From Clostridiales bacterium (GTDB taxonomy: Bacteria > Bacillota > Clostridia > Lachnospirales > WRAX01): a DNA stretch of 64,000 bases. The stretch spans positions 339 through 64,338 of the forward strand of contig JAISCI010000102.1 in the NCBI GenBank assembly GCA_031265685.1, given 5' to 3'. How positions within the stretch are numbered: the stretch's first letter is position 1; every line of letters begins with the position of its first letter. A program made the position numbers and the translations under genes. This document shows positions 1 to 64,000 of the stretch, piece after piece. The notes beneath the pieces were generated by a model. The model saw nothing but the letters and a program-made list of their open reading frames with translations. It was not told where the DNA came from and did no database searches.

Positions 1-135
1 ATGTTTGTGCCGCCGACTATCAGAGCGTCCGCGCAATCTCGCGGATCGACCCGGCGATAACCTCCTATCCCGCTCTTCGCCGTAAAGGACGACGTCCGGG
101 CGGACGATCCCGCCGCAGACGCGGCACACCCGATA
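1..135 (-). pseudogene. Sir2/CobB-family NAD-dependent deacylase fragment (partial at window edge, frameshifted)
   Basis: Minus-strand translation of ~60-135 reads VYRVCRVCGGIVRPDVVLYGEE, the sirtuin CxxCGG-x-RPDVV-x-GE signature. The expected continuation is split over two other frames (EVIAGSIREIA, then ADALIVGGTN). No start codon is present. Confidence 0.4.
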
Positions 136-253
136 CACCATTGCCGCGCGTCGAAAAGGCGTGTGCAAATCCCGCCGCCAAGAGGTTGTCGAAAGTAAGA
201 AAGTGCGTGTCTTTTACTTCACGCTTCGTTGTGTTCTCACCAAAAAGCCCCAA
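125..253 (-). pseudogene. PgeF/YfiH (DUF152)-like N-terminal fragment (~43 aa)
   Basis: ORF 65..253 begins MGLFGENTTKREVKDTHFLTFDNLLAAGFAHAFSTRGNGVSG, which carries the H-x-FSTR-x-GGVS motif of the family. It then runs into Arg/Pro-rich sequence that is the sirtuin remnant read out of frame. Confidence 0.4.
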
Positions 254-584
254 TAATGTGATTCACCGCGCATTCGCCGTGCAACTCGTCGAGCACCTCA
301 ATCACATCGAAACGATACGGCTGCTCTGACGGCAGATCGGTTGCGTACACCAGCGCCGCGCGCTTGATCCGCGCGGTCTGCGCCGGGGTAAGGCATTCGC
401 GCGGCAGGCCGAACGCGCCGTTTTTGCGGCGTTTAACCTCTACAAATACGATGTATTCGCCGTCTCGCGCGATTATATCGATCTCGCCGCCCCGGACGGC
501 GTAGTTTCGCGCGAGAATCGCGTATCCGCGCCGCTCCAAGTGGAACGCCGCGACATCCTCGCCGACGCGCCCAGTTGCGTTCAA
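237..584 (-). CDS. YraN-family endonuclease (UPF0102)
   Basis: 115 aa. GEDVAAFHLERRGYAILARNY...GEIDIIA...IVFVEVKRR is the typical YraN/PD-(D/E)xK core. Confidence 0.85.
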   Translation of the reverse strand: MNATGRVGEDVAAFHLERRGYAILARNYAVRGGEIDIIARDGEYIVFVEVKRRKNGAFGLPRECLTPAQTARIKRAALVYATDLPSEQPYRFDVIEVLDELHGECAVNHIIGAFW

Positions 585-835
585 CGAACCGACGCCCGAT
601 CCAGCCTGTCGATGTAAACCAGCACTTGCGCGACCACTTCATACAATTCTTTCGGAATATACCGCTCCAAGTCGATTTTTTCGAGCGACTCGGCCAGCGC
701 GGCGTCCTCGTGGATGGGTACGCCGGAAGACGCGGCGTTTTCCAATATTTTTTCCGCTATATTACCCGCGCCTTTGGCTATCACCTTCGGCGCGGCTTCC
801 TCCGGGTTGTAGCGCAGCGCCACGGCCTTCTTCAT
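581..835 (-). CDS. FlhB C-terminal-domain-like protein (YlqH/EscU-YscU family)
   Basis: I trimmed the track ORF 581..922 to the ATG at 835, which is preceded by GGAGG. MKKAVALRYNPEEAAPKVIAKGAGNIAEKIL...GVPIHED..LA matches the small FlhB-C-like proteins. It overlaps the YraN start by 4 nt. Confidence 0.8.
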   Translation of the reverse strand: MKKAVALRYNPEEAAPKVIAKGAGNIAEKILENAASSGVPIHEDAALAESLEKIDLERYIPKELYEVVAQVLVYIDRLDRASVR

Positions 836-1084
836 AATAAACCTCCAATGCGGCTGACGCCGGCACAAATAGTTGATGAAAGTCGTGCCGGCCAGCCTAT
901 TTATTGTCGATAATCTCCGCAAGGGAGGAGATTATACTACAAAGAATGGGGCAGGTCAGTTGCGGATTGCCTCCGGGGTAAGAAACAGTATGTAAACCAG
1001 AATCACTCCCACCCCACGACCGACGTTTTAACGGCTCGTTAACTTGCTGACGATTCAGTCCATATCGTCCCCGATTTTTGGATG

Positions 1085-1150
1085 GATTTTGCGTCAACCT
1101 CGCAAAACTTGTCCAAGTGATAACGCGACGCGAACTTCGCCCACACAAAA
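1085..1150. repeat. GATTTTGCG-N7-CGCAAAAC hairpin plus degenerate GCAAAATTC-family motifs
   Basis: The hairpin is gattttgcg tcaacct cgcaaaac, followed by gataacgcg and caaaattc motifs. It sits directly downstream of the rnhB stop. Confidence 0.5.
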
Positions 1151-1154
1151 TTCA

Positions 1155-1739
1155 TCAATACAGCCGGAATGTTTTGCGGTGTATCGGGCACGGCCCCATA
1201 CTGCGGATCGCGGCGTAGTGCGCGGCGGTGGGGTATCCCTTGTGCGCGGCGAAACCGTAGCCCGGATATACCGCGTCATATTCTTCCATAATCCTGTCGC
1301 GCGTCACTTTCGCGATGATCGAGGCCGCCGCGATAGAGAGACACTTGGCGTCGCCCTTCACAATCCCCTCTCCCGGCGCGGCTAACCCTGGAATGGCGAA
1401 ACCGTCCGAAAGCACCGCTCCGGGGGCTGGGCAAAGTCCCGCTACGGCCCGGCGCATCGCCTCAAACGAGGCTTGTCTTATATTTATTTCGTCAATAACG
1501 TCCTCCGGCACAACACCCACGGCATACTCCGCCGCGCGGGTTATCTCGGCGAAGAGCGCGGATCGGACCTTCGGCGAGAGCTTCTTCGAGTCGTTGATTC
1601 CGGTTATTTCCAAGTCGGCGGGCAGCACGACCGCCGCCGCCACGACCGGGCCGGCCAGCGGCCCGCGCCCCGCTTCGTCCACCCCGGCTATACGCGCGAA
1701 TCCCAGCCTCCGCCATTTCTCCTCGTACGCCCTGTCCAT
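1155..1739 (-). CDS. rnhB: ribonuclease HII
   Basis: 194 aa. IAGVDEAGRGPLAGPVV...INDSKKL...DAKCLSIAAASIIAKVTRD are canonical RNase HII motifs. Confidence 0.95.
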   Translation of the reverse strand: MDRAYEEKWRRLGFARIAGVDEAGRGPLAGPVVAAAVVLPADLEITGINDSKKLSPKVRSALFAEITRAAEYAVGVVPEDVIDEINIRQASFEAMRRAVAGLCPAPGAVLSDGFAIPGLAAPGEGIVKGDAKCLSIAAASIIAKVTRDRIMEEYDAVYPGYGFAAHKGYPTAAHYAAIRSMGPCPIHRKTFRLY

Positions 1740-3058
1740 CAGCCTTGCCCCCGCAGGCGCTCGAGCCGTTCCTTGATCGCTTTTTCCGCGCCGTTTTCAG
1801 TTGGATTGTAATAGATCCGGCCCGCTAATTCATCCGGCAGGTACTGCTGCGGCACATAATTGCCGGGATAATCGTGCGCGTATTTGTAGCCGATTCCGTT
1901 GCCGAGCCGGACGCTTCCGGGATAGTGCGCGTCGCGGAGGTGACGCGGCACGCCGGAGATATTAACGCCCACGACGTCGCTCCGCGCGGACGTCACTGCC
2001 ATGACCGCGCAGTTCGACTTCGGCGCGGACGCGACATAGAGTACGGCCTGCGAAAGCGGTATCTGCGCTTCGGGGAATCCGACAAACCGCGCCGCCTCCG
2101 CCGCCGAAGCCGCGACGACGAGCGCCATGGGGTCGGCGTTGCCGACGTCTTCGGCGGCGCATATCACGATACGCCGCGCGATAAACTCGGGATCCTCCCC
2201 GGCGTAGATCATACGCGCGAGATAATACACGGCGGCGTCGGGGTCGGAGCCGCGCATGGACTTGATGAACGCGGAGACGACGTCATAATGGCTGTCGCCG
2301 GAGTCGTACACAACATGCTTTTTCTGGATACATTCGGAAGCCTCGTCAAGGCCGACGCGTATAACCCCCGCGTCGTCGGGCCGGGTGGTCAGCACGGCCA
2401 GCTCAAGCGCGTTGTAGGCGTTCCGAGCGTCGCCGCCCGCCGCCTCCGCGAGAAACGCGAGCGCCTCCGCCGATATTTCCAGAGGCAATTTGCCGAAGCC
2501 GCCGCGCTCGTCCGTTACGGCGCGCTCGAGCAACGCGCGGATCGCTTCGGCGGAGAGCGGGTGGAGCTCGAATATGATCGAGCGCGATACGAGCGCTTTG
2601 TTCACCTCAAAAAACGGGTTCTCGGTCGTCGCGCCGATCAGGACGAGCGTGCCGTCCTCGACATGCGGGAGCAGGGCGTCCTGCTGCGCCTTGTTGAAAC
2701 GGTGGATCTCGTCGATAAAAAGGGTCGTCCGGCGCCCGCCCAACGCCAAAAGACCGTTCGCCTCGTCCGCGACGGCCTTGATGTCTTTCACGCCGGCCGT
2801 CGTCGCGTTCAGGCGCACAAACGCCGACTTGGTGGCGTTCGCGATGATGGCGGCCAGCGTCGTCTTGCCCGTTCCGGGCGGTCCGTAGAATACCGCGCTC
2901 GTCAGCTTGTCCGCCTTGATCGCGCGCCAAAGCAGCTTGCCGGGCGCCACGATGTGCTCCTGACCGACAAACTCTTCCAGCGTCTTCGGACGCATCCGCG
3001 CCGCCAGCGGCGATCCGGTCTCGAGCGCCCGGTCGCGAGCCATATCATACAGGTTCAT
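1739..3058 (-). CDS. rarA: replication-associated recombination protein A (AAA+ ATPase)
   Basis: 439 aa. Walker A GPPGTGKTT, Walker B LFIDEIHRFNK, and a MgsA C-terminal domain (YDVVSAFIKSMRGSDPDAAVYYLARM). Confidence 0.95.
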   Translation of the reverse strand: MNLYDMARDRALETGSPLAARMRPKTLEEFVGQEHIVAPGKLLWRAIKADKLTSAVFYGPPGTGKTTLAAIIANATKSAFVRLNATTAGVKDIKAVADEANGLLALGGRRTTLFIDEIHRFNKAQQDALLPHVEDGTLVLIGATTENPFFEVNKALVSRSIIFELHPLSAEAIRALLERAVTDERGGFGKLPLEISAEALAFLAEAAGGDARNAYNALELAVLTTRPDDAGVIRVGLDEASECIQKKHVVYDSGDSHYDVVSAFIKSMRGSDPDAAVYYLARMIYAGEDPEFIARRIVICAAEDVGNADPMALVVAASAAEAARFVGFPEAQIPLSQAVLYVASAPKSNCAVMAVTSARSDVVGVNISGVPRHLRDAHYPGSVRLGNGIGYKYAHDYPGNYVPQQYLPDELAGRIYYNPTENGAEKAIKERLERLRGQG

Positions 3059-3462
3059 ATCGCGCCGATCCGCGCCGCCAGCCGATTCAGCTCATCTCCG
3101 GGGACCTCCGCCGGACGCCAGCCGAATCTGTAGCTGTCACCGTCGAAGCGCGGAACAACGTGCAGGTGATAATGCATGACGCTCTGGCCGACAGCGGCGC
3201 CATTATTCTGCAGAATGTTGATACCGACCGGCGCAAGCGCCTTGTCGAGCGCGGCGGCGACGCGCTTCGCCAGCGGGAGAACGCCCGCCGCCGTCTCGTC
3301 CGGCAGGTCCAGCAGGTTCTCGGCGTGTTCTTTCGGGATGACAAGCGCGTGGCCCGGATTGCCCGGAAATTTGTCCAAGATAACTACAAACTTGCCGTCC
3401 TCGTAGAGCTTGCGCGACGGGATCTCCCCGCGGATTATTTTGCAGAAAACGCAATCCCTCAT
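3055..3462 (-). CDS. HIT-family (histidine triad) protein
   Basis: 135 aa. CVFCKII..EIP and the HYHLHVVPR histidine triad. Confidence 0.9.
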   Translation of the reverse strand: MRDCVFCKIIRGEIPSRKLYEDGKFVVILDKFPGNPGHALVIPKEHAENLLDLPDETAAGVLPLAKRVAAALDKALAPVGINILQNNGAAVGQSVMHYHLHVVPRFDGDSYRFGWRPAEVPGDELNRLAARIGAI

Positions 3463-3492
3463 CAGATAAGCCCCTCCATCAAATAACCTCCG

Positions 3493-5292
3493 TCAGATAA
3501 GCGTTTCCATCTCGTCCACCAGCCCGGCGAACACCGACAACGCGGCGCGGATCGGCTCGGGCGAGGACATATCTACGCCCGCTCGCGCGAGCTGCGCTAT
3601 CGGGTAGTCCGACGACCCGCCGGCAAGAAATTCCAAGTATCGCGCCCGGGCGGATTCGCCCTCGGTAAGCAGCGCTCGCGCGATAGCGATAGCCGCCGAG
3701 TAGCCCGTGGCGTATTTATAAACATAGTACGCGTTGTAGAAATGCGGTATCCGCGCCCACTCGTCCGCGATACGCGCGTCGGTTTCGGCTCCGCCGCCGT
3801 AATACTTGCGGTTTAGCCCGGCGTACATCTCGGACAGGACGTCGGCGGTCAGAGGCTTGTCGTTTTGCGCGGCTTCGTGCGCCAGCAACTCGAATTCGGC
3901 GAACTGTGTCTGCCGGAATAGCGTTCCGCGGAACTCCTCGAGGTAGTAATTGATGAAATAGGCCCGTTTCGCCTTGTCGGAGGTGTCGGCGAGCAAGCGC
4001 TCGATCAGCAGCGCCTCGTTGACGGTGCTGGCGACTTCCGCGAGGAAGATCGGGTAGTCGGCGTAAGTGAACGGCTGGCGCCCCCACGTCAGCAGGCTGT
4101 GCATGGCGTGTCCCATCTCGTGCGCCAGCGTGAACATATCCTTCACGCGCCCCTCGTAGTTGAGGCTGACGAACGGGTGGCAGCCATACGCGCCCCACTG
4201 AAACGCGCCGGAGCGCTTGTTCTCGTTCTCGTAAACGTCGATCCAGCCGCCGTCCATACCGCGCCGCGTCTTCTCGGCGTAATCCGCGCCGAGCGGCTCA
4301 AGGCTCGCCAGAAACAGCCGCTTCGCTTCGTCATAACTGACGCGGGCGTCCGCTTCCGGCACGATCGGAACATACATGTCGTACATCTCAAGCTTATCGA
4401 CGCCCAGCGCTTTTTTGCGGATAGCCATATATTTATGCAGCGCGGGCAGGAAATCCCCCGCCGCCGCGATCAAATTGCGATACACCTCATCCGGCACGTT
4501 GTCGCCGGAGAGAGCCATCTCAAGCGCGGACGCGTAGCCGCGGGTTTCGGCGTAGAAATTATCGCCGGTAACGCTGGCCTGATACAATCCGGCGTATGTG
4601 TTGCGGAACCGCCCGATCGTATCGTACATCGCCTCGTAAGCGCGGCGGCGGACATCCCTGTCGCGCGACTCCATGAACGATGTGTAGTTGCCGAGCGTCA
4701 GCCGGGCGAGCGAGCCGTCCTCGCCGATTATCTCCGGGAATTTGGTGTCGGCTTCGTGGAGTATGTCGAAAACAGCTTCCGGAGTACGCGCCAAATCCGC
4801 CGTCCGCGCCAGAAGCGCCTCGCGCGGAGCGTCGAGGACATGCTCGCTCCTGCGCAGAAGGTCGTCAAGCAGATGCGCGTAGACCGTCAAGTCCGCGCTC
4901 TCCCGCGTGAAGCGCGCGATAGTGTCCTTGCCCAGCGCGATTATCTCGGGCGACAGGAAACTCTCCGCCGCCGCCAGCTTCGCGGCCATCGCGTCGGCGC
5001 GGTCGGCCATCGCTTTGTAGCGTTGGTTCCCTGTATCCTCGTAATAACGCAAGTGCGCGTATACATACAATCTCGTGAACCGCTCGCCGACCTCGTCGGA
5101 CAGGCGGAGCGCGGAGACGAGCCGCTCGGCGGACTCGCCCAGGCTGCCGGCGTATTCGGCGAACCGCGCCATATCCGCGGGCACCGCCGCGAAACCCCTC
5201 TCCCAGTCGCCGTCCGTCGCGAACAGATCCTCTGTCTTCCATTTATACCGCGGGTCGGCCTCCGCGCGTTTCGGTATTTCTTTCATCGGCAC
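3493..5292 (-). CDS. pepF: oligoendopeptidase F (M3B metallopeptidase)
   Basis: 599 aa with the HEMGHAMH zinc motif and PepF-like length. The track start at 5292 is GTG. The ATG two codons later (5286) is equally plausible. Confidence 0.9.
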   Translation of the reverse strand: MPMKEIPKRAEADPRYKWKTEDLFATDGDWERGFAAVPADMARFAEYAGSLGESAERLVSALRLSDEVGERFTRLYVYAHLRYYEDTGNQRYKAMADRADAMAAKLAAAESFLSPEIIALGKDTIARFTRESADLTVYAHLLDDLLRRSEHVLDAPREALLARTADLARTPEAVFDILHEADTKFPEIIGEDGSLARLTLGNYTSFMESRDRDVRRRAYEAMYDTIGRFRNTYAGLYQASVTGDNFYAETRGYASALEMALSGDNVPDEVYRNLIAAAGDFLPALHKYMAIRKKALGVDKLEMYDMYVPIVPEADARVSYDEAKRLFLASLEPLGADYAEKTRRGMDGGWIDVYENENKRSGAFQWGAYGCHPFVSLNYEGRVKDMFTLAHEMGHAMHSLLTWGRQPFTYADYPIFLAEVASTVNEALLIERLLADTSDKAKRAYFINYYLEEFRGTLFRQTQFAEFELLAHEAAQNDKPLTADVLSEMYAGLNRKYYGGGAETDARIADEWARIPHFYNAYYVYKYATGYSAAIAIARALLTEGESARARYLEFLAGGSSDYPIAQLARAGVDMSSPEPIRAALSVFAGLVDEMETLI

Positions 5293-5315
5293 ACATCCTG
5301 TCTATTGATTTAAGC

Positions 5316-5380
5316 GGGATTAGTATAAACTAATTCCATTCTAAAGGACGGATAAAAATCTAAATGGAATTAGTATAAAC
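5316..5380. repeat. family-A palindromic element, short form
   Basis: actaattccatt (5329-5340) pairs with aatggaattagt (5364-5375) around ggataaaaatct. There is also a partial direct copy of the terminus (attagtataaac occurs twice). Confidence 0.75.
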
Positions 5381-5406
5381 CCCATATGTTAGCATATGGG
5401 GTTTTC
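5378..5406 (-). terminator. rho-independent terminator (usable in both directions)
   Basis: aaccccatatg-ttag-catatggggtt hairpin with T/A runs on both sides, immediately downstream of the 5413 stop. Confidence 0.7.
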
Positions 5407-5412
5407 GGATAG

Positions 5413-6582
5413 TTATTCAGCGGCGGCCGCTTCCGTCGGTTCATCCGTAACCGCGGACTCGCTCGGGATCGCGCCTTCGGGTACGTCCAGCGGCGGCGTC
5501 GGAGAGGGCGACGGCTTGATCTCGGCCACGCCCGGTATCGAGGCGAACTGATAGGCGACGGGGTTTGACCAGACGTCGGCGCTTTCGCTCAGAGAACTCA
5601 GAACGCCGTCGAAAGCCTCGTCCCGCGTCTGCGTCTTGAACGCCTCGAGCTGCTCGGCGCGGAGAACGTCTTTGTCCGCCGGGATCTTCGACGCTATTTT
5701 AATGATATAATACCACGTTGTGCCGGATCCGTCCTCGTCCTCGACGGCGATAACGTCCGACGTCTCGCCGACGGCCAGTTCATAGGCCGCGTCGATGATC
5801 TCCTGGCTGGACCCGGCGTCGATGAGCTGTGGTTCCTCGTAGCCCATGCCCTCCTCGAATGTCTCCTGCTCCCTGATCAGCTGAACAAAGTCCGTACCGG
5901 CGTCAAGAAGCGCCTTCGCCTGATTCGCGGCGTCCTCGCTCCCCTCGAACCGGAGCATATAGACCTCGGTCTCGTCGAGAGTCTTCTCATTCTCGGTCAG
6001 GTAATTAGCCATATACTCCTCGAACCTGGCGTCGAAATCCGCGCCCGATACCTGCGTGTCCTTCAGCTTGACGACGTCCTCAAGCAGGGAGTAATATTTA
6101 TCGTCGAGCGCTTGCTGGCGAACCCACTTCTCGTTTATGCCGTATGTTTTCTTTTCCTCGTCGGTGAAATCCGCCATTCGCTCGGCCACCTCTTTGCCGA
6201 TCTCATCGTAATCGGAATCGACGAGCCGGATGCCTCGGCGCGCGGCTTCCTGACGAACCATCGCGGATGTGATAAGGCCGTTGAGCACGGAACTCTTGAC
6301 GGAATCAAGCGTCGCCGCGGACGTGCCGTCCTCGCCGTACCATACGTCCTCGCCGCCGTAAGCCTCGTACATCAGTTTCATGTTGACAAGCTGGAAATCA
6401 AAATACTGCCGGCTTACGCCCTCGCCGTTCACGGTCGCGATATTGGGCGACAGCGCGTACGCCGCGTTGACCCAGCCATTCCATCCAAGTACCACCAGGG
6501 CGCCAATAATGACGGCGATCGTTACAATCACGGTCGCCCAATCGGTTTTTCGCGCGGCTTGCTTCTTTGCCATTCCATCCAC
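5413..6582 (-). CDS. membrane-anchored SurA N-terminal-domain / PrsA-like foldase
   Basis: 389 aa. One N-terminal TM helix (WATVIVTIAVIIGALVVLGW), then a SurA-N-like chaperone region and a degenerate parvulin-like part. The start may instead be the ATG at 6573. Confidence 0.65.
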   Translation of the reverse strand: MDGMAKKQAARKTDWATVIVTIAVIIGALVVLGWNGWVNAAYALSPNIATVNGEGVSRQYFDFQLVNMKLMYEAYGGEDVWYGEDGTSAATLDSVKSSVLNGLITSAMVRQEAARRGIRLVDSDYDEIGKEVAERMADFTDEEKKTYGINEKWVRQQALDDKYYSLLEDVVKLKDTQVSGADFDARFEEYMANYLTENEKTLDETEVYMLRFEGSEDAANQAKALLDAGTDFVQLIREQETFEEGMGYEEPQLIDAGSSQEIIDAAYELAVGETSDVIAVEDEDGSGTTWYYIIKIASKIPADKDVLRAEQLEAFKTQTRDEAFDGVLSSLSESADVWSNPVAYQFASIPGVAEIKPSPSPTPPLDVPEGAIPSESAVTDEPTEAAAAE

Positions 6583-6649
6583 CCAATCCGTTTAATTTAT
6601 ACACCCGAATATTATACAACAGAACCCCGGCGTTTTTCAACAGAAATTT

Positions 6650-7042
6650 TTAGTCTCCGCCTTTTTGGGAAGGTTCGCGCCCGAACGTTATGATGATCGC
6701 GGCCGCCGCCGTGATCGCCGTAAACGGCACAGCGTAATAAAACACCGTGAGCTGGGGTACCATGCCGCGAAACGCCCCCGGCGACACCGTGTCCCAGATG
6801 AAGACTCCCACGGGCGACACCCAGAAACTTATCGGCAGCAGCGCGATCCTGTCCAGCCGGAACCGGGCGAAAATATACGCGTACAGCGCGGACAGCAGGT
6901 ATATGAACCCAAGCAGCGCCAGCGGCGTAACCGCCGGGCTGTTCGACGACATGCCCTCGAGGGCCGCCCCTACGACAAACATCAGGAACGCGAACACGGA
7001 CGGCGCCGCCAGAAACAACGCGCTCTTATACCATCTTTTCAT
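6650..7042 (-). CDS. small integral membrane protein (4 predicted TM helices)
   Basis: I trimmed the track ORF 6650..7333 to the ATG at 7042, which has an AGGGGGA RBS. MKRWYKSALFLAAPSVFAFLMFVV... The longer N-terminus is Arg-rich antisense junk overlapping tmcAL. Confidence 0.65.
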   Translation of the reverse strand: MKRWYKSALFLAAPSVFAFLMFVVGAALEGMSSNSPAVTPLALLGFIYLLSALYAYIFARFRLDRIALLPISFWVSPVGVFIWDTVSPGAFRGMVPQLTVFYYAVPFTAITAAAAIIITFGREPSQKGGD

Positions 7043-7055
7043 GACGATCCCCCTT

Positions 7056-7105
7056 ATACCAATCCCATTTAGATTTTTATCCGTCATTTGGAATGGAATT
7101 AGCAT
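7056..7105. repeat. family-A palindromic element, short form (inverted relative to 5316..5380)
   Basis: ataccaatcccatt tagatttttatccgtcattt ggaatggaattagcat is nearly identical to the reverse complement of the 5.3-kb copy. The tmcAL TAA stop (7099-7101) lies inside its terminus. Confidence 0.8.
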
Positions 7106-8283
7106 TGTCCCCGCTCCACGGCGACCCCTCGGTAAAACTCTTCTCTCCGGCGGCATCCGCCAGTATACATATAGTACAGATCCGACGCGCGCAGCTCGGT
7201 TTCGAGCGTATCCGAGAAACCGCGCCTCCCCACGACGACGGGAACGGTCGCCCGCCGCGACATCTCCCCGACAAGCCGCTCCGCTCCGCTCCGGAAGCCC
7301 AATACGCGGATGTAATCCGGCTCTCTGCGGCACTCGTCCGGACCGATCCCAATCAGCGCCCGCAGCATCGCCCGGCGCACCGCCCCCTCGGACTGTGTAC
7401 GGGATTTGGCGGCGCTCACGATACCGTCTGCGTCGCGCGCGAAAGCCGCCGCGCTGATACGCCTCTCCAGTCCGCCGTCCGGCTCGGACCTTGTCAGGGC
7501 GTAGCGTATCGCGTCCGAGAACAGCGACAGCCGCCCCAATACCTTCGCACCCCCGATCGCCGCGAAGCTCTCCGCGGGGACCATTTCCCGGTACTGGGCT
7601 CCGGACAGCGCCGCGCGGCGCACGTCCGACGCGCTAGCGAAATCCCCGCGCCTGAGGGCGAACGGCTCCAGTTGACGCGCGCAAAATTCGCTGACCCGCC
7701 GGATAGCTTTCAGGTACTCCACGCCCAGCGTGTCGTTGGGATGGCCTCGCGGGGGAAACCGGCTTCCGTGGAATTTGGCTTGACTCGAAGCGTTATCGAG
7801 TGAGCCGCGCGGTAACGCGGCGCAAAACTCATCGCAGACTTCTCCGTAGGCGGCGGCGTATGGTATGCCCTCGCGGATCAGCCGCCGGAGCTTCTCGGGT
7901 AAACCGGGGTCGGCTTCGGCCCGGAGCGCCGCGTCCGCCGCCTCGGCTATCGGCTCGATCGCGCCCGTCTCGCTGCCGAAAGCGAACACGTCGCAGACGC
8001 CCGTGGCCGCGACGACCGACACGGACCCCCGCGCGAAAAACTCGGCGGAAGAGAGCGCGTACCGCGCCGGAAGCTCCAGCAGAACGTCCGCGCCAAGGCG
8101 CAGCGCGGTCTGGGCGCGGCTGAACTTGTCGATAAGCGCCGGTTCTCCGCGCTGGACGAAATTGCCGCTCATAACCGCGACAAGCGGCTTGCCCGGGAAC
8201 CGGTCTCGGAGCGTATCCAGAAAATACTTGTGCCCGTTATGGAACGGATTGAACTCCGCCGCGAAGCCGACCGCGCCGGTCAT
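7099..8283 (-). CDS. tmcAL: tRNA(Met) cytidine acetate ligase (YlbM/UPF0348 nucleotidyltransferase)
   Basis: 394 aa. N-terminal EFNPFHNGHKYFL...VAVMSGNFVQRGEPA is the TmcAL signature. Confidence 0.85.
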   Translation of the reverse strand: MTGAVGFAAEFNPFHNGHKYFLDTLRDRFPGKPLVAVMSGNFVQRGEPALIDKFSRAQTALRLGADVLLELPARYALSSAEFFARGSVSVVAATGVCDVFAFGSETGAIEPIAEAADAALRAEADPGLPEKLRRLIREGIPYAAAYGEVCDEFCAALPRGSLDNASSQAKFHGSRFPPRGHPNDTLGVEYLKAIRRVSEFCARQLEPFALRRGDFASASDVRRAALSGAQYREMVPAESFAAIGGAKVLGRLSLFSDAIRYALTRSEPDGGLERRISAAAFARDADGIVSAAKSRTQSEGAVRRAMLRALIGIGPDECRREPDYIRVLGFRSGAERLVGEMSRRATVPVVVGRRGFSDTLETELRASDLYYMYTGGCRRREEFYRGVAVERGQC

Positions 8284-9158
8284 TCCGCGGCCAGCGCGGC
8301 TACCGCCCGCCCCTTGTCGCTGTCCGCGTCAAACCCGCCTATGGCGTCACTTCCCATCAGCAGTACCTGATATTGGGCGGATAAGAGCGTCGCCTCGCCC
8401 GTTTCGGGATCGAAAGCGCGGCGCGTGAGCAGCTTGAGGCAGCCGTCGGCGGAGTCCGACAAAGAGGGCAGGTCGCCGATGCCGGGCACGACCGCGGTCA
8501 GGTCGGCGCGCGTAACCGTATCCGGGAAGTCCACCCACCGCGACACGGCGTCCTCAAACAGAACGAGTTCGCCGCCGGCGTACTCGAACCGCTCGTATAT
8601 ATCCGCGCCCGCTTCCTCGCGGTAGGCTGATACGCTTTTGTTCTCGGCGTCAAAGTCGCAATGCAGGTAGGCCGAGAGCGCGGCGTCAAACTCGAAGACG
8701 CCACTGGCGTTCTTCCAGACATAATACGCGTAGTGCGGTTGGCTCGAGCTGATCATCCTGTCACACACGCGCAAATCGTTATAACCGTCGAAGTTTACGT
8801 CCAGCGCGCCCGCGTTGAACACCTCCGCCTCGATACGGTTTCCGTCCGCGGTCAGCGCCAGCAGGTCGATACGGTTGACGACGGAGCCGTCCGCCGCGGC
8901 GACGACCAGCGTGTCGAAGCCAAAACCTTTCCCGTCGGCGGGCGGTTCCGCGCCGTAAACGTATTCGCGGCCTGTCGCCGTCAGCGTGACCGTCCCGACG
9001 TCGCCGCCGACGGACATGGTTCTATCGACCGATACGGCGGACGCGTCGTCCGTGGGCGCCGGCGGTAAAGACGGCTCTGTCGCCGTCTCTTCCGGGGCGG
9101 GGCTAGCCGCGCAACCGGCCAGCGCCAGGCAAATGAACAATATTATCCACAACCGCAT
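8280..9158 (-). CDS. lipoprotein, function unknown
   Basis: 292 aa. Signal peptide plus lipobox MRLWIILFICLALAGC. Overlaps the tmcAL start by 4 nt. Confidence 0.7.
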   Translation of the reverse strand: MRLWIILFICLALAGCAASPAPEETATEPSLPPAPTDDASAVSVDRTMSVGGDVGTVTLTATGREYVYGAEPPADGKGFGFDTLVVAAADGSVVNRIDLLALTADGNRIEAEVFNAGALDVNFDGYNDLRVCDRMISSSQPHYAYYVWKNASGVFEFDAALSAYLHCDFDAENKSVSAYREEAGADIYERFEYAGGELVLFEDAVSRWVDFPDTVTRADLTAVVPGIGDLPSLSDSADGCLKLLTRRAFDPETGEATLLSAQYQVLLMGSDAIGGFDADSDKGRAVAALAAE

Positions 9159-9172
9159 ATATCGAGCCTCCG

Positions 9173-10117
9173 TTAATTCTCAATGGGATACGGCGTCGCG
9201 CCCATACGCTCCAGTATCTGGATCCAGCGCTCCGGACTGTCAACTTTCTCCATCTCGTCTTGGGTTATGCCGTGGTTTGCCGGGCTGTATTTGCTCGTGA
9301 TCGTCCTCCACACCTCGCCTTTCCAGCTCTCCATAACCGACGGAGCCGGAACGGTCGAATCATCTTCCACGAACACGAAGCGCCGCGCGGAGGGGTCATA
9401 TCTGTAGACCGCGCGGTCCGCGCCGCGTAGTACGGGTCTATAGTCAAGATTAAAATCCGTCCAGTATGTCACCACGACGGAGACACCGTCCGGTGAGTTG
9501 CCGAGCGACGAGCGCGACTGAATATCCATATCCGCCCAGATCGGCGTTTCCCCACCGCCCGACGCGAAGATTGTGGAGTAACCGCCGGACTCGTACTGCA
9601 ACGCCTGACTTCCGTCCACATTATACCATATCTCTCCGTCGACGCTGACTCCCGAGCCGTGCGCCAACTCTCCCTCAACGACAAGCCAGCACGCCTCGCC
9701 GTAGTCTCCGGAGCGAACGTCGTAGCGCGGCTTATCGCGCTCGCTTCGGATCACCAGACCGGACAGGTTCCAATCTTCGCCGTAGCCGCGCTCATATATA
9801 AGGAAGGTATACGCGTGGCCGCGAGCGATGAACACGACCGATACGTTCTTGCGCCAGAAAGCGTAGTCGCGCCGCTCCAATTCATGGAACGCCGCGCTCT
9901 CACCCAACTCCGCTTCCGGGAACCGCTTCGCGAATTCGTCCGTGAACTGGCCGGGGAAATAAAACAGCGCGTCCAGCCCGCCTATCGCCGACATGAGCGC
10001 ATCCATGACGCTGTCCGGCGTGCCGAGAATCGGAGGGGCGGAAGGTTCCGGAACCGGCGCGCAGCCAGCCAGCGCCAGACACAAAACGACGATTATCAGC
10101 GGACGCAACTCAGTCAC
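9173..10117 (-). CDS. lipoprotein, function unknown
   Basis: The track ORF reaches 10216, but its first 33 aa are encoded by a palindromic repeat. A GTG at 10117 gives VTELRPLIIVVLCLALAGC (signal peptide plus lipobox). The start is uncertain. Confidence 0.6.
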   Translation of the reverse strand: MTELRPLIIVVLCLALAGCAPVPEPSAPPILGTPDSVMDALMSAIGGLDALFYFPGQFTDEFAKRFPEAELGESAAFHELERRDYAFWRKNVSVVFIARGHAYTFLIYERGYGEDWNLSGLVIRSERDKPRYDVRSGDYGEACWLVVEGELAHGSGVSVDGEIWYNVDGSQALQYESGGYSTIFASGGGETPIWADMDIQSRSSLGNSPDGVSVVVTYWTDFNLDYRPVLRGADRAVYRYDPSARRFVFVEDDSTVPAPSVMESWKGEVWRTITSKYSPANHGITQDEMEKVDSPERWIQILERMGATPYPIEN

Positions 10118-10124
10118 CCCAACA

Positions 10125-10222
10125 AATTTTCGCGTAACAAAAGCTCGCTTCGCGTTATCGCGTGACGGAATTTTGCTTGGGCGAAGTTTGTTTAGGTTCA
10201 CGCGAAATTCGCCCAAGCAGAC
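10125..10222. repeat. family-B composite palindrome (GAATTTTGC / TTATCGCGTGA motifs)
   Basis: aaattttcgcgtaac...gttatcgcgtgac ggaattttgcttgggcgaa ... ttcacgcg aaa ttcgcccaagca. The inverted repeats are interleaved. Confidence 0.65.
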
Positions 10223-10489
10223 TTCCGTAGATGTTCAGTAATCATTATAATCCCTTTCGGTTCGGAACGCAACGCAAAATTCATTTATCTATTTTATAAA
10301 CGTGTTTCATTGCGGCCGCCTGGAATCCATATTATTAGTATAAAGCGGTCATAACGGAGGTTTTCCTATATATCGTCCTGTATTGAGGGGAGGTTCGCGG
10401 GTCGGGCTGGCGGAGTGAAATATTGTAAATTATATCTTTTCACAGCTTCGTTATCTCGAATATACTGCTTATTATGCCATCACCTTCCC

Positions 10490-10511
10490 CGCGCCGATTG
10501 GCGCGCTTTTT
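10490..10511 (+). terminator. possible orphan rho-independent terminator
   Basis: cgcgcc-gatt-ggcgcg stem followed by cTTTTT. I see no convincing upstream ORF. Confidence 0.35.
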
Positions 10512-10760
10512 AATTACAGCGTGTTTGGATGTATCTGGCAATACGCCGAGGTTTCCGCCTCCCTTTCCCTGTTAAGACTTGCTTCAATCTTGCAGATACT
10601 CCGAATCAAGTGAAGATAAAAACTTTTTAACAATCCCTTGCAGCCGCTTGAATATTGCGGGCTGTCTGTGGTAAGATGGTTTAAGACGGATTAGCGCCTA
10701 AAACCATTGCAATACCTGTTTGGGTATTTATCAATGACCTGAACACGAATTATTTTTGTT

Positions 10761-10770
10761 GGGGGGGGGG
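10761..10770 (+). repeat. G10 homopolymer occupying the Shine-Dalgarno position of the XRE gene
   Basis: ttgtt-GGGGGGGGGG-c-ATG. The run ends 1 nt before the ATG at 10772. Confidence 0.9.
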
Positions 10771-10771
10771 C

Positions 10772-11107
10772 ATGTCCATCAACAGCAGAATAATTGATGG
10801 GTTGGAATCCCGCAACCTGAAGCAAAGAGAACTCTGTGCGGCTATCGGCATAGCTGCGTCCGCTCTGAACAACTGGCTTAAGCTCGGAAGGAGTATTCCA
10901 TCCGAATATATAATCCCTATATCCAAATTTATAGAGGTGAACATCCACTGGATGCTGACCGGCGAAGGCGAGATGAGCCGGAACGCCGCCGCGCGGCCTG
11001 TTATTGATGCGCCATCCCCCGAAGAATCCGCCGAACTGCGCCGCTATTTCGACCGTCTGCCCGCTTTCAGCGTGGCAAAGGGTGGCTTATGCCCAATTGC
11101 TGGCTGA
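10772..11107 (+). CDS. XRE-family helix-turn-helix transcriptional regulator
   Basis: 111 aa. LKQRELCAAIGIAASALNNWLKLGRSIPSEYIIPISKFIEVNIHWMLTGEG is a phage-repressor-like HTH_3. Confidence 0.8.
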   Translation: MSINSRIIDGLESRNLKQRELCAAIGIAASALNNWLKLGRSIPSEYIIPISKFIEVNIHWMLTGEGEMSRNAAARPVIDAPSPEESAELRRYFDRLPAFSVAKGGLCPIAG

Positions 11108-11216
11108 TGAGGCCACGGAGTGAAGCGCGCCTCACCCGCGTTTCCGTTTTGGCTCCCAGTTGCTCGAAAGATACCGCTCGTTGCCTTTGCGCCCTTCGCG
11201 CCATTGTGCAGCAAGG

Positions 11217-11305
11217 GATTTTGCGTGACAGAATTTTGCGTAAATCGAAGCATTATCATGTGGTTCAAATGAAAATGCTATGCAAACTTCAGTCACGCAA
11301 ACTTC
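11217..11305. repeat. family-B long element (60-nt core 11231..11290) nested in a GATTTTGCGTGAC/GTCACGCAAACTTC stem
   Basis: gattttgcgtgac a [gaattttgcg taaatcgaagc attatcatg tggttcaaat gaaaatgc tat gcaaacttc] a gtcacgcaaacttc. Confidence 0.7.
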
Positions 11306-11394
11306 AGTGGCGCAAGCCCCACGCCGAGGCTTGCTGCGGTTATGGTCTTACCCACGCCGCCTTTTCCCATGTCAATAAAGATTGTTTTGCCCAT
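11293..11394 (-). pseudogene. ParA/MinD-type ATPase, N-terminal 29-33 codons only
   Basis: GGAGGA-N7-ATG, then MGKTIFIDMGKGGVGKTITAASLGVGLAPLKFA-stop. It has the deviant Walker A KGGVGKT. The reading frame runs into the repeat at 11217..11305, which supplies the last codons and the TGA. Confidence 0.6.
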
Positions 11395-11770
11395 TATGGT
11401 TTCCTCCTTCATTTTCGGGGCAAAACTTTTAGCGTTTCAGCCCCATTTTGGTTCGGGAATAGAATGGAAAAAGAATAATGCCAAACCCGCAAACCCTTGA
11501 TATTGCTGGGTTCTTGGATTTAGCGTTATTATGCCATAAGGGCGGCCAAAAAGCGCGGCGGTCAGGCAAGTGGCGGAAATGTCGAGCGGCAAATGCATCT
11601 GTCTGTATTGCGTAAACGGATTTATGTTGTCTATGAGAGCGTTCCGTATGTATGATTGTTAATCGCGCATATGGAACGTTTTTTCATTCATCCGACAGCG
11701 AAAAAAGTTGTTACTACGCGTAAAAATTTTTGAAGCTCTTGATAAACGTTTACGGCGACTCCCCATTAAC

Positions 11771-11799
11771 TTGACAAATTCCCGGAAACCATATAAGAT
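11771..11799 (+). promoter_or_regulatory. sigma-70-type promoter of the Rrf2-met cluster
   Basis: TTGACA (11771-76), 17 nt spacer, TAAGAT (11794-99), located 33 nt upstream of the ATG at 11832. Confidence 0.55.
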
Positions 11800-11831
11800 A
11801 TACAATAATATCGGCAAAAGGGGCGGTAAAT

Positions 11832-12272
11832 ATGCGTATTTCGGCAAAAGCGCGGTACGCGCTCGCCTGCGCGGTGACGTTGGCGCGAAAATTCGATACC
11901 GGGGATTTCGTCACTGCGGTCAGCTTGGCGGACGACCTCCAAATATCCAAGATATACTTGGAGCAGGTTTTCGCCCTTCTCAAACGCGCCGGGGTAGTCG
12001 TCTCCAGCAAGGGCGCCGGCGGCGGGTACCGGCTTTCGGATCGGCCTGCCGCGCTCACGGCTCTCGACGTGCTCTCCGCGACGGACGCTCTTCTGACCGA
12101 GAGCGCCGAGGAGACCGTGGCGCGGACGGCGCCGGGGATTGAGACCGTCATGCGCGGTATGGTGTTCGACGCGATGGACCGCGCGATCGCCGAGGCGTTA
12201 GGCGGCGTGACGCTGCAAGCGCTGGCGGAGACGGCCGCCGGGCTTGACGGCGAGTATATGTACTATTTATAG
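11832..12272 (+). CDS. Rrf2-family transcriptional regulator
   Basis: 146 aa. MRISAKARYALACAVTLA...SLADDLQISKIYLEQVFALLKRAGVVVSSKGAGGGYRL. Confidence 0.9.
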   Translation: MRISAKARYALACAVTLARKFDTGDFVTAVSLADDLQISKIYLEQVFALLKRAGVVVSSKGAGGGYRLSDRPAALTALDVLSATDALLTESAEETVARTAPGIETVMRGMVFDAMDRAIAEALGGVTLQALAETAAGLDGEYMYYL

Positions 12273-13975
12273 TGGGTGATGAAATGACGCGTATTTTCGA
12301 CGGCGCTTTCGGGACGTATTTCGCGGAGATCGGCGGGGACTGCCTGCCATGCGAGGCGGCAAACCTGTCCGCGCCCGAGTCCGTCCGCGCCGTCCACCGG
12401 GAGTACCGGGCGGCGGGGGCGGATTGCCTTCTTACCAACACGTTCGCGGCTAATCCCGACGTGTTTCCGAACGCGGACGAGCTGTCCGCCGTGATTCGCG
12501 CGGGATACGCGCTGGCGCGGGAAGAATCCGCCGGAGCGCGGGTGTTCGCGAGTATCGGGCCGATAGCCGGCGACGGGGAGTATGCCCGCGTCGCGTTTTA
12601 TTTTTTGTCCGCCGGAGCGGACGCGTTCATGTTCGAGACCCTGCCGGATTTGACGGGTATCGCCGAAGCCGCGCGGCAAATAAAGTCCGTGCGGCCCGAC
12701 GCGACGGTCTCCGTGTCATTCGCGGTCGGCCCGGACGGCACATCGCGGACGGGAGCGGATTTTCGGCAGCTCGTCCTCGCCGCCGCCGACTGCCCTCACG
12801 TGGACATAGTCGGCCTGAACTGCGTCTGCGGCCCGACGCACATGCTGAAAATGGCTCCGGCGCTCGCTGGCGTCCGAAAGCCGCTGTGCCTCCGCCCGAA
12901 CGCCGGTTATTCCGCGGCGCGCGGCGGGGCGACCGGCTTCACGCAGAACGCGGACTACTTCGCGGCGCGCCTGGCCGAGCTGGCCGCCCTGCCCGTCATG
13001 AAAAACGGATATGTCGGCGGTTGCTGCGGCACGACGCCCGCGCACATCCGCGGCGTTGTCCGCGCGATAGCAGCGGGCGCGGGTTCGCCGGGATGGCGCC
13101 GGACGGGGCGGGTTCGAGCGCCGGGCGCGGCGCGTCTGCCGTCCAAACCGATCGCCGTTGAGCTTGATCCGCCCTCGGACGCGGACATATCCCCGCTGAT
13201 TTCCGGCGCGAACCGACTGAAAGCGTGCGGCGCCACGACGATAACTCTGTCGGACTCGCCGCTGGCGCGGTCCCGCGCGGACAGCTTCCTGACGGCGGTA
13301 AAGCTGAAGGCCGAGACGTCCATGGACGTACTGCCGCACATCACGTGCCGCGACCGCAATCTTAACGCCGTGCGCGGCGCGGTGCTGGGCGCGTCGTTCT
13401 TCGGCGTCAACAAGGTGCTGTGTGTGACGGGCGACCCGTCGTCCTTCGCCGACGCGAGAAACCTGCGCGACGTGTACCATTTCTCGTCCGCAGACATGAT
13501 CCGGTTCGTCGGCGAGCTTAACGCCGGGGCGCTTTCGCGCCGGCCCGTCACGATAGGCGCGGCACTCAACGTCAACGCGGCGAACTTCGACGCGGAGCTT
13601 CGGCGCGCGAAGCGCAAAGCCGACGGCGGCGCGACTATGTTTTTCACGCAGCCGATTTTCTCGGAGCGCGGCGCGGCTAACCTTCGGGCGGCGAAGGAAG
13701 AGCTTGGCGTTATGATCTTCGCCGGCATAATGCCTGTCGCGGGGTATCGCAACGCGCTGTTTCTCGCGAACGAGGTGCCGGGGATAGAGATACCCGATCG
13801 GCTGATCGCGTCGCTTGAAGGGCTTAGCCGCGACGCCGCGCTGGACATATCCCTGGCTTACGCCGCCGAGACCGTCGCCGAATGCTGCGACGACGCCTCC
13901 GGCTTCTATCTGATGACGCCGATACGGCGCGTCGATCTGATCGAGGGCCTGATCGGAAGGTGTTTCGATGTTTGA
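12272..13975 (+). CDS. bifunctional homocysteine S-methyltransferase / 5,10-methylenetetrahydrofolate reductase (YitJ-like)
   Basis: 567 aa. The N-terminal Hcy-binding domain has Zn-ligand cysteines (GLNCVCGP, GGCCGTTPAHI). The C-terminal MetF domain has PHITCRDRN and VLCVTGD. The start may be the ATG at 12284. Confidence 0.85.
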   Translation: MGDEMTRIFDGAFGTYFAEIGGDCLPCEAANLSAPESVRAVHREYRAAGADCLLTNTFAANPDVFPNADELSAVIRAGYALAREESAGARVFASIGPIAGDGEYARVAFYFLSAGADAFMFETLPDLTGIAEAARQIKSVRPDATVSVSFAVGPDGTSRTGADFRQLVLAAADCPHVDIVGLNCVCGPTHMLKMAPALAGVRKPLCLRPNAGYSAARGGATGFTQNADYFAARLAELAALPVMKNGYVGGCCGTTPAHIRGVVRAIAAGAGSPGWRRTGRVRAPGAARLPSKPIAVELDPPSDADISPLISGANRLKACGATTITLSDSPLARSRADSFLTAVKLKAETSMDVLPHITCRDRNLNAVRGAVLGASFFGVNKVLCVTGDPSSFADARNLRDVYHFSSADMIRFVGELNAGALSRRPVTIGAALNVNAANFDAELRRAKRKADGGATMFFTQPIFSERGAANLRAAKEELGVMIFAGIMPVAGYRNALFLANEVPGIEIPDRLIASLEGLSRDAALDISLAYAAETVAECCDDASGFYLMTPIRRVDLIEGLIGRCFDV

Positions 13976-14564
13976 TCCGTCGGACAATTCGGATATTGAA
14001 TCGTATATAAGAAAGTTAGATAAAATATTAACGTTAAAATCGGTGTGGCGCGAGTCGGCGGTCCGGCTGTCGGACTCGGGGGTATATGCGGACGGGCTGT
14101 TTCTGCCGGGGCGGGACATCGCCCGCTTCCTCGCGAGAGACGAAAGATGTATCCTCGCCGCCGTCACGCTGGGCGCGGAAGCCGACAGGCTCATCGAGTC
14201 GGCGCGGATCGTTTCCGTCTACGAGGGCTACATGACCGACGCGGCGGCTTCCGTTCTTGCCGAGCGGCGGTTAGACGCCTCCGTTCTCGCGGGTTCAGGC
14301 GAGAACGCGGCGGGTTCAGGAAAAAACCGGCCCAGGTTCTCCCCCGGATACGGCGACTTGCCGCTGTCGGTTCAGACGGAGTTTCTCAGCTTCCTCGACG
14401 CCGGCCGGCGGATCGGGCTGTTCGCGTCCCAGGACGGCCTTCTGACCCCGAGGAAATCCATAACGGCGGTTATCGCGAAAAACGCCGCTCCGCCCGGCTG
14501 CGAAACGTGCCGCCTGTCCGGGGATTGCGAACGGAAGAAGAGGGGGATGACCTGTGGATCTTAG
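13968..14564 (+). CDS. stand-alone methionine synthase reactivation (AdoMet-binding) domain protein
   Basis: 198 aa. RFSPGYGDLPLSVQTEFLSFLDAGRRIGL...LLTPRKSITAVIA resembles the MetH C-terminal activation domain. The C-terminus has a Cys cluster, CETCRLSGDC. Confidence 0.75.
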   Translation: MFDPSDNSDIESYIRKLDKILTLKSVWRESAVRLSDSGVYADGLFLPGRDIARFLARDERCILAAVTLGAEADRLIESARIVSVYEGYMTDAAASVLAERRLDASVLAGSGENAAGSGKNRPRFSPGYGDLPLSVQTEFLSFLDAGRRIGLFASQDGLLTPRKSITAVIAKNAAPPGCETCRLSGDCERKKRGMTCGS

Positions 14565-16935
14565 GGAGTACGCTCGCGGGAACATACTGCTGCTCGACGG
14601 CGGGATGGGCACGGAGCTTCAGAAGCTGGGCGCGGCGCCCGGCCAGAACCTGGAAGCCCTCAGCGTCGCGAACCCGGATATGATTTTCGGTGTGCACAAG
14701 GCCTACGCCGACGCCGGGGCGGACGTAATCCTGACAAACACATTCGGGGCGAACCGGCTTAAGCTCGCGCGGACGGGTCTGAATCCCGCCGAGGTGATAG
14801 CCGCCGGCGTCGCTCTGGCGAAGAGAGCGTCGGAGGGCCGCGCGTTCGTCGCCTTGGACGTCGGGCCGCTGGGCGAGCTGCTCTCGCCGAACGGCACGCT
14901 CGGCTTCGGCGAGGCTTACGGGCTGTTCGCGGAGCAGGCGCGGCTGGGCGCGGAAAACGGCGCGGACGCGATATTCGTCGAGACGATGACCGACCTTGGC
15001 GAGGTACGCTGCGCAGTCCTCGCCGCCAAGGAGAACACGGACTTGCCCGTGTTCGCGTCCATGTCGTTCGAGGCCGACGGCAGGACGTTCATGGGGACGC
15101 CGATCTCCGCCGCCGCGCTGACGCTGTCCGGACTGGGTGCGGACTTCGTCGGTCTCAACTGTTCGGTCGGCCCCGCGGAGGCCGCCGCTTTCGCCGAGGA
15201 ATTCGCGAGGTGGACCGACACGCCGGTTACGGTAAAGCCGAACGCGGGGCTTCCGCGCCAGCTGGACGGCAGGACGTTCTACGACGCCACGCCGGAGGAA
15301 TTCGCGCGGAACATGGAGCGTATCGCGCGCGCGGGCGCGGCGGCGGTCGGCGGTTGCTGCGGCACGACGCCCGAATACATCGCTCGGCTGGCCGCCCTTA
15401 TTAAGGGGCTGAAGCCCGCGCGCGTACCGCGGACGTTTCCGGCGGCGGTATGCTCGGCCCTCAAAACGGTCGTTATCGACGGGCCGCGGATGGTCGGCGA
15501 GAGGATAAACCCGACGGGCAAGCCCCGGCTGCGCGAGGCGCTGGCGGCGGGGGACGCCGATGCCGCCGCGCGCGTCGCGCTGCTGCAAATCGGCGCTGGC
15601 GCGGATATTCTCGATGTAAACGTATCCGGCGCGGGCATAGACGAACGGGTGATGATGGCGAAGGTGGCGGCAAAGCTGGCTTCCGTCGCCCCGGCCCCGC
15701 TCATGCTCGATTCCTCCGCCGCCGCCGCGCTTGAGTCGGGACTGCGCGCGTATCCCGGCAAAGCCATAATCAACTCGGTGAACGGGGACGCCGCCAGTCT
15801 GTCGTCCGTACTGCCGCTGGCGCGGAAGTACGGCGGCGCGGTAATCGGCCTGACGCTGAGCGCGGGCGGCATACCAAAGACAGCCGCCGAGCGCGTCGCC
15901 ATAGCCGCGCGGATCGTGTCCGCGTGCGACGAGTACGGCATACCCCGCCGCGACATATTTATCGACTGCCTGACGCTGACGGCGGGCGCGGAGCCGGGTT
16001 CGTCCCGGGAGACGCTGGCCGCGCTGCGCGCGGTCAAGGAGCGATTCGGCGTGGGCGCGGCGCTGGGCGTCTCCAACGTGTCGTTCGGGCTTCCGGCGCG
16101 GGGCAGGCTGAACCAGGCGTTCCTGACGCTGGCGCTCGGCGCGGGGCTGGATCTCGCCATCGTCAACCCGAACGCGCCCGGTACCGCCGAGACTTTCAGC
16201 TGCCACAACCTGCTGATGGGGCGCGCCGGGGCTTCGGAAGAATACGTAGCGCTCTTCGGCGGAGCGCCGAAAGAATCTCCCAGGGAATTGCCCGAGAGCA
16301 AGTCCGCGCCGTCGCTGGCGGAGTGCGTTTCGCTGGGGCTGCGCGGGGAGGCCGCCGCCGCCGCCCGGCGCGAACTTGAGACGCGCGGCGCTATGGAGCT
16401 TATCGACGATGCCGTTATTCCGGCGCTTAACGCTGTCGGGGAGCGGTTCGAGCGCGGGGAGGCGTTTCTGCCGCAGCTTATCGCCGCCGCCGAAGCCGCC
16501 GAGCTTGCCTTCGGGGAGATCCGCGGCAGGCTGTCCGCGGCGGGCGCGCAAAAGGGCGAACCCATCGTGCTGGCGACGGTCAAAGGTGATATTCACGACA
16601 TAGGCAAGAATATCGTCCGCACTATCCTTGGCAACTACGGCTATGACGTGGTGGATCTGGGACGCGACGTGCCGAAGGAGGACGTAGCCGCCGCCGTGGA
16701 GCGGACGGGCGCGCGGCTCGTCGGTCTGTCCGCGCTGATGACGACGACGGTCCGCAACATGGCCGAGACGATCGCGCACCTGCGGTCGATGTGCCCAGGC
16801 GTAAAGGTTATGGTCGGCGGCGCGGTACTGACGGAGGACTATGCCGCCGCGATCGGCGCCGACTATTACGCGAAGGACGCGGTGGCCGGGGTAGGCATAG
16901 CCGAAGCCGCTTTGAGAACGGGAGGTCGGAAATAA
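14554..16935 (+). CDS. metH: methionine synthase (Hcy-, pterin- and B12-binding modules; no fused activation domain)
   Basis: 793 aa. GGCCGTTPEYI (Hcy domain), a pterin-binding region, and the B12-binding DIHDIGKNIV...GLSALMTTT motifs. Confidence 0.95.
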   Translation: MDLREYARGNILLLDGGMGTELQKLGAAPGQNLEALSVANPDMIFGVHKAYADAGADVILTNTFGANRLKLARTGLNPAEVIAAGVALAKRASEGRAFVALDVGPLGELLSPNGTLGFGEAYGLFAEQARLGAENGADAIFVETMTDLGEVRCAVLAAKENTDLPVFASMSFEADGRTFMGTPISAAALTLSGLGADFVGLNCSVGPAEAAAFAEEFARWTDTPVTVKPNAGLPRQLDGRTFYDATPEEFARNMERIARAGAAAVGGCCGTTPEYIARLAALIKGLKPARVPRTFPAAVCSALKTVVIDGPRMVGERINPTGKPRLREALAAGDADAAARVALLQIGAGADILDVNVSGAGIDERVMMAKVAAKLASVAPAPLMLDSSAAAALESGLRAYPGKAIINSVNGDAASLSSVLPLARKYGGAVIGLTLSAGGIPKTAAERVAIAARIVSACDEYGIPRRDIFIDCLTLTAGAEPGSSRETLAALRAVKERFGVGAALGVSNVSFGLPARGRLNQAFLTLALGAGLDLAIVNPNAPGTAETFSCHNLLMGRAGASEEYVALFGGAPKESPRELPESKSAPSLAECVSLGLRGEAAAAARRELETRGAMELIDDAVIPALNAVGERFERGEAFLPQLIAAAEAAELAFGEIRGRLSAAGAQKGEPIVLATVKGDIHDIGKNIVRTILGNYGYDVVDLGRDVPKEDVAAAVERTGARLVGLSALMTTTVRNMAETIAHLRSMCPGVKVMVGGAVLTEDYAAAIGADYYAKDAVAGVGIAEAALRTGGRK

Positions 16936-18545
16936 CGAAAAAGAGAATCTTCATTATAATAGGCGCCGTCGCGGCCATAGCCGTGACGCTCGCGGCGCTC
17001 AGGTCTTGTTCCGCCGGCGCGGAGACCGACGTGGAGTACCGGTCCGTAACGCTCGCCAAAACGACGCTGACCGACATAGTGTCGGCTTCGGGCGCCGTGC
17101 GCAGCGGCGAGACGACCAACGTATACGCCCGGCAGAACTATCCCGTGGCCGCGCTGCTCTATGACGTCGGCGACGAGGTGCGGGAGGGCGATATCCTCGC
17201 TCTGCTTGACACGGGTACGCTTGAGATCGACATCGAGATCGCCGAGAACTCGCTTAGGCAGTCCGAGGACGGCATAACCGACGAGGAGCGCGCTTCGGCG
17301 TCGTCGTCCGAGAGCGCGCGGATTCAGCTGGAATCGGCCAAGGTTCAGCTTGATAAGGCGCGGACGTCCTACGAGACGCAGCAATCGGAACTCGACGCCA
17401 GGACGGCGGGCCAGCTGGTTTCGTCGAAGAACGCGGTTGATTCGGCGTCGGACGCGGTACAGAGCGCGCGGTCGGCGCTGTCGGTCGCGAAGATCGCGCT
17501 GGATTCGGCGGATCGCTCGCTGGCGAACGCCAAAACGGAGCTGACAAACCGCGAGGGCGACTATTCGGTGAGCCAGACGCTGTTCGGGGCGGGTGTGATC
17601 TCAAAAAACGAGCTGGACAACGCAGATAAAGCCCTGACGCAAGCGGGCGACGCGGTAAAAAGCGCCGAGGACGCCCTGGAGCGCGAGCGCTCGAACTACG
17701 ATAAGGCGCAATCCGCGCTGTCGCAGGCCGAACGGAGCCTTGCGAACGCCGAGGAAAATTATAACAGCACCGAATCCCAGCTCAGCAATTCGCTCGCGAG
17801 CGCCCGCAAGGACGTGACGAACGCCGAGCTTTCCGTCGCGAACGCCCAGAACGCTTATGACACGGCGCTCTCAAAGCGCCCGCCGTCCATGATCGGCATA
17901 GAGAATCAGAAGCTGCAGCTCGAGAAACTCCGCGAGACTTTCGCCGACCGCGAGGTCAGGGCCGCTGCCAGCGGCGTCGTTACCCAGCGCGGCGCCACGG
18001 TCGGCGCGCCGGCCAGCGGGGCGATGTTCGTGATAGAGTCGCGGGACGACTTGTATGTGTCCGTCCGCGTGAAGGAGTACAACCTGCCGCGTCTCTCCGT
18101 CGGGCAGAAGGCCGTGATTGGTCTGGACGCGGCGGGCGACCGCGCGCTTGACGGGGAATTGACCTATATAGCGCCCAAGGCCGCGACGGAGGCGGGATCC
18201 GCCGCCGTGGAGTTTGACGCGAAGATCCGTATAATCGACGACGACCCCGCCGTCCGTATCGGCATGACCGCCTTCGTCAGCATTGTCACCGACGAGCTGA
18301 AGGATGTTTACGCCGTGCCGTATGACGCCGTATCCTACGATGACGACGGCGGCTTTGTATACAGGCTCGCGGACGGAGCGCCGGAGCGCGTTTCCGTCAA
18401 GACGGGGCTGCAGACGGCGCAGCTGGTGGAAATAACGGGGGACGGGCTGTCCGAGGGCATGGAGATCGCGCTGAGCGCTGAGGAAGTGACCGGAGCCGGC
18501 GACGCTGCCTCGGGCCTTCGGATTGTGGGGGGCGTTCGCCAGTGA
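16932..18545 (+). CDS. efflux transporter periplasmic adaptor (HlyD/MacA-like)
   Basis: The track ORF 16791..18545 overlaps metH for 145 nt with Arg/Gly junk. The real protein starts around ITKKRIFIIIGAVAAIAVTLAAL (TM anchor), followed by a long coiled coil and beta-barrel domains. No ATG/GTG/TTG is available there; an ATA at 16932 lies 5 nt after GGGAGGT. Confidence 0.75.
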   Translation: MTKKRIFIIIGAVAAIAVTLAALRSCSAGAETDVEYRSVTLAKTTLTDIVSASGAVRSGETTNVYARQNYPVAALLYDVGDEVREGDILALLDTGTLEIDIEIAENSLRQSEDGITDEERASASSSESARIQLESAKVQLDKARTSYETQQSELDARTAGQLVSSKNAVDSASDAVQSARSALSVAKIALDSADRSLANAKTELTNREGDYSVSQTLFGAGVISKNELDNADKALTQAGDAVKSAEDALERERSNYDKAQSALSQAERSLANAEENYNSTESQLSNSLASARKDVTNAELSVANAQNAYDTALSKRPPSMIGIENQKLQLEKLRETFADREVRAAASGVVTQRGATVGAPASGAMFVIESRDDLYVSVRVKEYNLPRLSVGQKAVIGLDAAGDRALDGELTYIAPKAATEAGSAAVEFDAKIRIIDDDPAVRIGMTAFVSIVTDELKDVYAVPYDAVSYDDDGGFVYRLADGAPERVSVKTGLQTAQLVEITGDGLSEGMEIALSAEEVTGAGDAASGLRIVGGVRQ

Positions 18546-19237
18546 TCGACGCCGAGAACATAACGAAAAGCTATTTCACCGGAACGCCTAACGAACTTAC
18601 CGTTCTCAAAAACGTCAACTTCCATGTGGAAAAGGGCGAGTTCGTCGCCGTGGTCGGGGCGTCGGGATCCGGCAAATCGACGCTCATGAATATCCTGGGG
18701 GCGCTTGATAAACCCACGAGCGGCGGGTACGCGCTGGACGGCGAACCGCTTGAGAAGCTGAGCGACAACCAGCTCTCCGCGATCCGGAACCGCAAGATCG
18801 GCTTTGTGTTCCAGAATTTCAACCTGATTCCGCGCGTTACGGCGCTCAAGAATGTCGAGTTGCCGCTGTTCTATATGGGCGTAGGCGGGGCGGAGCGGGA
18901 GAGGAAGTCGCGTGAGCTGCTCGAGCTTGTCGAGATGGCGGACCGCGCGAAGCATGTGCCGAACGAGCTTTCCGGCGGGCAGAAGCAGCGCGTGGCGATC
19001 GCGCGGTCCCTCGCCAATGATCCCGCGATAATACTCGCGGACGAGCCGACCGGAGCGCTTGACTCGAAGACGGGGCTGATGGTGATGGATATATTCACCA
19101 GAATCAACCGTGACGGTCGTACGATCGTCCTCATCACCCACAACCCGGAGCTGGCCCGGATGGCCGGGCGCGTCATAACGCTCTCGGACGGGGAGATCAT
19201 CTCCGACGAGCGTGTGAAAGGAGGCGCCATCGCGTGA
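18542..19237 (+). CDS. ABC transporter ATP-binding protein (MacB/LolD type)
   Basis: 231 aa. [38 protein letters not shown] start overlapping the adaptor stop. Confidence 0.95.
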
Positions 19238-20556
19238 TATTTGAGAACATACTGCTCGCGATAGGATCTCTGCGCGCGAACAAGATGCGGTCGCTTCTGA
19301 CAATGCTGGGTATTATCATCGGCATAACGAGCGTAATCGCGATCATGACCGTCGGCAACTCGATGTCCGCGTCGGTGTCCGACCAGCTGTCCGTGTTCGG
19401 CACGGGCAATATATCCGTATATATCCAGGAGAAGAGCGAGGATACGGGCAATACGCCGCTGTTCATGCGATCCGCGACTCTTAGCGAATCGGGCGGGATA
19501 GTCCCCGATTCGAGAAGCTCGTCCAAAGCGCCCGATTCCGAGGATCTTATGACGCAGGATATGATAGACGCATTCGCGGAAGCCTTCCGCGGCAGGATCG
19601 ACGGCGTGAGCCAGGCGCGGCCCGTCGCGGATTCGGCTCAGGCGCGCGACGGAGAGCTGTACGCTAACGTCTCGGTATACGGCGTAAACGCGGCGTTCGA
19701 GAACGCCAACCGCATAGAACTTGTCGCCGGCAGGTTCATCAACGCTTCCGACGTGGCCGGAAACCGAGGCGTTGCGGTCGTTTCCGAAAAAGCGATTCAG
19801 AACATGTTCGCGGGAGAAACCCCCGAGGGGGCGCTCGGGCGGCAGCTCAAGACATACGCCAACGGCGGGATAAACGTATACACGATCGTCGGCGTATACA
19901 AATATACGCGTTCAGTATTGTCGGTCTCCTCCGTCGCCGAGAAGGACATACGCACAAATCTGTACATCCCGGTATCCGTAGCGATGATGGATTCGGTCGA
20001 GAAGAATTTCTCGTCCGTGACCGCCGTCGCGGCGAAAGGCGTGAACGTCGTGTCGCTGACGAGCGAGATCGAGAATTATTTCCGGTCGGTCTACGCGCGC
20101 AACGAGGACTTCGGCGTCGCGGCTAACAACATGGAGTCCGAGCTTTCCGCGATTACCAACGCGCTGGATCAAATCTCCATGGCGATAGCGCTGATCGCGG
20201 CCATATCGCTGCTGGTCGGCGGGATCGGCGTCATGAACATTATGCTGGTCTCCGTCACGGAGCGCACGCGGGAGATCGGCACGCGTAAGGCGCTGGGCGC
20301 GCGCAATTCCCACATCCGTCTGCAATTCGTCACCGAGGCGGCGATAATCGCCGTAATCGGCGGGGTAATCGGGATTATCCTGGGCGTTTCCGGCGGAACG
20401 GCGCTGGTGTCGTTCCTCGACGTGCCCATGATAATCGACCCGCTGACCGTGTTCGGCACGATTGTTTTCTCGATGTGCATCGGGATATTCTTTGGATACT
20501 ATCCCGCGAACAAGGCCGCGAAGCTGAACCCGATCGACGCGCTGAGGTATGAGTGA
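19234..20556 (+). CDS. ABC transporter permease (MacB/FtsX family)
   Basis: 440 aa. N-terminal TM helix, large periplasmic domain, and a C-terminal FtsX 3-TM bundle ([15 protein letters not shown]). Confidence 0.9.
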
Positions 20557-20728
20557 TACCAATTCCATTTTGATTTGTGGATAAAAAATTTTCAAGCTTC
20601 AGCGCGTCCGCGCGGTTCTGAATTTTGCTTGGTTCGAAGCATTATCGCGTGAACCAAGCGATAATGCGACGCAAAATTCTAGGCGCGGGTCGTTTAGACT
20701 GAAAATTTTTATCCAATGGAATTAGTAT
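20556..20728. repeat. family-A palindromic element, full length, carrying a 60-nt family-B core (20620..20679)
   Basis: ataccaattccatt / ggataaaaaattttcaag / GC-rich core plus B core / ctgaaaatttttatcc / aatggaattagtat. It starts on the A of the permease TGA stop. Confidence 0.85.
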
Positions 20729-20797
20729 GAAAATCTTGGGGCTCCGCCCCAAACCCCGGCAGGGCTTTGCCCCGCACCCGCGCTGTGGATGGATTGA

Positions 20798-20886
20798 AAA
20801 AGCCGCGCAACGGAAGTTTGCGTGGTTTGGAGCATTATTGATTGAACCACTCAATAATGCGGAGCAAACTTCCGTTGCGCGGCTTT
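20798..20886 (-). terminator. 23-bp-stem hairpin enclosing a 60-nt family-B core (20813..20872); probable divIVA terminator
   Basis: aaagccgcgcaacggaagtttgc ... gcaaacttccgttgcgcggcttt. On the minus strand it is followed by a T run and begins 4 nt after the divIVA stop. Confidence 0.65.
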
Positions 20887-20889
20887 GGG

Positions 20890-21537
20890 TCAGTCCAGGC
20901 CGGACAGAAGGCTGTCGGCGCTGTTTTTCGCCGCTCCCACCGACTCGGCGGGGCGGCGGGGCGACTCTCCGATTGAACCGGCGGGCGCGCCGTCCGGTAC
21001 CGCTCCGCGCTGACGCTGCGCGGCTGCCAGCAGACGGTTGCGGCTCGTGTCGCTCTCCTGCGGACGGCGGATTGGGCGCGGCTGACCGCCGACCGCTCCC
21101 GCCGTCTGCTTGGGCGCGGGCCGCGGCGGAGCGGCAGCCTCTTTCGGCGGCTCGGCGAAACGGTCGAAGAACGCTTCCAGCTCGTTTATCTTTTTGAGAA
21201 CTACGTCGAAGTCCTCCGACCTTACCCTGTGCATATATTTGTCCAGCAGCTGCGTGTATTCGCGGTGAAACTCGTTGAGGAGGGCGCGCTGAGTCGAAAC
21301 GGACGCGCGTATCTCGTTTACGTGCTGCAACGCGTTTTCGCGGATCGCCCGCGACTCGTTCTTGGCGTTCAGGATGATGCTGTCGGCGGCGATCTGCGCG
21401 TTGAGGATCGCGTTGCGAATAGAGTTGTCTTTTTCTTTATAGCTTTTCAGCTCGCGCTCCAGCGTCTCGATATAGAGATCGGTTTCCTCGGGGTCGTATC
21501 CCCGCTTGACATAGCTGAACCTGTCCGTCATAAACAC
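20890..21537 (-). CDS. DivIVA-domain protein
   Basis: 215 aa. FSYVKRGYDPEETDLYIETLERELKSYKEK is the DivIVA N-terminal domain, followed by a coiled coil and a Pro/Ala-rich tail. Confidence 0.85.
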   Translation of the reverse strand: MFMTDRFSYVKRGYDPEETDLYIETLERELKSYKEKDNSIRNAILNAQIAADSIILNAKNESRAIRENALQHVNEIRASVSTQRALLNEFHREYTQLLDKYMHRVRSEDFDVVLKKINELEAFFDRFAEPPKEAAAPPRPAPKQTAGAVGGQPRPIRRPQESDTSRNRLLAAAQRQRGAVPDGAPAGSIGESPRRPAESVGAAKNSADSLLSGLD

Positions 21538-21645
21538 TCACCTTCCGACTAGTTTGACGCGCAAACAAAAAATATACGTTCCCACTGATATATATTAGCA
21601 CGGCTTTACGACAAGCGCAAGCATAAATTAGGGAGAAAACCGAAA

Positions 21646-22119
21646 ATGCGTGATAAATTTTTCATGTCTCTCGCTTTGGCCGAGGCGCGGGCCGCCGCCG
21701 CCGCCGGCGAGACGCCCATTGGCTGCGCGATAGCCTTCCGGGGGCAGCTGATCGCCCTGGGGCGCAACACGCGCAACGCCGCGAAGAACGCCCTGGGACA
21801 CGCCGAGATAGCCGCTATCGGCGCGGCGTGCGCCTTTATGGGCGACTGGCGACTCGAGGGGTGCGAGCTGTTCGTGACGGCAGAGCCTTGCCCGATGTGC
21901 GCCGGGGCGATCATTCAGGCGCGGATACCGCGCGTCGTATTCGGCGCGGCGAATAAAAAAGCCGGCTGTGCCGGCTCCGTGATCAATATCCTCGACTGCC
22001 CCGGGTTTAACCACCGCTGCGCGGTCGCGGGCGGAGTGCTGGAGTCGGAGTGCTCCGCGCTGATGACGGGATTTTTCACTGACTTCCGCCGCCGAGCGAG
22101 CCTTCAAGCTCCGCGATGA
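21646..22119 (+). CDS. tadA: tRNA adenosine(34) deaminase
   Basis: 157 aa. HAEIAAI and PCPMCAGA zinc motifs. The 3' end overlaps the convergent gene 22076..23425 by 44 nt. Confidence 0.9.
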   Translation: MRDKFFMSLALAEARAAAAAGETPIGCAIAFRGQLIALGRNTRNAAKNALGHAEIAAIGAACAFMGDWRLEGCELFVTAEPCPMCAGAIIQARIPRVVFGAANKKAGCAGSVINILDCPGFNHRCAVAGGVLESECSALMTGFFTDFRRRASLQAPR

Positions 22120-23425
22120 GCGCGGTCAGCTCGTCCTCGGACATGTCTCTGGTCAGTTCATCCCAGTATTTGTCAGCGTCGCTGTCGCTCATATTATCCC
22201 AGTCCATGCCGCCGAGAGGGGGTATCGCGGCGGGTTCCGCAACCAAGCTGTCCGTCAGGCCGGACGCGGGATCCTCGCGGTACCGATCGGCGGAGAAATC
22301 CTCCGATAAGTCTTCCGCGCCGCCGGAGAGAGCGTCCGTCCAATCGCCGCCGAAGCTCTCGTCCGGCATGTCCGCCTGAAACCCGTCATAGACGCCGGGC
22401 GCTTCCGGCTCGGGCGGGGCGGCGGGTTCCGCTTCGGTATACAGCGCTTTTGGGTCATAATCATCATAATCGTCGTAACTCTGATAGCCGTAGTCGTCGA
22501 GCGGGGCTGTATCGTCCTCCGGGGCGGCGCTTATCGGCTCGTCCCAGTCGAGAAGAGGACGCCCGACGCCGGAGAGCGGCGGTTCCGCCGGAGGAGACGC
22601 CTCGAGCCGGGCGGATGGCGGCTCGTCCCAGTCGAGCGACAGGCCGGACACGGCGGCCACCGCTCTCGCCGCGGGTTTCGGCGTCGCGGGCGGGCGGCTC
22701 AGATCCAGATTACTCAAGCCGTCCGAATTATCCAGATTATACAGATCGCCGAACCGACCGCTCTCGCGGGACGCGCCGCGCGGAACTATATCGTCCTCCG
22801 GGGCGGCGCTTATCGGCTCGTCCCAGTCGAGAAGAGAACGCCCGACGCCGGAGAGCGGCGATTCCGCCGGAGGAGACGCCTCGAGCCGGGCGGATGGCGG
22901 CTCGTCCCAGTCGAGCGACAGACCGGACACGGCGGCCACCGCCCTCGCCGCGGGTTTCGGCGTCGCGGGCGGACGGCTCAGATCCAGATTATTCAAGCCG
23001 TCCGAATTATCCGGATTATACAGATCGCCGAACCGACCGCTCTCGCGGGCCGCGCCGCGCGAAACTTTCCGATGGCCAGTCTCATCCTTCTGCGCTTGGG
23101 AGCGCCCTGTGGAACCTTTCGCGCCGACGCGTTTCACCACGCCCTTGATCGTCAGCCCGCCCGTCGCGATCAGCATAAGGTTGAACGCCGGAAACGCGAA
23201 TACGGATATCGCGAAGATGGCGGGCAGCGCCGCCGCCGTCCGGATCGCGTTATCCGCGATGACAATCCCCGCCTGGCCCAGCGCCGAGCCGAGCGCCGGG
23301 ATTTGCAGCAGGTACGACAGCCCGTAAACCAGAGCCAGCAGCACGCCCGACGACACCGCCAATGTCAGCGACATCAGTATATATGAACCCAGTCCCATAC
23401 GTTTTATAGAAAATTTCCCCTTCAT
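22076..23425 (-). CDS. membrane protein with a long acidic, Trp-rich disordered tail containing a 93-aa tandem duplication
   Basis: 449 aa. The N-terminal ~100 aa are hydrophobic (2-3 TM helices). The tail carries LDWDEP x4 plus MDWDNM, GDWTD and KYWDEL. Confidence 0.7.
   Translation of the reverse strand: MKGKFSIKRMGLGSYILMSLTLAVSSGVLLALVYGLSYLLQIPALGSALGQAGIVIADNAIRTAAALPAIFAISVFAFPAFNLMLIATGGLTIKGVVKRVGAKGSTGRSQAQKDETGHRKVSRGAARESGRFGDLYNPDNSDGLNNLDLSRPPATPKPAARAVAAVSGLSLDWDEPPSARLEASPPAESPLSGVGRSLLDWDEPISAAPEDDIVPRGASRESGRFGDLYNLDNSDGLSNLDLSRPPATPKPAARAVAAVSGLSLDWDEPPSARLEASPPAEPPLSGVGRPLLDWDEPISAAPEDDTAPLDDYGYQSYDDYDDYDPKALYTEAEPAAPPEPEAPGVYDGFQADMPDESFGGDWTDALSGGAEDLSEDFSADRYREDPASGLTDSLVAEPAAIPPLGGMDWDNMSDSDADKYWDELTRDMSEDELTALIAELEGSLGGGSQ
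22510..23062. repeat. tandem duplication, 2 x 279 bp, inside the CDS
   Basis: The unit starting tatcgtcctccggggcggcgcttatcgg recurs exactly 279 nt (93 codons) later, at 22510 and 22789. The encoded copies differ at 7 of 93 residues. Confidence 0.9.
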
Positions 23426-23436
23426 CGCTCAATCCC

Positions 23437-23745
23437 CTAATCCAGATGCTCGATTATTTTTACCGCCAGAAAATAAAACGGGTACATAAGCAGCGCGGCG
23501 GCGGCGGAGACGAGCGTGAAGCCGACCGGAAACATAACCACGTTGATCAAGCCGCCGATTATCCCGTCAAAGGTCGAGTTGCCGATCAGCCCCTGCGTCG
23601 ATTCGCCGAGGGAACCGAGAGTGAGCTGCATAAGGCCGAAGAACACCCCCGCCGGAAACCCCGACATAACAAACACCTTGACATAGTCCTTGAAGCCGAG
23701 CTTGACGAACCCCAAGACCTTACGCATAGCCGCGCTCCCAGTCAT
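23437..23745 (-). CDS. small membrane protein (2-3 TM helices)
   Basis: 102 aa. The track ATG at 23745 abuts the repeat terminus (ggaattagtATG). An alternative start is Met7 (23727). The stop is 11 nt upstream of the next gene's start. Confidence 0.6.
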   Translation of the reverse strand: MTGSAAMRKVLGFVKLGFKDYVKVFVMSGFPAGVFFGLMQLTLGSLGESTQGLIGNSTFDGIIGGLINVVMFPVGFTLVSAAAALLMYPFYFLAVKIIEHLD

Positions 23746-23853
23746 ACTAATTCCATTAGATTTGCGCCGAATATTTTTTCGAGCTTGCGTGTCCGCAAGG
23801 TTTCAATCGCGGAACCAGAAAATATTCGGCGTCTTTTAGAATGGAATCAGTAT
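23744..23853. repeat. family-A palindromic element
   Basis: atactaattccatt / ccgaatattttttcgag / GC-rich core / agaaaatattcgg / agaatggaatcagtat. Confidence 0.85.
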
Positions 23854-23966
23854 CAAAAGATACTACATTATTAATCGGCTGAACAGCCGTCTGATTTGAT
23901 ACAAAAAGAGCATACACTATCGTTATAAGAAAATCAATTAAAAACCGTAGCAAAAAAGCAGGCCTT

Positions 23967-24059
23967 ATACTAATCTCCGTCTAATTGAGAGAAAAGATTT
24001 TTCAAGACGATCCGCGCGGGCTTGAAAAATCTTTTCATACCTATAAACGGAGATTAGTA
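23967..24059. repeat. family-A palindromic element (CTCCGT terminus variant)
   Basis: atactaatctccgt / gaaaagatttttcaag / acgatccgcgcggg / cttgaaaaatcttttc / acggagattagta. Confidence 0.85.
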
Positions 24060-24070
24060 CCGCGGCCCGC

Positions 24071-26140
24071 CTATAACCGGATCAGCTCCGCTATGCTCAT
24101 AGCAATACTATCCAATATATCATAAAACTTATCATTCAGATCGTAATACTTCCCGTCGGGCTTCGTCAGCGGGTCGTAGGATTCGATCGACTCGCGATCC
24201 TTCCGCGCGACTACGTAGCACGTCACGCCGTTTTCGCGCAACATATCGCGGATATCCTCGACCGAGCGGCCCGAGCGCGTCGGCACGTGCGGCGGCGCGT
24301 CGGTTATCAGTATAAATATCGCGCGTTCGCCCGGGGCGCTCTCCGACGAGCGCAGCAGACCGACCGCCGTCTCCAGCGCATCCAGCGACGATTCGGGGAT
24401 GTCGCCGCCGTATGTGCGCGGGATGTTTTTCACCTGTTTCTGGAACTTTTCCACGTCCGACGTGAAGCTGTATACCGAGGGCTTCTCCTTCTCGTACAAG
24501 TCGCCGAAACCGATCAGCCCCAGACTGGCGCCCGCTCCCTTGCCGCGCACTATCTCCGAGAACTCGATCGCGCGCTCCTTGACGCCGTTAATATATGTGT
24601 CCATGCTGCCCGTCGTGTCGATGACGAACACGATCCTGACGCTGCCGATGCCGGACGGTCGGCGCGGCGGCGCGGACGTCTTCGAGCGGTCAAACATCGC
24701 CCGTTCGCTCCGCCCGGTGGAAAGGTCGCGCACGTATACCTCGAACAGGTTGTCGGCGGAGATGGCGTAGGTTATCTCCAACTGCGTCGTGCCGCGCAGA
24801 CCGCCGAACTCGACGCTGCCGATATACTTGCGCTCGGCCTCGGCGCCCGCCGCCCACTGGTACACGTCCACGCTGACGGTCGTAGCCCCGGACATAGACG
24901 CGAAGTTGGAGTCCGAAAAACTGGACGGGATCTGGCTGCCCATCGGGATGATCGGTATCAGCGACTTCTCGCGCGTTGCGATATTGGTTACGGCCTCGGT
25001 GCCGAATATCTGCCGCGTTATCTGACCGACGGACACCTTGCGCTCGGGCAGGTGGATCAGGTAATTGTATATCGCCGCGCCCATCGCGACGCTCTTCGCC
25101 GGGTCGGTCGCGCGGTAGGGATCCTTCAAAAGCCCGGCCACCATACGTCTCACCATCGGGATGAGCGTCGATCCGCCGACGAGTATAACCTTCGATATAT
25201 CGTCCGCGTCGCGCCCCGAACGCTTAAGCGCTTCCGTGACAATCTCTCGGCTGCGGTCGATATACTTGCGTATCATGGACTCGAATTCCTCGCGGGTTAT
25301 CTCCAGCGAAAGGCTCTTCGGCTCGCCGCCCACGATGACGAGCGGGCTTACGCGCACCACGGCCTTGCTCGTTCCGGAAAGCTTCTTCTTCGTCTCCTCG
25401 GCGACTGCCTTTAGTTTCTGGAGGACGCGCCGCGCGTCGGCTCCGGGCAGATCGCTTAAGTCGATGCCTTCGGATTCCATGAACTTCGTCTTGAAGTGGC
25501 GTATCAGCTCGGAATCGAAATCGTCGCCGCCCAGTTCCATATCTCCGACGTCGGACAGTTCCTGGAAAATTTCCTGTCCGCTTTCGTCCTTCGATACTTT
25601 GAGCACGCACGCGTCGAACGTTCCGCCGCCAAGATCGTAAACGAGTAACGTCTGCGCCAGCCCCTGCCGGTAGCCATACTCGATCGCGGCGGCCAGCGGC
25701 TCGGAAAGCAGGTGGACGGTCGCGAACCCTGCCAGCAGCCCCGCCTGCCGCGTCGCGTATATCTGTCGGTCGTTGAAATACGCCGGGTGCGTTATAACTA
25801 CCTCGCCGAAGGCCTCGCCGGACGCTTCCTCGGCGGCGGCCTTGAGCCGGCGCAGTATGTCCGCGCTAACTTCCTCGGGGGTTTTGCGGACCGCTCCCAG
25901 TTCCAGCGCCTCGCCCGAACCCATCCGCCGCTTGACGGATATGACCGTCGATTCGGGGTAGATGATCGCGCCGGACTTCGCCTCCTCGCCGACGATAACG
26001 GATCCGTCCTCGGCGTAATGGACGACGGACGGAAGTATCTCCGAGCCGTCGATGGGAACGGCGGCGACGCCGTCCGTCCGGTCGCTGTAGATAACGGCGC
26101 ACGAGTTTGTCGTGCCCAGGTCGATGCCCAAGTATCCCAT
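24071..26140 (-). CDS. Hsp70-family ATPase fused to a C-terminal von Willebrand factor A domain
   Basis: I trimmed the track ORF to the ATG at 26140 (AGGAGA RBS), giving 689 aa. Motifs are LGIDLGTTNSCAV, VYDLGGGTFDACVL and ILVGGSTLIPMV. An SBD-beta is present (VSVDVYQW...LEITYAISADNLFEVYVRD) but no helical lid. The vWA domain has a MIDAS motif (VFVIDTTGSM ... ILITDAPPH). Confidence 0.85.
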   Translation of the reverse strand: MGYLGIDLGTTNSCAVIYSDRTDGVAAVPIDGSEILPSVVHYAEDGSVIVGEEAKSGAIIYPESTVISVKRRMGSGEALELGAVRKTPEEVSADILRRLKAAAEEASGEAFGEVVITHPAYFNDRQIYATRQAGLLAGFATVHLLSEPLAAAIEYGYRQGLAQTLLVYDLGGGTFDACVLKVSKDESGQEIFQELSDVGDMELGGDDFDSELIRHFKTKFMESEGIDLSDLPGADARRVLQKLKAVAEETKKKLSGTSKAVVRVSPLVIVGGEPKSLSLEITREEFESMIRKYIDRSREIVTEALKRSGRDADDISKVILVGGSTLIPMVRRMVAGLLKDPYRATDPAKSVAMGAAIYNYLIHLPERKVSVGQITRQIFGTEAVTNIATREKSLIPIIPMGSQIPSSFSDSNFASMSGATTVSVDVYQWAAGAEAERKYIGSVEFGGLRGTTQLEITYAISADNLFEVYVRDLSTGRSERAMFDRSKTSAPPRRPSGIGSVRIVFVIDTTGSMDTYINGVKERAIEFSEIVRGKGAGASLGLIGFGDLYEKEKPSVYSFTSDVEKFQKQVKNIPRTYGGDIPESSLDALETAVGLLRSSESAPGERAIFILITDAPPHVPTRSGRSVEDIRDMLRENGVTCYVVARKDRESIESYDPLTKPDGKYYDLNDKFYDILDSIAMSIAELIRL

Positions 26141-26167
26141 ACCAATTCTCCTGTCTGTTAAAGCTCC

Positions 26168-26338
26168 GCGCCAATCTCCATTTAAGAATATAGAAAAGAT
26201 TTTCAAGTCCGCGCCTGAAGCAGGGTAATTTTCGCGTGATGAATTTTGCGCGGCTTACGCAAAATTCCATCACGCGAAAATGCGATCGAAACTCGTCCAT
26301 ACAAAAATTTACTTCCGCCAATCTAACGGAGATCAGTA
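26168..26338. repeat. family-A-like composite element with a long family-B hairpin (26227..26280)
   Basis: ccaatctccattt / gaaaagattttcaag / ... aattttcgcgtgatgaattttgcg cggctta cgcaaaattccatcacgcgaaaa ... / acggagatcagtat. It fills the whole gap between two Hsp70 genes. Confidence 0.8.
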
Positions 26339-27934
26339 TTACACCCGCGTCTTCTTCCCCCGCTGGGGCGTGAAGTTTCGCTTATAGCCGCCGCCGGCGT
26401 CCTCAACCATGCCGGAGACTACCCCGCCCTCCTCGGCGGCGGACAGCGTGATTCGCAGCCTTGTCCCGCCGCTGGGGCGCGGAGGAAGTCCCGTTACCTC
26501 TATGTCGCCGATCAGCCGGCAGTCCTCCACGGGATCGTCCCGGTTGATCCGCTCCAGAACGCGCAGATCGAAACGCGTCATGTCTTCGGGGCGGCTTCCG
26601 GAGAGCGTGAACACGGCGTCTTTGCGCGCCAGAGCGTAAGGCGTGCCGCGCCGGATCAGCGTATAGAAAACCTTTTTCGCGCCGTTTGTCACCTCCAGCC
26701 CGATGTCGTGCGGAACGCTGCCGGAGAACGCAACGGCGCGGCGCTCGGCGGAGAACTCCCGCCCGGCGAGAAGCCCCATCTTCATCGCCGCGTAGTACGC
26801 CGCGCCGACCGATATGTCCAGCGCGGGGCGCTCGGACTGATATATCTTCGATTCGTCGCCGAACACGCCGTTCAACATATCCCGCACCCAGGGCGCGGCC
26901 GACGATCCGCCCTCCAACAGCACGCGGCTGATGTCCCCGGGAGCCAGAGCGCCCTTGTACGCGCCGCGCAGCGCCTTTTGCGTAAGCTGACGCGTCTTCT
27001 CGATAAACGCCGCCGCCAGTCCCTCATAGCGCTCGCGCGTCAGGTTCTCGATAAACGGCGGTATCATAAACGTGAACGGCACGCGGAACGACTTCGCGCC
27101 CGAGAGCCGTTCCTTCGCCTCGCGCGCGCGGATCTCCACTTCGGCGCGGTTTTCCGGGACGATCGATTCGCGGGTCTGGCCGGTTTTCGCCTCTATCCAG
27201 TCGTAGCACTGTTCGGTAAGAATAGCGTCGAGCGCGTCTCCGCCGTGGGCCGCGTCTCCGCCCTCGGATATGACCGTCAGCCGCGTCAGTCCCGGCGGTT
27301 CCTCCGTCACGCTGAAAACGGTTATATCGAGCGTGCCGCCGCCGAAGTCGAACACCAGCACGCGCTCGCCGTCCTCAAGCTCGCGCTTGAAATTCATAGC
27401 GAGCGCGGCGGCCTTCGGCTCCTCGATCAGGCAGATCAGGCCGCCGCCCAGCCCCGCCAGCTCGCAGGCGCGGATTGTCGCCTTCTTCGCGGCGTCGTCG
27501 AACCCATAAGGCACTGATACGACCAGTCCGGCTATCTCGGCTTTCGGGTTTATCGCTCGCGCGCGCGACGCCAGTTCTTCCAATATCTTCGCGGATATTT
27601 CCTCCGGCGCGTAGTCCTTGCCGCCCAGCCGGAACGTCTTGTCCGTGCCCATATACCGCTTCGCCGAACGCACCGTGGAATCGGGGTACAGCTTTATCGA
27701 GCGGTAGGCCTCCTCGCCGACGACCCACTCGCCGCCGTCGCGCCACTGCACAACGGAAGGCAGCGGTATCTTGCCGAACCCGTCCGAAACGTCGATGGTT
27801 TCGGGCGCGCCGGACGACGGCGAATAATAACTGACGACGGAGTTGGTCGTGCCTAAGTCTATGCCGAGCACGAACCAGTCCTCGGGCAGGGACCCGCGCC
27901 GGTCTATATCTTTTTTGCAATCTTCCCACTTCAT
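26339..27934 (-). CDS. Hsp70-family ATPase, lidless paralogue
   Basis: 531 aa. LGIDLGTTNSVVSYY, VFDFGGGTLDITVF, LLEGGSSAAPWV. It ends just after the beta-sandwich SBD. Confidence 0.85.
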   Translation of the reverse strand: MKWEDCKKDIDRRGSLPEDWFVLGIDLGTTNSVVSYYSPSSGAPETIDVSDGFGKIPLPSVVQWRDGGEWVVGEEAYRSIKLYPDSTVRSAKRYMGTDKTFRLGGKDYAPEEISAKILEELASRARAINPKAEIAGLVVSVPYGFDDAAKKATIRACELAGLGGGLICLIEEPKAAALAMNFKRELEDGERVLVFDFGGGTLDITVFSVTEEPPGLTRLTVISEGGDAAHGGDALDAILTEQCYDWIEAKTGQTRESIVPENRAEVEIRAREAKERLSGAKSFRVPFTFMIPPFIENLTRERYEGLAAAFIEKTRQLTQKALRGAYKGALAPGDISRVLLEGGSSAAPWVRDMLNGVFGDESKIYQSERPALDISVGAAYYAAMKMGLLAGREFSAERRAVAFSGSVPHDIGLEVTNGAKKVFYTLIRRGTPYALARKDAVFTLSGSRPEDMTRFDLRVLERINRDDPVEDCRLIGDIEVTGLPPRPSGGTRLRITLSAAEEGGVVSGMVEDAGGGYKRNFTPQRGKKTRV

Positions 27935-27935
27935 A

Positions 27936-29381
27936 TTATATTGTCTCCAGTTTTACTTTTGTCCGCGCCGACCCGCCGGCGGACGGAAACTGCTCGCCGA
28001 ACCCGACGTCCCGGACGGCGACGTCCAGCGTGTCGGCCGCCGAAAAAGCCAGCGACACGCCAACGACAGTCGTCCCCGCGGGACGTCTCGGAAGGCCGGT
28101 CAGCGTCAGATCAGTCAGTTTCACGCCGTCCCGCCCGCCCGAATAAATCTCGACGACCGGCGGCGCGTCTGTCGGCTCGGTCAGCAGAAATGTTCCTTCC
28201 GGGAATTTATCCCACCAATACGCCCCTTCCGGCGCTATCGGGAAGAACCGCGCCGCGTTCCCCGCGCGCACGCGCACGCCCACTCCGCGAGAAAGGCGGT
28301 TAACGTCTCGCAGTTTCGGAAAGGCGGGCGCCAGACCCAGCCCAGCCGCCGCTATCAGACACGCACCCTCGGCCAGAGCGACGGCGGGAACCTTCGGGCA
28401 GATAAGCTCCGCGCGCGGGAACGCCTTTGCCGCGGCCGCCCTCGCGAACGGGTACTCAAACCCGCCGCCCATAAGACATACCGCCGAGACCGCGGCGCGC
28501 TCCCCCGCCGCCGTGACCGCCGCTCTGATCCCCTCGGCGAAAGGTTTTGTCACGGCACGGATATCGGCGTCGCGGGCGGTCATCGCGAAAGGCGGGTACG
28601 CGAAAGATACGTAGAGTTTCACGTCCTTGGCGGACTGCCTCCCCAGAAGCAGCCGCCGGTGCGAACGGCAGAACCGCTCAAGCTGACGGACGTCCCGCGC
28701 GGAAGGCTCCCCGGCGGACTTCTCGTATAGTCCGGCCACAAAAGAGTCGGCCGCCCTGCCCAGAGCGTCCGCACCCAGATCGGGGTACGACACGCTCGAC
28801 AGGCAATCCACAAACCCGCCGCGCCTCTCGTACAGCCCGACGCGAAACGCCCCGGCTCCGAAGTCCGCGATAATGGTCGGCTGGCCATCACGCCCCGCGA
28901 GCAGCCGGGCGGCTGCGCATTCCCGAGCGTCGCGTATGTCCGCGAGCGCGGAGCCGTATCCGGCGTGGACGAACGCCGCGCGAAGATCCTCGGCGGCGGC
29001 GGCCGGCCAATCGGCGGGGGACGCCGCCACTATCGCCTCGACGCCGGCTTTCGGATCCGCGCCTTTCACGAAAGCGATCATGTCGCGGATATATTCGCCG
29101 GTTATCTCGCGTATCGGCGTAGGGCGGCCCCCGGCGCTTGCGTACTCTCCCTTGCCCAGTCGCTCGGGAAGACGCGTAAAAACCGCGCCGTCTTCTCCGC
29201 CGGAGAGCGCGTATTCCCCGAACACCCATTCGCCGTTCGCGTATTCGACCACCGTCGGAGAGGACGGCACACCGTACCCTCCGGATATGTCCACCGCGGC
29301 GGCCTCGCCGCGGACGGCGTCGTAATACGCCACGGCGGATGAATCCGCTCCGATGTCGATCCCGAGAACGAACCCGCTCAT
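27936..29381 (-). CDS. Hsp70/actin-fold protein with degenerate nucleotide-binding motifs
   Basis: 481 aa and colinear with the neighbouring Hsp70s, but GIDIGADSSAVAYY replaces GTTNS, ADFGAGAFRVGLY replaces DFGGGTFD, and CLMGGGFEYPFA replaces the adenosine motif. Confidence 0.7.
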   Translation of the reverse strand: MSGFVLGIDIGADSSAVAYYDAVRGEAAAVDISGGYGVPSSPTVVEYANGEWVFGEYALSGGEDGAVFTRLPERLGKGEYASAGGRPTPIREITGEYIRDMIAFVKGADPKAGVEAIVAASPADWPAAAAEDLRAAFVHAGYGSALADIRDARECAAARLLAGRDGQPTIIADFGAGAFRVGLYERRGGFVDCLSSVSYPDLGADALGRAADSFVAGLYEKSAGEPSARDVRQLERFCRSHRRLLLGRQSAKDVKLYVSFAYPPFAMTARDADIRAVTKPFAEGIRAAVTAAGERAAVSAVCLMGGGFEYPFARAAAAKAFPRAELICPKVPAVALAEGACLIAAAGLGLAPAFPKLRDVNRLSRGVGVRVRAGNAARFFPIAPEGAYWWDKFPEGTFLLTEPTDAPPVVEIYSGGRDGVKLTDLTLTGLPRRPAGTTVVGVSLAFSAADTLDVAVRDVGFGEQFPSAGGSARTKVKLETI

Positions 29382-30169
29382 CTTGCCGCTATGACGTTCG
29401 CGCGGACCAGCGCCTTATCGCCCTCGCGCCAGCCGCGCCCGCATACCGCGATTATCTCGCCGCGCTTTCGCTCCGGGTGCGGCTCGGCGGCCAGCGCCAC
29501 GTGCCAGCGTCCGGAGAACATCTCTCCCGGCTGCGGCTCGACTGGGAATATACCCGCTTCGGCCAGCAGTCTCTCGATTCCAAGCGACGTGCCCGCGCAA
29601 AGGCCCGCTAGCTTCCGGGCGGCGGGATCGCCGGACTGCGCCAGGCGCGGAACGGAGTAGTACATCATCTCGTCGAAGGTGGACACCTCGAACAGCAGCG
29701 CGTCTTTCAGGAAAGCCGCGCGGGATTTTTCCGCCGCCGCGAGTACGCGCGCTCGCTCGGCAGCGCGTTTCTCACGGATCAGCTTCGCGGAGCGCCCGTC
29801 CGGCGAGGTTATGGGCGAAACGCCTTCCAGCGTCTTTTCGGAAGCTTCGCGCGCACCCTCGGCGGACTGGCGCAGACTGTCCGCCTTGATGGCTATGGCC
29901 TCCGCGACGCCCCGCGCGATTGTTTCGGTCTCGTTGGTGAATTCGGCGGACGACACGAAAGCCGAAACGCCGTCGAGCAGTTCCGCGAAAGCCAGCGCCA
30001 TGTCGGCGGGCTTCGCGAGCAATCGCGCCGCGTCGGCGAGCGTCCGGCGATAGTCCGCGTCCCAGCGGGAGAAGGCGGATTCCCTCGCGCGGAACCTGCG
30101 GGCTTCCTCCGCCGCGCGCCGGTTCTGGTAATGGAGTTTTAAGCGCTCATGTTTTTCTCTGGATGGCAT
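29378..30169 (-). CDS. GrpE-like nucleotide exchange factor
   Basis: I trimmed the track ORF to the ATG at 30169 (GAGGGA RBS), giving 263 aa. A long helical N-terminal part is followed by a C-terminus LLAEAGIFPVEPQPGEMFSGRWHVALAAE...GEIIAVCGRGWREGDKALVRANVIAAR, which follows the GrpE beta-domain pattern (G-x-x-x-I-x-x-x-G-x-x-FDP-x-x-H-x-A...G-Y...R-x-A-x-V). Confidence 0.6.
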   Translation of the reverse strand: MPSREKHERLKLHYQNRRAAEEARRFRARESAFSRWDADYRRTLADAARLLAKPADMALAFAELLDGVSAFVSSAEFTNETETIARGVAEAIAIKADSLRQSAEGAREASEKTLEGVSPITSPDGRSAKLIREKRAAERARVLAAAEKSRAAFLKDALLFEVSTFDEMMYYSVPRLAQSGDPAARKLAGLCAGTSLGIERLLAEAGIFPVEPQPGEMFSGRWHVALAAEPHPERKRGEIIAVCGRGWREGDKALVRANVIAAR

Positions 30170-30177
30170 TTTATCCC

Positions 30178-31860
30178 TCAATACAGATCGTCCACAGTCA
30201 GTTCCGTGACCAGCCCGCCCGCCGACAGCGATTCCGCCATGACGCGCAGCATGTTGTCCTGCCCGACACTGAACACGACGCGCACGCGCTCTTGCCCCTT
30301 CGGTCCCTGCGGTATCCCGCGGAGGCTCGTGCCCGAGAGCCGCTTCATGCCGTCGCGGTAGACGTAATCCGGCGAGCCGTCCGTCGCGGGCGCGGTGTTT
30401 TCGTATACGACTATCGCCATGCTGGACAGGTTGTCGAAACCGGTCGTCAGCGTCTCGGGGCATTCCACCGTGAGGCCCTCGGGCGGGATGTCCATGCCGG
30501 AATCCACTATTTTAAGGAATCGTCGCCCATGAAGCTCCAGCCCCAGCGGGTGAATCGTTCTCTCTTTGACCTTGACGATGGGTTCCGCTATGTCGGGCAT
30601 CATGATCATTTCGCAATAAACGGCCGCCCCGCGCGAGATAGAGAGGGCGGGGCTGACCTTGGACTTATACGGCGCCCTGCCGAACTTCTCCTCGACGCGA
30701 TTGGCCGCGAGCGGTATCGCCGAGCTTCCCCCGACGAGGAACACCTCGTCGATGTCCCCGGCGGAAAGCCCTGCCGCCTCGAGACATTTATCAACGCATG
30801 CCAGCGTGGAATCCACCATGTCCGACAGAGTCTTTCCCTCAAACTTCCCAAACGAAACGTCGTCCTGACCCAGGCGGTTGACGCGCGCGTGCGTCTCGAG
30901 CTGTTCGCGGGTTATTTCCATATTTATGCTGACGACGATTGGTTCCTGCAGGAACGGGCTGAGCGTGACCTTGGCGCTCTTCGCCTGACTGAGCCGTTCC
31001 TTGGCGACGTTCGCGGCCTGGCGCAGACGCGCCTGAGCCGTCTTTTTCTGACGCCTCGACACGCCGTCGTCCACTTGCTCGTCGAAGATGTCTATTTCGC
31101 CGTTTGTAAGGTTCTTGAACTCTTCGTAAATAATATCCATGACCAGCGCGTCCGCGTCGTCGCCGCCCAGCCGGTTGTCGCCGTAGGTGGACGCTACCGA
31201 GATGACCGGCTCGTCGCCGGGTTTCGCGTCTATATCGAGTATGCAGGCGTCGAACGTTCCGCCGCCAAAGTCGTATATGAGGACCTTCTTGGCGGAGGAT
31301 TCGCCGATGGCGTAGCTGATCGCGGCGGCGGCGGGTTCAAGCCGAAGATACACGCTGTCCTCGTCGAATCCGGCGAGCACGGCGGCCTCTTTCGTCACGC
31401 GCTTCTGCTTGTCCGTGGAATTGGCGGGCACGGTTATAACGCAGCCCGAAAACTCGCCCGGTATGCCCAGTTCTTCCCGCGCGTACTCGTCGGCTTTGCG
31501 CTTCAGGCAGCCGAGTATCTCCCCGGCGATCTGCGCCGGCGTGAAGGCGTGTTCCTCGCCGCCCGCCTCGACTACGATTTTTTCGTCCGAACCCAGCAGT
31601 CGCTTCACCGAAAGCACCGTGGACGCCGGGAATATCGCGGCGGCTTCCTTCGCTTCCGCGCCGAACACTCGGGAGAGCTTGCCCGGCTCGTCCGGGTCCG
31701 GCTCGAACTGAACCGCCGTCGGGAAGATATTGGCGCCGTCGATAGGGATAGTCTGCGCCTCCCCATCCTTAAAGTTAAATATGCTGACGACGGAGTTGGT
31801 TGTGCCGAAGTCCACGCCGAGATACAGCCCCCGCGCCGTGTCGAGACCGATTGTTCCCAT
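30178..31860 (-). CDS. Hsp70-family ATPase, lidless paralogue
   Basis: 560 aa. LGVDFGTTNSVVSIF, IYDFGGGTFDACIL, FLVGGSSAIPLA. It ends just after the beta-sandwich SBD. Confidence 0.85.
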   Translation of the reverse strand: MGTIGLDTARGLYLGVDFGTTNSVVSIFNFKDGEAQTIPIDGANIFPTAVQFEPDPDEPGKLSRVFGAEAKEAAAIFPASTVLSVKRLLGSDEKIVVEAGGEEHAFTPAQIAGEILGCLKRKADEYAREELGIPGEFSGCVITVPANSTDKQKRVTKEAAVLAGFDEDSVYLRLEPAAAAISYAIGESSAKKVLIYDFGGGTFDACILDIDAKPGDEPVISVASTYGDNRLGGDDADALVMDIIYEEFKNLTNGEIDIFDEQVDDGVSRRQKKTAQARLRQAANVAKERLSQAKSAKVTLSPFLQEPIVVSINMEITREQLETHARVNRLGQDDVSFGKFEGKTLSDMVDSTLACVDKCLEAAGLSAGDIDEVFLVGGSSAIPLAANRVEEKFGRAPYKSKVSPALSISRGAAVYCEMIMMPDIAEPIVKVKERTIHPLGLELHGRRFLKIVDSGMDIPPEGLTVECPETLTTGFDNLSSMAIVVYENTAPATDGSPDYVYRDGMKRLSGTSLRGIPQGPKGQERVRVVFSVGQDNMLRVMAESLSAGGLVTELTVDDLY

Positions 31861-31872
31861 AATTTATCCTCC

Positions 31873-34800
31873 TTAGAGTAGTATCGCCCTGGCCCGCGGG
31901 ACAGGCGAGAGAGCCTTTTCGGCGGAGCGTTCGGCAAGCTCCTCCCGCCCGCGCGCGAGATGAACCGCGGCGTCGTTGACGGCCTGCCAGCCGCCCTCGC
32001 CAAGCCCAAGCTCCGCCTTCGCGACGGCAAGCGTCCGGCTGGCGGTCTCGGTTTCCCCGCCCGCACCGCGCTCGACGAACCGATACCTGATCCTGTCGCC
32101 GTGGAACGCGCGGATATTCGCGGCATACACGCCGAAGCGGACGTATTTCGCCGGGACGCCGCGTTCGGGGCCGCCCGCCGAATACACCAGGGAGACGTTC
32201 CTCCCGCGCCGCCCTCTGTGCTCAAGCGGCTGGTTTTCCTCTATATACGGCGTCCGCGCGGATTTGTCTTTGATCGTTTCCAGTGCCGGCGGGATAACGC
32301 CCAGTTTTTCGGCAGTGGCCGCCGCGCGCGCGACGACCTCGCCGGACGGCTTGACACCTCTGGCGTATACCGCGCAGAGAGCGAAAACGGTCGTATCTTC
32401 CGGATCCGCCCCGGACAGGCAAAGGCCCTCCAGCGCCGCTACCGCTTCCAGCGCGGGTTCCAGACCGTCAAGCTCAATCCCCCTGCACAGCGCCGCCGCG
32501 TATGCCCGGACATGAGCCGATTTCGCCGCCCGCGGCGCTTCCCGCGCGAACGCCGCCTGAGCCGCCCCGGACATATCACGCGTCAGCGCCGCCGAATCCA
32601 GTATCTCCCTGTCGAGCGCGGCGGAGCCGCCGCCAGCGCGGATCGCGGCCTCGGCCAGCCGAGCCATGTCCGCGACACTGCCCGCGCTGCCGGCGGCGGC
32701 TTTCGCCACGCCCGCGTCATACCATCCGCCCAGCGTCAGCTCGCGGCAGACCGGCCCTATCACGGCGCGATCCGCCGCCGACCCCGACCCGGCGACAGCT
32801 CTCGCCGCCGCGAACTTCGTCTCGTCGTCAATCGCCGGAGATTTGGACGCGAGCAGCTTCGCGAGGCGCTCCATGTCGCCCGCCGCCGCCAGCGCCGCGG
32901 CTATAGGCGCCGCGAACACCGCCGGAACGCTTCTCGCGTCCGTCCCGGCGTATCTCTCCGCCGCTTCCGCCGTCAGTCCCGTTTTGGCGAGCAAGCCCGC
33001 CGCCGCCGCCGAAACCGCCCGCAACAGTTCGGGCGAGAGCGAGGGTTCTCGCAGAGCTTTCGTCAGCATCGACAGTTTATTGGCGGCCGATATGCCGCGC
33101 GTCCGGGGATCGTCGTCTATGATCCCCTTGGAGAGCGCCGCGAGCAGTCTCGGCGACGGGTTGCCGTCCAGAAAAAACCGCGTGTACAGACGTATCCCAG
33201 CGTTCTCGATCATGCGGACAGCCGTGAATCCGCCGCCGGCGGCCGCGCCCGCGCCGTCCAGAAACGCCGCCGAAAACCCGTGCCCCGCGGCTTCCGCGAC
33301 ACATGACGTGCCCGAGAAGGAGTAGTTTTCGGGAGCCGCCATCAGCGGGTCAAATACGCGAACCTGCCGAGCGGACTGATCCGCCGGCGACAGGCGGAAG
33401 CGGAACAGGTTGTCGCGCACAAGCCGTTCGGCCTTCTTATACAGCGGCGACGACCTGTCCGCGACGTCGAGGTAGAACGCGTACGCGCTCAGGAAGTATC
33501 GTCCCGTTTCGCCCGCCGTCAGCGACCGCTCGGCGAATTCCGCGATCCGGCGCGTCAGCGGGCCGACCGCCTGCTGGTTCTCGGGGCGGGTCAGCATCAG
33601 ATGGAACACGAAAGCGTCGTCCGCTCCCTCGGCGTACTCGCGCAGGGCGGCTGGCGGTACGTCCGGAACGGCCCGCCGCCGCGCCGACGTTATGACGGCG
33701 GCCGAAAGACCGGGTATGCTCAGGCCGGCGTTCAGCGCCGTGACATAATACCGGTAGGCCCGCTCGGAATAATCCGCCCGCGTGAGCGCCGACGAGCACA
33801 GCGCCGCCAGCAGCGACCGCTCCGGATACCGCCGGTAGACGCTGTCGGCGGCGGCCGGAGTCATGCGCGCCGCTATCGCCGCGCCATACATTCGGACGGC
33901 CCTCGAAATGTCCCGCCCCTTGGCCGCGCCCCACGCGACGGCTCCGAGAAAGAGCGAACGTCCCGGCGCGCCCGATATGTCCGTGTCCGGATCGGCGGCG
34001 CAAAGACAGTCGCACGCGCAATCAAGGAGCCGCCTCGAACGCTCCCCCAGCGCGAACGCTTCCGCGAGCGCCGCGAAGCCGCGAGCCGCGCCAAACGCCG
34101 TGAACGCCGCCATTCCCGCGTATGACGATTCGGACGAGCGAGCGAGCCGCCCCGCCTCGCGCCGCGCGGTGAACATCGAACCGCCGTCGGCCGCCGCGCG
34201 GCACCGCAGATATACGTACCGCGCCCATTCCTCCGGCGCCGTCTTTCTAAGCCGCCGGTCGCGCTTCGCGGCGGATTTGAGCTGCAGCCGGGCGCTCTCA
34301 AGTAGCCCGGCGGATATGTCGCGTTCTATCGTGTCGAGCGTGTCGGGCGGGATCGGGCTTTTGAGCTTAATCGACACGGCGACGCGCGTTACCCCAGCCG
34401 GGGTGATCAGATCGACGGCAGCTTCGGCCTCGGTCGTCTTACGCCCAAGTTCCGGCGCGACGGTGAACGGTATGCCCGCCTTGTCCGCGATGAGGTATCG
34501 CCGCGCCGAGAACCTCGTGAGCCGGTCCCTCGGCGCCGCCTCGACGAGCATGTCGCGGCGCGTCGAGTTGACGACGATTATCGAGCCGGATTCGCCGGGC
34601 GCGTATGTCTCGCGGTCCGTCCGCGCGGAGAGCGACCGGCGCCGCGCCGCCATGATCGTAACGCCCGAGCCGTCCGACAGATTGACGCGGGCGGCGGCGA
34701 AGCGCGATTTAAGCAGCCCGGGATATATGATGAAGCGTTTTTCGGCAAAGCCGTCTTTCGAGAAATCCGACGGCGAGACGACCGGTTCCAGCAACTTGAG

Positions 34801-35412
34801 CCACGGCGCGTCCGCGGTCAGCTTATCCGACGCGACGCCCCAGCCATTGAGACGCAACGGAATAACCCCAGTCGCCGAATCGGTCTCACCGGGATTGAAC
34901 TCGAAACGCAGCAGCCGTTCCGTGGGCGCGACGGCGGCGCGTTCCTTAAACCCCGACGTCACAAGGAAGCTGTCCAGTCCCTCGGCGCCGCCCCGCCGGA
35001 ACCGCTCGTACAGATCCATATGCCTGAAACCAATCTTTTGCAGCCACTCGCGGAACGTTTCCGCGCCGAACACCCTGGCAGCCCCGGCAAAGTCCGACCG
35101 GGCGTAATCGGCGAACTCGCCGACGGAACGGCAGCGCGTACCAGTCAAGACCGCGGAAGGGTCCCCCAAGACGCGCACGCGGCCCTCGCCGCCGCTCGTG
35201 ATCAGCGACACCGAAGCGGTCTCCGCCCCGGAACCGCCCCGATACGTCACGGCGACGCGGCAGTCTCCGTCGAACTCCGCCGGGGAGACGGTTATCCCGG
35301 GCGAATCGGCGGCGATCCCGCCAAACAACCGCCCTGTTCCGGCGTTTGTGATAGAAAAGAAGGCGGTGTCGCCCGCCCCTGACAGCCTGACTTCGCGGAG
35401 AGACAGCCGCAA
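31873..35412 (-). CDS. 1179-aa protein of unrecognised family (three N-terminal beta-rich modules plus ~800 aa Ala-rich helical region)
   Basis: Continuous ORF with coding-like composition. The track start is TTG at 35412. The frame stays open 19 more codons upstream (TTEAEYERVIDVLEDGKPE) with no canonical start codon. No HPD/J-domain, Walker or other motif is recognisable. Confidence 0.7.
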   Translation of the reverse strand: MRLSLREVRLSGAGDTAFFSITNAGTGRLFGGIAADSPGITVSPAEFDGDCRVAVTYRGGSGAETASVSLITSGGEGRVRVLGDPSAVLTGTRCRSVGEFADYARSDFAGAARVFGAETFREWLQKIGFRHMDLYERFRRGGAEGLDSFLVTSGFKERAAVAPTERLLRFEFNPGETDSATGVIPLRLNGWGVASDKLTADAPWLKLLEPVVSPSDFSKDGFAEKRFIIYPGLLKSRFAAARVNLSDGSGVTIMAARRRSLSARTDRETYAPGESGSIIVVNSTRRDMLVEAAPRDRLTRFSARRYLIADKAGIPFTVAPELGRKTTEAEAAVDLITPAGVTRVAVSIKLKSPIPPDTLDTIERDISAGLLESARLQLKSAAKRDRRLRKTAPEEWARYVYLRCRAAADGGSMFTARREAGRLARSSESSYAGMAAFTAFGAARGFAALAEAFALGERSRRLLDCACDCLCAADPDTDISGAPGRSLFLGAVAWGAAKGRDISRAVRMYGAAIAARMTPAAADSVYRRYPERSLLAALCSSALTRADYSERAYRYYVTALNAGLSIPGLSAAVITSARRRAVPDVPPAALREYAEGADDAFVFHLMLTRPENQQAVGPLTRRIAEFAERSLTAGETGRYFLSAYAFYLDVADRSSPLYKKAERLVRDNLFRFRLSPADQSARQVRVFDPLMAAPENYSFSGTSCVAEAAGHGFSAAFLDGAGAAAGGGFTAVRMIENAGIRLYTRFFLDGNPSPRLLAALSKGIIDDDPRTRGISAANKLSMLTKALREPSLSPELLRAVSAAAAGLLAKTGLTAEAAERYAGTDARSVPAVFAAPIAAALAAAGDMERLAKLLASKSPAIDDETKFAAARAVAGSGSAADRAVIGPVCRELTLGGWYDAGVAKAAAGSAGSVADMARLAEAAIRAGGGSAALDREILDSAALTRDMSGAAQAAFAREAPRAAKSAHVRAYAAALCRGIELDGLEPALEAVAALEGLCLSGADPEDTTVFALCAVYARGVKPSGEVVARAAATAEKLGVIPPALETIKDKSARTPYIEENQPLEHRGRRGRNVSLVYSAGGPERGVPAKYVRFGVYAANIRAFHGDRIRYRFVERGAGGETETASRTLAVAKAELGLGEGGWQAVNDAAVHLARGREELAERSAEKALSPVPRARAILL

Positions 35413-35512
35413 TTCCGGCTTGCCGTCCTCCAGGACGTCTATAACGCGCTCATATTCGGCTTCGGTCGTCTAGATCACTCCGTTTCTAGAGGCTAGAAGC
35501 AAGAAAAACCTT

Positions 35513-37174
35513 TCAGCGAGGGCCTATGAATTCACGCAGTATGGAGTTTGCGGGCACCTCCGACGACGGCACGTTAAGGAAGCTGTCGAGAAACTTAATC
35601 AGGCGCTTCGCTTCCATATACTCGGGCACTTTCGGGCTTATGCCGAAAAGCAGCGGCTCGGCGTACTGTTTCAGCGCGCACAGCTCGTATACGAGCGCCG
35701 AATTGAAGATGGCGTCCGCGCCCTCTTCGTATGGGAACACGTGTTTCTGCTCGCCGCGCCCGACTGACGGCCATATGCGGATCGTCGTCAACGCGCCGAA
35801 GTTCCGCGACTGATGGTCGCGGACGATCCGGCGGATCAGACGCGCGTCGGTCGTCGCGATGCGGTTGTGATCGTCGATGTTCAGCTGTGTAAATACGCTT
35901 ATGAATATTTTGAATTTATCGTTGTCGGATATACCCACGGCCAGCCGGTCATTCAGCGCGTGCAACCCCTCGACTATGAGGACGTCGTTCTTGCCCATCG
36001 CGAACGGCAGCGCCTTCGGACTCCTCATGCCGGTCGTGAAGTCGAACTCCGGCACTTCGACCGTATCCCCCGCCAGCAGCGCGCGGATATCGGCGTTAAC
36101 GCGATCCATCTCTATGGCGTCGGGACTCTCATAGTCCGGCTCGCCGAACTCGTCTACGGGCAGCGTTTCCCGCGAGACAAAATAATCGTCGAGCGAGATG
36201 ATGTGCGCGTGATAACCCGAGACGCGCAGCTGTATCGCGAGCCGCTTCGCGAACGTCGTCTTGCCCGACGACGACGGACCCGATACGAGCGCGAGCCGCC
36301 GCCCCCGCGACACGATCATGTCCGCGATCTGGGCGACGCGCTTCTCATGCAGCGCTTCGTTAGTCTGGATGAACTCGCCGGCGCGCCCGGCGCAGATAAT
36401 GTCGTTCAGCGCGCCGACGCTGCCCGCCGAAAGGATGTCGCCCCAGCGCTTGGCCTCGCGGAACACGACGGCCACTTTCGTGGCCACGGCGGGTTCGGAA
36501 GGCTCCGACGGGTCGGAAGCCATCGGGAAACGCAGCAGCAACCCCCCGGCCGGCGTCCGCGACAGCCCGAACACCGTTACGGCGCCCGTCGAGCGCGCCA
36601 TCGGGCCGTAGAAATAATCATAGTACCCATTGAGCCTATAGAAATTAACTCCGCTGGTACGGCGGTATTTCAGCATATCCACTCTGTCCCACGCGCCCAT
36701 CTCCTCGCAAAGGCGCACGCCCTCGTCGAGCGTCATGGAAAGCTTATCGATTACAATATCGTCGTCCACGATCTCGCGCATCCGAGACTCGATCCGCGCG
36801 AGAAGCGCCGCCGTAACGCGGATCTGATCGCCCTCGGCCGTGAGCAGTTCGCACACATAGTTATTGTTTATAGAATGCCGTATGACTACCCGCGCCGTAC
36901 CGCCCAGCGCGTCGCGAGCGGCGCATATCATGACGAACGACGCCGTCCGTTGATACACTAGAAACCCGGCGCGGCTCGTAATGTCCAAGAACTCGGCCTC
37001 GCAGTCGCGGATAAGCCGGGCGTTTAATTCCAACAGTTCATTGTTGACACGTGCCACCAGTATCGGAAAGCTCAATAGTTCCGGATACGCCCGCGCGATT
37101 TCGTACAGCCTGATACCGTAATCGGCTTTTATCTCGTCGCCGCCGGACACCCGGATGTTGATCATTTCCTGCAT
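35513..37174 (-). CDS. uridine/nucleoside kinase-family P-loop protein, long form with N-terminal extension
   Basis: I trimmed the track ORF to the ATG at 37174, giving 553 aa. GPSSSGKTTFAKRL P-loop, ISLDDYF, and a PRK/Udk-like C-terminal half. Confidence 0.75.
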   Translation of the reverse strand: MQEMINIRVSGGDEIKADYGIRLYEIARAYPELLSFPILVARVNNELLELNARLIRDCEAEFLDITSRAGFLVYQRTASFVMICAARDALGGTARVVIRHSINNNYVCELLTAEGDQIRVTAALLARIESRMREIVDDDIVIDKLSMTLDEGVRLCEEMGAWDRVDMLKYRRTSGVNFYRLNGYYDYFYGPMARSTGAVTVFGLSRTPAGGLLLRFPMASDPSEPSEPAVATKVAVVFREAKRWGDILSAGSVGALNDIICAGRAGEFIQTNEALHEKRVAQIADMIVSRGRRLALVSGPSSSGKTTFAKRLAIQLRVSGYHAHIISLDDYFVSRETLPVDEFGEPDYESPDAIEMDRVNADIRALLAGDTVEVPEFDFTTGMRSPKALPFAMGKNDVLIVEGLHALNDRLAVGISDNDKFKIFISVFTQLNIDDHNRIATTDARLIRRIVRDHQSRNFGALTTIRIWPSVGRGEQKHVFPYEEGADAIFNSALVYELCALKQYAEPLLFGISPKVPEYMEAKRLIKFLDSFLNVPSSEVPANSILREFIGPR

Positions 37175-37185
37175 TTGGAGCCCTC

Positions 37186-37983
37186 CTATACCAGTAATTG
37201 GGGATCTGAAATCATAAAAACCTGACCGTCCGCTGCGGACTCGATAAACTCGGCGTCCGGAACCAGCTCGCGGAGTCTTGCCGCCAGCGGCGGGATCACA
37301 ATGTTTTCCGTGGCGTAGTGCGTCGCGTCGATCAGGCATAGCCCCATGTCGATAGCGTCCTGCGCCTCGTGGTATCGGACGTCGCCGGTTATGAATACGT
37401 CCGCGCCCTGAGAGAGCGCCCGCCGGAACAGTTTGCGGTCGGAACCCGAACCCGTAACCACGGCGGCGCGTTTTACAATCCGCCTCGGATCGCCCGTGAA
37501 GCGCAACGCGTCCGTCCCGAGCGCCCGTGAGGCCGCGCCGGCGAAGCCCCGGAGCGGCAGCGGTTCCGGAATGTTCCCCACGCGCCCCATCGCGGGCGGA
37601 TCGCCGAGCGAGTCGATAGCCGTAAGCCCCAGAAGCCGGGCAAGCGTGTCGTTTGTGCCGCCATCCGCCGCGTCGAGATTCGTGTGCATGGCATAGACCG
37701 CTATACCGTTCTCGATCAGAAACAGCAGTTTATCACCGAGGGCGTCACAGTCGGCGACGCGCTGTATCGGTTTGAATATCGGCGGGTGGTGCGTCACGAT
37801 AAGACCCGCGCCGACCGCCGCCGCCTCGCGGCAGACCTCCCGCGTCGCGTCCAGCGCCACGAGTACGCGCCCGGCGTCCGCGCCCGCGCGTCCGACGATA
37901 AGACCCGAATTATCCCATTCGGCGGATAGCTCCGGAGGAGCTATCGTCTCGGCGGCGCGGATTATGTCCGCCGCTTTCGGCAT
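37186..37983 (-). CDS. Nif3-like dinuclear metal centre protein (YqfO family)
   Basis: 265 aa. WDNSGLIVG, LIVTHHPPIF, VYAMHTNLD, FITGDVRYHEA. Confidence 0.9.
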   Translation of the reverse strand: MPKAADIIRAAETIAPPELSAEWDNSGLIVGRAGADAGRVLVALDATREVCREAAAVGAGLIVTHHPPIFKPIQRVADCDALGDKLLFLIENGIAVYAMHTNLDAADGGTNDTLARLLGLTAIDSLGDPPAMGRVGNIPEPLPLRGFAGAASRALGTDALRFTGDPRRIVKRAAVVTGSGSDRKLFRRALSQGADVFITGDVRYHEAQDAIDMGLCLIDATHYATENIVIPPLAARLRELVPDAEFIESAADGQVFMISDPQLLV

Positions 37984-38004
37984 TTGCCCATCTCCTTACT
38001 TTAT

Positions 38005-38496
38005 TTATTGGATACTATTCTCTATTCTTAAAATATTATATATTTTCTTGCCTTCAATAACCCGCGCCGCCGCCGTTACGATTCGGCCGTTCACCGCCGC
38101 CCATTCCGCCACTCTATCCCAGTCGCGGTGCGGCACGAGCACGATCCCACTGAACGCCCGCGCAGTCTCGGGAGCGGCTTCCAGAATTTCAATAATATTC
38201 AGTCCGCCCATTCCCGCGATTACACATTCCTCGAACTCTCCCGGAGCCACGGCGCGAAGCCCGTTGCCCAAGCGCGTCTCCACGACGCCGCCAAGGCTCC
38301 ACGCGTCAATCTTGCGCCGCGCCGCGGCGAGCGGCCCGGGGGCTATGTCGCAGGCCGCCGCGCGGTCGATCCGCCCTGTCGCGGCCAACCATACCGGCAG
38401 CATAGCGTGATCGCAGCCGACGTCGCACATCGACCGCGCACGCAGCATGTCCGCGACCGCGCGCAGCCGCGGCGCCAGCGCGAAGAGCCGCTTCAT
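38005..38496 (-). CDS. trmK: tRNA (adenine(22)-N1)-methyltransferase, short form
   Basis: I trimmed the track ORF to the ATG at 38496, giving 163 aa. DVGCDHAMLPVWL...AAACDIAPGPL...IAGMGG. Only the methyltransferase domain is present. The start codon directly abuts a repeat terminus (ggagattagtATG). Confidence 0.75.
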   Translation of the reverse strand: MKRLFALAPRLRAVADMLRARSMCDVGCDHAMLPVWLAATGRIDRAAACDIAPGPLAAARRKIDAWSLGGVVETRLGNGLRAVAPGEFEECVIAGMGGLNIIEILEAAPETARAFSGIVLVPHRDWDRVAEWAAVNGRIVTAAARVIEGKKIYNILRIENSIQ

Positions 38497-38636
38497 ACTA
38501 ATCTCCACACCAAAGGATACCGAATATTTTTTCGATCCGCGACTGATAAGTTTGCGTGGTTCATGCAAACTTCAGAAGCCGCGCGGATGCGCAAGCTCGA
38601 AAAAATATTCGGCACAAATCTAAGTGGAATTAGTAT
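38495..38636. repeat. family-A palindromic element with an internal AAGTTTGC-N9-GCAAACTT hairpin (38548..38572)
   Basis: atactaatctccac / ccgaatattttttcga / core / tcgaaaaaatattcgg / aagtggaattagtat. It fits exactly between the stop of 38639..40885 and the trmK ATG. Confidence 0.85.
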
Positions 38637-38638
38637 CA

Positions 38639-40885
38639 TCAGAACATATCCCTTTCCATCAGACCTACGGCCATCTCGGCGTTGCGCCGCGCGGCCACCC
38701 GCGACCGCTCGGCGTAGCTCATCAGAGCCGACGAGATCGCCGCGCGGTTGAAGATAATGTAATCGGCGCAGGCGCGCAGCTTCTCGCCGTCGATCGCGCG
38801 CGCGTCCACGCAATAGGGCTGATTCGCGCCCTCCATCACCGCGCGGACTTTCGGGTCGTAAACCACGCCGATTGGCGGCGTACCGACGCTGATAGCGTAG
38901 ATAACGGAGTGCAGCCGCATCCCGACCACGAACGCCGCGCCGCGGATCAACTCGAGCGTCTCCCCGACGGATCGCGCGCCAAGGTACGCCCCGCCGCCCC
39001 GGACTCTCGCCGCCACGCGCCGTGAGACGGTCTCGTCGTTCTCAGGCTGCATCGGGATAAATAACGGAGCGAGGCCGTGCTTGAGTTTGCAATATTCGCA
39101 GAATTCCGATATCTCACGCTCGAAAGTTTCCGCTTCGACGCCTTTCAGGTATTTCCATGAACGGATCGAGACGAGGAAGTATCCGCCGGGTTTCAGTCCC
39201 AGTTCGGTCAGCTTCGCCGCCGCGGCGTCCGCGTCGCCGTCACGGGGCAGTATACCGAACGCCGCATCCGCCGTCACGGCCGATTCCGGGACGGTCACGC
39301 CGAGCGCTTCAGCTTCGCGCGCCGAATCCGCGTCGCGCAGCGTAATGAGATCGACGGCGTTCAGCGTCCGGCCCGCGCGCCTGCGGTTCTTCTCTCTCCG
39401 AACGGGTCCTATGCCGTTCGCGTACATCATAACCGCCGCCCCGCGCCGCTTCGCGAGACGGATTACGTACAGATAATACAACAGCGACTGCGTACTGGTT
39501 ATATCCTGAATCAGACTGCCGCCGCCGGATACAAGCACGTTGGTTTCCGCCATCAGCCTGGACAGCTTGAACACGTTGAACCGGAACACCGTGCTGACGC
39601 CGTATTCCCGCGCCGTTACGCCCGGCCTCCTGGAGAGCACCACGGCGTTCAGATCGGGCTTAAGAGCGCGAAGGTCGTCCAGAAGCGCTTTCAGCACCGC
39701 GTCGTCGCCGTTGTTGTTGAAGCCGTAGTATCCGGAGACGACCGCGTCCACGGGGCGCGACGATTTGAGCACGCGTTCGTACAGCGCCAGAGCGTCGTCC
39801 GCCATGCGCGACGAATCGTACAGCTTCCTTACAATGTCGCGGCCGTACCGCGATAACCGGTCCGCCTCTCCAGTCGGCATACGCAGCAGCGTCAGTATGT
39901 CCGTGCGCAGGCTCTTCTGGTCAAACGGAGCGCAATCTCGGCACGTGAAGTTCGTCGCTATAGCGCTCGGCAATTTATCCTCGCCGAATATGCCGAGCGA
40001 CCCAAAGTTTCCGGCAAGGATCACGCGTTTCCCGGATGACATGGCCTCGAGCGCCGCCCGGCTGATCGCGACGGCTATCTCCGCGTTCGCGACGATACGG
40101 TTCACGTCCACGCGCGGCCCCGTCATAATAATGGCTTTCGTCTCGAGACGGGCGTTTATATTCTGCGCCGCCTTACGCAGGCTCTCGGCTTCCGTTCCGC
40201 CGCCGACGACGACCAGCTCGATCTTCGGCACGAGCTGATGAAGCTCCTCCACGCATTGGAGCAGCGCGTACGCCACCGAACAATTCCCCTTGTCCAGACG
40301 GCTGACGTACACAATGCGGCGTTTATCCTTAGCCAAGCCAAACTCCAGCGCCACCCGCGACCCGTCCGTGCCGGGAGAGAATTTCTCCGTGTCGATGCCG
40401 TTTATCGTTATGTCTATGCCGTCTTCCGGCACGCCGTAATTGCTGGCGAGATAAGTTTTCAGATCCTCGCTCACGGCGAGCTGTTTTTCGCCCCAGTTTG
40501 ACAGCAGTTTCAGCAATGGGCTGATGTAAAACTCGCAGTGGCACGTGGTGACGAAACGGAAGTGCAGGCGCTTTTGGAGCATTCCGCACAAAAAAGCCGG
40601 AATCCGCGCGTGGGCGTGGACAAGTTTGATGCCGTTCTCCCGGATGATCCGCTCCAGCGCGAAATAGCTCGCTATCATGCTGCGCGGTCCGCGGCTGTTG
40701 AGCGGAACGGTGAAATGCCTGATCCCCGCCGCCTCCAGTTCGGGGACGTACGCGCCGCCTTTGGACGCGACGTAAACGTCCGCGCCGCGCGACTTCAGGC
40801 TTTTCGACAATTCCAGAACGTGGGTCTCCGCGCCGCCGATCTCCATGCCTTGAAGCGCCATCAGCACCTTGAAATCCGTTTTCAT
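38639..40885 (-). CDS. fusion of GT4-type glycosyltransferase and CsaB-type polysaccharide pyruvyl transferase
   Basis: 748 aa. The N-terminal half is GT-B/GT4-like (MEIGGAETHVLELSK...). The C-terminal half reads VVSGYYGFNNNGDDAVLKALLDDL, the CsaB pyruvyl-transferase signature. Confidence 0.75.
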   Translation of the reverse strand: MKTDFKVLMALQGMEIGGAETHVLELSKSLKSRGADVYVASKGGAYVPELEAAGIRHFTVPLNSRGPRSMIASYFALERIIRENGIKLVHAHARIPAFLCGMLQKRLHFRFVTTCHCEFYISPLLKLLSNWGEKQLAVSEDLKTYLASNYGVPEDGIDITINGIDTEKFSPGTDGSRVALEFGLAKDKRRIVYVSRLDKGNCSVAYALLQCVEELHQLVPKIELVVVGGGTEAESLRKAAQNINARLETKAIIMTGPRVDVNRIVANAEIAVAISRAALEAMSSGKRVILAGNFGSLGIFGEDKLPSAIATNFTCRDCAPFDQKSLRTDILTLLRMPTGEADRLSRYGRDIVRKLYDSSRMADDALALYERVLKSSRPVDAVVSGYYGFNNNGDDAVLKALLDDLRALKPDLNAVVLSRRPGVTAREYGVSTVFRFNVFKLSRLMAETNVLVSGGGSLIQDITSTQSLLYYLYVIRLAKRRGAAVMMYANGIGPVRREKNRRRAGRTLNAVDLITLRDADSAREAEALGVTVPESAVTADAAFGILPRDGDADAAAAKLTELGLKPGGYFLVSIRSWKYLKGVEAETFEREISEFCEYCKLKHGLAPLFIPMQPENDETVSRRVAARVRGGGAYLGARSVGETLELIRGAAFVVGMRLHSVIYAISVGTPPIGVVYDPKVRAVMEGANQPYCVDARAIDGEKLRACADYIIFNRAAISSALMSYAERSRVAARRNAEMAVGLMERDMF

Positions 40886-42426
40886 TTGCCGCGCCCCCTT
40901 TTAATAAACCCGTACGCCATCCGCGCTTCCTTTATCCCGAGAGCGTACGCCCCCGCCATAAACGCCGCGCATCCTACCGCCACGGCGCCGGCCAGAGCCG
41001 CCAAACGGCCGGCGAACCCGTTCGGGGTGAGCATACCGCTCAGCCGCCAGACCAATCCGCCCATCGCCGCCGAAAGCAGCACGGATTTTATGAGATCAAG
41101 CCCATCCGATTTATCCAGTATATCCGGATGCTTCTTCTTAACCACAAACACTGTTACAGCCGCCGTCAGCGTAATCGAAACAGTGGCCGCCAGCGCCGCT
41201 CCGCCCACGCCCATCGCGCCCGCCAGCGGAAACGCCAGCGCCGCGTTGGCCGCTACCGCCGCGACGCCCGTCAGGAGCGGCGCTTTGCCCGAACCTTCCG
41301 CGTAGAACGCGCGGCTTAAGATCGTCATTACGCCGAAGCCGAGCATACCCGGCACGTACATGACGAGCGCCGAAACGGTGAGTTCGGCGGAGCGTTCGTC
41401 GAAACTGCCGCGCTGGTAAAACAGCTCGACGATAGGCCGCCCGAGCGCCAGCATACCCGCCGTCATCGGCGGCAACAGGAAGAACAGCGCGCGAAGCGTC
41501 CCGCGAAGCGTCCCGCCGAAGCCGTCCTCGTCGGCATTCGCGGCGCTTCGGCTAAGCGCCGGGAACACCACGTTCGCTACAGACAGTATAAACACGCCCG
41601 TAACCACGCTGTACAGCTCGCCGGCGTAGCCCAGAGCCGATTGACCCGACTCAATCGCGGAAACGGCGCTGTTTCCGACCAGCGTGTTGATCGGAAACAC
41701 CCACGAACTGACCATAACGGGCAGCGCCAGACGCCCGATCCGTTTCATGCCGTCGTCCGCGAACGCGAACCGCGGCCTGGGGACATATCCCCGCGCGAAC
41801 AGCGGCGGCAGCTGTATCAGCAGCTGCGTACCCCAGCCGATCAAAAACGCCCACGCCAGCCCGACGACACCGAAGCGATCCATAAACAGGAACATATACG
41901 CGATAACGATAACGTTCGAGACGACGCTCATCGCGGCGGGCACGTTGAACTCCCCGAGCGACTGCAGCACGCCGGTGACAGAAAACGCCAGCGCCGTAGC
42001 GCAGATCGTCGGCAGCATGACGCGCAGCAGATCCGCCGTAAGCGCGATTTTATCGTCGGAGAATCCGGGCGCGAACATCCGCGCGAGCGGCTCCGCGAAT
42101 AATATCATGATCACCGAAGCCGCCGCCGACAGCGCGAATATAAGCGTTACGAACGAGTCCGCGAGACGCAGCGCCCCGTCGCGTCCCCGGTTCTCGAGAT
42201 AATCGCTGAAGACGGGAATAAAGCTGGAGCTGATGGCCGACGCGAACGCGAAGTCGAGGAAGCCGCGCGGGATGAGGCTGGCCTGCGTAAAGGCGTCCAT
42301 CTCCGCGGACGTGCCAAGGAAGCTCGCCGTCGTCACCGTTCGCGCCAGCCCCAGCAATTTGCCAGCCAGCATTATTATCATCACCGTGCCGACCGTCCTT
42401 GCCGGGCGGGACTCGCTCATCCGCAT
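40882..42426 (-). CDS. murJ: lipid II flippase MurJ (MOP superfamily)
   Basis: 514 aa, polytopic. The N-terminus ...MLAGKLLGLARTVTTASFLGTSAEMDAFTQASLIPR is typical of MurJ/MviN. Confidence 0.85.
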   Translation of the reverse strand: MRMSESRPARTVGTVMIIMLAGKLLGLARTVTTASFLGTSAEMDAFTQASLIPRGFLDFAFASAISSSFIPVFSDYLENRGRDGALRLADSFVTLIFALSAAASVIMILFAEPLARMFAPGFSDDKIALTADLLRVMLPTICATALAFSVTGVLQSLGEFNVPAAMSVVSNVIVIAYMFLFMDRFGVVGLAWAFLIGWGTQLLIQLPPLFARGYVPRPRFAFADDGMKRIGRLALPVMVSSWVFPINTLVGNSAVSAIESGQSALGYAGELYSVVTGVFILSVANVVFPALSRSAANADEDGFGGTLRGTLRALFFLLPPMTAGMLALGRPIVELFYQRGSFDERSAELTVSALVMYVPGMLGFGVMTILSRAFYAEGSGKAPLLTGVAAVAANAALAFPLAGAMGVGGAALAATVSITLTAAVTVFVVKKKHPDILDKSDGLDLIKSVLLSAAMGGLVWRLSGMLTPNGFAGRLAALAGAVAVGCAAFMAGAYALGIKEARMAYGFIKRGRGK

Positions 42427-45009
42427 CTACTCCAGCGCGTATTTCAGGTCGTTTCCGTAATAGGCGAACCGCGCGGTATGCCCGTCCGCCAGCGTGATAT
42501 AGCGCACGCCGTCCAGCACGGACACGCCCGTCGCGCCCGCAACCACGTAGTACACGTTGCGCCCCTGCCGCCGGACGTCCGACAGCAGCTTGCGCAGAAG
42601 GTCCGCCTCGGCGCTCCTGGCGAACGCGGACGGCGGCAGCGGCGCGGTTATAACGACATTCTTGGCGGAACTCGCCGCGAGGCCCGAGCTGAGCCACCGC
42701 CATTGCGGCGCGTAAGTCTCGGTAAGCCCGCCCCTTGATGTGTCCAGCGTGATAAACAGCGTCTGGCCGTAAACGGACGCGGAATAACCGTAGGCGCTTT
42801 GTGGGGCGGCCGAGAACGCCCACTCGCCGGTCGCGCCGCCGTATATATCATAAAACGCCGCCGCGTCCGGAACGTCCGCCGGAGGCGTGTCGTCGAACAC
42901 GCCCGTTATGACGTCGATCAGCACAGCGCCCGAGACAGGTTCCGCCGTGCCGAGCGACACAACGTAGATACGCTCTATCTTAATAGGAAACTTCGCCCCC
43001 GCGGGTACGGCGGCGGTACAGAGCCGGTAGCCTGTCCAATCAAGCGTCCGAGCGAAGTCCAGAGTGTACTCGCGCCCGTCGGCGTCCGATATCCGCCCGC
43101 GCAGCCACAGCCCCGATCCGACGCCGTTCGCCTGAACCGACAGCGCGGACGTGCGCGGCGCTATCGTTATCGGCGGATCGAATACGGCATAGGCCGCCTG
43201 CGTTCCGCCCGAAGCCGGGAACGCGTATGACAGCCGGAGCGCCGTTTGGCCCTCGGCCGCCCATGGCGCGTAGTCCGCCGCCGCCGCGCCCTCCGGATAG
43301 GCGATGGCGGCGACGCCCGGCCTGCCCTCGAAGCTCGTCACGACGCGCGGCGAAATATCCGCCGTGACGCGTATATAACAGACCGCTCCGCCCGACCGGC
43401 ACTCGATATAGCCGTTGGCCTTCGCCGCCGCCGTGAACGTTCCGTCCGAAACCGTACCAAGCCATTCGGGAACCACGCGGCACTCCGGCGACACGGGCAC
43501 CAGCTGATTGTCGGTAGTCCGCGCCCACACGGAAAACGCCGCGCTCTGCCCCGCGCCCAGCCGAAGCTCGCCCGACGACGGCGTAAGCCCCGCCGCCTCG
43601 TACACAAACACCTCGGCCTGAGCCGTGATCCCGGCGTATTCGGCGGTTATGACAGCCTTCCCCGTCTTGTCCGGAATGAACCAATTACCGTCAAAACCGC
43701 CGCCGTCCGACGAAAGCCTTATGTCGGATACCGGCGCCTCGATCCTGCGGTTATACGCGTCGGCGCCGTAAACCGTCAGCCCGACGGCGTTCCCGCGTAT
43801 CGCGTCCTTTACCCACGGCGATACAACGAGTCTTGTCATAGGGCCGACCGGCGCGTTCACGAATATGCCCAGAGCGTTGATAACGGGCCGCTCCGCTCCG
43901 TCCGACGGCTTGTTGACGAGCGCCGCCGAATCCGCGCCGGTCTTACGGACGGCCATGGCCGTCGATCCGCCGCCGTCCATCGCGAGCGCCTCATACGCGC
44001 CGTACTCCAGCATCAGCGCCGCCAGATCCTCCCTGTCCGCGCCTACGCTCGCCCCGCGTCCGTCCACCGCCATCAAAATCAATTTTTCGCGGTCCGCCGT
44101 TATGCCGACGGCGGTGCGCGGGTTAAGTCCCGAGGGTATCTCGCCGCCGTCGCTAACTATAGCGCCGCGTTCGAGCAGCTTACCGCCGCCCGTTATCGCC
44201 GATTCGATCCCGGACATATCCACGGAGGCGGAGACGCCCAGCACGCCGCGCTGACCGACGGCAAAATACCGCAGGTACCGTTCGGCGGTCAGCGTGTCCA
44301 TAGCGACGACGAAGCCGTCCGAAGGCACCGCGACGCTCTCGCCCTCACCGGATATGTACGTTATGATCTCGCCCTGGCAAACGATCTTATATATTCCCGG
44401 AATCCGCGCGTCCAGCGATTTTGTGTCGTCCATCGCCGCGCGGGTTATCACCGTCGGGTAGTTAAGGTTCGCGCCCGCTATGTTTATGTTGTCCACGTCC
44501 AGCGTTATCTGGCCGTTGTTGAAAAACGACACCTTGGAGCTTATGTATGATATGAGCGGACTTTCGTCTTTATCTATAACGAGCGAAGCGTTTGCGCCCG
44601 CGTCCCGGTTCGAGTTCTCGGTCAGCGAGAGTATCTCCCCGCCGGAGACCGTCAGCCCCATCGGAATCGAGTATTTACCCGCGGTTCCGAAGAAATCGCC
44701 GTTTACCGCCGCCGCCGCGCCGCTCTGATTCGCCAGCGCCGTCACGGTCTCTTTCAGGTCCCAGTCCTTCCCGGACATTATCGGCCTCGCCGATATGTAC
44801 GGATCGCTTATGTCCGCCGTCAGCGTGTATACATAGAGTATGCCGGCGTCGGTGGCGCGCTCGGTCTTCTCGTAGACCAGCCCCGCGCCCGGCGCGTCGG
44901 TCTCGGCGCGCTTGTAATATGTAGTACCGGCGAAAGCCGGGGGCGCCGCCGCGAATACCGCCGCGAACGCCAGCGCGAAAGCCGCCGCAAGGCCGGAGAG
45001 CTTATTCAT
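42427..45009 (-). CDS. secreted phosphodiester glycosidase (NAGPA-domain) family protein
   Basis: 860 aa. Signal peptide, then AAVNGDFF and ALAMDGGGSTAM motifs of the NAGPA/exopolysaccharide uncovering-enzyme family, followed by Ig-like repeats. Confidence 0.75.
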   Translation of the reverse strand: MNKLSGLAAAFALAFAAVFAAAPPAFAGTTYYKRAETDAPGAGLVYEKTERATDAGILYVYTLTADISDPYISARPIMSGKDWDLKETVTALANQSGAAAAVNGDFFGTAGKYSIPMGLTVSGGEILSLTENSNRDAGANASLVIDKDESPLISYISSKVSFFNNGQITLDVDNINIAGANLNYPTVITRAAMDDTKSLDARIPGIYKIVCQGEIITYISGEGESVAVPSDGFVVAMDTLTAERYLRYFAVGQRGVLGVSASVDMSGIESAITGGGKLLERGAIVSDGGEIPSGLNPRTAVGITADREKLILMAVDGRGASVGADREDLAALMLEYGAYEALAMDGGGSTAMAVRKTGADSAALVNKPSDGAERPVINALGIFVNAPVGPMTRLVVSPWVKDAIRGNAVGLTVYGADAYNRRIEAPVSDIRLSSDGGGFDGNWFIPDKTGKAVITAEYAGITAQAEVFVYEAAGLTPSSGELRLGAGQSAAFSVWARTTDNQLVPVSPECRVVPEWLGTVSDGTFTAAAKANGYIECRSGGAVCYIRVTADISPRVVTSFEGRPGVAAIAYPEGAAAADYAPWAAEGQTALRLSYAFPASGGTQAAYAVFDPPITIAPRTSALSVQANGVGSGLWLRGRISDADGREYTLDFARTLDWTGYRLCTAAVPAGAKFPIKIERIYVVSLGTAEPVSGAVLIDVITGVFDDTPPADVPDAAAFYDIYGGATGEWAFSAAPQSAYGYSASVYGQTLFITLDTSRGGLTETYAPQWRWLSSGLAASSAKNVVITAPLPPSAFARSAEADLLRKLLSDVRRQGRNVYYVVAGATGVSVLDGVRYITLADGHTARFAYYGNDLKYALE

Positions 45010-45019
45010 CCGATCCCCC

Positions 45020-45547
45020 CTAATCCGCTATCGTATACCCGCCCTTTACCAGGAACCACGCGTCGGTCATAGCGGTTACGCCGCGCCCGTCGCCCCTGGG
45101 CACTATTATGATGTTGTTGATCTCGACCTCCGTGCCGTTCATGATCTCCGATCCGTCCGTGGCGTTGACCAAGCCGTTCGCGCCCGGCGCCCGGCCGACC
45201 GCTTTGCCCGAGCGGAGCAGAATCTCCGCGCCCTCCGCGCCCAGTATCGTCTGACCCGCCGAAGCGAATACGGGCGTATACGCCGCGGCCTGAATCCTGG
45301 AGCCGTAGATCTGCTCGACGCGTCCCAAGATTTCGGAGAGCAGCGCGTCATTATCCGCCGAGCCGGACGTTCCGCCGCCCTGCCCCGCGATCGCCTTGAC
45401 TTCCTCGATGCGTTTGTCCACGTAACTCTTAGAGACGAGCGGGTCGCTCGAATCGCCCGGCGCGCTCCATACGCTTGCCGCCGCCAGCGCCGAAACCGAC
45501 ACCGTCATGGCCACGGCTACGGCCGCCGCCGTTTTTTTATACCTCAT
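45020..45547 (-). CDS. secreted hypothetical protein
   Basis: I trimmed the track ORF to the ATG at 45547, giving 175 aa. The signal peptide is MRYKKTAAAVAVAMTVSVSALAAAS. Confidence 0.6.
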   Translation of the reverse strand: MRYKKTAAAVAVAMTVSVSALAAASVWSAPGDSSDPLVSKSYVDKRIEEVKAIAGQGGGTSGSADNDALLSEILGRVEQIYGSRIQAAAYTPVFASAGQTILGAEGAEILLRSGKAVGRAPGANGLVNATDGSEIMNGTEVEINNIIIVPRGDGRGVTAMTDAWFLVKGGYTIAD

Positions 45548-45593
45548 AGTAAATCCTCCCGTGTTTCTGACTTCCGCGGCGTCCTGCCCGCCG

Positions 45594-46472
45594 CTAGATG
45601 GATGCGCCGCCAAAATCAATGGTACCCTGGAGCGAACAGACGCCCATGAAGCGCATACCGTTCATCGGCATCCCCACCAGGTCGTGCGCGTTGACAAGGG
45701 CGCTCAGAGGAACGCCCGTAACGTTCAGCTTGAGTGAGTATACATATTCCCGCGTTATGCGGTTCCGCTTCTTCTCGAAGGAAATAATGTCGCCCAGCGC
45801 CGCGAACGCGCTGTCCTTGTCGCCGAACGGCAGCAGGTACCCCTCGAGCACGGACAGTATGTCTTCGTCGCGGAAACGCTCGCGGACGGCTTCGGCCATG
45901 GCCTCGGCGCGGGCGTACAGCTCGCGTTCGGCGTCCTCATCGCCTTCGCGCGCGCGGCGGATCAGATCTCGTTTGATCTCGGCTTCGGATTCGCGCTCCC
46001 TCTCGGCGTCCTCGTCGCGAAGCACCGGGAAGAGCACGCTGCCGACCTCGCACAGCCCGGCGACGTTCGCGCGGCAGGAGGCTAGTTCGCGGCGGCCGGT
46101 GCCGCGGATAAAGGCGTTGTACTCGGTTACGTTATTCAGTCGGAACTCGAACTCCTGACCGGAATCGGAGTGCTCGCAATAGGCGAATACGTCGCCGTTC
46201 GGGAAGCGCTCAAAATCGACCCGCTCGATGGAGATGGCCTCGTCGCTGCGCGCGAAAGCGTTCCAGCGGCGCACCTTTACGGTATCGTTCTCCTGCCGCG
46301 TGCCGTAGACGATCAGTCCGAAGTCGTCGCCGGCGTAGCCGTACTGCTCGACCAGGTTCTTATGGCAGAAGAAACTGTCCGGCAGCATGGTTATGCGACG
46401 CAGAATCTCGCTGATGTCCTTGCGGCGCTTCTCAATGGATTTGAAGCCGACGGCGCTCAAGTTTCTGGTCAA
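45594..46472 (-). CDS. hypothetical protein with a central acidic coiled-coil
   Basis: 292 aa with coding-like composition. I do not recognise a motif with confidence. Confidence 0.6.
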   Translation of the reverse strand: MTRNLSAVGFKSIEKRRKDISEILRRITMLPDSFFCHKNLVEQYGYAGDDFGLIVYGTRQENDTVKVRRWNAFARSDEAISIERVDFERFPNGDVFAYCEHSDSGQEFEFRLNNVTEYNAFIRGTGRRELASCRANVAGLCEVGSVLFPVLRDEDAERERESEAEIKRDLIRRAREGDEDAERELYARAEAMAEAVRERFRDEDILSVLEGYLLPFGDKDSAFAALGDIISFEKKRNRITREYVYSLKLNVTGVPLSALVNAHDLVGMPMNGMRFMGVCSLQGTIDFGGASI

Positions 46473-46483
46473 TGGAATCAGTC

Positions 46484-47752
46484 CTAACGGATTTCGTCAA
46501 TGCCCATATAGGGTATCAGCGCGTCCGGCACGCGTATCGAGCCGTCCTCGCGCTGGAAATTCTCGATTATCGCAGCCGTCGTCCGCCCCGCCGCCAGCCC
46601 CGAGCCGTTGAGCGTGTGGACGAGCGCCGTCCTGCCGCCCGCGTCCCGGTACCTTATCTGGGCACGCCGCGCCTGGAACGACTCGAAGTTGGAGCAGCTC
46701 GAAATCTCGACATAGCGGTTGTAGCTTGGCATCCATACCTCGATGTCATACGTCTTGGCGGACGAGAAACCCAGATCGCCGCCGCACAGGCAAACCACGC
46801 GGTACGGCAGGCCGAGCAGCCGCAGTATATCCTCGGCGTCGCCGGTCAGGCTCTCCAGCTCGGCGTAGGAATCCTCCGGCCGCGCGAACTTGACCAGCTC
46901 GACCTTGTTGAACTGGTGCTGACGGATCAGGCCGCGCGTGTCGCGCCCGGCGGAACCGGCCTCCGCGCGGAAACACGCCGAATACGCGCAGTATTTAATG
47001 GGAAGCCTCGCCCCGTCCAGTATCTCCTCGCGGTGCATATTGGTGACGGGCACCTCCGCCGTCGGGATGAGGAAGTAGTCCGTCCCGGCCACCTTGAACG
47101 CGTCCTCCTCGAACTTCGGAAGCTGACCGGTGCCCTGCATCGAGCGCCGGTGCGCCATATACGGCGGGAACACCTCGGTGTAGCCGTGCTTCCGCGAGTG
47201 CGTGTCCAGCATGAAGTTGACGATGGAACGCTCGAGACGCGCGCCCAGCCCTTTGTAGAACGTGAACCGCGCGCCGGTGACTTTTGCGGCGGCTTCGGCG
47301 TCGATTATGCCCAGTTCCCTGCCGAGATCCCAATGCGGCTTCGGCTCAAAGGCGAACGCGGCCGGATCGCCGACCCTGCGCAGCTCGGTGTTGTCCGCGT
47401 CCGAAGCCCCGGCGGGAACAGACGCGTGCGGCGCGTTGGGGACGTTCAGCAGAAAGTCCTCGGCGGCGGCCTCGACTTCGCGCAGCCGGACTCCGAGCAT
47501 CGCGGCTTCGTCCGAGATCACCTTCATCTCGGCCAGCAGTTCCGAAACGTCCTCCCCGTCTTTGCGCATCCGCGGTATCCGCTTGCTGGCCTGATTCTGC
47601 CGCGCCTTAAGCGCGTCGGCCCGGACAATAATCTCCCGTCGCTCCCGCTCAATGTCCAGGAACGCCTCCAGCCCATAATCCTTGCCGCGCTTATCAAGCG
47701 CCGCTTTGACGCCGTTGAAATTGCTCCGTAATTCTTTTATATCAATCAAATT
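46484..47752 (-). CDS. serS: serine--tRNA ligase
   Basis: I trimmed the track ORF to the TTG at 47752 (GGGAGG-N7-TTG), giving (M)IDIKELRSN..., the normal SerS N-terminus. Class II motifs include [25 protein letters not shown] and ENFQRE. Confidence 0.9.
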
Positions 47753-47777
47753 ATATGCCTCCCGATTGTTTATTGGC

Positions 47778-47806
47778 ATTATAGCATTCAATTAGGAAAG
47801 ACGCAA
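47778..47806 (-). promoter_or_regulatory. sigma-70-type promoter of serS
   Basis: On the minus strand: TTGCGT, 17 nt spacer, TATAAT (with TGC immediately upstream), about 25 nt upstream of the TTG start. Confidence 0.5.
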
Positions 47807-47848
47807 GAGGGAAGAGATGAGTTTGTCACGGCAAAAAGCCCAAACAAC

Positions 47849-47879
47849 AAAAAGCGCCCGCCGACACTCGGCGGGCGCT
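47849..47879 (-). terminator. rho-independent terminator of trpS
   Basis: On the minus strand: agcgcccgccg-agtg-tcggcgggcgct followed by TTTTTGTTGTTT. Confidence 0.8.
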
Positions 47880-47908
47880 TACGGCATTGCGCCGTAATAC
47901 CGGACCTT

Positions 47909-48913
47909 TCACGCGCTGAACCCCACGGCTCTCTTGACCCTCGCTATCGTGGGCGCGGCCAGCGCGGCGGCCCGTCCGGCGTTCGCGCGGATGATCCCGT
48001 CCAAATACCCCTGATCCGCCAGAAGCCGCTCGAACTCCTCCCGCAGCGGCTTAAACGCGGCCACGACGCTCTCCCCGACGGCGGCCTTGAACGCGCCGTA
48101 GCCGAATCCGGCGAACTCGGCCTCGGCCTCGGGTATCGTCCTGCCCGTCATCGCGGCGTAGATCGTCAGCAGGTTCGAGACGCCGGGCTTGTCCGCGGCG
48201 TAGCGCACATCCGCGCCCGAGTCGGTCACGGCGCGCTTGAATTTCTTCATTATAATATCCGGCGGGTCCAGCAGCGAGACGACGTTGCCGGGGTTCGCCG
48301 TATCGGACTTGGACATCTTCTTATCCGGCTCCTGCAGGCTCATTATCCGCGCGCCCACCTCGAGGATATATCCCTCCGGGATCGTGAAGATATCGCCGTA
48401 GAGGTTGTTGAACCGCTCGGCCACGTCGCGCGTCAGCTCAATGTGCTGCTTCTGATCCTCGCCGACGGGCACCAGATCCGCCTGATAGAGCAGTATATCC
48501 GCCGCCATCAGCACGGGATACGTGAACAGCCCGGCGTTGATGTTGTCGGCGTGGCGCGCGGATTTGTCCTTAAACTGCGTCATGCGCGACAGCTCGCCCA
48601 TGTAGGTGTGGCAGCCGAGTATCCAAGCCAGCTCGGCGTGCGCCGGAACATGCGACTGGAAATAGACGACATGCTTCTCGGGGTCGATGCCCGCCGCCGC
48701 GAGAAGCGCGAACATCTCGACGGCCTTCCGGCGCAGTTCGTCCGGGTTCTGGCGCACCGTCACCGCGTGCATGTCCACGACGGAGAATACACATTCAAAC
48801 CGCCGCGACAGCGCCGCCCAGTTTTTTATAGCGCCCACATAATTGCCCAGCGTCGGGTATCCGGAAGGCTGTATGCCCGAGAATATCCTCTTTTTGTCAG
48901 ACAATCCCATCAA
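47909..48913 (-). CDS. trpS: tryptophan--tRNA ligase
   Basis: 334 aa. GIQPSGYPTLGNY (HIGH-region equivalent) and KMSKS. Confidence 0.95.
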   Translation of the reverse strand: MMGLSDKKRIFSGIQPSGYPTLGNYVGAIKNWAALSRRFECVFSVVDMHAVTVRQNPDELRRKAVEMFALLAAAGIDPEKHVVYFQSHVPAHAELAWILGCHTYMGELSRMTQFKDKSARHADNINAGLFTYPVLMAADILLYQADLVPVGEDQKQHIELTRDVAERFNNLYGDIFTIPEGYILEVGARIMSLQEPDKKMSKSDTANPGNVVSLLDPPDIIMKKFKRAVTDSGADVRYAADKPGVSNLLTIYAAMTGRTIPEAEAEFAGFGYGAFKAAVGESVVAAFKPLREEFERLLADQGYLDGIIRANAGRAAALAAPTIARVKRAVGFSA

Positions 48914-48917
48914 TCCT

Positions 48918-50750
48918 CTACTCTTTGATATACCACTCGGCCACGTTGTCGAACAGACCGCCCGGCACTCGGCGTATATCCGCGGCGACGCGCGAATTCA
49001 TCACCACGGCGGATCCGCGGAACGCCAGCGGCACGAAAGCGCGGCTTTCCCCAATATACCCCATTACGGCGCCGACCGCCTCCTCCCGGCCCGCTATCGG
49101 CGCGGAGAACGCTTCCTTAAGCAGCCTGTCCAGATCAGCGTCAACCAAGTCGGAATAATTCGTCCCATCCTTGGAATTGCGCGAATGGAGCAGGAACGAC
49201 AGGTCCGGGTAGACGCTCATATTGATACCGGCGATATACATATCAAACTCGCGCGCGCGCAGCCGCGTTTCAAACTGGGCGAACGGCAGTTTCACGACGA
49301 GTACGTCGAAACCCGCCTGACGCATATTGTCCGCTAACCCGGCGGCGACGGCGGCGCGCTCGGCGTTCTCCTCGTTGACGATCAGCGTCAGCGAGAGCGT
49401 CGCCGCGACATTTTCCGGCTCGGGCGGCTCGGATGACGGCGGCACGGCGGTCTCTTCCGGCGCTTCGGCCTCTTCCGGAGCTTCAATCGGATCCGGAGTC
49501 TCGGACGGTTTCACCACCTCGGTTTTGGGGACGATCTTGGAGCGCGCGCCGGATTCCCCCGGTGTCCAGCCATCGGCGTCGAGTATGGCAGCCGCGCGGG
49601 ATATATCCGGCGCGGTGGGAGCGTCGCCCGAATACAGCCACGAACCTGGATTGACGGGTATGGACACGACGCTCGCTCCGCCCGAATAGTCCGCCGGCAG
49701 CGCGTCGAACGGCACGCACAGCGCGACGGCTTCCCGCACGGGCTTATCGGCGAATACGGGATTGTTGTAGTTGAAGCCGATCATATCAAAATACTGCGTC
49801 GTATACTCATAAACGCTGTAATCGGGCTTGCCGGTATAGCGCCCCCAATCGGCTATGCCGCCGTCGCAGACGTCGATAAGCCCCGCCGTAAGCGCGTCGT
49901 AATCCGTCTCCGCGTCCGGCGTTATTATGACCTCGACCTCCGGGATATATGGCCGCGACCCTCCCAGTTCCGCGGCGGCGAGTCTCATGCCCTCGCCCGC
50001 CGTGTACGAAACGAACGTGTAGTACCCGATTCCGACGGGGTTCATGTCCGCCTCGGTTACGGGCGCTGGCGTCTCGGCGGGTTCGGGGGGAGGGGATTCG
50101 CCCGGCTCGGGCGTCGGGGTCGGCGCGGGGGTGGCGGGGGCGTTTTTCCCGTAGTAATGCGCCGGGATTACGGGAAAGCGCAGGTCATAATCCGCGCCCG
50201 AATACGCCGAAACCAGCCCGATGGCGACGGTCAGCGAGTCCAGCTTGTCGTATGATTTGACGTTGCGCGCACCGGACTTGTAGATCGCTCCGGCGGGCGC
50301 GCGCTTAAGCGCGTCGAGCGTATAGATCAGATCGTCGGCGCTCAGCGGCTTGCCGTCCGACCACGCCGCGCCTTCCCGGAGCGTGAGCGTGACGGTGCGC
50401 CCGTCCTCGGAATACTCGACGGAACTGACGAGACGGCTGTTGGGATACGGCTTCAGGTTCTCGTCCAGCAGCATGAGCTTCTGGAACACAAGAGAGAGAG
50501 CCGCGTCCACAGTCTCGTCGGTATTGTTGATCGGGTTCAGCGTCTTGGGCGCGCGCATGGACAGCCGCAACGCGCCGCCCCGGACGGGTCCGGCCGGCGC
50601 GGCCGGCGCGGTCGTCACCTCGGGCGGCGGCGAAGCGGCGGCTGACGGCGAAGGGGACGCGTCCCCAATAACCGCGGGCGCCTGGCAAGCCGACAGCGTC
50701 GCCGCCAACGCCAGCAGCAATGCGGGGAATACTTTCCTCATTGACTTCAT
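48918..50750 (-). CDS. ABC transporter substrate-binding lipoprotein (peptide/nickel family 5-like)
   Basis: 610 aa. Lipobox LAATLSAC, a Pro/Ala linker, and an SBP_bac_5-like body with an internal Pro/Glu-rich insert. Confidence 0.75.
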   Translation of the reverse strand: MKSMRKVFPALLLALAATLSACQAPAVIGDASPSPSAAASPPPEVTTAPAAPAGPVRGGALRLSMRAPKTLNPINNTDETVDAALSLVFQKLMLLDENLKPYPNSRLVSSVEYSEDGRTVTLTLREGAAWSDGKPLSADDLIYTLDALKRAPAGAIYKSGARNVKSYDKLDSLTVAIGLVSAYSGADYDLRFPVIPAHYYGKNAPATPAPTPTPEPGESPPPEPAETPAPVTEADMNPVGIGYYTFVSYTAGEGMRLAAAELGGSRPYIPEVEVIITPDAETDYDALTAGLIDVCDGGIADWGRYTGKPDYSVYEYTTQYFDMIGFNYNNPVFADKPVREAVALCVPFDALPADYSGGASVVSIPVNPGSWLYSGDAPTAPDISRAAAILDADGWTPGESGARSKIVPKTEVVKPSETPDPIEAPEEAEAPEETAVPPSSEPPEPENVAATLSLTLIVNEENAERAAVAAGLADNMRQAGFDVLVVKLPFAQFETRLRAREFDMYIAGINMSVYPDLSFLLHSRNSKDGTNYSDLVDADLDRLLKEAFSAPIAGREEAVGAVMGYIGESRAFVPLAFRGSAVVMNSRVAADIRRVPGGLFDNVAEWYIKE

Positions 50751-50792
50751 CCTATCTATTATGTCTATATCAAACAGGCCGCGTGGCGACCG

Positions 50793-51368
50793 CTACGCCT
50801 CATCACCCAGTATAAACCTGTAAATCTCCAAATTAAACCGCACGCGCCGCAAATAATTCTCTGTCTCGCGGAAGGGCGCGGACGTCAGCCGAACGCCGTC
50901 GGCGGAATACGCCGGATTTTTCAGCCATTTCGACACGTTGCCGCTCCCGGCGTTGTACGCGGCCAGCGCCGTGTCCGTGTCCCCGAACTGCGCCGTCAGC
51001 CGCGCCAGCAGCCAGCAGCCGATCCGTATATTGATCTCCGGCTCGCGGACGCGCGAGTAGTCGTAGCCCGGGATACCGATCTCTGCCGCCGCCCAGTCCG
51101 CCGAACCGCGCACGATCTGCATAAGCCCGCTGGCGCCCTTCCGTGACAGCGCGGCTTCGTCAAATTTCGACTCGGCGTGGATGACGGCGCACACGAGCGA
51201 CGGAGCCAGCCCGTATTCGGCGGCGTACTTCCGTATAATCCCGATGTGTTTCAGCGGGTAGTACCACGAAAACGCCCAGCACGCCAAAAGCAGCAGCGCG
51301 GCTATGACGGCGGCCGCGGCGGCGGGCTTCCGAAGCCTCCGCAGATCTATGACTTTAGACATTCTCAT
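50793..51368 (-). CDS. lytic transglycosylase (SLT-domain) protein
   Basis: 191 aa. N-terminal TM helix, catalytic AVIHAESKF, GLMQI, AYNAGSGNV. The start codon abuts a repeat terminus (ggaattagtATG). Confidence 0.85.
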   Translation of the reverse strand: MRMSKVIDLRRLRKPAAAAAVIAALLLLACWAFSWYYPLKHIGIIRKYAAEYGLAPSLVCAVIHAESKFDEAALSRKGASGLMQIVRGSADWAAAEIGIPGYDYSRVREPEINIRIGCWLLARLTAQFGDTDTALAAYNAGSGNVSKWLKNPAYSADGVRLTSAPFRETENYLRRVRFNLEIYRFILGDEA

Positions 51369-51475
51369 ACTAATTCCATTCTAAAGTTTCTGAAATGTTT
51401 CAGCCCGCGCGTGAATCGCCGAGCGGACACGAAGTATCTTGAAAAAATTTCAGCGCTGTCTAAGTGGAATTAGTA
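51367..51475. repeat. family-A palindromic element
   Basis: atactaattccatt / tctgaaatgtttcag / GC core / ttgaaaaaatttcag / aagtggaattagtac. The coaE reading frame ends inside it (…SGTNST-stop). Confidence 0.85.
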
Positions 51476-52062
51476 CCGCTCGCGAGCAGTCTCATAACCT
51501 TCTCCGCCAATTCGCCGACGCCTCCGTTATTATTGATAATCACCGCGCCCCGCGCCCTTGGCGCCGTTTCCGGGGACTGCCGCGCGTCGATCGTCTCGGC
51601 GCGTTCCGCCCCCGTGCTGTCGCGCCGCGCCGCGCGCTCGATCCGGACGCCGCGCTCGGCGGTGATAACCCACACCTCCGCGCAGACGGCGTCAAGCCCG
51701 CTCTCGTAAAGAAGCGGCGCGTCGATTACGAACAGGCTGACCGCCGGATCGTCTTTCGCGGAGCGGAGCAGTTCGAGTATACGGGCCGTGATATGGCCGT
51801 GCGTAAGCCCCTCGAGCTTTTTAAGCGCGGAGACGTCGCGGAATACGATTTCGCCCAGCCCGAGCCGGTCGATCTCTCCGCCCGGCAAGAGTATCCCCTG
51901 CCCGAACGCCGCCGCGACGCCGGCGTATGCCGCTCCGCCCGGCGCCGTAACCTCCCGCGCGATCTTATCCGCGTCCGCTATAACCGCGCCGCGCCCGGCC
52001 AGCATCGCCGCGACGGTGCTCTTGCCGCCGCCTATACCCCCGGTCAGTCCGATAACCCGCAT
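51460..52062 (-). CDS. coaE: dephospho-CoA kinase
   Basis: 200 aa. N-terminal GLTGGIGGGKST P-loop. The last ~5 codons are repeat-encoded. Confidence 0.9.
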   Translation of the reverse strand: MRVIGLTGGIGGGKSTVAAMLAGRGAVIADADKIAREVTAPGGAAYAGVAAAFGQGILLPGGEIDRLGLGEIVFRDVSALKKLEGLTHGHITARILELLRSAKDDPAVSLFVIDAPLLYESGLDAVCAEVWVITAERGVRIERAARRDSTGAERAETIDARQSPETAPRARGAVIINNNGGVGELAEKVMRLLASGTNST

Positions 52063-52087
52063 TATTTGCTCCTCTGCTGAAACAATG

Positions 52088-53749
52088 TCATAAACTCACT
52101 ATAATGTCGTCCATGCCCGAACCCGGCGGCACCATCGGCAGCACTTTCTCGTCCGGGCTTATCTCGAGAACGACCACGGCGGGGCGTCCCGATTCAATCG
52201 CCGTCCGCATGGCCGCTTCCGCGCCGGCCTCGGTGGAAGCGCTCACCGCCGCTATGCCGTGCGCCTCCGCCAGCTTCACGTAGTCAGTCACGGGCGGGAT
52301 CGACGTTTCGGAGTGCCGCCCGCCCATGAACATGGTCTGCCACTGCCGCACCAGCCCCAGCGAATGGTTGTTCATAACAATCACGACGATGGGTATATCA
52401 TACGCCGCCACAGTCGCCAGCTCGGTATTGTTCATGCGGAAACAGCCGTCCCCGGCCACAACAGCTACCACCGCCCCGGGCCGCGCCAGTTTGGCGCCGA
52501 CCGCCGCCGGCAGTCCGAAGCCCATCGCCCCCAGCCCGCCGGAGGTGATCAGCTCGCGCGGGTTCTCAAACGCCATGTATTGGCAGACCCACATCTGGTG
52601 CTGTCCAACCTCCGTGACGATAACCCGGTCCCCGCGCGTGACGGCGTCCAGCCGCTCGAGCACGCGCCTCGGGCTAAGAGAATCCGGGCGGACGCCGATC
52701 GGATACCTGGCCCGGGATACGGTCGTCCGGCGCACCCAATCCGCGTTGCTCCGACGTCCGGCCGCCGCTGTCAGCGCCGCCAGCGCCAGGCGCGCGTCGC
52801 CCACTATCGGCGCGTCGGCGCGGAGGCTCTTGCCGATCTCCGCGCGGTCAACGTCGATATGGATGAGGCGCGCGCCCGGAGCGAACCGACCGAGACGCGG
52901 CGACACGCGGTCCGAGAATCGGCACCCGACGGCGACGAGCAGGTCGCAGCTGGTCGCGGCCAGCGCCGCCGCCTGGCTGCCGTGCATACCGATCATACCG
53001 ATGAAACGCCTGTCCGAGGACGGGAACCCGCCCAGCCCCATCAGACTGGACGCGACGGGAGCGTCCAGCGCGTCCGCGAAAGCGCGAAGCTCCGCCGCCG
53101 CGCCGCCCGAAACCACGCCGCCGCCGCAGATGATCAGCGGGCGCTTGCTGTCGGCGATCAGCTCCGCCGCCATGGCAATGTCACCTTCGCCAAAAGCCGC
53201 CGAGGGCGCGGGCATATCGGGCCGGCGCGGCTCATAAGTGCAGGAAGCCGCCGTCACATCGTTCGGGATGTCCACGAGAACGGGTCCGGGGCGGCCCTCC
53301 CGAGCTATATAGAAAGCCCGCCGCAGCGTATCCGCCAGCCGCGACACGTCCCTGACGATAAAATTATGCTTGGTTACGGGCATTGTTATCCCGGCTATGT
53401 CCACTTCCTGAAAACTGTCGCGTCCCAGAGAACCGACCGGAACGTTGGCCGTTATCGCGACCATCGGCACGGAATCCATATACGCCGCCGCTATGCCCGT
53501 GACGAGGTTTGTGGCGCCGGGTCCGCTCGTGGCCAGGCAGACGCCGACTCCGCCGCCCGCCCGCGCGTATCCGTCGGCGGCGTGGGCCGCGGCCTGCTCA
53601 TGCGCGGTCAGGATATGCCGTATCTCGGAGCGGCGGGAATACAGCGCGTCATAAATATTAAGGACGGCCCCGCCGGGCAAACCGAAGACCGTGTCCACAC
53701 CCTGCTCCAGCAGACATTCCATTACGATCCGCGCGCCGGTGAGCGTCAT
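52088..53749 (-). CDS. ilvB: acetolactate synthase large subunit (biosynthetic type)
   Basis: 553 aa. ThDP enzyme with GGLGAMGFGLPAAVGA and GDGCFRMN motifs and an N-terminal GA(R)IVMECLLEQGVDTVFGLPGGAVL. Confidence 0.9.
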   Translation of the reverse strand: MTLTGARIVMECLLEQGVDTVFGLPGGAVLNIYDALYSRRSEIRHILTAHEQAAAHAADGYARAGGGVGVCLATSGPGATNLVTGIAAAYMDSVPMVAITANVPVGSLGRDSFQEVDIAGITMPVTKHNFIVRDVSRLADTLRRAFYIAREGRPGPVLVDIPNDVTAASCTYEPRRPDMPAPSAAFGEGDIAMAAELIADSKRPLIICGGGVVSGGAAAELRAFADALDAPVASSLMGLGGFPSSDRRFIGMIGMHGSQAAALAATSCDLLVAVGCRFSDRVSPRLGRFAPGARLIHIDVDRAEIGKSLRADAPIVGDARLALAALTAAAGRRSNADWVRRTTVSRARYPIGVRPDSLSPRRVLERLDAVTRGDRVIVTEVGQHQMWVCQYMAFENPRELITSGGLGAMGFGLPAAVGAKLARPGAVVAVVAGDGCFRMNNTELATVAAYDIPIVVIVMNNHSLGLVRQWQTMFMGGRHSETSIPPVTDYVKLAEAHGIAAVSASTEAGAEAAMRTAIESGRPAVVVLEISPDEKVLPMVPPGSGMDDIIVSL

Positions 53750-54228
53750 TTCTTCTTCTCGCTGACGAAGCGGACCGGCCGCAGTATAACCATCGTGAGT
53801 TCTTCCTCGGGAACGTCCGGGCCGTTAAGACACGCCTCGACATAGCCGCCCGCCGGCGCGAAGGCGTTCTCGGACATCCACGCGTCCATCTCCCCGCGCA
53901 GAGGGGCGATACCGGCGTACGGCCCGCGGTAGAGCGCGTAAGCGGCCATGTCCGCCGAGTACGTCCCGGGAGTTATCCCGCCCTCGCCGGGCAGTTCCGC
54001 CGCTACGGGGAAACACAACTCGTAAGCGGATTCCGCCGCCGTTTGGCGTATCACGCGGATGAACGGCGCCCCGGCCAGTATCTCGCCCCGCGACTTGACG
54101 TACTCGCCCAGCGCGAAGAAACCCTCGCCGATCGCCGCCGGCATGTCCCCGAGCGCCGTCTCGCGCGTCACGCCGACGTATTTTACGGGCGGCACCCTCA
54201 TTAACTCTATGCTTGATATTCTCGGCAA
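53746..54228 (-). CDS. GyrI-like / AraC-effector-binding-domain small protein
   Basis: 160 aa with the two-repeat beta-alpha-beta-beta pattern (VKYVGVTRE...; PGTYSADMAAYALYRGPY...). It overlaps the ilvB start (ATGA). Confidence 0.6.
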   Translation of the reverse strand: MPRISSIELMRVPPVKYVGVTRETALGDMPAAIGEGFFALGEYVKSRGEILAGAPFIRVIRQTAAESAYELCFPVAAELPGEGGITPGTYSADMAAYALYRGPYAGIAPLRGEMDAWMSENAFAPAGGYVEACLNGPDVPEEELTMVILRPVRFVSEKKK

Positions 54229-54249
54229 AGCCCAGCACTCCCTGGATTA

Positions 54250-54306
54250 GAAGTTTGCCTGAATCCGCAGACTTTCAAGAAATTTCGCCTGGATCCGCGA
54301 AATTTC
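54250..54306. repeat. two tandem family-B-like hairpins
   Basis: gaagtttgc ctgaatcc gcagactttc, then gaaatttcgc ctggatcc gcgaaatttc (a perfect 10-bp stem). The second encodes the last 10 codons and the stop of ilvE. Confidence 0.75.
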
Positions 54307-55372
54307 GTACACGCGTCACCCAGTTGAATATATCCGGCGCGTTTCCGTACTGGATCGCCGTAAGCTCGTCATACAGACGCTTCGACAGCGCCCCGGTCCT
54401 TCCGCCGGACACATCAATCTTCTGGCCGCCGAAGTTGAGTTCGCCGATCGGCGAGATGACGGCCGCCGTGCCGCTGCCAAAGGCTTCCTCCAACGATCCG
54501 TCCTTAGCCGCCGTCAGCAGCTCGTCCGCCGTAATCCGGCGCTCGGATACGGGGACGCCCCAGTGTTTGGCCAGCCGTATCACCGAATCGCGCGTTACGC
54601 CCGGCAGTATGCTGCCGGCAAGAAGCGGGGTAACCAACTCGCCGCTTATTTTGAAGAACGCGTTCATAGTTCCGACTTCCTCGACGTATTTGCGCTCTAC
54701 GCCGTCGAGCCACAGCACCTGCGTGTACCCGAGCCGCTCGGCCTTGACCTGCCCCGCGAGCGAGCTGGCGTAGTTCGCGGAGGCCTTCGTGTAGCCGATA
54801 CCGCCTCGCACCGCGCGGACATACTCGTCCTCCACATAGATCCTGACGGGGTTAAGCCCTTCTTTATAATACGCGCCGACCGGCGACAGGATTATCATGA
54901 ATTTATACGTGGCCGACGGATGCACGCCCAGTCCCGCGTCCGTCGCGATCACAAACGGCCTGATATACAGCGACGTGCCCGCGGCCCGAGGTATCCAGTC
55001 ACGCTCGATCTTGAGCAGCTCGATCAGCGCGTCCAGCGCCGTGTCAACGTCTATGCGCGGTATGATCATGCGCTCGTCCGAGCTGTTCAGCCGCTCGAAG
55101 TTCTTACGCGGCCTGAAAAGGAGTATATCGCCGTTTTTCGCGCGGTACGCCTTCAGCCCCTCGAACACGGACTGCCCGTAGTGGAACACCATGCACGCCG
55201 GATCGAACGGGATCGGGCCGTAGGGCGCTATCCGCGCGTCCCGCCACTCCCCGCCCGAATAGTCCATGACGAACATGTGATCGGTAAACACCTTGCCGAA
55301 AGTCAGCGTATCGTCGGCCGGCTTCGGCTTCCGGGATTTAGACAGCTCAATAGTCATTTCCATAATATTCAC
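54275..55372 (-). CDS. ilvE: branched-chain amino acid aminotransferase
   Basis: 365 aa, class IV aminotransferase (FEGLKAYR..., [21 protein letters not shown]). The C-terminal [10 protein letters not shown] is repeat-derived. Confidence 0.9.
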
Positions 55373-56445
55373 CTCAGCGCCGTTATTTTATTCGCTATCG
55401 CTTCACCCATCTCTTCGGTCGTAACAGCCGGGCCGCCCGGAGCGGCTATGTCCGCCGTCCGTATACCGTCCTCCAGCGCGGCGTACACGGCGATTTCCAA
55501 GGCGTCGGCCTCCCGAGTCAACCCGAACGAATACCTCAGCATCATTCCCGCCGAGAGTATCGCCGCGCACGGGTTGGCGATATTTTTGCCCGCGATATCC
55601 GGAGCGGAGCCGTGGACAGGCTCGTACAGCCCGAAACCGTCCGCGCGGAGGCTGGCCGAGGGCAGCAGTCCGATGGAACCCGTTATCTGCGCGGCTTCGT
55701 CCGAGAGTATGTCGCCGAACATATTGCTCGTCAGCAGCACGTCGAACCGCGACGGATCGCGGATCAGCTGCATGGACGCGTTATCGACGTACATATGCTC
55801 AAGCTCCACGCCCGGGTAATCCCGCGCCGCCTCGATAACCGTCTCGCGCCAGAGCCGCGACGACTCCAGTACGTTGGCCTTGTCCACGCTGGTCACGCGC
55901 CCGCGCCGCCCGGCGGCCAATCCGAACGCCACGCCGGCGATACGCCGCACCTCCCCGCGCGAATAACGCTCCACGTCATACGCCGAGTCGCCGTCTCGGC
56001 CCTTCTCGCCGAAATATATGCCCCCGGTCAGCTCCCGCGCGACGAGTATATCAATATCCCCGGTCGCTTTGAGCGGGCAGGCCGAGGCGAGCGCCGGTAT
56101 GAGCTTCGCGGGGCGGAGGTTCGCGAACAGGCCAAGCCCCGCTCGCAATCCCAGCAACCCCGCCTCAGGGCGCTTGTCCCCCGGCAGGCCGTCCCACCGC
56201 CATCCGCCCACCGCTCCCAGAAGCACGCCGTCGGCGGCGCGGGCCGTCTCGAGCGTCTCGGCGGGCAGCGGCTCACCCGCGGCGTCTATAGCCGCGCCTC
56301 CGGCAGGCAGTTCCGTATATTCAAACACACGCCCGAAACTACCGCCCACGGCGTTCAGAACGCGGACGGCCTCGCGAGTAACCTCCGGGCCTATGCCGTC
56401 CCCGGGGATCAGGGCGATTTTATACTTTTTACCGCCGCCGCTCAC
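55369..56445 (-). CDS. leuB: 3-isopropylmalate dehydrogenase
   Basis: I trimmed the track ORF to the GTG at 56445, which overlaps the leuD TGA, giving 358 aa. [55 protein letters not shown]. Confidence 0.9.
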
Positions 56446-56942
56446 CCGATCACCCCGTTCAGTTTGGCGCGCGTCCGGTTCACAAGCCCGCCGTACTCGA
56501 TGATCTCGCGCATAAACGGCGGGAACGGCTCCGCCCGGAACGTCCCGCCCGTCGTGTGATCGGTGATAACGCCGCCGTCCGTATCGACGGACACGCGGTC
56601 GCCCGCGCGTATCGCGGCGGCGGCCTCGGGGCACTCGACTATCGCCAGTCCGATGTTTATCGCGTTGCGGAAGAATATCCGCGCGAACGTGGCCGCTATG
56701 ACGCACGATACGCCCGAAGCCTTGATCGCCAGCGGCGCGTGTTCCCGGCTGGAACCGCAGCCGAAGTTCCTCCCGCCCACGATTATGTCGCCGGGACGGA
56801 CGGCGCCCGCGAAACCCGGGTCGATGTCTTCCATACAATGCGCCGCCAGCGCCGCCGGATCGGACGAGGCCAGATACCGCGCCGGGATGATCACATCCGT
56901 GTCCACGTCGTCGCCGTATTTGAAGACCGTCCCCGCGCTCAC
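56442..56942 (-). CDS. leuD: 3-isopropylmalate dehydratase small subunit
   Basis: 166 aa. [31 protein letters not shown]. Confidence 0.9.
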
Positions 56943-57478
56943 CTTCCGCCGCCCCCTCGGATTACGCTGATGTGCAGCCCGGCGAGAACGTCGAGCGCCT
57001 TTTCGCCCAGCGCCGCGTCATAGCTGGCGGTAAGCGCGGCGTCCACTATTATCGGCGTGTCGGGCGCGGCCGTCTTCGCCAGAACCGCGTTCGCCGCGAC
57101 GCAGATGTTGGAAACAAGCCCGCAAAGCTCGATAGAATCAAAGCTCTCGCGGCGCAGATAGTCAAACAGATCCGCCGAGCCGAACGTATCCTTGACAAAC
57201 ACGGGGTCGCCCGAGCGAACGGCGCCGGCCACTTCCCCAAACAGTTCCCAGCCGCGCGTACCGCGCGTACAATGCGCTACAGGCAGAAACCGCCCCTCGA
57301 TAGTATCCGCGTAGCCGTCGCCATGCGTGTCATAAGTAAACGCCACGGTATCGCCGTCATCGCGGTAAGAGCGGATACGTTCCGCGATAGGCGCCGCCAG
57401 CGTCTCCGCCCCGTCAAACCCCAGCGACCCGTCCACAAAATCATTCTGATAATCCACAACAATCAAAAGTTTAGCCAC
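56939..57478 (-). CDS. isochorismatase-family cysteine hydrolase (nicotinamidase/PncA-like)
   Basis: 179 aa, GTG start with a [38 protein letters not shown] (catalytic Cys). Located between leuC and leuD and overlapping the leuD start by 4 nt. Confidence 0.8.
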
Positions 57479-57536
57479 AATCCATCCTCCAATACAGTTC
57501 TTTTGCTTCTTTTCTTTTAAGAAAAGAAGCGGGACT

Positions 57537-57612
57537 GAATTTGCCGGCTTCAGGGCAAATTCAAAGCCGGCTTCAGGGCAAATTCAAAGCTGGTTTCAGG
57601 GCAAATTCAACG
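57537..57612. repeat. 3 x 23-bp tandem array of GGCAAATTC-type hairpin arms
   Basis: gaatttg + ccggcttcagggcaaattcaaag (57544-66) + an identical copy (57567-89) + ctggtttcagggcaaattcaacg (57590-612). Just upstream, at ~57505-57530, is a separate 10-bp-stem hairpin gcttcttttc/gaaaagaagc. Confidence 0.85.
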
Positions 57613-57618
57613 GTAATC

Positions 57619-58872
57619 TTAATACGCTGGCCTGATATACCCCGCCAGAGCGCTGGCCGCCGCCGTCTCCGGAGAAGCTAAGTACACCTCGGACTCCGGG
57701 TGTCCCATGCGCCCGACAAAATTGCGATTGGTAGTCGAGACGCACACCTCGCCTTTCGCCAGCACGCCCATGTGCCCGCCCAGACACGGACCGCACGTCG
57801 GCGGCGAGAACACGAAACCCGCCTCGACGAACGCCTCCGCGATTCCCTCGCGCAGCGCGCCGAGATAGATACGCCGCGTGCCGGGCAGCACTATCCCGCG
57901 CACGCCTTCCGCCAGGCGCCGTCCCCGGATTATGTCCGCCGCCTTTCGCAGGTCGGAGAGCCGGCCGTTCGTGCAGGAGCCTATCACGACCTGATCAATC
58001 CTCACGCCGGAACATTCGGACGCGGCCGCCGTGTTGGACGGCAGGTGCGGACGCGATACCATCGCGTCCACGCGCGACATGTCGATGTCGTAAGTTTTCT
58101 CGTACTCCGCGTCGCCGTCCGGCGAGTACTCAGTATAGGGTGCGATCCTGCGCCCGGCCAGATATTCGCGCGTAACGCCGTCCACCGGGAACACGCCGTT
58201 TTTCGCGCCGCATTCGACCGCCATGTTGGCTATCGTAAACCGGTCGTCCATGGTGAGATTGGCGACGCCTTCCCCGGAGAACTCCATCGACTTATAAAGA
58301 GCGCCGTCCACGCCTATCATTCCGACGACGGCGAGAATTACGTCCTTGCCCGACACTCCGGGGCGCGTCGCCCCCGTGAGCCTGAATCGCAGTGTCGGCG
58401 GAACTTTCAGCCAAACTTTGCCGGTGGCCATCGCGCAGGCCAGGTCGGTCGAGCCGACGCCCGCGGCGAAAGCGCCGAGAGCGCCGTATGTGCACGTGTG
58501 CGAATCCGCTCCGATGATAAGCTCGCCGGGCGCGGCCAAACCCTCCTCCGGGACAAGACAGTGCTCGATGCCGGCGAAACCCACCTCATAGTAATGGATT
58601 ATGCCTTGCTCCCGAGCGAATTCGCGTACTATCCGAGCGTTTTCGGCGGATTTGATGTCCTTGTTCGGCGTAAAATGATCCGGAATAAGCGCGATCTTCG
58701 ACTTGTCGAACACCCCGCCCGCGCCGAGCCGCCCGAACTCCCGGATCGAGACCGGCGCGGTTATGTCGTTGGCGAGAGCCAGATCCACGCCGGCCTCTAT
58801 GAGCCGCCCGGGGGCGACGGCGGCAAGCCCGGCCTTCGCCGCCAGTATCTTCTCCGTTATCGTCATTCCCAT
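57619..58872 (-). CDS. leuC: 3-isopropylmalate dehydratase large subunit
   Basis: 417 aa, aconitase family. [22 protein letters not shown] and PPTCGPCLG are the Fe-S ligand motifs. Confidence 0.95.
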
Positions 58873-58897
58873 GCGATCACCCCAATCTCAGTAAAAC

Positions 58898-58933
58898 ATT
58901 ATAAAGTATACAACTTTTGCGGAAGGAACGCAA
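58898..58933 (-). promoter_or_regulatory. candidate promoter of the leu/ilv operon
   Basis: On the minus strand: TTGCGT, 17 nt spacer, TATACT, overlapping a second TATAAT. It lies 25-35 nt upstream of the leuC ATG. Confidence 0.4.
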
Positions 58934-59261
58934 GAGCTGTATTTGTCATGGAGTGCCGGAACGCAAGTTAAATATGACCTATGGGTGATAACAGGATATG
59001 CCCGCGACGCGGAGCGACCGTGCGTATAACACCTGCCGTAACACGCGAACCGCGTCAAATCCGAGGGATTTAAGGTTACAAAAACACTTCGGCCCGGGCA
59101 AACGCGAGGTTTGACAGACAGTTCGTCTTTGGCGCGTACAAGCCCAGCCACAGACCGGCAAGTAAATCCCGCACGCGCAAATACTCCGGTCTTCCCCTCG
59201 CTCTCATCAATTTCAAACGACCGCGGCTTGAATTTTGACACGCTCTCCGCAAAAATAACTA

Positions 59262-59290
59262 TTGACATTACTCATCCAAAGCGATATACT
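59262..59290 (+). promoter_or_regulatory. promoter of the tRNA cluster
   Basis: TTGACA (59262-67), 17 nt spacer, TATACT (59285-90), about 45 nt upstream of tRNA-Pro. Confidence 0.6.
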
Positions 59291-59333
59291 GTCGTTACGG
59301 TTTCGATGGCCGTCGTTTGCGCGTTCGGTCAGT

Positions 59334-59407
59334 CTGGGTGTAGCGTAGTTTGGTAGCGCGCCAGAATGGGGTTCTGGAGGTCGCAGGTTCAAATCCTGTT
59401 ACCCAGA
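59334..59407 (+). tRNA. tRNA-Pro (anticodon GGG)
   Basis: Hand-folded cloverleaf. Acceptor CTGGGTG/TACCCAG, D arm GCGT..GCGC, anticodon stem CCAGA/TCTGG with loop ATGGGGT, T arm GCAGG-TTCAAAT-CCTGT. CCA is not encoded. Confidence 0.9.
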
Positions 59408-59425
59408 TTTTGGTTTTGCGGTTTT

Positions 59426-59499
59426 GGCGGAATAGCTCAGCTGGCTAGAGCATGCGGTTCATACCCGCAGTGTCGGGGGTTCGATTCCCTCTTCCGCTA
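59426..59499 (+). tRNA. tRNA-Met (anticodon CAT; elongator type by anticodon stem, Ile2 not excluded)
   Basis: Acceptor GGCGGAA/TTCCGCT, D arm GCTC-AGCTGGCTA-GAGC, anticodon stem TGCGG/CCGCA with loop TTCATAC, T arm GGGGG-TTCGATT-CCCTC. Confidence 0.85.
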
Positions 59500-59513
59500 T
59501 GTTTCATATGTTT

Positions 59514-59585
59514 TGGGCTGTCGCCAAGCGGTAAGGCAATGGACTCTGACTCCATCATTCGAAGGTTCGAATCCTTCCAGCCTAG
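59514..59585 (+). tRNA. tRNA-Gln (anticodon CTG)
   Basis: Acceptor TGGGCTG/CAGCCTA (U1-A72, as in Gln tRNAs), GCCAAGCGGTAAGGCA D arm, anticodon stem ATGGA/TCCAT with loop CTCTGAC, T arm GAAGG-TTCGAAT-CCTTC. Confidence 0.9.
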
Positions 59586-60280
59586 TAAACCTTTGGAATC
59601 GTTAATGATTGAAAATCAATTAACATCGCCCGCCCCATTTTCAAGGTTCGCTTAATGTATTGCTCGTTGAATTTCCGTAACTCATTATAACTGCGCTCCG
59701 CCACCCTCTGTTTACAGTTTGCCTGATCACGGCGCTTTGTTTGGCTCGCGGATTTTTCAATTATAAAATGACTTTTAGTTCGCTTGTGAACCGCGCAACG
59801 GGTTTAATATCAGACCGCGCAAAAACTCCCAAAGCCATAGCAAAAGCCTTCGAAATATGGTACAATTAAAGCAACGCAAACGATTGCGGAGGCGACGACC
59901 ATGCCATACAAACAGGGCGAAAGCCGAAACCAACTGACGCTGACCCCAATATGTCTTGACGACTATATCGGAGAGGACAGCATATGCCGCGTGATCGCGG
60001 CGTACGTGGGCAGCCTTGACATGTCGGCCCTTGGTTTCAAATACGCGGAGACGAAAGACACAGGCCGCCCGCCGCACGACCCGGCGTCGATGCTCGCGCT
60101 GTATCTGTACGGCTACCTAAACCGCGTCCACTCGTCGAGGCGGCTTGAAGCGCAAACTCGCCGCAACGTCGAAGTCATGTGGCTGATGGAGAAGCTGACC
60201 CCGGACGACAAAACGATCTGCAACTTCCGCAGGGACAACGCCGCCGCGCTGAAAGGCGTGTTCCGGCAGTTCAGCTTGAA

Positions 60281-60307
60281 GAATTTTGCTTGAACCACGC
60301 AAAATTC
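60281..60307. repeat. 27-nt family-B hairpin, copy 1 in the transposase
   Basis: gaattttgc ttgaaccac gcaaaattc. Its internal TGA ends ORF 59901..60293, and the frame shifts by +1 across it. Confidence 0.9.
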
Positions 60308-60486
60308 CATGGTGCAATCGGCAAGGTTTGTACGGCAAAGAGCTTGTGGCGGTTGACGGCACGAAAATCCGCGCAAGCAGTTCCCGCCGGAACATTCACA
60401 CGCAAAAGGGCACGGAAAAGGAGCTTGCATCCGTCGAGAAGAAAATCAGCGAATATCTGAGCGAGTTGGAGTCGAACGACGCATAT

Positions 60487-60513
60487 GAATTTTGCGTGAA
60501 CCAAGCAAAATTC
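60487..60513. repeat. 27-nt family-B hairpin, copy 2 in the transposase
   Basis: gaattttgc gtgaaccaa gcaaaattc. It starts on a codon boundary and is read through as EFCVNQAKF. Confidence 0.9.
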
Positions 60514-60668
60514 CTTACCGAAGCCGGCGACGCGAGGCTCGACGCTGCTGCGCTCCATGAAGCGTTAAAACGTCTGCAAGAGAAAAAGGACAAGCTTGCA
60601 GATTGGCTGACCCGGATTGAGGCGAACGGCGGCGCGGAGATTTCGACCGTCGACCCGGACGCCCAAGT

Positions 60669-60695
60669 GAATTTTGCTTGGTACACGCAAAATTC
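60669..60695. repeat. 27-nt family-B hairpin, copy 3 in the transposase
   Basis: gaattttgc ttggtacac gcaaaattc. It is read through in frame as NFAWYTQNS. Confidence 0.9.
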
Positions 60696-60817
60696 CTTTA
60701 TGCACTCCGGCGGCGACGCGCGTCCGCTCGACGCTTGTTACAGCGTGCAGGCCGTTGCGGACGCGAAGCACAAGCTGATCGTTGATTTCGACGTTTCAAC
60801 ATGTCCCGAAGACAAAG

Positions 60818-60844
60818 GAATTTTGCTTGAACCACGCAAAATTC
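60818..60844. repeat. 27-nt family-B hairpin, copy 4 in the transposase
   Basis: gaattttgc ttgaaccac gcaaaattc, identical to copy 1. It is followed by ataag, and the transposase continues in another frame from ~60849. Confidence 0.9.
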
Positions 60845-61599
60845 ATAAGGGGCGTTGCGTCAAATGACGCAAGCCGCGAAAGAGATTATGGGCGTCGAGA
60901 CAATCTCCGTCGTCGCAGACAAAGGTTACTACGACGCGACCGATATCTCAAACTGCGAGCAATCCGGCACAACCTGTTATGTGGCGGTTGTTGACAGCTA
61001 TTCCCACGCGCCCGATCCTAGATATGACCGCAAAAATTTCAGATACGACGCCGAAAATGACTGCTATATATGCCCCGACGGGCAAATATTACCATTCAAC
61101 AGACTTCAAAAGCGCGAAGACGGCGGCGCTGACAGACGTTACCAGAACAGAAGAATTTGTAAAAACTGTGCAAACAGAGAAAAATGCACCATTAATAAAG
61201 CCGGACGGATTATCAGCCGCAACCCGAACCAAGGCGGTCTTGATACGATGAACGCCCGAATGAAAACCGAAGCGGGCAGGGAAATTTTCCGCCAGCGCAA
61301 GAAAATTATAGAACATCCGTTCGGAACGACCAAAGCGGTTTGGGGTTTCAAACAGTTTCTCTGCCGAACGCGGGAGAAAGTGACCGGCGAACAGTCGCTG
61401 GCCTTCTTGGCGTATAATTTTCGGCGGGTCTTTAGCATTTTCAGGCAAAACGGTAAGAGCATGGCGGCGGCAGTGCTGTGATAAACGCCGCTTTTTGTTT
61501 TTTTGCCGCAAAGGCTGACCAATAAAAGGAAATTACGGCGCTCCGCCTGATTTCCCAGTGCGCGCTGCCGCCCTATAAGGCGGCTTTTTGCGCGGTCTG

Positions 61600-61982
61600 T
61601 CTTGGACGACGTCTGGAAGGCGCTTGGCCGGTACGCGCGTGATGTCCGCCTTGAGGGTCTGGCGGGTCTTGTCGAGGGCGGTTCCAATGGAGACACGATA
61701 GCAGGGGCAGTCCGATTCCGCGGATTTCTAAGCCGCGCAGCGTGAACTCCGCGCCGTCGTCTATCGGTGTGCGAGGATTTCCTCAACGATGGCTGTGATT
61801 TCAGGCGCGGTCAGCGTCTGTCCCTTTATGGTTGCGTCCATGTCCATAGTGCCGCGGGTGTCGATGCCGACCATCGCCGAGATGAGCATACCGACCTTGA
61901 GGATGCGGGCGGCCGATTTTTCGCTTGACGTATACACGTATAAGTAAAAACATTCAAAGTCACCATATCGAGGTGTTAGCAT
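61600..61982 (-). pseudogene. gene debris abutting the IS right end (unidentified)
   Basis: Coding-looking minus-strand peptides lie in three frames: ...GIDTRGTMDMDATIKGQTLTAPEITAIVEEILAH / TPIDDGAEFTLRGLEIRG / CPCYRVSIGTALDKTRQTLKADITRVPAKRLPDVVQD. The last runs straight into the IS terminal repeat. Confidence 0.3.
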
Positions 61983-62121
61983 AAATTGATATTAAGATTA
62001 TGGAATGATCCTTGGTCTTGTCTGAAAACTCTTACGACTGCCCCGCGGTATTCTATCGCGCAAGCCGGCCGAAAGCGGTTTTAAGACGAGACCTAAACAG
62101 CGAAGGTGAGGAGAGTTAACT

Positions 62122-62820
62122 ATGTCAATGCCCACCATTTCCCTTTCTGACATAAGCTCGGATATTGTCAGAAATAATATCGCCGCTTCTATCGCGCTGC
62201 AGGAAGCGGCGCTTGCCCATATCCTGAACGCGGAGGGCGAGAAATTACAGGCGGTTATCGCAATAGAAGACGTAACCATCGAGCAGCTTACGCAAGTCAA
62301 CACATCCGTCGTTGATCTGATGGAGCACGCGGCGTCTTTTGAATTGGCGCTGCAGGAAAAACTGCAGCACGTTTTTCCCTCCGCCAGGCCGGTGGAGCCT
62401 ATTATGGTTATGGCGGTTGGTACTAAGTCGTTATTCGGCGGATCTCCGGCCGGAGGCGTCGTGGCGTTTCGCGAAAGCTTGTATGCTTATGGTTCCGCTG
62501 TTTCACACGCGGCGGATACGGTAGATTTTATAATCAACGAAGATGGTAATTACCGGATTAACTATCAATCGGTGATATCCAACGAAGCGTTGTCTCCGGG
62601 GCAACCTATAAACGAAGATCTCTCTCTTACCTCGGGCAGGTACGGCATTTTAGCGACAAATACCATTACGATAAACACTACGTTTGTACAGAATAGCACG
62701 ATTGCATCCTTGCCCGCGGGAGACGTACTGCGCTTGAGTCTTGTGGATAATAGTGGATCCCTCGAAATATCAGCGATCGCATCCGCAATATCAATCGAAA
62801 AAGTGAACTTAGTATTGTAA
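62122..62820 (+). CDS. hypothetical protein with an N-terminal SIALQEAALAHILNAEGEKLQ helix; possible spore-surface (BclA/BxpB C-terminal-like) protein
   Basis: 232 aa with a GGTGAGGAGAG RBS. The C-terminal half alternates short beta-strand-like segments (GNYRINYQSVI, GDVLRLSLVDN, AISIEKV), reminiscent of C1q/TNF-like exosporium domains. The functional call is a recollection, not a search result. Confidence 0.55.
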   Translation: MSMPTISLSDISSDIVRNNIAASIALQEAALAHILNAEGEKLQAVIAIEDVTIEQLTQVNTSVVDLMEHAASFELALQEKLQHVFPSARPVEPIMVMAVGTKSLFGGSPAGGVVAFRESLYAYGSAVSHAADTVDFIINEDGNYRINYQSVISNEALSPGQPINEDLSLTSGRYGILATNTITINTTFVQNSTIASLPAGDVLRLSLVDNSGSLEISAIASAISIEKVNLVL

Positions 62821-62830
62821 AATGGCGCTG

Positions 62831-62995
62831 ATACTGTTTCAGAAGTAAGGTTGATATTTGTTTTGTAAGATTCGCGCTAAGGTAATTTCGCATCGCATTT
62901 TCGCTTGAACGAATTTTGCCTAAAGCCGCAAAATTCTGTCACGTGAAAATTACCTTCTTATAAAACAAATGTCACTATCTAACCTGAAACAGTAT
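62831..62995. repeat. composite nested palindrome (ATACTGTTTCAG termini) with a family-B hairpin 62911..62936
   Basis: atactgtttcag ... taaggtaatttcgc ... attttcgcttgaac gaattttgcc taaagcc gcaaaattc tgtcacgtgaaaat tacctt ... ctgaaacagtat. Confidence 0.8.
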
Positions 62996-63232
62996 GAAGA
63001 CCAACAGGAAACAGCCGGCAATAGACTTTCCGTACACCCCCTGACGGGAACTGTGCGGGAAGTCTAATAACAGCGGTGACTGCCGAGGGCTTTTCGCGCG
63101 CGGCAAGGAAGCTCGCTCCGCGTAATCGCGAATACTTTACGCAAGCAGAGTCCGTTAGACCTGTTCCGAAATCTATTAGTTATGTCAATCAGGTTTTGAT
63201 AAAATAATTTGAATGAGGGGCTTCGTCCCCCC

Positions 63233-63394
63233 AGGGCGTGTTTGAAAACTAGCCCCGGCAGATTCGCGAGATGATTTTTCGATAATCAAAAAACTAAAAG
63301 TAGACGCTCAGCAACGCTACGCTAGACTTTTAGTGACACAGAGCAGCGGAAAATCAGCCGCGAAAATGTCGCGCCTAGTTTTCAAACACGCCCT
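63233..63394. repeat. composite nested palindrome with 20-bp perfect termini
   Basis: agggcgtgtttgaaaactag ... actaaaagt ... acttttagt ... ctagttttcaaacacgccct. There are inner arms gatttttcg/cggaaaatc. CCCCAGGG occurs on both flanks. Confidence 0.8.
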
Positions 63395-63441
63395 AAGTTC
63401 CCCAGGGCTGTTCAATAAGACCATAAATGGAGGAACGATAT

Positions 63442-63942
63442 ATGGCTAATAATGATTATCAGGATTATAACTATAACGCCGCCGCCAATCACGGCATAAA
63501 AGCATACAATCAGAGCGGGATTCCGCTGCCGCCATGTTCCAATCCGGTTGGAGACGACGGGCAATACGCGGATTACAGGTATTATTGCTGGTGTAAAAAA
63601 CGCGGCTGCCCTCACCATCAGAAAAATGAAAGATGTCCATACGATCATTGTCAGGAGAGCGGCAAAGAGATATCAGTTGACCGCGCAAAAGAAAACGACG
63701 TCCGGTCCTGCTGCGCGGATATCATCGCAAGCATAGCTCTGACAGAAACGTCTATAGCTTATATTCTAAACGCGGAGGGTGAAAAGATTCAAAAGATACT
63801 TGAAATATCATGTTGTCCGAACAAAATTTTAGAAGTCAACTGTAACGTAAAGGAAACCCTTTGCACAGCTACACGGCTGGAAGAGCTGTTGTGCAAAAAG
63901 CTGGAAATTGTAGCGGAACTGTTAAAATACGTTCGTTGTTAG
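63442..63942 (+). CDS. Cys-rich hypothetical protein sharing the SIAL-x-E-x-x-(L/I)A-x-ILNAEGEK(L/I)Q motif
   Basis: The track ORF starts at 63427, but its GGAGGA overlaps that ATG, so the ATG at 63442 is better placed. 166 aa with 14 Cys, including CWC, CPHH, CPYDHC, SCC, SCCP and CNVKETLC. The motif reads ASIALTETSIAYILNAEGEKIQ. Confidence 0.6.
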   Translation: MANNDYQDYNYNAAANHGIKAYNQSGIPLPPCSNPVGDDGQYADYRYYCWCKKRGCPHHQKNERCPYDHCQESGKEISVDRAKENDVRSCCADIIASIALTETSIAYILNAEGEKIQKILEISCCPNKILEVNCNVKETLCTATRLEELLCKKLEIVAELLKYVRC

Positions 63943-64000
63943 GAGGAATGCGCGTCCTGTAAGCGCTAAACTAAAAACTAGGCCCAAAAACTCGGTAATA

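Follow-up and report, generated by a model that had tools for sequence, protein, structure and literature searches.

The 64,000-nt window analyzed here comes from the metagenome-assembled genome of an uncultured Clostridiales bacterium and carries, on its reverse strand, a gene of the DUF5717 family that heads a gene cluster conserved in Clostridia (Table 1). Downstream of this gene, its conserved partners (24071..31860, -) encode an Hsp70, a GrpE-like protein, the pseudo-Hsp70 DUF5716, a second Hsp70, and an Hsp70-VWA fusion, in an order that is kept in the related loci (14 from GTDB and 3 metagenome contigs) as far as the contigs reach. A first-pass annotation, made from the sequence, had called the gene the lead gene of the Hsp70 operon. 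It does head the conserved cluster, but in this genome housekeeping genes on the same strand lie 43 nt upstream of it, so that first place in the transcript is not demonstrable. The chromosomal neighbors are housekeeping genes (hisS-aspS, trmK-NIF3). Neither the helical lid nor EEVD is present in the cluster Hsp70s, and the C terminus of Hsp70_A is a conserved tail of acidic and aromatic character, TELSVD[ED]LY-COOH.

Table 1. Features of the DUF5717 gene, its 5' end, and the downstream Hsp70 cluster (positions in the window)
Feature	Position	Strand	Basis
Extended Shine-Dalgarno (SD) sequence AGAAACGGAGTGATC; GGAG core at 35481-35478, 8 nt before ACG	35473..35487	-	anti-SD duplex
In-frame TAG directly 5' of ACG, closing the frame	35470..35472	-	sequence and translation
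DUF5717 coding region, ACG (35469-35467) to stop TAA (31875-31873)	31873..35469	-	translation, 1198 codons
ACG, proposed position of the native initiation codon, first codon after TAG	35467..35469	-	modal SD spacing, conserved N terminus in frame
18 codons after ACG, without canonical start, TEAEYERVIDVLEDGKPE, including E14 and P18	35413..35466	-	alignment, HMM gain, model
Out-of-frame ATG (MSAL*), without SD, at the usual Met position of homologues	35451..35453	-	-1.4 kcal/mol, alignment
TTG picked by Prodigal/IMG (1179 aa), internal GGAGGA (35431-35426) upstream	35410..35412	-	gene calls
Beta-sandwich 1, residues 20-102, ASH/PapD-like, invariant N42-x-G44	35164..35412	-	AlphaFold, Foldseek
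Five-helix bundle, residues 116-171	34957..35124	-	AlphaFold model
Beta-sandwich 2, residues 179-276	34642..34935	-	AlphaFold, Foldseek
Beta-sandwich 3 and fusion linker, residues 280-369	34363..34632	-	homologues, alignment, AlphaFold
Alpha-solenoid arm 1, residues 375-687	33409..34347	-	AlphaFold; Foldseek, generic TPR/HAT/HEAT scaffolds only
Small beta domain between solenoids, residues 690-752	33214..33402	-	AlphaFold model
Alpha-solenoid arm 2, residues 759-1078	32236..33195	-	AlphaFold model
C-terminal beta-sandwich, residues 1079-1149, where conservation in the family is highest (Pfam DUF5717 C)	32023..32235	-	Pfam, AlphaFold
Two terminal helices, residues 1160-1187, then basic-hydrophobic tail RARAILL	31909..31992	-	AlphaFold model
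Hsp70_A	30178-31860	-	Pfam/NCBIfam
GrpE-like	29378-30463, or from 30181	-	Pfam/NCBIfam
DUF5716 pseudo-Hsp70	27936-29381	-	Pfam/NCBIfam
Hsp70_B	26339-27934	-	Pfam/NCBIfam
Hsp70-VWA	24071-26206	-	Pfam/NCBIfam

The protein had been described as of unrecognized architecture. It matches, however, both Pfam models of the family, PF18984 (DUF5717_N; 59 bits against a cutoff of 25, E = 2.7e-16) and PF18983 (DUF5717 C-terminal, residues 930-1182; 38.6 bits against a cutoff of 25, E = 9.4e-10), and NCBI already lists it as "DUF5717 family protein." An exhaustive search returned 311 homologues, and identity to any other DUF5717 member ranges from 21 to 37%. The first reading had also overlooked that two usually separate genes are joined here. 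Among the best 150 of the 311 matches, 63 are 340 to 440 aa long, mainly N-modules with a few C-terminal fragments, 70 are 800 to 1000 aa long, and the two parts are fused in 3; PF18984 matches all 58 N-module sequences. In 14/14 GTDB loci, and likewise in 3 additional contigs, the modules are encoded by separate adjacent genes, with overlapping reading frames at several loci. The gene is a fused-form member of DUF5717, a family represented by two genes in most relatives and for which we found no paper in the literature searched.

AlphaFold models of the N- and C-modules have pLDDT values of 90.4 and 90.6, respectively. The three beta-rich N-terminal modules proposed earlier are borne out (sandwich 3 itself spans residues 280-337), and so is the suspicion of Ig-like or PapD-like folds in the first 350 residues, while the five-helix bundle between sandwiches 1 and 2 had gone unnoticed. 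The region of sandwich 3 and the linker is where the N-module gene stops in most relatives. The top 22 Foldseek matches in the PDB all belong to proteins of the ciliary central apparatus that are rich in ASH domains (E = 6e-12 to 2e-7), followed by CEP192 SPD-2 (2e-6) and 2qsv among the further matches. Pfam ASH- and HYDIN-type models do not match this protein, and each of two such models matches 1 of 58 homologues (Cep192_D6, 1e-5; HYDIN_VesB_CFA65-like_Ig, 0.037).

The C-terminal part, described as about 800 aa of helical sequence, is mostly helical, but residues 690-752 and residues 1079-1149 each form a beta domain. Structural matches to the C-module are generic, with TM below 0.3, and no sequence relative of the C-terminal beta-sandwich was found in the PDB. 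The canonical TPR signature of the family maps, via homologue P0002, to solenoid arm 2: a family profile (A4) matches consensus TPR (2e-23 summed), LapB (4e-6), and HOP TPR2A (4e-4) at positions ~461-572. Pfam TPR models give no match for this sequence alone and weak, subthreshold matches in homologues P0002 and P0016. The earlier statement that the protein has no Walker, HPD, or catalytic motif holds, as Walker A is absent by regular expression and Pfam, no DnaJ model matches, and HPD, absent here, occurs in 1 of 67 C-module sequences.

Taking folds and gene neighborhood together, we infer that DUF5717 would act as a scaffold or adaptor, organizing the Hsp70 paralogues of the cluster or presenting their client. 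The scaffold role proposed in the first-pass annotation fits the ASH/PapD-like folds, the TPR-like solenoids, and the absent catalytic motif, and it stands as a suggestion.

The open reading frame reported earlier was verified throughout: from the TTG it runs over 31873..35412 (-), encoding 1179 aa, and 19 more codons, TTEAEYERVIDVLEDGKPE, are open upstream to a TAG at 35472-35470. These codons contain no ATG, GTG, or TTG, and they include a CTG (35433-31), an ATA (35442-40), and the ACG (35469-67). TAG terminates 8 of the 37 long open reading frames in the window and is therefore a stop here. Both peptides quoted in the earlier note are found in the translation, and the GGAGGA lies at its reported position, 13 nt before the TTG. 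What the first-pass annotation overlooked is a strong SD sequence just upstream of the TAG, pointing to the in-frame ACG. Its anti-SD duplex (-15.6 kcal/mol) is the joint strongest among the ~25 starts examined in the window and is attained by 0.23% of random 20-nt windows; the aligned spacing to the ACG is 7, against a window mode of 7 to 8. The TTG has a duplex of -9.3 kcal/mol, attained by 6.5% of random windows, at an aligned spacing of 14, and anti-SD duplex scoring found no SD before ATG 35453, the ATA, or the CTG. Start sites of relatives range from -5.3 to -17.1 kcal/mol, so that some homologue SDs are stronger, and nothing at the ACG suggests that its SD was strengthened in compensation.

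The upstream stretch had been said to look like real protein, and the comparison with homologues agrees. A profile built from 57 homologues without this sequence begins its alignment at residue 9, and the 19 upstream residues add 6.4 bits to the profile score, a gain reached by 2 of 500 shuffles. Residues E14 and P18, both upstream of the TTG, occupy columns at least 90% conserved and fit the family motif [FL]E[YQ]P[LP]P, and residues 3-14 form a helix in the AlphaFold model (pLDDT 79-86). All 14 of 14 related loci have a canonical start, 4 to 12 codons upstream of this motif and mostly with a recognizable SD; orthologues thus start upstream of the TTG equivalent, and their conservation extends upstream of it. 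In most homologues the Met falls opposite E7 in the alignment, at a modal spacing to the motif of M+5 or M+6 residues. Because no collection searched holds a relative of more than 50% identity, neither an ancestral ATG nor conservation of the ACG can be demonstrated.

The gene thus departs from a canonical coding sequence in having ACG at the codon where homology and the ribosome-binding site put the start. The native start site is most likely 35469, carrying an ATG-to-ACG change: the first codon past the TAG combines a strong extended SD, optimal spacing, and the beginning of the conserved N terminus, and ACG is one transition from ATG. The ACG may work weakly as a near-cognate start, may be a mutation that cripples the gene, or may be a mistaken base. 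With ACG as the native start codon, the product would be either a low-level protein from the ACG, by near-cognate initiation aided by the extended SD, or an N-terminally truncated protein from TTG 35412. The annotated starts, TTG 35412 and TTG 35328, are forced choices, since gene callers are restricted to canonical codons. The alternative posed at the outset, an unusual initiation codon or an N terminus truncated by mutation, stands, because relatives start upstream, conservation enters the start-less codons, and the family is uncharacterized. In E. coli, ACG initiates at ~0.1 to 1% of AUG and yields N-terminal Met (bioRxiv 10.1101/063800). In S. aureus and B. subtilis, noncanonical AUU and AUA starts come with strong extended SDs (PMC13009471), and the AUA start of citZ is lineage specific (PMC13009471). 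Bacterial reporters employ ACG as an "off" state, and the literature searched yielded no example of a natural ACG start in bacteria. In sum, it is probable that the locus encodes a fused DUF5717 member, a putative scaffold or adaptor, whose native start at 35469-35467 is now ACG.

A stronger form of this reading, that the ACG is a genuine working start, served by initiator tRNA and the extended SD and limiting the scaffold to a low level compared with the Hsp70 partners, seems unlikely to us; if true, it would be a natural bacterial ACG start, as far as the literature searched shows, and would add ACG to the Firmicutes cases, AUU and AUA, in which a weak start codon behind an extended SD was recently shown to attenuate initiation. 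It is similarly doubtful that TTG 35412 is the working start and that the 19 codons before it form an untranslated remnant of an ancestral N terminus that was once longer, left by start-codon loss or by a rearrangement that placed the cluster behind a uridine-kinase-like gene, with a protein that works without the N-terminal helix and the E-x3-P motif. TTG is a canonical codon with GGAGGA upstream, the choice of Prodigal/IMG; 19 stop-free codons are by our estimate plausible by chance at 61% GC, and homologue P0149 seems to begin just past the motif. Moreover, relatives have an upstream TM/coiled-coil gene that runs into the start of the N-module gene; it is absent here, and the 5' end has therefore been remodeled. 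Yet the GGAGGA simply arises from the codons for L-E-D in the conserved motif, its spacing of 13 to 14 nt lies outside the window mode, its duplex is comparatively weak, E14 and P18 remain intact, and the far stronger SD at 35473-35487 would be left with no gene. That the true codon is ATG (A, not G, at plus-strand 35468) and the ACG a consensus or sequencing error, or else an allele of a minority or a strain that became fixed in the assembly, in which case nothing biologically unusual would remain, is very unlikely, even though the source is a metagenome-assembled genome and a single transition gives back the textbook layout of ribosome-binding site and ATG. Substitution errors are rare in Illumina consensus sequence, and a Logan assembly (SRR14710922) agrees with the contig at 100% identity over 14,858 nt with zero mismatches, although the two may share reads and thus a common base error.

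Hardly probable at all is a 1-nt deletion or 2-nt insertion after ATG 35453-35451, or a nonsense TAG inside a longer N terminus (from GTG 35478 or TTG 35502). The frameshift would presuppose an ancestral N terminus M-(x)-R-V-I-D-V-L-E-D-G-K-P: the E7 codon, with which the usual homologue Met aligns, overlaps this ATG by one base, at the modal spacing to the motif; for the nonsense variant, GTG-ATC-TAG and the upstream TTG are in frame. However, no SD precedes GTG 35478 either, the frame of ATG 35453 ends after 4 codons, a nearby out-of-frame ATG has by our estimate a chance of ~0.1-0.2, inspection of the sequence revealed no slippery heptamer for a programmed -1 shift, and extension to TTG 35502 would exceed every homologue seen in length. 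As to function, we find it rather unlikely that DUF5717 is a dedicated Hsp70 client or effector, or that the whole cluster is a conflict (defense) system of NTPase, vWA, and repeat proteins. This would suit the fast evolution of DUF5717 (21 to 26% identity, while Hsp70_A and Hsp70_B stay at 63 to 69%) and the HSP70, GrpE, and FNIII-repeat-TPR/DnaJ modules that Kaur et al. (2020) described in GTPase-centered conflict systems, a class in which vWA occurs elsewhere (PMC7159879). Against a conflict role stand the housekeeping context, the absence of any GTPase, effector, or toxin domain from the cluster in 18 loci, and the finding of no plasmid or phage copies; in PADLOC, DUF5717 has no match passing 1e-3 and neighboring genes have marginal matches only (E = 3e-4 to 1e-3).

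Compared with known families, the protein fits in length and domain order the fused architecture covered by the Pfam DUF5717 models (1181 model positions) and shares the Hsp70/GrpE/DUF5716 neighborhood common among members; it differs from most of these in being fused and in lacking a canonical start codon. By Foldseek, its three sandwiches most closely match ASH/PapD-like/MSP-type Ig domains (E = 1e-11 to 1e-6), as in hydin-like central-pair proteins (7som, 7sqc, 9ijj), CEP192 SPD-2 (7ptb), and P. gingivalis 2qsv, and the family's N-x-G-G-G-x-L-x-G strand-turn motif adds to this likeness. Sequence identity to ASH-type proteins is only 6 to 14%, however, and DUF5717 is bacterial and cytoplasmic, with an inserted five-helix bundle. 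Like the TPR co-chaperone adaptors of Hsp70/Hsp90 (HOP/STIP1 TPR2A, CHIP, Sgt1), DUF5717 is a predicted TPR-containing helical scaffold, here encoded beside Hsp70s; its family profile matches HOP TPR2A and consensus TPR at the sequence level, and the Hsp70_A tail is reminiscent of EEVD. In contrast to these, the TPR signal of DUF5717 covers only ~3 repeats of ~630 helical residues, and the Hsp70s here lack both lid and EEVD.

The GAP1-N2-type, GTPase-centric conflict systems with an HSP70/GrpE theme (PMC7159879), found in Firmicutes as this cluster is, likewise place HSP70 and GrpE in one operon with a protein that fuses beta-sandwich repeats to TPR, and they too have an extra HSP70-like protein without a normal peptide-binding domain. 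Their defining DO-GTPase and GAP1 are nevertheless absent from this cluster and the related loci examined, with no GTPase domain among the cluster genes here or in L016-L018; the repeats here are ASH-like rather than FNIII, and three full Hsp70s and a VWA fusion lie in a housekeeping context. For the start itself, the closest counterparts are infC (AUA), cvfC1 (AUU), ccpN (AUA), and citZ (AUA) (PMC13009471), which likewise pair a strong, properly spaced extended SD with a codon other than AUG, GUG, or UUG, and for which, as here, attenuated initiation is the expected outcome. The present case differs in its codon, as ACG carries a second-position mismatch and does not occur among those cases.

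The DUF5717 gene belongs to a catalogued protein family. Its architecture, unrecognised in the first-pass annotation, is in fact matched in Pfam by DUF5717_N (59 bits) and the C-terminal DUF5717 domain (38.6 bits), both exceeding the curated cut-offs, and the NCBI name is 'MAG: DUF5717 family protein [Clostridiales bacterium]'; no paper naming DUF5717 was found in the literature searched. An exhaustive phmmer search recovered 311 homologues, the closest at ≤37% identity. The family occurs mostly as two proteins, one of ~390 aa matching residues ~10-340 (the N-module; residues are numbered from the ACG codon discussed below) and one of ~900 aa matching residues ~400-1195 (the C-module), and fused forms number three among the best 150 matches: the query protein, P0016, and P0066. 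Neighbouring genes encode the two modules in 14 related GTDB loci and in three long contigs from metagenomes, with reading frames that overlap in several loci. In one locus, L003, a masked N/X run separates the two genes, so their spacing there is uninformative. Three rare fusions of normally separate, adjacent genes argue that the two halves act as one unit.

Structures were modelled with AlphaFold2 from family alignments, leaving out the combined full-length alignment (A3), in which the N-modules are misaligned (identity 9-16%). The N-module (pLDDT 90.4) is predicted to comprise a helix, three beta-sandwiches, and a five-helix bundle, and in the PDB it is matched best by ASH-domain proteins from the central apparatus of cilia, by the SPD-2 domain of CEP192, and by the PapD-like 2qsv, so that the Ig-like or PapD-like fold suspected at first pass is borne out. 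The C-module (pLDDT 90.6) is modelled as two alpha-solenoid arms, each followed by a small beta domain, with two helices closing the chain. Foldseek returns only generic TPR/HAT/HEAT scaffolds for it, among them Ctr9, Ski3, IFT-A, Naa15, and transportin, with TM <0.3 throughout; at the sequence level, the family profile carries a canonical TPR signature, matching consensus TPR, LapB, and HOP TPR2A. In sequence searches of the PDB, the single protein had no match, and a profile built on the conserved C-terminal beta domain gave nothing significant. As the first-pass annotation had noted of Walker, HPD, and catalytic motifs, motif and Pfam searches of the protein revealed no HPD, Walker A, or catalytic Pfam domain. 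The predicted combination of ASH-like Ig domains and TPR-like solenoids would be the first structural description of the family and, in our view, outweighs the annotation result that follows.

Three pipelines assign this gene two different starts, neither of which covers the conserved N terminus. IMG and Prodigal begin at TTG 35412, giving an ORF of 1179 aa and dropping a conserved helix and motif, while PGAP (MDR1210081.1) begins 28 codons downstream at TTG 35328; this product of 1151 aa, which drops the family-invariant N42 and G44, is certainly too short. As first read from the sequence, GGAGGA lies 13 nt ahead of TTG 35412, and the frame stays open for 19 further codons (TTEAEYERVIDVLEDGKPE) up to a TAG, with no ATG, GTG, or TTG among them. 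Over 14,858 nt, the window shows no difference from an independent Logan assembly of SRR14710922 (100% identity). The rest of the 3.6-kb ORF is undamaged and, in the family alignment, retains every invariant residue, indicating that the gene is still expressed or that any damage is only recent.

Homology extends into the stretch lacking a canonical start. The N termini of homologues read M-x(3-12)-[FL]E[YQ]P[LP]P-x-L, to which VLEDGKPEL aligns here, its last Leu being the TTG 35412 codon. Conservation thus begins upstream of that TTG: E14 and P18 occupy family alignment columns with a conservation of at least 90%, and the match to a profile built without the query begins at residue 9, with the 19 residues contributing +6.4 bits, a gain matched by 2 of 500 shuffles. 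Each of the 14 related loci has a canonical start 4 to 12 codons 5' of the motif, most with a recognisable Shine-Dalgarno sequence (SD). The SDs of this organism's confident genes are of the GGAGG type, with an aligned spacing of 7 to 8 nt. Directly before the TAG, AGAAACGGAGTGATC complements the 16S 3' tail at 12 of 15 positions, and the duplex (-15.6 kcal/mol) is joint strongest of ~25 starts examined and is equalled by 0.23% of random windows; its GGAG core lies 8 nt before ACG 35469. The SD of TTG 35412 reaches -9.3 kcal/mol at an aligned spacing of 14, and its GGAGGA simply represents the L-E-D codons of the motif. No SD was found at ATG 35453 (out of frame, MSAL*) or at the ATA and CTG codons. 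Because homology enters the start-less stretch, relatives start 5' of the motif, and the SD points there, the native initiation site is most likely 35469, which carries ACG, one transition away from the expected ATG. The alternative originally posed, an unusual initiation codon or an N terminus truncated by mutation, therefore stands, narrowed to a single codon.

The ACG may be a recent lesion, a tolerated weak start, a selected attenuator, or a consensus base error. In E. coli, ACG initiates at ~0.1-1% of AUG (bioRxiv 10.1101/063800), and bacterial reporters use it as an 'off' codon. Firmicutes pair AUU and AUA starts with extended SDs, the AUA of citZ being lineage-specific (PMC13009471); no natural bacterial ACG start was found in the literature searched. 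Compensatory strengthening of the SD finds no support, as homologue SDs span -5.3 to -17.1 kcal/mol and -15.6 is unexceptional within the family. Recoding or readthrough of the TAG was rejected, since TAG closes 8 of the 37 long ORFs here and GTG 35478 lacks an SD. Initiation at ATG 35453 followed by a programmed frameshift would require a shift of -1, and that frame offers neither a slippery heptamer nor an SD and stops after 4 codons. We also rejected an mRNA structure that shortens the SD-TTG spacing or marks the site, as the 133-nt fold is only as stable as shuffles (z = 0.15). Close relatives that would show the ancestral codon were absent from every collection searched: a word-based protein search returned the query itself as sole match, a GTDB scan with the protein and both DNA-pattern and protein scans of metagenomes gave no match, and the cluster at 90% identity contains no protein but that of this contig, present in three annotations. 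The case illustrates how callers restricted to ATG, GTG, and TTG silently shorten genes whose start is mutated or non-canonical.

DUF5717 is part of a multi-Hsp70/GrpE/VWA cluster of seven to eight genes that is conserved in Clostridia and on which no literature was found. In the 14 GTDB loci and three contigs, as far as each contig reaches, the DUF5717 halves are followed by Hsp70_A, a GrpE-like gene, DUF5716, Hsp70_B, and Hsp70-VWA. The gene had been called the lead gene of an Hsp70 operon; it does head the conserved cluster, but it lies 43 nt behind the preceding gene, and this gap contains no promoter-like or terminator-like site. In 10 of the related loci, a gene for a transmembrane (TM) and coiled-coil protein of ~300-480 aa with no Pfam match directly precedes the N-module gene, overlapping its start by 8 nt in called contigs. 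Its absence from the window indicates that, in this genome, the cluster's 5' end was remodelled. The same-strand upstream genes are housekeeping ones (trmK-like, NIF3, and a TGS-like plus uridine-kinase protein), and the 553-aa uridine-kinase-like protein is unrelated to the TM/coiled-coil protein.

Within the cluster, the GrpE-like protein measures 267-361 aa here versus 600-670 aa in relatives, most of its long N-terminal region being gone, and it probably starts at TTG 30181, a codon that overlaps the Hsp70_A stop. The DUF5716 protein combines a degenerate Hsp70 nucleotide-binding domain (Hsp70 E value, 6e-4) with DUF5716_C; as Hsp70_B also matches DUF5716_C weakly, this similarity suggests that DUF5716 is a diverged Hsp70 paralogue. 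Just downstream of Hsp70-VWA lies a gene for a membrane protein without a Pfam match, which has two near-identical, acidic, Pro-rich tandem repeats of ~110 aa (…SRESGRFGDLYN.DNSDGL.NLDLSRPPATPKPAARAVAAVSGLSLDWDEPP…).

Coordinates of features in the window, in the predicted protein, and in related loci (L-numbers)
Feature	Position	Strand	Basis or remark
DUF5717 ORF from TTG	31873..35412	-	1179 aa
TAG bounding the open frame	35472-35470	-	
ACG	35469-67	-	19-codon stretch
ATA	35442-40	-	19-codon stretch
CTG	35433-31	-	19-codon stretch
GGAGGA	35431-35426	-	
DUF5717 C-terminal tail	31873-31900	-	
Hsp70_A	30178-31860	-	
GrpE-like gene	29378-30463	-	
DUF5716	27936-29381	-	
Membrane protein	22076-23425	-	449 aa
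GT4 glycosyltransferase + polysaccharide pyruvyl transferase domain fusion	38639-40885	-	748 aa
ORF with DivIVA domain	20890-21537	-	
Three-tRNA gene cluster	59334-59585	+	
N-module helix	residues 3-14		AlphaFold2 model
N-module beta-sandwiches	residues 20-102, 179-276, 280-337		AlphaFold2 model
N-module five-helix bundle	residues 116-171		AlphaFold2 model
C-module alpha-solenoid arms	residues 375-687, 759-1078		AlphaFold2 model
C-module small beta domains	residues 690-752, 1079-1149		AlphaFold2 model
TM + coiled-coil gene	L004 8652-10001		
TM + coiled-coil gene	L015 8552-10000		
TM + coiled-coil gene	L011 6793-7920		
TM + coiled-coil gene	L016 8722-10008		
TM + coiled-coil gene	L018 8833-10008		
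Masked N/X run	L003 ~10183-11439		

Our best guess is that DUF5717 would serve as a scaffold or adaptor, because it has protein-binding folds, no catalytic motif, occasional fusion, and tight linkage to three Hsp70s, a pseudo-Hsp70, a GrpE-like exchange factor, and a VWA domain. Hsp70_A, 65-69% identical over its full length across families, ends in TEL[ST]VD[ED]LY-COOH in 10 of 10 loci compared (orthologues in L002-L015). DUF5717 C termini (C-module orthologues) carry a conserved basic-hydrophobic tail, [RK]x[RK][ILM][ILM]-COOH (RARAILL here), which resembles an Hsp70 substrate-type peptide. Either tail could provide docking, of the TPR-tail or the SBD-peptide kind. DUF5717, at 21-26% identity, changes far faster than Hsp70_A and Hsp70_B do at 63-69%, a divergence that is also compatible with DUF5717 being a client or part of a conflict system; however, PADLOC defence models gave no convincing match, and plasmid and phage collections contain no DUF5717 copies.

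The Hsp70_A tail, which is acidic and aromatic, is reminiscent of the eukaryotic TPR-docking EEVD tail. Should DUF5717 act as an adaptor of the TPR type for the bacterial Hsp70 paralogues, it would offer an interesting parallel to the way co-chaperones are wired in eukaryotes. Among described systems, the cluster's nearest analogue is the HSP70/GrpE theme of the GAP1-N2 GTPase systems, in which FNIII-TPR proteins also occur (PMC7159879), although the GTPases that define those systems are absent here.

Follow-up and report, generated by a model that had tools for sequence, protein, structure and literature searches.

ATG codons abutting fold-back repeats in a Clostridiales genome are probably by-products of insertion at TNA triplets

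Fold-back repeats abutting three ATG codons

Repeat termini lie directly against three ATG codons in the 64-kb stretch of DNA analyzed here (the window). We consider it very probable that these repeats are non-autonomous fold-back MITEs that insert at TNA with duplication of the triplet and that the abutting ATG is mostly a by-product of insertion rather than a dedicated translation switch. The window, one contig in the MAG of an uncultured ‘Clostridiales bacterium’ (NCBI MDR1210084.1 and neighbours), has ~62% GC content; its features are listed in Table 1.

A first-pass annotation, made from the sequence by itself, had reported the three repeat–ATG junctions, and all of them are present as described. 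Read on the minus strand, the junction at trmK is ...GGAGATTAGT-ATG (ATG at 38496; in fuller form GTGGAGATTAGT-ATG and ...GGTGTGGAGATTAGT-ATGAAG). Ahead of the SLT gene, the sequence is ...GGAATTAGT-ATG or ATGGAATTAGT-ATG (ATG at 51368; fuller ...AGAATGGAATTAGT-ATGAGAATG), and the same two strings, ...GGAATTAGT-ATG and ATGGAATTAGT-ATG, precede a small ORF (ATG at 23745; fuller ...CTAATGGAATTAGT-ATGACT). Each junction is the 3′ end of an inverted-repeat element, and the outer repeat partner that the annotation had postulated was recovered in every case as an arm, TACTAATTCC..., located 108–140 nt upstream. The core motif GGARWTTAGTA gave three matches versus 0.02 expected and is thus non-random. 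Pfam searches bore out the gene names (TrmK/Methyltransf_18, SLT and CoaE) and assigned the gene upstream of trmK as a fusion of GT4 and pyruvyl-transferase domains.

Table 1 Elements, target copies and translation signals in the window.
Feature	Position	Strand	Description
Element A	5329..5375	-	Minimal form of 47–48 nt; flanks TTA/TTA; followed by a solo terminus (5316–5325)
Element B	7057..7104	-	48 nt; stop codon TAA of the upstream gene lies within the terminus
Element C	20557..20727	+	171 nt; flanks TGA/TGA; right junction GTATG
Small-ORF annotated start	23725..23739	-	GGGAG (23735–23739) and ATG 23727, outside element D, 18 nt downstream of 23745
Element D	23745..23852	-	108 nt; flanks TGA/TGA (23853–23855, 23742–23744)
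Element E	23968..24059	-	92 nt; both termini of CTCC/GGAG type; ends GTA-TAA, hence no ATG
Element F	~26170..26338	-	~169 nt; right terminus decayed; left flank TAA doubles as the stop codon of the Hsp70-like gene upstream
trmK	38005..38496	-	163 aa; ATG 38496 agrees with homologue N-termini and NCBI annotation
Right target copy TGA	38493..38495	-	TG plus the element's terminal A (38496) forms the trmK ATG (38496–38494)
48-codon open frame	38493..38639	-	Opens at the preserved left ATG, crosses element G from end to end and closes at a TGA overlapping the trmK ATG (ATGA); annotated nowhere
Element G	38496..38635	-	140-nt fold-back MITE between the csaB-like gene and trmK
GGAG	38503..38506	-	Part of the right terminus; the trmK ATG follows after 6 nt; predicted anti-SD pairing −6.4 kcal/mol
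Nested palindrome	38547..38573	.	27 nt, second repeat family (GAAKTTTGC...GCAAAMTTC), in the loop of G
Left target copy TGA	38636..38638	-	With A38639 keeps the pre-insertion ATG
Upstream stop TGA	38639..38641	-	Stop of the GT4/pyruvyl-transferase (CsaB-like) gene, 38639–40885
AAAGGGA	38649..38655	-	3′ end of the csaB-like gene; candidate native trmK SD, −5.3 kcal/mol
SLT starts	51360..51368	-	ATGAGAATG; two in-frame ATGs, 51368 (element A + TG) and 51362 (all flanking DNA)
Element H	51368..51475	-	108 nt; separates coaE from the SLT gene; right flank TGA, left flank CGG

A family of elements with conserved termini

A terminus search of the window returned eight copies of a fold-back element family, TAC...GTA, of 48–171 nt (47–48 nt for the minimal copy), and a metagenome scan contributed three further copies in unrelated contigs, L084, L085 and L123, for a small whole-family sample of 11. 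Every copy starts with TAC, ends with GTA and folds back along its entire length. The termini, TACTAATTCCAYTTAGA...TCTAAATGGAATTAGTA, are conserved among copies over 13–17 nt (TACTAATTCCAYT.../...AATGGAATTAGTA). Those of the three metagenomic copies are as in the window, and their hairpin interiors differ at many positions with complementarity kept. Element G is similar to the 108-nt copy D, with the nested 27-nt palindrome as an addition in its loop. The internal orientation of D is opposite to that of G and H, so that either end can face a downstream gene, and no particular end is specialised for facing an ATG. At H, the reading frame of coaE extends into the element and ends within its 5′ arm, at the stop codon TAG (51460–51462).

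No Rfam family matched any element, the window giving three tRNAs only, and a literature search for the terminus string retrieved unrelated papers only. Scans with the terminus TACTAATTCCAYTTAGA gave 55 stretches in the genome and 95 in the metagenome collections, among which only L084, L085 and L123 are real; nearly all others are chance single matches in unrelated low-GC genomes, and the source species is evidently absent from these collections. A viral scan yielded 10 matches, all attributable to chance. Both the element family and the 27-nt palindromes nested in it are apparently new to the catalogue of mobile elements, and come from a Clostridiales lineage that is uncultured and poorly sampled.

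Insertion at TNA with triplet duplication

Perfect 3-nt direct repeats lie outside TAC...GTA in six of ten copies (permutation P = 0.005), as TGA/TGA in G, D, C and L084, TAA/TAA in L085 and TTA/TTA in A. TNA occupies 16 of the 20 flanks versus 3.7% of the window trinucleotides. The left flank of window copies H and E is CGG, a non-TNA triplet; their insertion history is not one of simple duplication, and the empty site at the SLT gene has no confident reconstruction.

The copy in L084 splits the ORF of an IS4-family transposase. P0018, an intact homologue 93% identical to this transposase, reads ...AFVRLFKLTADAM..., and L084 reads VRLF|KLTVDAM only when the element (101 nt) and one of the two TCA triplets, TGA on the opposite strand, are left out (104 nt in total). 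Deleting the element alone leaves one extra codon relative to P0018. Because the difference between L084 and the intact homologue (P0018/L154) amounts to the element plus 3 nt, and because the flanks carry direct repeats, we interpret the elements as MITEs that duplicate 3 bp at TNA. Other features of bacterial MITEs are likewise present: the elements are short (<~500 bp), multi-copy and devoid of coding capacity, with terminal inverted repeats and a target-site duplication. The first-pass annotation had suggested, as its second choice, that the insertion mechanism targets gene starts. Of its proposals, this one comes closest to the evidence, but the real target is any TNA triplet, which is duplicated upon insertion.

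Origin of the abutting ATG and position at gene boundaries

The terminal A of an element joined to the TG of a duplicated TGA makes ATG, so the start codon against the repeat arises mechanically, as a by-product of insertion. The corresponding GTA|TG junction occurs in all five copies with a right-hand TGA, including C, which has no gene behind it, and L084, which lies inside the transposase gene. Where the right flank is TAA or TTC instead (E, B, L085 and L123), the junction reads ATA or ATT. The ATG at element C was considered as a gene start and rejected, since the ORF behind it has no annotation, no Pfam domain hit and no coding GC3 signal (0.59 versus 0.73–0.80 in real genes). Five of the eight window copies do not adjoin a start at all.

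Stop codons are a recurrent part of the context: the left duplication copy is the upstream stop in F and in C, where TGA (20554–20556) terminates an FtsX-type permease gene, and in B the terminus itself contains the stop. Intergenic spacers are short, at −4 to about 40 nt, and same-strand junctions without an element measure −26 to about 46 nt. The copies probably sit at gene boundaries because genes abut or overlap and because TGA and TAA stops are themselves TNA; in a compact genome, such stops and TGATG-type stop/start overlaps would mostly be the only harmless TNA targets. For annotation, a TNA-duplicating element that ends in A yields spurious in-frame ATGs and lures gene callers into the repeat.

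Start sites of the SLT gene and the small ORF

In the first-pass annotation, the GGAG or GGAA near the end of each terminus was regarded as the only sequence resembling a Shine–Dalgarno (SD) motif. GGAG at trmK is predicted to pair with the anti-SD at −6.4 kcal/mol, whereas the affinity of GGAA is at background level and the small ORF has a GGGAG of its own downstream. At both GGAA junctions, a start that is better or equally good follows a short way downstream. The predicted pairing energy of GGAA with the anti-SD is −3.3 kcal/mol, which 35% of random positions match, compared with −8 to −12 for clear genes in this sequence. By this calculation, the GGAA at the SLT gene and the small ORF is predicted not to be a functional SD.

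For the SLT gene, NCBI uses ATG 51368, and the gene call on a Logan contig uses ATG 51362. The small ORF is annotated by both NCBI and JGI as a 96-aa hypothetical protein from ATG 23727; the 102-aa form that would start at ATG 23745 is absent from every annotation source checked. In the empty site as reconstructed, ...cttttTGActgggagcgcggctATG, ATG 23745 is missing, and the empty allele is predicted to read ...TCTTTTGACTGGGAGCGCGG.... The repeat-abutting ATGs at the SLT gene and the small ORF would accordingly be in-frame extras, with the original starts lying 2 codons (SLT) and 6 codons (small ORF) further downstream. Start calls also differ among pipelines, at trmK and SLT.

An insertion in the csaB–trmK overlap

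At trmK, ATG 38496 had been described as the only plausible start. One gene caller does use an in-frame GTG at 38508 (167 aa), but the alignment with homologues favours the ATG: the N-terminus, MKRLFALAPRLRAV, aligns with homologue starts and is unchanged by the insertion. Removing element G and one TGA reconstructs the empty site as gtctgatggaaagggatatgttctgATGAAG (...ggaaagggatatgttcTGATGaagcgg) with a one-base stop/start overlap, and the empty csaB–trmK junction would be predicted to read ...TTCTGATGAAGCGG (...GATATGTTCTGATGAAGCGGCTC...). This site is reconstructed rather than observed, the nearest TrmK in the searched collections being 45% identical. Those collections held no close relative without element G, identical proteins occurring only in contigs of the same strain, and yielded no natural empty sites for G, H or D. 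Comparison of orthologous junctions without the element, as proposed in the first-pass annotation, was confined to distant ones, of which L165 has a 1-nt stop/start spacer after sigA and L167 a weak SD. From these sequences, trmK appears to be habitually weakly initiated or translationally coupled.

We envisage an ancestral ...TTC-TGA-TGA-AGC in which one A served both the stop of the upstream gene and the ATG of trmK, and in which element G struck the second TGA. The left target copy would then keep the stop codons, and the right copy together with the terminal A would rebuild the trmK ATG. In the reconstruction, the weak candidate native SD, AAAGGGA, stands 9 nt upstream of the ATG; it is now 143 nt away. 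The right terminus of G is one base longer than termini of the usual GGAA form and carries GGAG. The predicted affinity of this GGAG for the anti-SD is matched by about 9% of random positions. In the predicted fold-back, this GGAG pairs with TTCC (38626–38629), and the one-base difference forms an unpaired bulge.

Translation of trmK in the presence of the element might follow three routes, one or more of which may apply. Ribosomes could initiate from the GGAG of the variant terminus; a ribosome terminating at the upstream stop could melt the AT-rich outer stem and so expose SD and AUG; or translation could be relayed from the left ATG through the 48-codon frame, with termination at the overlapping UGA and reinitiation. 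The open frame itself could be due to chance, with an estimated prior of roughly 5–10% for 46 AT-rich codons. The trmK junction shows cleanly how a transposon can enter a stop/start overlap in nature with both genes formally intact, and it is a good test case for the extent to which translational coupling survives a 140-nt hairpin.

A more speculative extension, to which we give a low probability, is that these are ‘operon-compatible’ MITEs. Such elements would have termini with stops in two frames where translation enters and a terminal A plus GGA(G) where it leaves; the fold-back would rejoin stop and start, insertion into TGATGA would preserve coupling, either by stem melting or by a relay ORF ending in AUGA, and the trmK terminus would have been improved in place from GGAA to GGAG. 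If true, this design would allow a transposon to spread into even the most closely packed gene boundaries of a compact genome.

Fold-back structures and accessibility of ribosome-binding sites

That the SD-like GGA(G/A) is base-paired in the fold-back, as had been proposed, was borne out in silico at all three junctions. There, the fold-back is both the MFE and the centroid structure and pairs GGA(G/A) as well as the UA preceding UG. Folding energies were −72.9 kcal/mol for G (z = −4.0), −52.6 for D (z = −3.9) and −45.5 for H (z = −1.3, not significant versus shuffles). The modelled cost of opening the ribosome-binding site (RBS; −15 to +12) is 13–16.6 kcal/mol with the element, and for G it is 14.0 versus 7.9 in the reconstructed empty trmK site. 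Nine ordinary genes of the window span 7.3–13.8 kcal/mol, and the masking effect of the element is therefore moderate. When a ribosome is modelled on the upstream stop codon, the cost falls to 10.7 (G) and 6.9 (H) kcal/mol, which makes unmasking by a terminating upstream ribosome plausible. Sequestration of SD and AUG by the fold-back is thus structurally predicted and energetically moderate, and on modelled energetics the idea of a regulatory fold-back is not compelling. The pairing of SD and AUG is simply that of the transposon's terminal repeat.

The transcribed fold-backs might instead serve mainly in RNA processing or stability, as RNase III substrates in the manner of Correia/NEMIS elements, with any effect on the SD being secondary. 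Nearly perfect stems of 40–60 bp (−45 to −73 kcal/mol) within same-strand gene runs would suit such a role, and around G, H and D/E no promoter- or terminator-like signals rose above shuffles. There is also a precedent: Correia elements are co-transcribed hairpin MITEs that bind RNase III, with cleavage or protection as the outcome, and can alter expression of adjacent genes (PMC2649163). The present elements, however, have no sequence relation to Correia and differ in target duplication, and complementary arms are equally expected of a DNA transposon with long inverted repeats. We regard this reading as possible but unlikely.

Less likely still is the main reading of the first-pass annotation, in which the termini are selected as SD donors and the fold-back masks SD and AUG to uncouple or tune distal operon genes. 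It accounts for the pairing of GGA(G/A) and the A of AUG in MFE and centroid structures at every junction, for the rise in trmK opening cost from 7.9 to 14.0 kcal/mol and for the one-base change from GGAA to GGAG in the trmK terminus. Against it, the anti-SD affinity of GGAA is equalled at 35% of random positions, an identical junction exists without a gene (C) and inside a transposase ORF (L084), either element end can adjoin the ATG, and most window copies (5/8) are not next to a start. Moreover, the genes after B and F keep strong SDs of their own outside the element (GGGGGA before ATG 7042 downstream of B; for F, an SD at the gene starting at 26140). Opening energies with the element fall within or overlap the range of ordinary genes (7.3–13.8 kcal/mol), and the fold of H is no better than shuffles (z = −1.3). 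What survives of the SD-donor idea is confined to trmK, where GGAG is spaced 6 nt from an ATG that is the true start, so that a contribution to initiation is plausible; for the SLT gene and the small ORF, with their background-level GGAA, it does not stand.

Comparison with known mobile elements

Returning to insertion at TNA with triplet duplication, the closest parallel is with MITEs derived from the IS1031 group. Members of this group, within the IS5 family, prefer TNA and produce exclusively 3-bp direct repeats (PMC12016507). The present elements are similarly short, non-coding and multi-copy, with terminal inverted repeats and a 3-nt TNA duplication (TGA, TAA or TTA). They differ in being long fold-backs over their whole length, with nested palindromes, and the terminus of ISLrh, GAACCTGTCTAGTATCT, the only group member compared, is unlike TACTAATTCCATTTAGA and TACTAATTCC.... 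Among the loci examined, no cognate transposase was found, and no convincing pair of the same termini 0.3–4 kb apart indicated an autonomous IS. The only IS in the window (59811–61599; IS1182/IS5-like, with DUF772 and DDE_Tnp_1_6) has termini different from those of the elements. The duplication signature points to an IS1031-like transposase as a candidate source.

A TA-duplicating origin, as IS630/mariner-type or Correia-like MITEs at an ATAT-like target with the ATG supplied by TATG, is highly improbable and was rejected. In its favour, nearly all copies begin and end with TA, the neighbouring outside base tends to be A at the left end and T at the right end, and the first, crude tblastn alignment was slightly longer (160 versus 153 bits). 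This gain, however, was due to a frameshift in L084 that lies further upstream and is unrelated to the element. The model is out of frame at the junction relative to intact P0018, whose frame and residue count fit only removal of TAC...GTA plus 3 nt, and direct repeats of 3 nt lie outside TAC...GTA in 6/10 copies.

Correia elements duplicate TA, carry promoter and IHF sites and have Neisseria-type 26-bp termini. Like these Correia/NEMIS elements of Neisseria, the elements described here are hairpin-forming MITEs, and a role involving RNase III is conceivable for them as well. In contrast, their target duplication is of 3 nt at TNA, promoter-like signals around them do not exceed those of shuffles, their termini are unrelated, without sequence similarity, and they belong to another phylum. 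A second comparison is with REP2 of Neisseria and IR-A/IR-B of Borrelia. These repeats sit directly ahead of ORFs, contain promoter, RBS and ATG and lack terminal inverted repeats (PMC3184786). The likeness lies in repeats just upstream of ORFs that supply translation-initiation signals. Unlike REP2-type repeats, the present elements have terminal inverted repeats and no promoter, their ATG is split between element (A) and target (TG), and only one copy has a credible SD. They are an ordinary, though apparently undescribed, bacterial MITE family, neither Correia nor REP2-type.

Translational coupling is known from the coat and replicase genes of RNA phage MS2 and from termination–reinitiation at ATGA and TGATG overlaps. 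The proposed behaviour of the trmK junction would resemble this, in that an upstream ribosome would open the RBS-masking stem or terminate at a UGA overlapping the AUG. It differs in that the structure at trmK was made by transposon insertion and did not evolve in place.

Palindromes in an insertion sequence and beyond

Near the right end of the window, an IS1182/IS5-like insertion sequence encodes a transposase with DUF772 and DDE_Tnp_1_6 domains whose reading frame carries four palindromes (GAATTTTGCKTG...CAMGCAAAATTC) of 27 nt, or nine codons, each. The copies translated showed no stop codon in any of their three frames, and the palindromes are read through as in-frame inserts, as in ...SNDAY[EFCVNQAKF]LTEAG..., in a manner reminiscent of Rickettsia palindromic elements. 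Members of the same palindrome family also stand alone, combine into compound palindromes or sit inside the loops of the larger fold-back MITEs, where the nesting creates ‘Russian-doll’ hairpins. In MITE copy C, the nested palindrome is itself interrupted by another palindrome.

Palindromes, MITE-related sites and neighboring features (window positions unless a contig is named)
Feature	Position	Remarks
IS1182/IS5-like insertion sequence	59811-61599	termini CAGACCGCGCAAAAA/TTTTTGCGCGGTCTG
27-nt palindromes in transposase frame	60281-60307, 60487-60513, 60669-60695, 60818-60844	
Palindrome family outside larger MITEs	10168-10225, 11216-11305, 20799-20886	
Palindrome family nested in MITEs	20620-20679, 26241-26267, 38547-38573	copies C, F and G, respectively
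MITE with window-type termini	L084 (Ga0123353_10848346), 1055-1155	
MITE with window-type termini	L085, 184-284	
MITE with window-type termini	L123, 958-1115	
Solo MITE terminus	5316-5325	TACTAATCCC...; immediately after MITE copy A, ahead of pepF-like gene
Terminus-like sequence	46473-46483	GACTGATTCCATTGACC; exactly on the stop/start junction between genes 46484-47791 and 45594-46472
ORF with BclA_C match	62122-62820	weak, below-threshold match; low-GC right end

MITE copies in other metagenomes and solo termini

MITE copies with window-type termini were located on three contigs of lower GC content (40-47%) from other metagenomes. The stem interiors of these copies vary among the three and also depart from those of the window copies, yet perfect complementarity is retained. 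The copy on L084 lies in an IS4-family transposase gene that is frameshifted upstream. Within the window, the solo terminus and the terminus-like sequence may be relics of additional insertions.

Gene calling at the trmK-proximal MITE

MITE copy G abuts the trmK start. The same strain has also been assembled independently (Logan SRR14710922, contig L001); there the contig breaks 19 nt inside this element and the gene caller placed the trmK start at a GTG within it, yielding a 167-aa product, which exemplifies how MITE repeats upset assembly and start-codon calling. The window TrmK (38005-38496) itself has only 163 aa, compared to 217-258 aa in its nearest homologues, which extend about 60-90 residues further in a C-terminal region that it lacks.

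Neighboring genes

A minus-strand run of same-strand ORFs (24071-35412) includes those for an 1179-aa DUF5717 protein and two Hsp70-like proteins, one with a fused VWA domain and the second with a weak, below-threshold DUF5716_C match; MITE copies D, E and F are located at the 3′ end of the run or slightly past it. Three tandem tRNA genes (59334-59585) are situated just upstream of the insertion sequence, and the right end of the window is low in GC (about 47-55%).

Follow-up and report, generated by a model that had tools for sequence, protein, structure and literature searches.

What carried the same short hairpin four times into a single transposase gene, and what became of that gene? The locus lies in a 64,000-nt stretch of DNA (the window) from a Clostridiales bacterium MAG, whose proteins are MDR1210081-MDR1210106 with locus tags LBK41_*. 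A pattern scan of the 64-kb window showed perfect GAATTTTGC-N9-GCAAAATTC hairpins at 60281, 60487, 60669, 60818 and 26241, five matches compared with 0.01 expected from shuffles, and a version with an N8 loop was found at 62911. The first four are the 27-nt hairpins that the original prediction had placed in the transposase gene, and their loops were also as it had given them: ttgaaccac (60281), gtgaaccaa (60487), ttggtacac (60669) and ttgaaccac (60818). A further hairpin at 14282 (loop gggttcag) was judged unrelated to this family.

The four hairpins are located in an IS1182-family insertion sequence (IS) on the plus strand at 59811-61599, 1,789 bp long including 126 nt of hairpin insertions. 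Its perfect 15-bp terminal inverted repeats, CAGACCGCGCAAAAA, occupy 59811-59825 and 61585-61599, and homology to the related copies L060, L061 and L062 starts and stops at these repeats. Owing to the insertions, the transposase coding region (59901-61481, plus strand) is divided among three different frames, with ORFs at 59901-60293, 60286-60867 and 60855-61481. When 60279-60309, 60484-60516, 60669-60698 and 60818-60849 were deleted, a single 484-codon ORF with no other lesion was obtained, confirming that a colinear transposase reappears once the hairpins are taken out. The rebuilt protein matched intact IS1182-family transposases of 484-486 aa over the full length, the best being 74% identical. 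Pfam domains PF05598, PF01609 and PF13751 were found in the homologues, some of which are named IS1182 family transposase, and these domains together with the perfect 15-bp terminal repeats place the host gene in that family.

In a tblastn search, P0001 aligned in three frames that run collinearly and are interrupted precisely where the hairpins lie. Comparison with intact homologues, which the original prediction had proposed as a check, showed the hairpin-encoded peptides in none of the best 120 (0/120), so these segments are not native to the transposase. Among the same 120 homologues, the motifs FSLWC, DPDAxxMH and CPxDxGAL were contiguous in 98, 77 and 76, respectively. In all likelihood, the four hairpin insertions have inactivated the transposase gene.

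The window IS copy was then aligned with five copies of the same lineage (L060, L061, L062, L066 and L067), which sit at different loci with different flanks. Related loci were drawn from the MAGs Nm470_bin129 (Oscillospiraceae) and Gx481_bin52 (binned as Treponema) and from the JGI metagenomes 3300042612, 3300042643 and 3300009784; judging from accession style and isolate names, we take the window MAG and these data sets to be from termite gut. P0289 represents a second IS copy in the window's own MAG; exact protein look-ups gave no entry for it or for the C-terminal ORF. Empty alleles of all four window sites were present in related IS copies from other loci and samples, and those in L060, L066 and L067 gave net added lengths of 31, 33, 30 and 32 nt at sites 1-4. 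At three more sites (5, 6 and 7), which the window copy leaves vacant, related copies contain further insertions. The more distant IS copies L063 and L064 contained no hairpins.

At site 1 (CAGCTTG^TGGTGC), the window carries unit 1 (60279-60309, plus strand), 31 nt of AAGAATTTTGC-ttgaaccac-GCAAAATTCCA inserted without target duplication, which shifts the frame and supplies the TGA that ends the first ORF, as had been predicted. The empty alleles read CAGCTTG/TGGTGC in L060 and CAGTCTG/TGGTGC in L066, and the site is also filled in L061, where a second hairpin is nested in the loop. Unit 2 at site 2 (60484-60516, minus strand) is the reverse complement AAGGAATTTTGC-ttggttcac-GCAAAATTCATA and adds a net 33 nt in frame (YEFCVNQAKFL); the site is empty in L066 and filled in the window, L061 and L062 with three different loop states, the loops of the orthologous units in L061 and L062 being flipped relative to the window. 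Unit 3 at site 3 (60666-60697, minus strand), the reverse complement AGGAATTTTGC-gtgtaccaa-GCAAAATTCACT, places 32 nt where the empty alleles have 2 nt (GCCCA-TA-TTATGCA in L066 and GCGCA-CA-TTATGCA in L067), a net gain of 30 nt in frame (NFAWYTQNS); the site is filled in the window and L060, and by a nested form in L062. Copies 2 and 3 are thus read through as EFCVNQAKF and NFAWYTQNS, in agreement with the original prediction. Unit 4 at site 4 (60815-60846, plus strand), 32 nt of AAGGAATTTTGC-ttgaaccac-GCAAAATTCAT at GACA^AAGGGGCG, shifts the frame. This site (GACA^AAGG) is empty in L066 and L067, which read GACAGTGG and GATAGCGG, respectively, and is filled in the window, by an identical unit in L060 and by a loop-flipped unit in L061.

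Site 5 (60602-60603, GCAGA^TTGGCTG) is empty in the window, L066 and L067, and is filled in L060 and L062 by a 34-nt variant with a AATTTTCGC stem. Site 6 (60920-60921, GAC^AAAGGTTAC, that is GAC^AAGGG) falls within the ADKGY motif; it is empty in the window and L067, and is filled by units of 31-32 nt in L060, L061, L062 and L066. The protein P0281, from L066, is clean across sites 1-5 and ends ADK/EFCVN at site 6. Site 7 (60708-60709, GCACTCC^GGCGGC) is empty in the window, L060, L066 and L067, and only L062 has it occupied, by a 35-nt unit. The mosaic IS copies act as a natural insertion trap, in which seven two-allele sites define the ends of the unit, its lack of duplication and its target preference.

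From these alleles, the consensus unit was 5'-AAGG-AATTTTGC-t-TG-nnn-CA-c-GCAAAATT-CAT-3', so that the DNA inserted in the common orientation reads AAGG-AATTTTGC-N9-GCAAAATT-CAT. The mobile unit is therefore not the 27-nt hairpin first proposed; it is ~32 nt long, with asymmetric ends, AAGG or RAAG at the 5' side and CAT at the 3' side. Net gains of 30-35 nt were measured. The junctions vary by ~2 nt, with overlaps or replacements of 1-2 nt at sites 1 and 3. The alignment with related IS copies, also proposed beforehand, set these boundaries and showed no target duplication at sites 1, 5 and 7 when compared with the empty alleles. AAG precedes most units, and at sites 1, 5 and 7 it comes with the unit, not from the target. 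At sites 4 and 6 the target itself starts with AAGG and AAG stands on both flanks, at site 6 in L061 and L066. These two sites share the target GACAAAGG, and insertion shows some sequence preference. Two of the five GACAARGG targets in the window are in the transposase (sites 4 and 6), and its conserved motif ADKGY (GACAARGG) has been struck repeatedly; the other three GACAAGGG sites, in housekeeping genes, are unoccupied.

Folding the unit as single-stranded DNA gave a 9-bp stem followed by a 1x1 t.c mismatch and a 2-bp TG/CA stem that closes a triloop (-7.9 kcal/mol, z = -4.3 compared with shuffles). Four loop forms are common, ttgaaccac, gtggttcaa, ttggttcac and gtgaaccaa, and they represent two independent flips, one of the t.c mismatch orientation and one of the triloop orientation. 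The description of the copy 2 loop as having the opposite sense was half right: the loop differs in orientation, but it is not the reverse complement of the copy 1 loop and reflects the two flips. Loops flip by minute inversions, and stem variants are perfectly compensated.

Hairpins within hairpins were found in intergenic DNA. A 60-nt composite at 20620-20679 (plus strand) has the outer stem GAATTTTGC, the inner stem GCATTATCGC and the loop gtgaaccaa; another composite at 20799-20886 (plus strand) has a 23-bp perfect outer stem (a GAAGTTTGC variant) around an inner hairpin with the loop ttgaaccac, and the composite at 11207-11314 (plus strand) consists of several nested layers. The 60-nt composites at 20620, 20813 and 11231 have one layout, namely outer stem, ttggttc, GAA, inner 10-bp stem, 9-nt family loop, inner stem, GAC and outer stem, and the composites fold with z = -4.6. 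Two nested palindromes, at 26228-26281 and 62897-62950, have the GAATTTTGC hairpin at the centre, the latter with an 8-nt loop. The hairpin at 38548-38572, AAGTTTGC-gtggttcat-GCAAACTT, lies within a larger palindrome (38520-38612). Such "onion" palindromes with a central family hairpin were observed at 26228-26281, 62852-62974, 38520-38612 and 20557-20735. In the IS copies, a second hairpin is nested in the loop at site 1 of L061 and at sites 3 and 6 of L062, where other copies have a simple hairpin. Site 1 of L061 and site 6 of L062 show exactly the composite layout where others are simple; composites are therefore formed when a unit inserts into another unit's loop, the point of entry lying after ttggttc. 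The insertion trap has thus caught nesting in the act and shows how the 60-nt composites and onion palindromes are built up.

The original prediction also held that no other intact coding sequence has an internal copy, which proved wrong. The gene at 7099-8283 is tmcAL, matching Thermotoga TmcAL (5y0r) with E = 1.8e-34, and it contains a decayed 60-nt composite, a hairpin in a hairpin, at 7771-7830 (plus strand), which is in frame and encodes EFCAALPRGSLDNASSQAKF. This insert is collinear with the intergenic 60-nt composites and, in an alignment with 19 homologues, forms a unique segment of 17-20 residues. It now folds poorly (z = -1.9) and is therefore old. In addition, two neighbouring family hairpins with GAAGTTTGC and GAAATTTCGC stems lie at 54250-54306, and the ORF at 54275-55372 terminates inside the second (54279-54306), which forms its 3' end. 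The family thereby shows both the gain of peptide segments, in tmcAL and at gene 3' ends, and the decay of IS and prophage genes.

The same unit was found beyond the IS lineage. In L004, an Oscillospiraceae MAG, two units with the same loops lie in a prophage PAPS-reductase gene, and in L032 the unit, again with the same loops, lies near and inside a phage portal gene. The genes that are clearly disrupted all belong to mobile elements: the IS1182 transposase (at least five copies), the prophage PAPS reductase and the phage portal. That the hairpins are native sequence of this transposase lineage, or an artefact of assembly or library preparation, has next to no probability. Beyond the perfect palindromes nothing speaks for it, whereas 120 intact homologues are without the segments, close copies have empty alleles, the unit occurs in different genes and in assemblies made independently from four or more samples, and some copies are decayed or in frame. 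The hairpin unit is a mobile element, neither native sequence nor an assembly artefact. The homologues without the segments, the seven empty and filled sites, and the prophage and in-frame tmcAL copies support the earlier suggestion of an insertion element of very small size and recent activity that, like the Rickettsia RPEs, also enters ORFs.

As to why one gene holds four copies, a rough gene map of the window assigned ~55.3 kb to coding sequence (CDS), 1.8 kb to the IS and 6.9 kb to other DNA. At least 15 family loci were counted in the 64 kb. By compartment, the census gave 4 in the 1.8-kb IS, ~7-10 in the 6.9 kb of intergenic DNA and 1-2 in the 55 kb of other CDS. The density was 2.2/kb in the IS and ~1-1.4/kb in intergenic DNA, and that of the IS was ~100 times that of other coding DNA. 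Since the IS density is close to the intergenic density, the IS behaves like neutral, tolerated DNA and not like a special target. Clustering in the IS is thus probably explained by tolerance, the two GACAAAGG targets and recombination among IS copies. The alternative raised earlier, a process that prefers and inactivates this IS, keeps weak support from the target shared by sites 4 and 6, but the similar intergenic density argues against it.

The history of the IS copies bears on when the units arrived. At shared occupied sites, the hairpin arms showed 0 differences in 26-45 nt per pair, whereas the ±60-nt flanks differed by 11-22%; by a rough calculation, the chance of zero arm differences at the flank rate is ~1e-2 to 1e-4 per pair. 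The host ORF had a dN/dS of 0.19 (window vs L060, dS 0.51, with sites 3 and 4 filled in both) to 0.36. Invariant arms and such ratios are unexpected from the simple decay of a dead gene, and therefore need hot-spot re-insertion, recombination or maintenance of the arms. The insertions are either younger than the IS divergence and recurrent at hot spots, or else their arms are being maintained. Recurrence at hot spots is favoured by the differing site 6 junctions (H+AAGG in L060 vs H+ATAAG in L061 and L066) and by clear tracts of recombination. Mosaic structure was seen in the IS copies, 100%-identical tracts lying within 80-93% identity, so recombination can spread hairpins among them. Large deletions were seen in other IS copies.

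We consider it very probable that the four hairpins are insertions, independent or inherited, of a non-autonomous mobile hairpin element of ~32 nt into an IS1182-family transposase. The unit inserts without target duplication, repeatedly beside AAGG (GACA^AAGG) and also within the loops of units already in place; such loop insertion builds the 60-nt composites and the larger nested palindromes, and IS copies swap segments by recombination. Copies would persist where they are tolerated: between genes, in IS copies that are dead or redundant, in genes of prophages, in variable loops of proteins and at the 3' ends of genes. Mobilisation would occur in trans, through an enzyme acting on single-stranded or extruded hairpins like the HUH Y1 transposases of IS200/IS605 and RAYTs. 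This step, drawn by analogy, is put forward tentatively, as something possible with clearly less than an even chance. The lack of target duplication and the asymmetric AAGG...CAT ends, features in common with HUH-mobilised elements and tagged REPs, speak for it. Neither the ten window ORFs scanned against Pfam nor the L004 and L032 contigs contained a candidate mobilising enzyme, including a RAYT (Y1 HUH). HUH transposition usually prefers one strand, yet units of both orientations lie within 600 bp of each other, and the junction lengths of 30-35 nt are looser than those of IS200/IS605 insertions; both observations count against an HUH enzyme. GC skew in the window tracks gene orientation too closely to judge strand bias relative to replication.

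The main rival is spread without any enzyme, by replication template switching, in which the fork stalls at a hairpin and the nascent strand jumps to another copy at 1-4 nt of microhomology (e.g. AAGG), copies it and returns. Inserts of ~30-35 nt with fuzzy junctions and no target duplication would result, which fits the observed range of added lengths, and the AAGG microhomology at sites 4 and 6 agrees with it, as do the junctions of sites 1 and 3, where 1-2 nt overlap or are replaced, and the loop flips and compensated stem variants, which are expected quasi-palindrome products. However, the AAGG...CAT ends are fairly constant even where the target offers no matching bases (sites 1, 5 and 7), and the co-copying of variable donor flanks that should accompany such switching was not seen, so we regard it as rather unlikely. 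A minimal MITE moved by a DDE transposase, possibly of IS1182 or IS5 type, with the 9-12-bp arms as terminal inverted repeats and a 3-bp AAG duplication, would account for AAG on both sides at site 4 and, in L061 and L066, at site 6. The IS terminal repeat also resembles the right half of the hairpin over 7-9 nt (C[AG]CGCAAAA), a similarity judged to be within chance (~0.03, our own rough estimate). Sites 1, 5 and 7 show no duplication relative to their empty alleles, the unit has asymmetric ends, and no parent IS was found whose terminal repeats match, which makes a MITE of this kind very unlikely.

Could the hairpins instead serve a function? They might be "locks" on mobile-element genes that are kept in place but can be excised reversibly, with invariant arms and a transposase ORF under purifying selection because precise excision restores it, or else the product of a dedicated system disabling IS and prophage genes; both readings together seem very improbable to us. 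A directed, defence-like process encoded by host or phage would explain why the clearly disrupted genes are all of mobile elements and why the conserved ADKGY motif (GACAARGG) was hit more than once. On the other hand, the family is mostly intergenic and also present in tmcAL, the IS is about as dense in units as intergenic DNA, and the three vacant GACAAGGG sites in housekeeping genes are what purifying selection predicts; we know of no gene associated with directed hairpin insertion, and a process of this kind stands very little chance. If the hairpins were instead not lethal to the gene, being precisely excised from the DNA or skipped, the transposase would be conditionally functional and the ORF and arms under selection. 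The ORF is indeed pristine apart from the hairpins, dN/dS is 0.19 between copies with sites 3 and 4 both filled, and the arms are invariant while flanks diverged, but mosaic recombination and re-insertion at hot spots explain the same data more simply, and other IS copies bear the large deletions. There is also no match of take-off and landing codons at the two frameshifting sites, and bypass of the gene-60 type was rejected: the frame resumes after a TAA codon (60846-48) at site 4 and after CCA at site 1, where the take-off codon is TTG. To our knowledge, splicing that skips hairpins in this manner has no example in bacteria, and we hold this explanation to be extremely unlikely. Insertion of a mobile hairpin element thus remains the preferred reading.

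The element was also compared with public data. In Rfam, neither the gathering nor the E-value thresholds gave a family for the hairpins or the composites. IMG/VR and the JGI metagenome collection gave 0 matches to the hairpin with family loops, and INPHARED phages and PLSDB plasmids gave no match. A composite-specific scan had one match, an unrelated hairpin. When the hairpin-encoded peptides were compared, as a synthetic query, with 5.8 billion protein clusters, only the window's own ORF was recovered, so the family is rare in public data. In a literature search, 26 papers contained both arm sequences; the ten of these that were listed dealt with primers and similar matters, none with a repeat element.

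Functionally, the hairpin family was classed with the REP, SDR, RPE and GC-cluster kind of element, although it lacks the GTAG/CGTC tag, doublets and extragenic location that define REPs, the target duplication of MITEs and the size of RPEs. Tagged REPs are hairpins of 20-40 nt bearing a conserved tag on one side and a short tail on the other; they make no target duplication and are mobilised by RAYT. Like REPs and REPINs, the present units are short hairpins (27-35 nt) in many copies, with tag and tail, a conserved 1x1 mismatch near the loop and no duplication; they are also occasionally intragenic and sometimes lie within larger palindromes. Unlike REPs, they have no GTAG or CGTC in either orientation, the tag being AAGG, and their stems are perfect and AT-rich in a genome of 61% GC. 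They are nested hairpin in loop, unlike the REPIN arrangement of inverted doublets at fixed spacing. With at least 4 copies per IS copy, further copies in prophage genes and many frameshifting insertions, they also depart from the mainly extragenic REPs. The host belongs to Clostridiales, a phylum outside those reported for tagged REPs, and REP-like tagged palindromes were not described from Clostridia in the literature searched. If confirmed, few bacterial mobile DNA units for which clean empty and filled sites exist would be smaller than this one (~32 nt), and the old question of what moves REPs, SDRs, RPEs and GC clusters would become testable.

The cyanobacterial elements SDR4-6, reportedly described by Elhai et al. 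in 2008, are said to be 21-27 nt, hairpin-forming, nested and nearly all non-coding. SDR5 sits inside HIP1, a precise sequence-specific insertion. We know of no mobilising enzyme for the SDRs. The present family resembles them in size class, nesting and mobility (empty and filled sites), which is a functional analogy and not homology: sequence and phylum are unrelated, and the units here riddle IS and prophage genes, with empty and filled pairs at hand. RPEs are CGTC-tagged palindromes of 100-150 bp that sit in frame within protein-coding genes, whose reading frame remains open. Here, units 2 and 3 and the composite in tmcAL, being in frame, are RPE-like, whereas a unit measures only ~32 nt (60 nt in nested form) and two of the four IS units shift the frame.

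Palindromic mobile units of 27-55 nt whose mechanism is not known also include the mitochondrial GC clusters of yeast (GC42), the double-hairpin elements of Allomyces and the byps of Magnusiomyces. In mitochondrial hairpins, substitutions fall mainly in the loops and stems are conserved, units merge and are shuffled, and GC42 spreads by homologous recombination at conserved flanks. The present units are likewise palindromic, change their loops, merge and can spread by recombination. The mitochondrial elements differ in being organellar, in making an AG target duplication and in being GC-rich within AT-rich genomes, opposite to the case here. The Magnusiomyces byps are bypassed by ribosomes, whereas bypass signals are absent at the frameshifting sites here. 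Bacterial MITEs (e.g. Correia/NEMIS) measure 70-300 bp, duplicate a target of fixed length and have terminal repeats in common with a parent IS. The present family shares with MITEs its non-autonomous nature, its inverted-repeat ends and its intergenic and sometimes intragenic location, and differs in size and in the lack of a fixed duplication; its similarity to an IS terminal repeat was limited to the 7-9 nt noted for IS1182. PATE-like elements of IS200/IS605 insert 3' of a fixed tetra- or pentanucleotide, also make no duplication and have subterminal hairpins at both ends, where the present unit has a single hairpin.

The tmcAL gene (7099-8283, minus strand), which encodes tRNA(Met) cytidine acetate ligase, carries a decayed composite, that is, a hairpin within a hairpin, of 60 nt in-frame at 7771-7830. 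The composite adds about 20 extra residues (EFCAALPRGSLDNASSQAKF) in a variable loop of the protein, and this segment was present in 0 of the 19 homologues compared. Between genes at 54250-54306, a pair of neighbouring family hairpins was observed, and the final ten codons and the stop codon of the ORF at 54275-55372 come from the second hairpin of this pair. The phage portal ORF of another locus (L032) likewise reads through a hairpin, at 4918-4942. In an Oscillospiraceae MAG locus with a prophage PAPS-reductase gene (L004), a hairpin unit at 3951-3983 overlaps the start of the ORF at 3958-4452. Since the unit, in reverse orientation, begins with ATG (ATGAATTTTGC...ACCTT) and overlaps the ORF start here, the start codon of a gene could come from such a unit.

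We compared the IS1182-family insertion sequence (IS) at 59811-61599, the transposase gene of which is broken by four hairpin units, with four related copies from different loci and samples (L060, L061, L062 and L066). The copies were mosaics, with tracts of 100% identity lying within sequence of 80-93% identity, as seen between the window and L060 at 59821-60060 and between the window and L062 at 61134-61284. Deletions in several copies end at hairpins, in L062 between insertion sites 3 and 6 and in L061 after site 2. The terminal repeat of the IS, CAGACCGCGCAAAAA (59811-59825 and 61585-61599), has C[AG]CGCAAAA in common with the right half of the hairpin, ...CACGCAAAATTC. This similarity is probably due to chance (rough estimate ~0.03), but binding of the hairpins by the IS transposase, should it occur, would make it important.

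Three tRNA genes (59334-59585) are located immediately upstream of the IS, with a gap of about 225 bp between the last tRNA gene and the IS. The last 8 kb of the window (56001-64000) had a GC content of 0.548, compared with 0.61-0.64 in the rest, and contain the IS, unannotated ORFs and a protein encoded at 62122-62820 that matches the BclA C-terminal domain only weakly, below the threshold. This region may be an island.

Multi-layer "onion" palindromes of 100-180 nt were found at 20557-20735, 23968-24059, 26160-26340, 38520-38612 and 62852-62974. The outer motifs AAAAGATTTTTCAAG, AATGGAATTAGTAT and TACTAATCTCCGT recur among them and most have a family hairpin at the centre. These palindromes possibly form a MITE-like family of their own, targeted by the hairpins. 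At 57536-57609, an arm (TGAATTTGCC) is followed by a unit of about 23 nt (GGCAAATTCAAAGCCGGCTTCAG) repeated three times in tandem, and this is an array built from a family-like hairpin. A run of about ten Gs (~10763-10772), which could be a slippage tract, abuts an ATG on its upstream side and precedes a small ORF for a putative HTH regulator.

Follow-up and report, generated by a model that had tools for sequence, protein, structure and literature searches.

The closest described relative of the two proteins considered here is A-ENA, the only characterised representative of its family so far, from Bacillus thuringiensis sv. israelensis (Bti), of which Sleutel, Sogues & Remaut (Nat Commun 2026; PMC13111695) have provided a structural and genetic characterisation. 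Its alpha-helical hairpins stack into two-start cross-alpha fibres that are locked by five autocatalytic intermolecular isopeptide bonds (IPBs). In IPB1 the N-terminal amine of a 'lock' (residues 2-14, MxMPTI) is joined to Q44 with E41 as catalyst; IPB2 involves the triad K42/N64/E39; IPB3 links K84 to E29, with E28 as the catalyst for both it and IPB4, which is K77-E78; and IPB5, which is inter-protofibril, is K76-Q82 with E86 as catalyst (PMC13111695). The Bti protein self-assembles on its own in Escherichia coli and the a-ena promoter drove reporter expression only in sporulating cells (PMC13111695). Fusions of A-ENA to C1q and other passenger domains have been reported, those with collagen and C1q (the A-BclA fusions) being proposed to dock on the fibres via their A-ENA moiety and to be the 'ruffles' at their tips (PMC13111695). 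Also pertinent are BclA, F-BclA and BxpB, which make up the outermost nap of the spore or the tips of endospore appendages and mediate contact between spores or between spore and host (F-ENA paper, PMC12357932).

The window, as the whole 64-kb stretch of DNA that was analysed is called below, ends with two neighbouring genes, here gene 1 and gene 2 (Table 1), for which a first-pass annotation had pointed to a shared motif. Both open reading frames exist, the motif is confined to them among the ORFs of the window, and the quoted letters are where they were said to be, NNIAASIALQEAALAHILNAEGEKLQAVI near the N-terminus of the 232-aa gene 1 protein and CWCKKRGCPHHQKNERCPYDHC, IASIALTETSIAYILNAEGEKIQKIL and SCCPNKILEVNCNVKETLC all in the gene 2 protein. 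The two products can be aligned over about 80 aa with 38% identity (BLASTP, E=4e-11), and since this extends beyond the 25-aa motif it speaks for homology, not chance. The motif that they share forms the core of the A_ENA domain (Pfam PF26595) and lies in the first helix of its alpha-helical hairpin. In phmmer searches against PDB entry 9ihh, 'Ex vivo spore-silk A-ENA fibers', gene 1 matches with residues 1-84 (E=1.5e-12) and gene 2 with residues 98-166 in the numbering of its 171-aa ORF (E=5.4e-6). Precomputed Pfam annotation of both proteins (P0001 for gene 1 and P0024 for gene 2) also gives PF26595; the assignment comes from that annotation and the PDB search, the Pfam and NCBIfam copies that were scanned having no A_ENA model, and in Pfam/NCBIfam scans of both proteins the sole match was a sub-threshold one of gene 1 to BclA_C. 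Full-text searches of the literature gave no mention of PF26595 or of NAEGEK.

An earlier suggestion was that the motif defines an undescribed family, with a trimerisation or anchoring helix common to exosporium and coat proteins of the BclA, BxpB and CdeC type. The BclA/BxpB-like C-terminal domain of gene 1 and the richness of gene 2 in cysteine are in its favour, but it is now barely credible: the motif is in a named Pfam family, characterised in 2026 and with a solved structure (PMC13111695); the helix is part of a hairpin that forms cross-alpha stacks rather than a trimeric coiled coil, with the motif as its catalytic and crosslinking core; and the Cys-rich N-terminal half of gene 2 shows no similarity to CdeC or to any Pfam/NCBIfam family. 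What survives of the suggestion is that the motif marks a common oligomerisation or anchoring module, as homology to A-ENA subunits indicates. Genes 1 and 2 are somewhat unusual new members of the family described in 2026, and what is offered here is a correct annotation for two 'hypothetical proteins' and not the discovery of a new system. As to what the pair does, the reading that we favour, and consider likely, is that its products are A-ENA proteins that co-assemble as covalently crosslinked components of the spore surface, one providing a BclA-like head and the other a Cys-rich partner or anchor.

Set beside Bti A-ENA and A-ENA1 (Q8KNV8 and Q8KNV7), the hairpin is homologous, gene 1 starts with an MxMPTI lock, and a SigK-like motif is present upstream. 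The IPB1 acceptor and catalyst, the IPB2 triad and the IPB3 donor and acceptor also have their counterparts in both proteins, respectively Q43/E40, K41/N60/E38 and K80/E28 in gene 1, and Q117/E114, K115/N133/E112 and K153/E102 in gene 2 (166-aa numbering). Columns for the IPB1 acceptor and catalyst and for the IPB2 triad are invariant in alignments A1, A2 and A5. The columns that never vary in A1 (S23, E28, N36-K41, Q43, N60 and K80, numbered as in gene 1) correspond to residues that act as donor, acceptor or catalyst in IPB1-3 according to Table 1 of the A-ENA paper (PMC13111695), and Q44, N64, K84 and E29 of A-ENA are near-invariant among 158 relatives. There are differences also. Where A-ENA has its catalyst E28, gene 1 has Q27 and gene 2 has T101; across the family this position varies between E, Q, V, I, M and T. 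Residues for IPB4 and IPB5 are missing from both proteins: in gene 1, S72/F73 stand in place of K76/K77 and Q82 in place of E86, and gene 2 has R145/L146 for K76/K77 and C151 for Q82. Position K77 is L in 138 of the 158 relatives, and with the IPB4/IPB5 residues missing in most of these, such residues look Bti-specific rather than family-defining. Whereas Bti A-ENA is a single-domain, Cys-free protein of 101 aa encoded on a toxin plasmid, the window proteins carry extra parts, and no toxin genes are near the pair.

Table 1. Coordinates of features in the window (numbered from its first nucleotide)
Feature	Position	Strand	Basis or remark
Three tRNA genes	59334-59585	+	Start of the low-GC island carrying the pair
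Broken IS1182-like transposase	59901-61481	+	Start of the low-GC island carrying the pair
SigK-like putative promoter motif, ACCAT-N13-CATAaatTG (AC-N16-CATAnnnT)	61962..61988	+	Consensus match
Gene 1 ribosome-binding site, GGTGAGGAG	62105..62113	+	Read from sequence
Gene 1, 232-aa fusion of A_ENA and BclA_C-like domains, collagen-less 'A-BclA'	62122..62820	+	Pfam, phmmer, AF2, Foldseek
Gene 1 A_ENA domain, residues 1-84, helices 13-47 and 53-84	62122..62373	+	phmmer, AF2
Gene 1 N-terminal lock, SMPTISLSDISS	62125..62160	+	Aligns with A-ENA GMPTIPEGLDIT
Gene 1 BclA/C1q/TNF-like jelly-roll, residues about 95-228	62404..62805	+	Pfam, AF2, Foldseek
Composite hairpin element 1	62849..62976		MFE -43.4 kcal/mol, z=-6.2
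Composite hairpin element 2, 36-nt arms, nested inner palindromes	63233..63394		z=-8.2
Gene 2, 166-aa Cys-rich protein with C-terminal A_ENA	63442..63942	+	RBS GGAGGA, 63429-63434
Gene 2 Tyr/Asn/Cys/His-rich extension, residues 1-86	63442..63699	+	AF2; no Pfam/NCBIfam match
Gene 2 A_ENA hairpin, residues 87-163	63700..63930	+	phmmer, AF2, Foldseek

The position of the ribosome-binding site of gene 1 favours its ATG at 62122 (MSMPTI) as the start over the JGI call from Met3. Within the gene 1 lock, MSMPTISLSDISS, there is no variation at M1 and P4 and almost none at S2 and I6 in alignment A2 of N-terminal-type relatives; by analogy with Bti A-ENA its residue-2 amine would donate isopeptide bond 1. 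The helical hairpin that follows is predicted by AF2 with a pLDDT of about 75-80. The tail of the protein, earlier described as jelly-roll-like, bears out that description. Residues 112-228 match BclA_C (PF18573.7) at E=3.3e-7 and across profile positions 17-127 of 128, with a score of 30.7 bits, the cut-off being 38, and PF18573.8 is in the precomputed annotation of both P0001 and P0002. The AF2 model is all-beta for residues 95-228, with pLDDT 54-65 for residues 95-120 and 72-94 from about residue 120. In Foldseek searches of the PDB the head resembles BclA (1wck, 2z5w and 3twi; TM 0.77-0.79), F-BclA (9h38; TM 0.67-0.76) and BxpB/ExsFA (8d02 and 7r5i; TM 0.65-0.70), the gene 1 TM values of 0.75-0.79 being normalised to the target, and C1q and TNF ligands match it also, with E values ranging from 1e-8 to 1e-6. 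Though the TNF/C1q-like fold is that of BclA, F-BclA/L-BclA and BxpB/ExsFA of the Bacillus cereus group, identity is only 15-19% and the Pfam BclA_C match is below the curated cut-off. The means of attachment would differ as well, being the A-ENA hairpin in gene 1 and the BclA N-terminal domain, collagen stalk or ExsF anchor in the others.

In its order of parts, N-terminal A-ENA and then C-terminal C1q/BclA-type jelly-roll, gene 1 is like the A-BclA fusions (e.g. P0017), but while those have a collagen stalk, gene 1 joins its hairpin straight to the head. The linker (residues 85-94, about 10-30 residues) is of non-collagen type; GXY repeats are absent from residues 85-116 (FPSARPVEPIMVMAVGTKSLFGGSPAGGVVAF...) and there is no Pfam Collagen match, while collagen-type GXY repeats are present in the relatives P0017, P0026 and P0027. 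This architecture is represented by four clusters at 90% identity among 5.8 billion proteins, a count of exact-word-sharing relatives only. Since gene 1 keeps the bond-forming residues, covalent docking onto A-ENA subunits is to be expected. Might the head nevertheless have come from a phage? Foldseek ranks a cyanophage portal-tail complex first for gene 1, and the leading matches further include the CBD of a cyanophage tail fibre and the spike protein of a phage; the TNF-like jelly-roll occurs in phage tail fibres too. However, BclA, F-BclA and BxpB score essentially equally to the phage matches, PHROGs gave nothing significant (best E=0.03), and there are no phage genes flanking the pair, and phage origin was set aside as the main reading.

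Gene 2 lies within an ORF of 171 aa (63427..63942, plus strand). The ATG at 63442, being 7 nt past GGAGGA, is its likely start, and the resulting 166 aa are those of the NCBI/JGI call P0024. It was described at the outset as extremely Cys-rich, and with 14 Cys among its 166 aa (8.4%) this is apt. Its extension has six of these cysteines, in the pattern CxC-x4-C-x-HH-x5-C-x3-HC, and is predicted by AF2 to be without regular structure (pLDDT 46-63 for residues 1-80 and 74 for residues 81-90). Neither the whole protein nor its N-terminal 93 aa gave a Pfam/NCBIfam match at E<=0.1-1, and all database relatives of gene 2 match via the A_ENA part. There, helices of residues 87-122 and 126-163 are predicted with pLDDT 97-98, and the top PDB match of the model in Foldseek is 9ihh_A (TM 0.75, rmsd 2.4 A). 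Cysteines of the hairpin are at 90, 91, 124, 125, 134, 141 and 151, and the stretch that aligns to A-ENA residues 15-88 has seven; C166, just past the hairpin, is the C-terminus of the protein. An N-terminal lock is absent, the hairpin being preceded instead by the unrelated extension of about 86 aa.

Cysteine-bearing N-terminal extensions have an analogue elsewhere in spore appendages, in that the S-ENA and L-ENA subunits (Ena1A/B and Ena3A; DUF3992) are said, in work by Pradhan et al. in 2021, to have Cys-containing N-terminal connectors. These subunits are non-homologous to gene 2, a beta jelly-roll as against an alpha hairpin, and it is the Cys N-terminal extension that is analogous; hypothetically, the flexible Cys-rich extension of gene 2 could similarly lock subunits by disulfides. 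The densities of S-S bonds in S-ENA and L-ENA are cited in the A-ENA paper (PMC13111695). The 4Fe-4S passenger class of A-ENA fusions may correspond to Cys-rich N-terminal fusions. A bolder proposal, to which we give some weight while thinking it rather unlikely, is that gene 2 is a doubly crosslinked A-ENA variant which, together with the gene 1 head, makes up a minimal, horizontally mobile, two-gene spore 'nap' module. Disulfides would here take over from two isopeptide bonds, that of the N-terminal lock and the one between protofibrils. Candidate cysteines would be those in the Cys-rich N-terminal connector and the conserved ones in the hairpin loop and at positions equivalent to A-ENA 18 and 82, with the helix 2 stripe C134/C141/C151 of gene 2 as extra candidates, and the module would be transferred between gut Clostridia. 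A C(18)-C(82) disulfide within a single molecule is another possibility that was considered.

Expression of the pair is a further point of comparison with Bti. Some 135 nt ahead of gene 1 lies the SigK-like motif, which looks similar to the SigK site reported upstream of Bti a-ena (PMC13111695). The form ACCAT-N13/14-CATANNNTG has a single match in the window, with 0.01 expected. AC-N16/17-CATAnnnT(G) is also upstream of the gene 1 orthologues at loci L085 and L001, and ACCAT-N13/14-CATAnnnTG is kept upstream of three orthologues. The motif may function as a promoter. No SigK-like motif is directly upstream of gene 2; a SigK-like -10 there, CATAaatGG at 63422, was rejected for its overlap with the RBS and the lack of an AC at -35. 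The 621-nt spacer between the genes does contain two composite palindromic elements, as had been noted at first sight. The first holds a copy (62910-62936, with N8 spacing) of a dispersed palindrome, GAATTTTGC-N-GCAAAATTC, and the second has an MFE of -87.4 kcal/mol, computed for 63205-63420. No RNA family was found in the spacer with Rfam, which elsewhere in the window gave only the three tRNAs. The orthologous locus L001, in a Peptococcaceae MAG (GCA_031289735.1), has the same gene pair, in which a small Cys A_ENA gene comes after an A_ENA-BclA_C-like one, but there the two are adjacent, with a gap of 10 nt that lacks element 1, as against the long spacer with its two large hairpins here.

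Genomic surroundings bear on whether the pair has anything to do with spores at all. It is in a low-GC island at the end of a contig of a high-GC Clostridiales MAG, with GC3 values of 0.54 for gene 1 and 0.47 for gene 2 against 0.71-0.80 for host genes, and given the island, the tRNA genes, the insertion sequence and the contig end, both the host assignment and expression in that host are uncertain. There is no recognisable sporulation gene in the 64 kb, Pfam scans of 38 larger ORFs having given only housekeeping genes. These features of the island, the Foldseek matches considered above and the occurrence of homologues in Faecalibacterium-like MAGs could be taken to mean that the pair is mobile-island cargo without relation to spores, for instance a fibre on the vegetative surface or in a biofilm matrix, or a receptor-binding module derived from a phage. 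On the other side, the only characterised member of the family is spore-specific (PMC13111695), the SigK-like motif is conserved upstream, and relatives of gene 2 in other MAGs adjoin Spo0A and SpoIIID genes, and we regard a role apart from spores as decidedly improbable. The connection to the spore surface that the first-pass annotation had drawn gains from the A-ENA homology of both proteins and from the BclA fold predicted for the gene 1 head. In the genome scan the A_ENA family is restricted to Bacillota, with some matches being from genera usually held to be non-sporulating, such as the Faecalibacterium MAGs. A survey gave thousands of uncharacterised A-ENA relatives in anaerobic gut Clostridia, where the clusters often consist of a small subunit together with Cys-rich or very large fusion proteins.

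For the favoured co-assembly on spores, the following course can be envisaged in a host that is presumed to sporulate. Late in sporulation a SigK-type promoter would drive the pair in the mother cell, and the two products would co-assemble on the spore or around it by way of their A-ENA hairpins. Isopeptide bonds of the K-N, K-E and N-terminus-to-Q types would hold them in place. Gene 2 would be the subunit that polymerises or anchors, with additional disulfide links to itself or to the Cys-rich layers of the spore, and gene 1 would display its BclA-like head as the outer adhesive surface. Must the two, however, have each other as partners? Each could homopolymerise or have partners encoded elsewhere, gene 2 being a fibre subunit in its own right, locked by Cys, and gene 1 the tip of a fibre whose major subunit is on another contig. 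Consistent with this, close relatives of gene 2 at loci L081 and L082 are alone, with no other A_ENA gene nearby, most loci of the genome scan include an A_ENA gene that has one domain only and codes for about 90-100 aa, whether or not fusions accompany it, and Bti A-ENA needs no partner for assembly in E. coli (PMC13111695). Yet retention of the pair 10 nt apart at L001 suggests a functional unit, and gene 2 keeps the acceptor and catalyst of IPB1 (Q and E) while lacking a lock of its own, which gene 1 has. Separate assembly is, we think, unlikely. With no gene for a single-domain A_ENA 'major subunit' in either the window or L001, there is no guarantee of a long fibre.

Beyond Bacillus thuringiensis, to which characterisation of the A-ENA family has been confined so far, the pair provides a compact example of the clostridial clusters mentioned above: a stalk-less BclA-like head next to a lock-less subunit laden with cysteine. 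If co-assembly is true, it would show how spore-surface adhesins are mounted covalently in Clostridia and would add a second, redox-sensitive lock for these very stable fibres, which are of interest as biomaterials.

Gene 1 and gene 2 share the motif seen in the first-pass annotation, all of whose cited peptide strings are found in the ORF translations, and their similarity runs beyond its 25 residues to ~80 (38% identity, E=4e-11), with no further copy in a six-frame scan of the window. That annotation had envisaged an undescribed family, with the motif as an ‘undescribed trimerisation helix’. The A_ENA entry of Pfam (PF26595) is, however, precomputed on gene 1, gene 2 and every relative in a large protein database; in our Pfam and NCBIfam scans gene 2 had no match and gene 1 a sub-threshold BclA_C match only. 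In a sequence search of PDB, residues 1-84 of gene 1 (E=1.5e-12) and the last 70 residues of gene 2 (E=5.4e-6) match 9ihh, ‘Ex vivo spore-silk A-ENA fibers’ (Sleutel, Sogues & Remaut, Nat Commun 2026; PMC13111695). Family, structure, chemistry and fusions, including those to C1q, are already published, which makes the undescribed trimerisation helix a very unlikely rival reading. In B. thuringiensis sv. israelensis (Bti), the 101 residues of A-ENA form an alpha-helical hairpin preceded by an N-terminal lock of 13 residues. Stacked hairpins build a two-start cross-alpha fibre, in which autocatalytic intermolecular isopeptide bonds (IPB) of five kinds connect the subunits; in E. coli the fibres assemble by themselves, and they resist boiling SDS (PMC13111695). 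A SigK site lies in the a-ena promoter, from which a reporter was expressed only in sporulating cells (PMC13111695). Not described in that text are a stalk-less A-ENA-C1q fusion, C-terminal A_ENA domains behind Cys-rich extensions, and cysteines within the hairpin; the paper uses neither the word ‘cysteine’ nor ‘disulfide’.

In Bti numbering the bonds join the G2 N-terminus to Q44 (IPB1, catalyst E41), K42 to N64 (IPB2, catalyst E39), K84 to E29 (IPB3, catalyst E28), K77 to E78 (IPB4) and K76 to Q82 (IPB5, catalyst E86) (PMC13111695). When gene 1, gene 2, the 9ihh sequence and 13 relatives are aligned, the invariant columns (gene 1 numbering) are S23, E28, N36-A37-E38-G39-E40-K41, Q43, N60 and K80, and they include the acceptor and donor of IPB3, the catalyst, donor and acceptor of IPB2, and the catalyst and acceptor of IPB1. 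This match identifies ‘ILNAEGEK.Q’ of the first-pass annotation as the domain's crosslinking core. Among 158 relatives chosen for the NAEGEK core, with conservation judged at positions outside it, Q44, N64, K84 and E29 are near-invariant; K77, K76, Q82, E86 and the E28 catalyst lack conservation. Both genes follow this general pattern, IPB1-3 residues being kept and those of IPB4 and IPB5 absent, with Q (gene 1) or T (gene 2) at the position of E28.

The start of gene 1, MSMPTISLSDISS, corresponds to the A-ENA lock, GMPTIPEGLDIT, and its N-terminal-type relatives never vary at M1 or P4. Since the JGI call (P0001; 62122-62127) starts at Met3, giving 230 aa without the conserved MSMPTI, whose counterpart in the A-ENA structure supplies the residue-2 amine for IPB1, it is probably a start-codon mis-annotation truncating the lock. 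An AF2 model from a 22-sequence alignment (mean pLDDT 77) has helices at 13-47 and 53-84, a low-confidence linker and an all-beta domain from 95 to 228 (pLDDT 72-94 from about residue 120, lower before). The jelly-roll-like tail suspected at first reading is borne out in this prediction, for Foldseek against PDB matches it to F-BclA (9h38), BxpB/ExsFA (8d02, 7r5i), BclA (1wck, 2z5w; TM 0.77-0.79), C1q-like and TNF-family ligands, and to certain phage tail proteins as well. Between hairpin and head there are no collagen GXY repeats, unlike in relatives P0017, P0026 and P0027 and in the published ‘A-BclA’ class (A-ENA + collagen + C1q; PMC13111695).

Gene 2 is without a lock; its hairpin is C-terminal, after an 86-residue extension. 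Six cysteines lie in the extension (CxC-x4-C-x-HH-x5-C-x3-HC) and eight within or just past the hairpin. In a model from a 43-sequence alignment, residues 1-80 have no regular structure (pLDDT 46-63) and 87-163 form the hairpin (pLDDT 97-98), the top PDB match being 9ihh_A. Its subfamily is small, a dozen or so proteins of 100-170 aa with three Cys positions in common: A-ENA position 18, the hairpin loop (‘S.CP’) and position 82 (‘LC.KL’), the last occupying the IPB5 acceptor site. In the 158, a sample biased to gene 2 relatives, the mean number of hairpin cysteines is 0.47 behind an intact MxMP N-terminus versus 1.5-2.0 without one, and the seven of gene 2 are the highest.

How widespread are such proteins? 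An exhaustive search with gene 2 gave 599 representative clusters at 50% identity and a profile search at least 2,469 at 90%; among the profile matches listed all are unnamed or ‘hypothetical’ and all carry PF26595. Confirmed loci from a genome scan number at least 475 and are confined to Bacillota (Oscillospiraceae, Lachnospiraceae, Erysipelotrichaceae, Caloramator, Clostridium, Paenibacillus and others). Of 80 loci examined (two are one and the same contig), 35 hold between two and four A_ENA genes, frequently a 90-100-aa single-domain gene beside long or very Cys-rich proteins ending in A_ENA. In recurrent clusters of Oscillospiraceae and Clostridia MAGs (table), a ~90-100-aa gene accompanies a 340-470-aa protein that contains 29-65 cysteines and has A_ENA at its C-terminus, often with a further ~1,050-aa or ~560-aa protein with A_ENA at its end; the N-terminal parts of the Cys-rich proteins of L015, L042 and L079 and of four further Cys-rich relatives have no Pfam match. 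Few relatives match gene 1 over its full length: they form four clusters at 90% identity. One of these relatives, P0003 from a Peptococcaceae MAG (locus L001), lies 10 nt upstream of a Cys-containing A_ENA gene that encodes 134 aa and is of the type most closely related to gene 2, and this synteny points to the pair as a conserved unit.

In the window the spacing is 621 nt, against those 10 nt. The two composite palindromes reported in the spacer are indeed there as large hairpins; because neither has an Rfam match or a T-run 3' of it, they are probably secondarily inserted elements, not terminators. A dispersed 27-nt palindrome, GAATTTTGC-N9-GCAAAATTC, has seven matches in the window versus 0.05 expected, plus one N8 copy; four sit at or near the reading-frame breaks of an IS1182-like transposase, and the pattern resembles an invasion of the IS by a hairpin repeat of the REP or MITE type.

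Coordinates of features in the window and in relatives' loci (L numbers)
Feature	Position	Strand	Remarks
Gene 1 ORF	62122..62820	+	232 aa
Gene 2 ORF	63427..63942	+	171 aa; ATG at 63442, 7 nt past GGAGGA, gives the 166-aa product of NCBI and JGI (P0024)
SigK-like motif	61962-61988		ACCAT-N13-CATAaatTG, upstream of gene 1
Spacer	62821-63441		621 nt
Spacer hairpins	62849-62976; 63233-63394		z=-6.2; z=-8.2
27-nt palindrome, in IS1182-like gene	60281-60307; 60487-60513; 60669-60695; 60818-60844		exact core
27-nt palindrome, other copies	26241-26267; 1084-1110; 38547-38573
27-nt palindrome, N8 copy	62910-62936		in spacer
IS1182-like transposase	59901-60293; 60286-60867; 60855-61481		three broken ORFs
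tRNA genes	59334-59585		three
Low-GC terminal island	59334-64000		GC 0.45-0.54
Hsp70-like cluster	24071-35412	-	three Hsp70-like genes, one VWA-fused, with DUF5716- and DUF5717-family proteins, one (DUF5717) of 1,179 aa
Recurrent MAG clusters	L015 6001-10598; L067 102-6195; L074 89-6219; L042 1927-3524; L079 2262-6532; L016 4799-6276
Region with Spo0A gene	L081 1985-3837		Response_reg + Spo0A_C; upstream of P0178 (relative), small DUF6514 gene between
Region with SpoIIID gene	L083 259-3639		~200 nt downstream of four-gene A_ENA cluster

The pair lies at the end of the contig, whose source NCBI gives as ‘Clostridiales bacterium’, past three tRNA genes and the broken transposase. Its GC (45-49%) and GC3 (0.54 in gene 1, 0.47 in gene 2, versus 0.71-0.80 in neighbouring host genes) suggest that the island was acquired horizontally or, less likely, that the contig is a chimeric join. 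A rival reading is that of a spore-unrelated function on a mobile island, and in a Pfam scan of the rest of the window, covering 38 larger ORFs, no sporulation gene was recognised (amino-acid biosynthesis, tRNA synthetases, cell-wall and transport genes and an Hsp70-like/VWA/DUF5716-5717 cluster were found). Relatives of gene 2 adjoin sporulation regulators, Spo0A in L081 and SpoIIID in L083. Upstream of gene 1, the ACCAT...CATA pattern occurs once in the window versus 0.01 expected, and recurs with N14 upstream of a 60%-identical orthologue (L085) and of that in L001. SigK promoters have the form AC-N16/17-CATAnnnTA, which the motif fits; by argument from consensus only it is a candidate SigK promoter. 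For Bti a-ena a similar site is reported, CACC...TGTTACATATAATA (PMC13111695). Aligned with L085 (700-735), the gene 1 leader (window 62000-62100) has ~78 nt inserted after the conserved promoter-like block and before the RBS.

On the reading with most support, both genes encode A-ENA-type spore-surface components, assembled through their hairpins and isopeptide-linked; the basis is homology, fold, residue conservation and synteny, and every step beyond these we infer. As a rival reading, each protein might assemble independently. The chief argument for co-assembly combines the operon-like arrangement in L001 with the residues: lock-less gene 2 keeps both acceptor and catalyst of IPB1, and a lock is present in gene 1. 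In such co-assembly the hairpins would associate and then be bonded, gene 1 contributing a lock peptide and a BclA-like head, and gene 2 a Cys-rich subunit that would polymerise the assembly or anchor it in Cys-rich outer spore layers. On a more novel, hypothetical reading, disulfides would take the place of both the lock and the bond between protofibrils. As neither this locus nor L001 has a single-domain A_ENA subunit gene, the product may be a short ‘nap’-like structure and not a long fibre.
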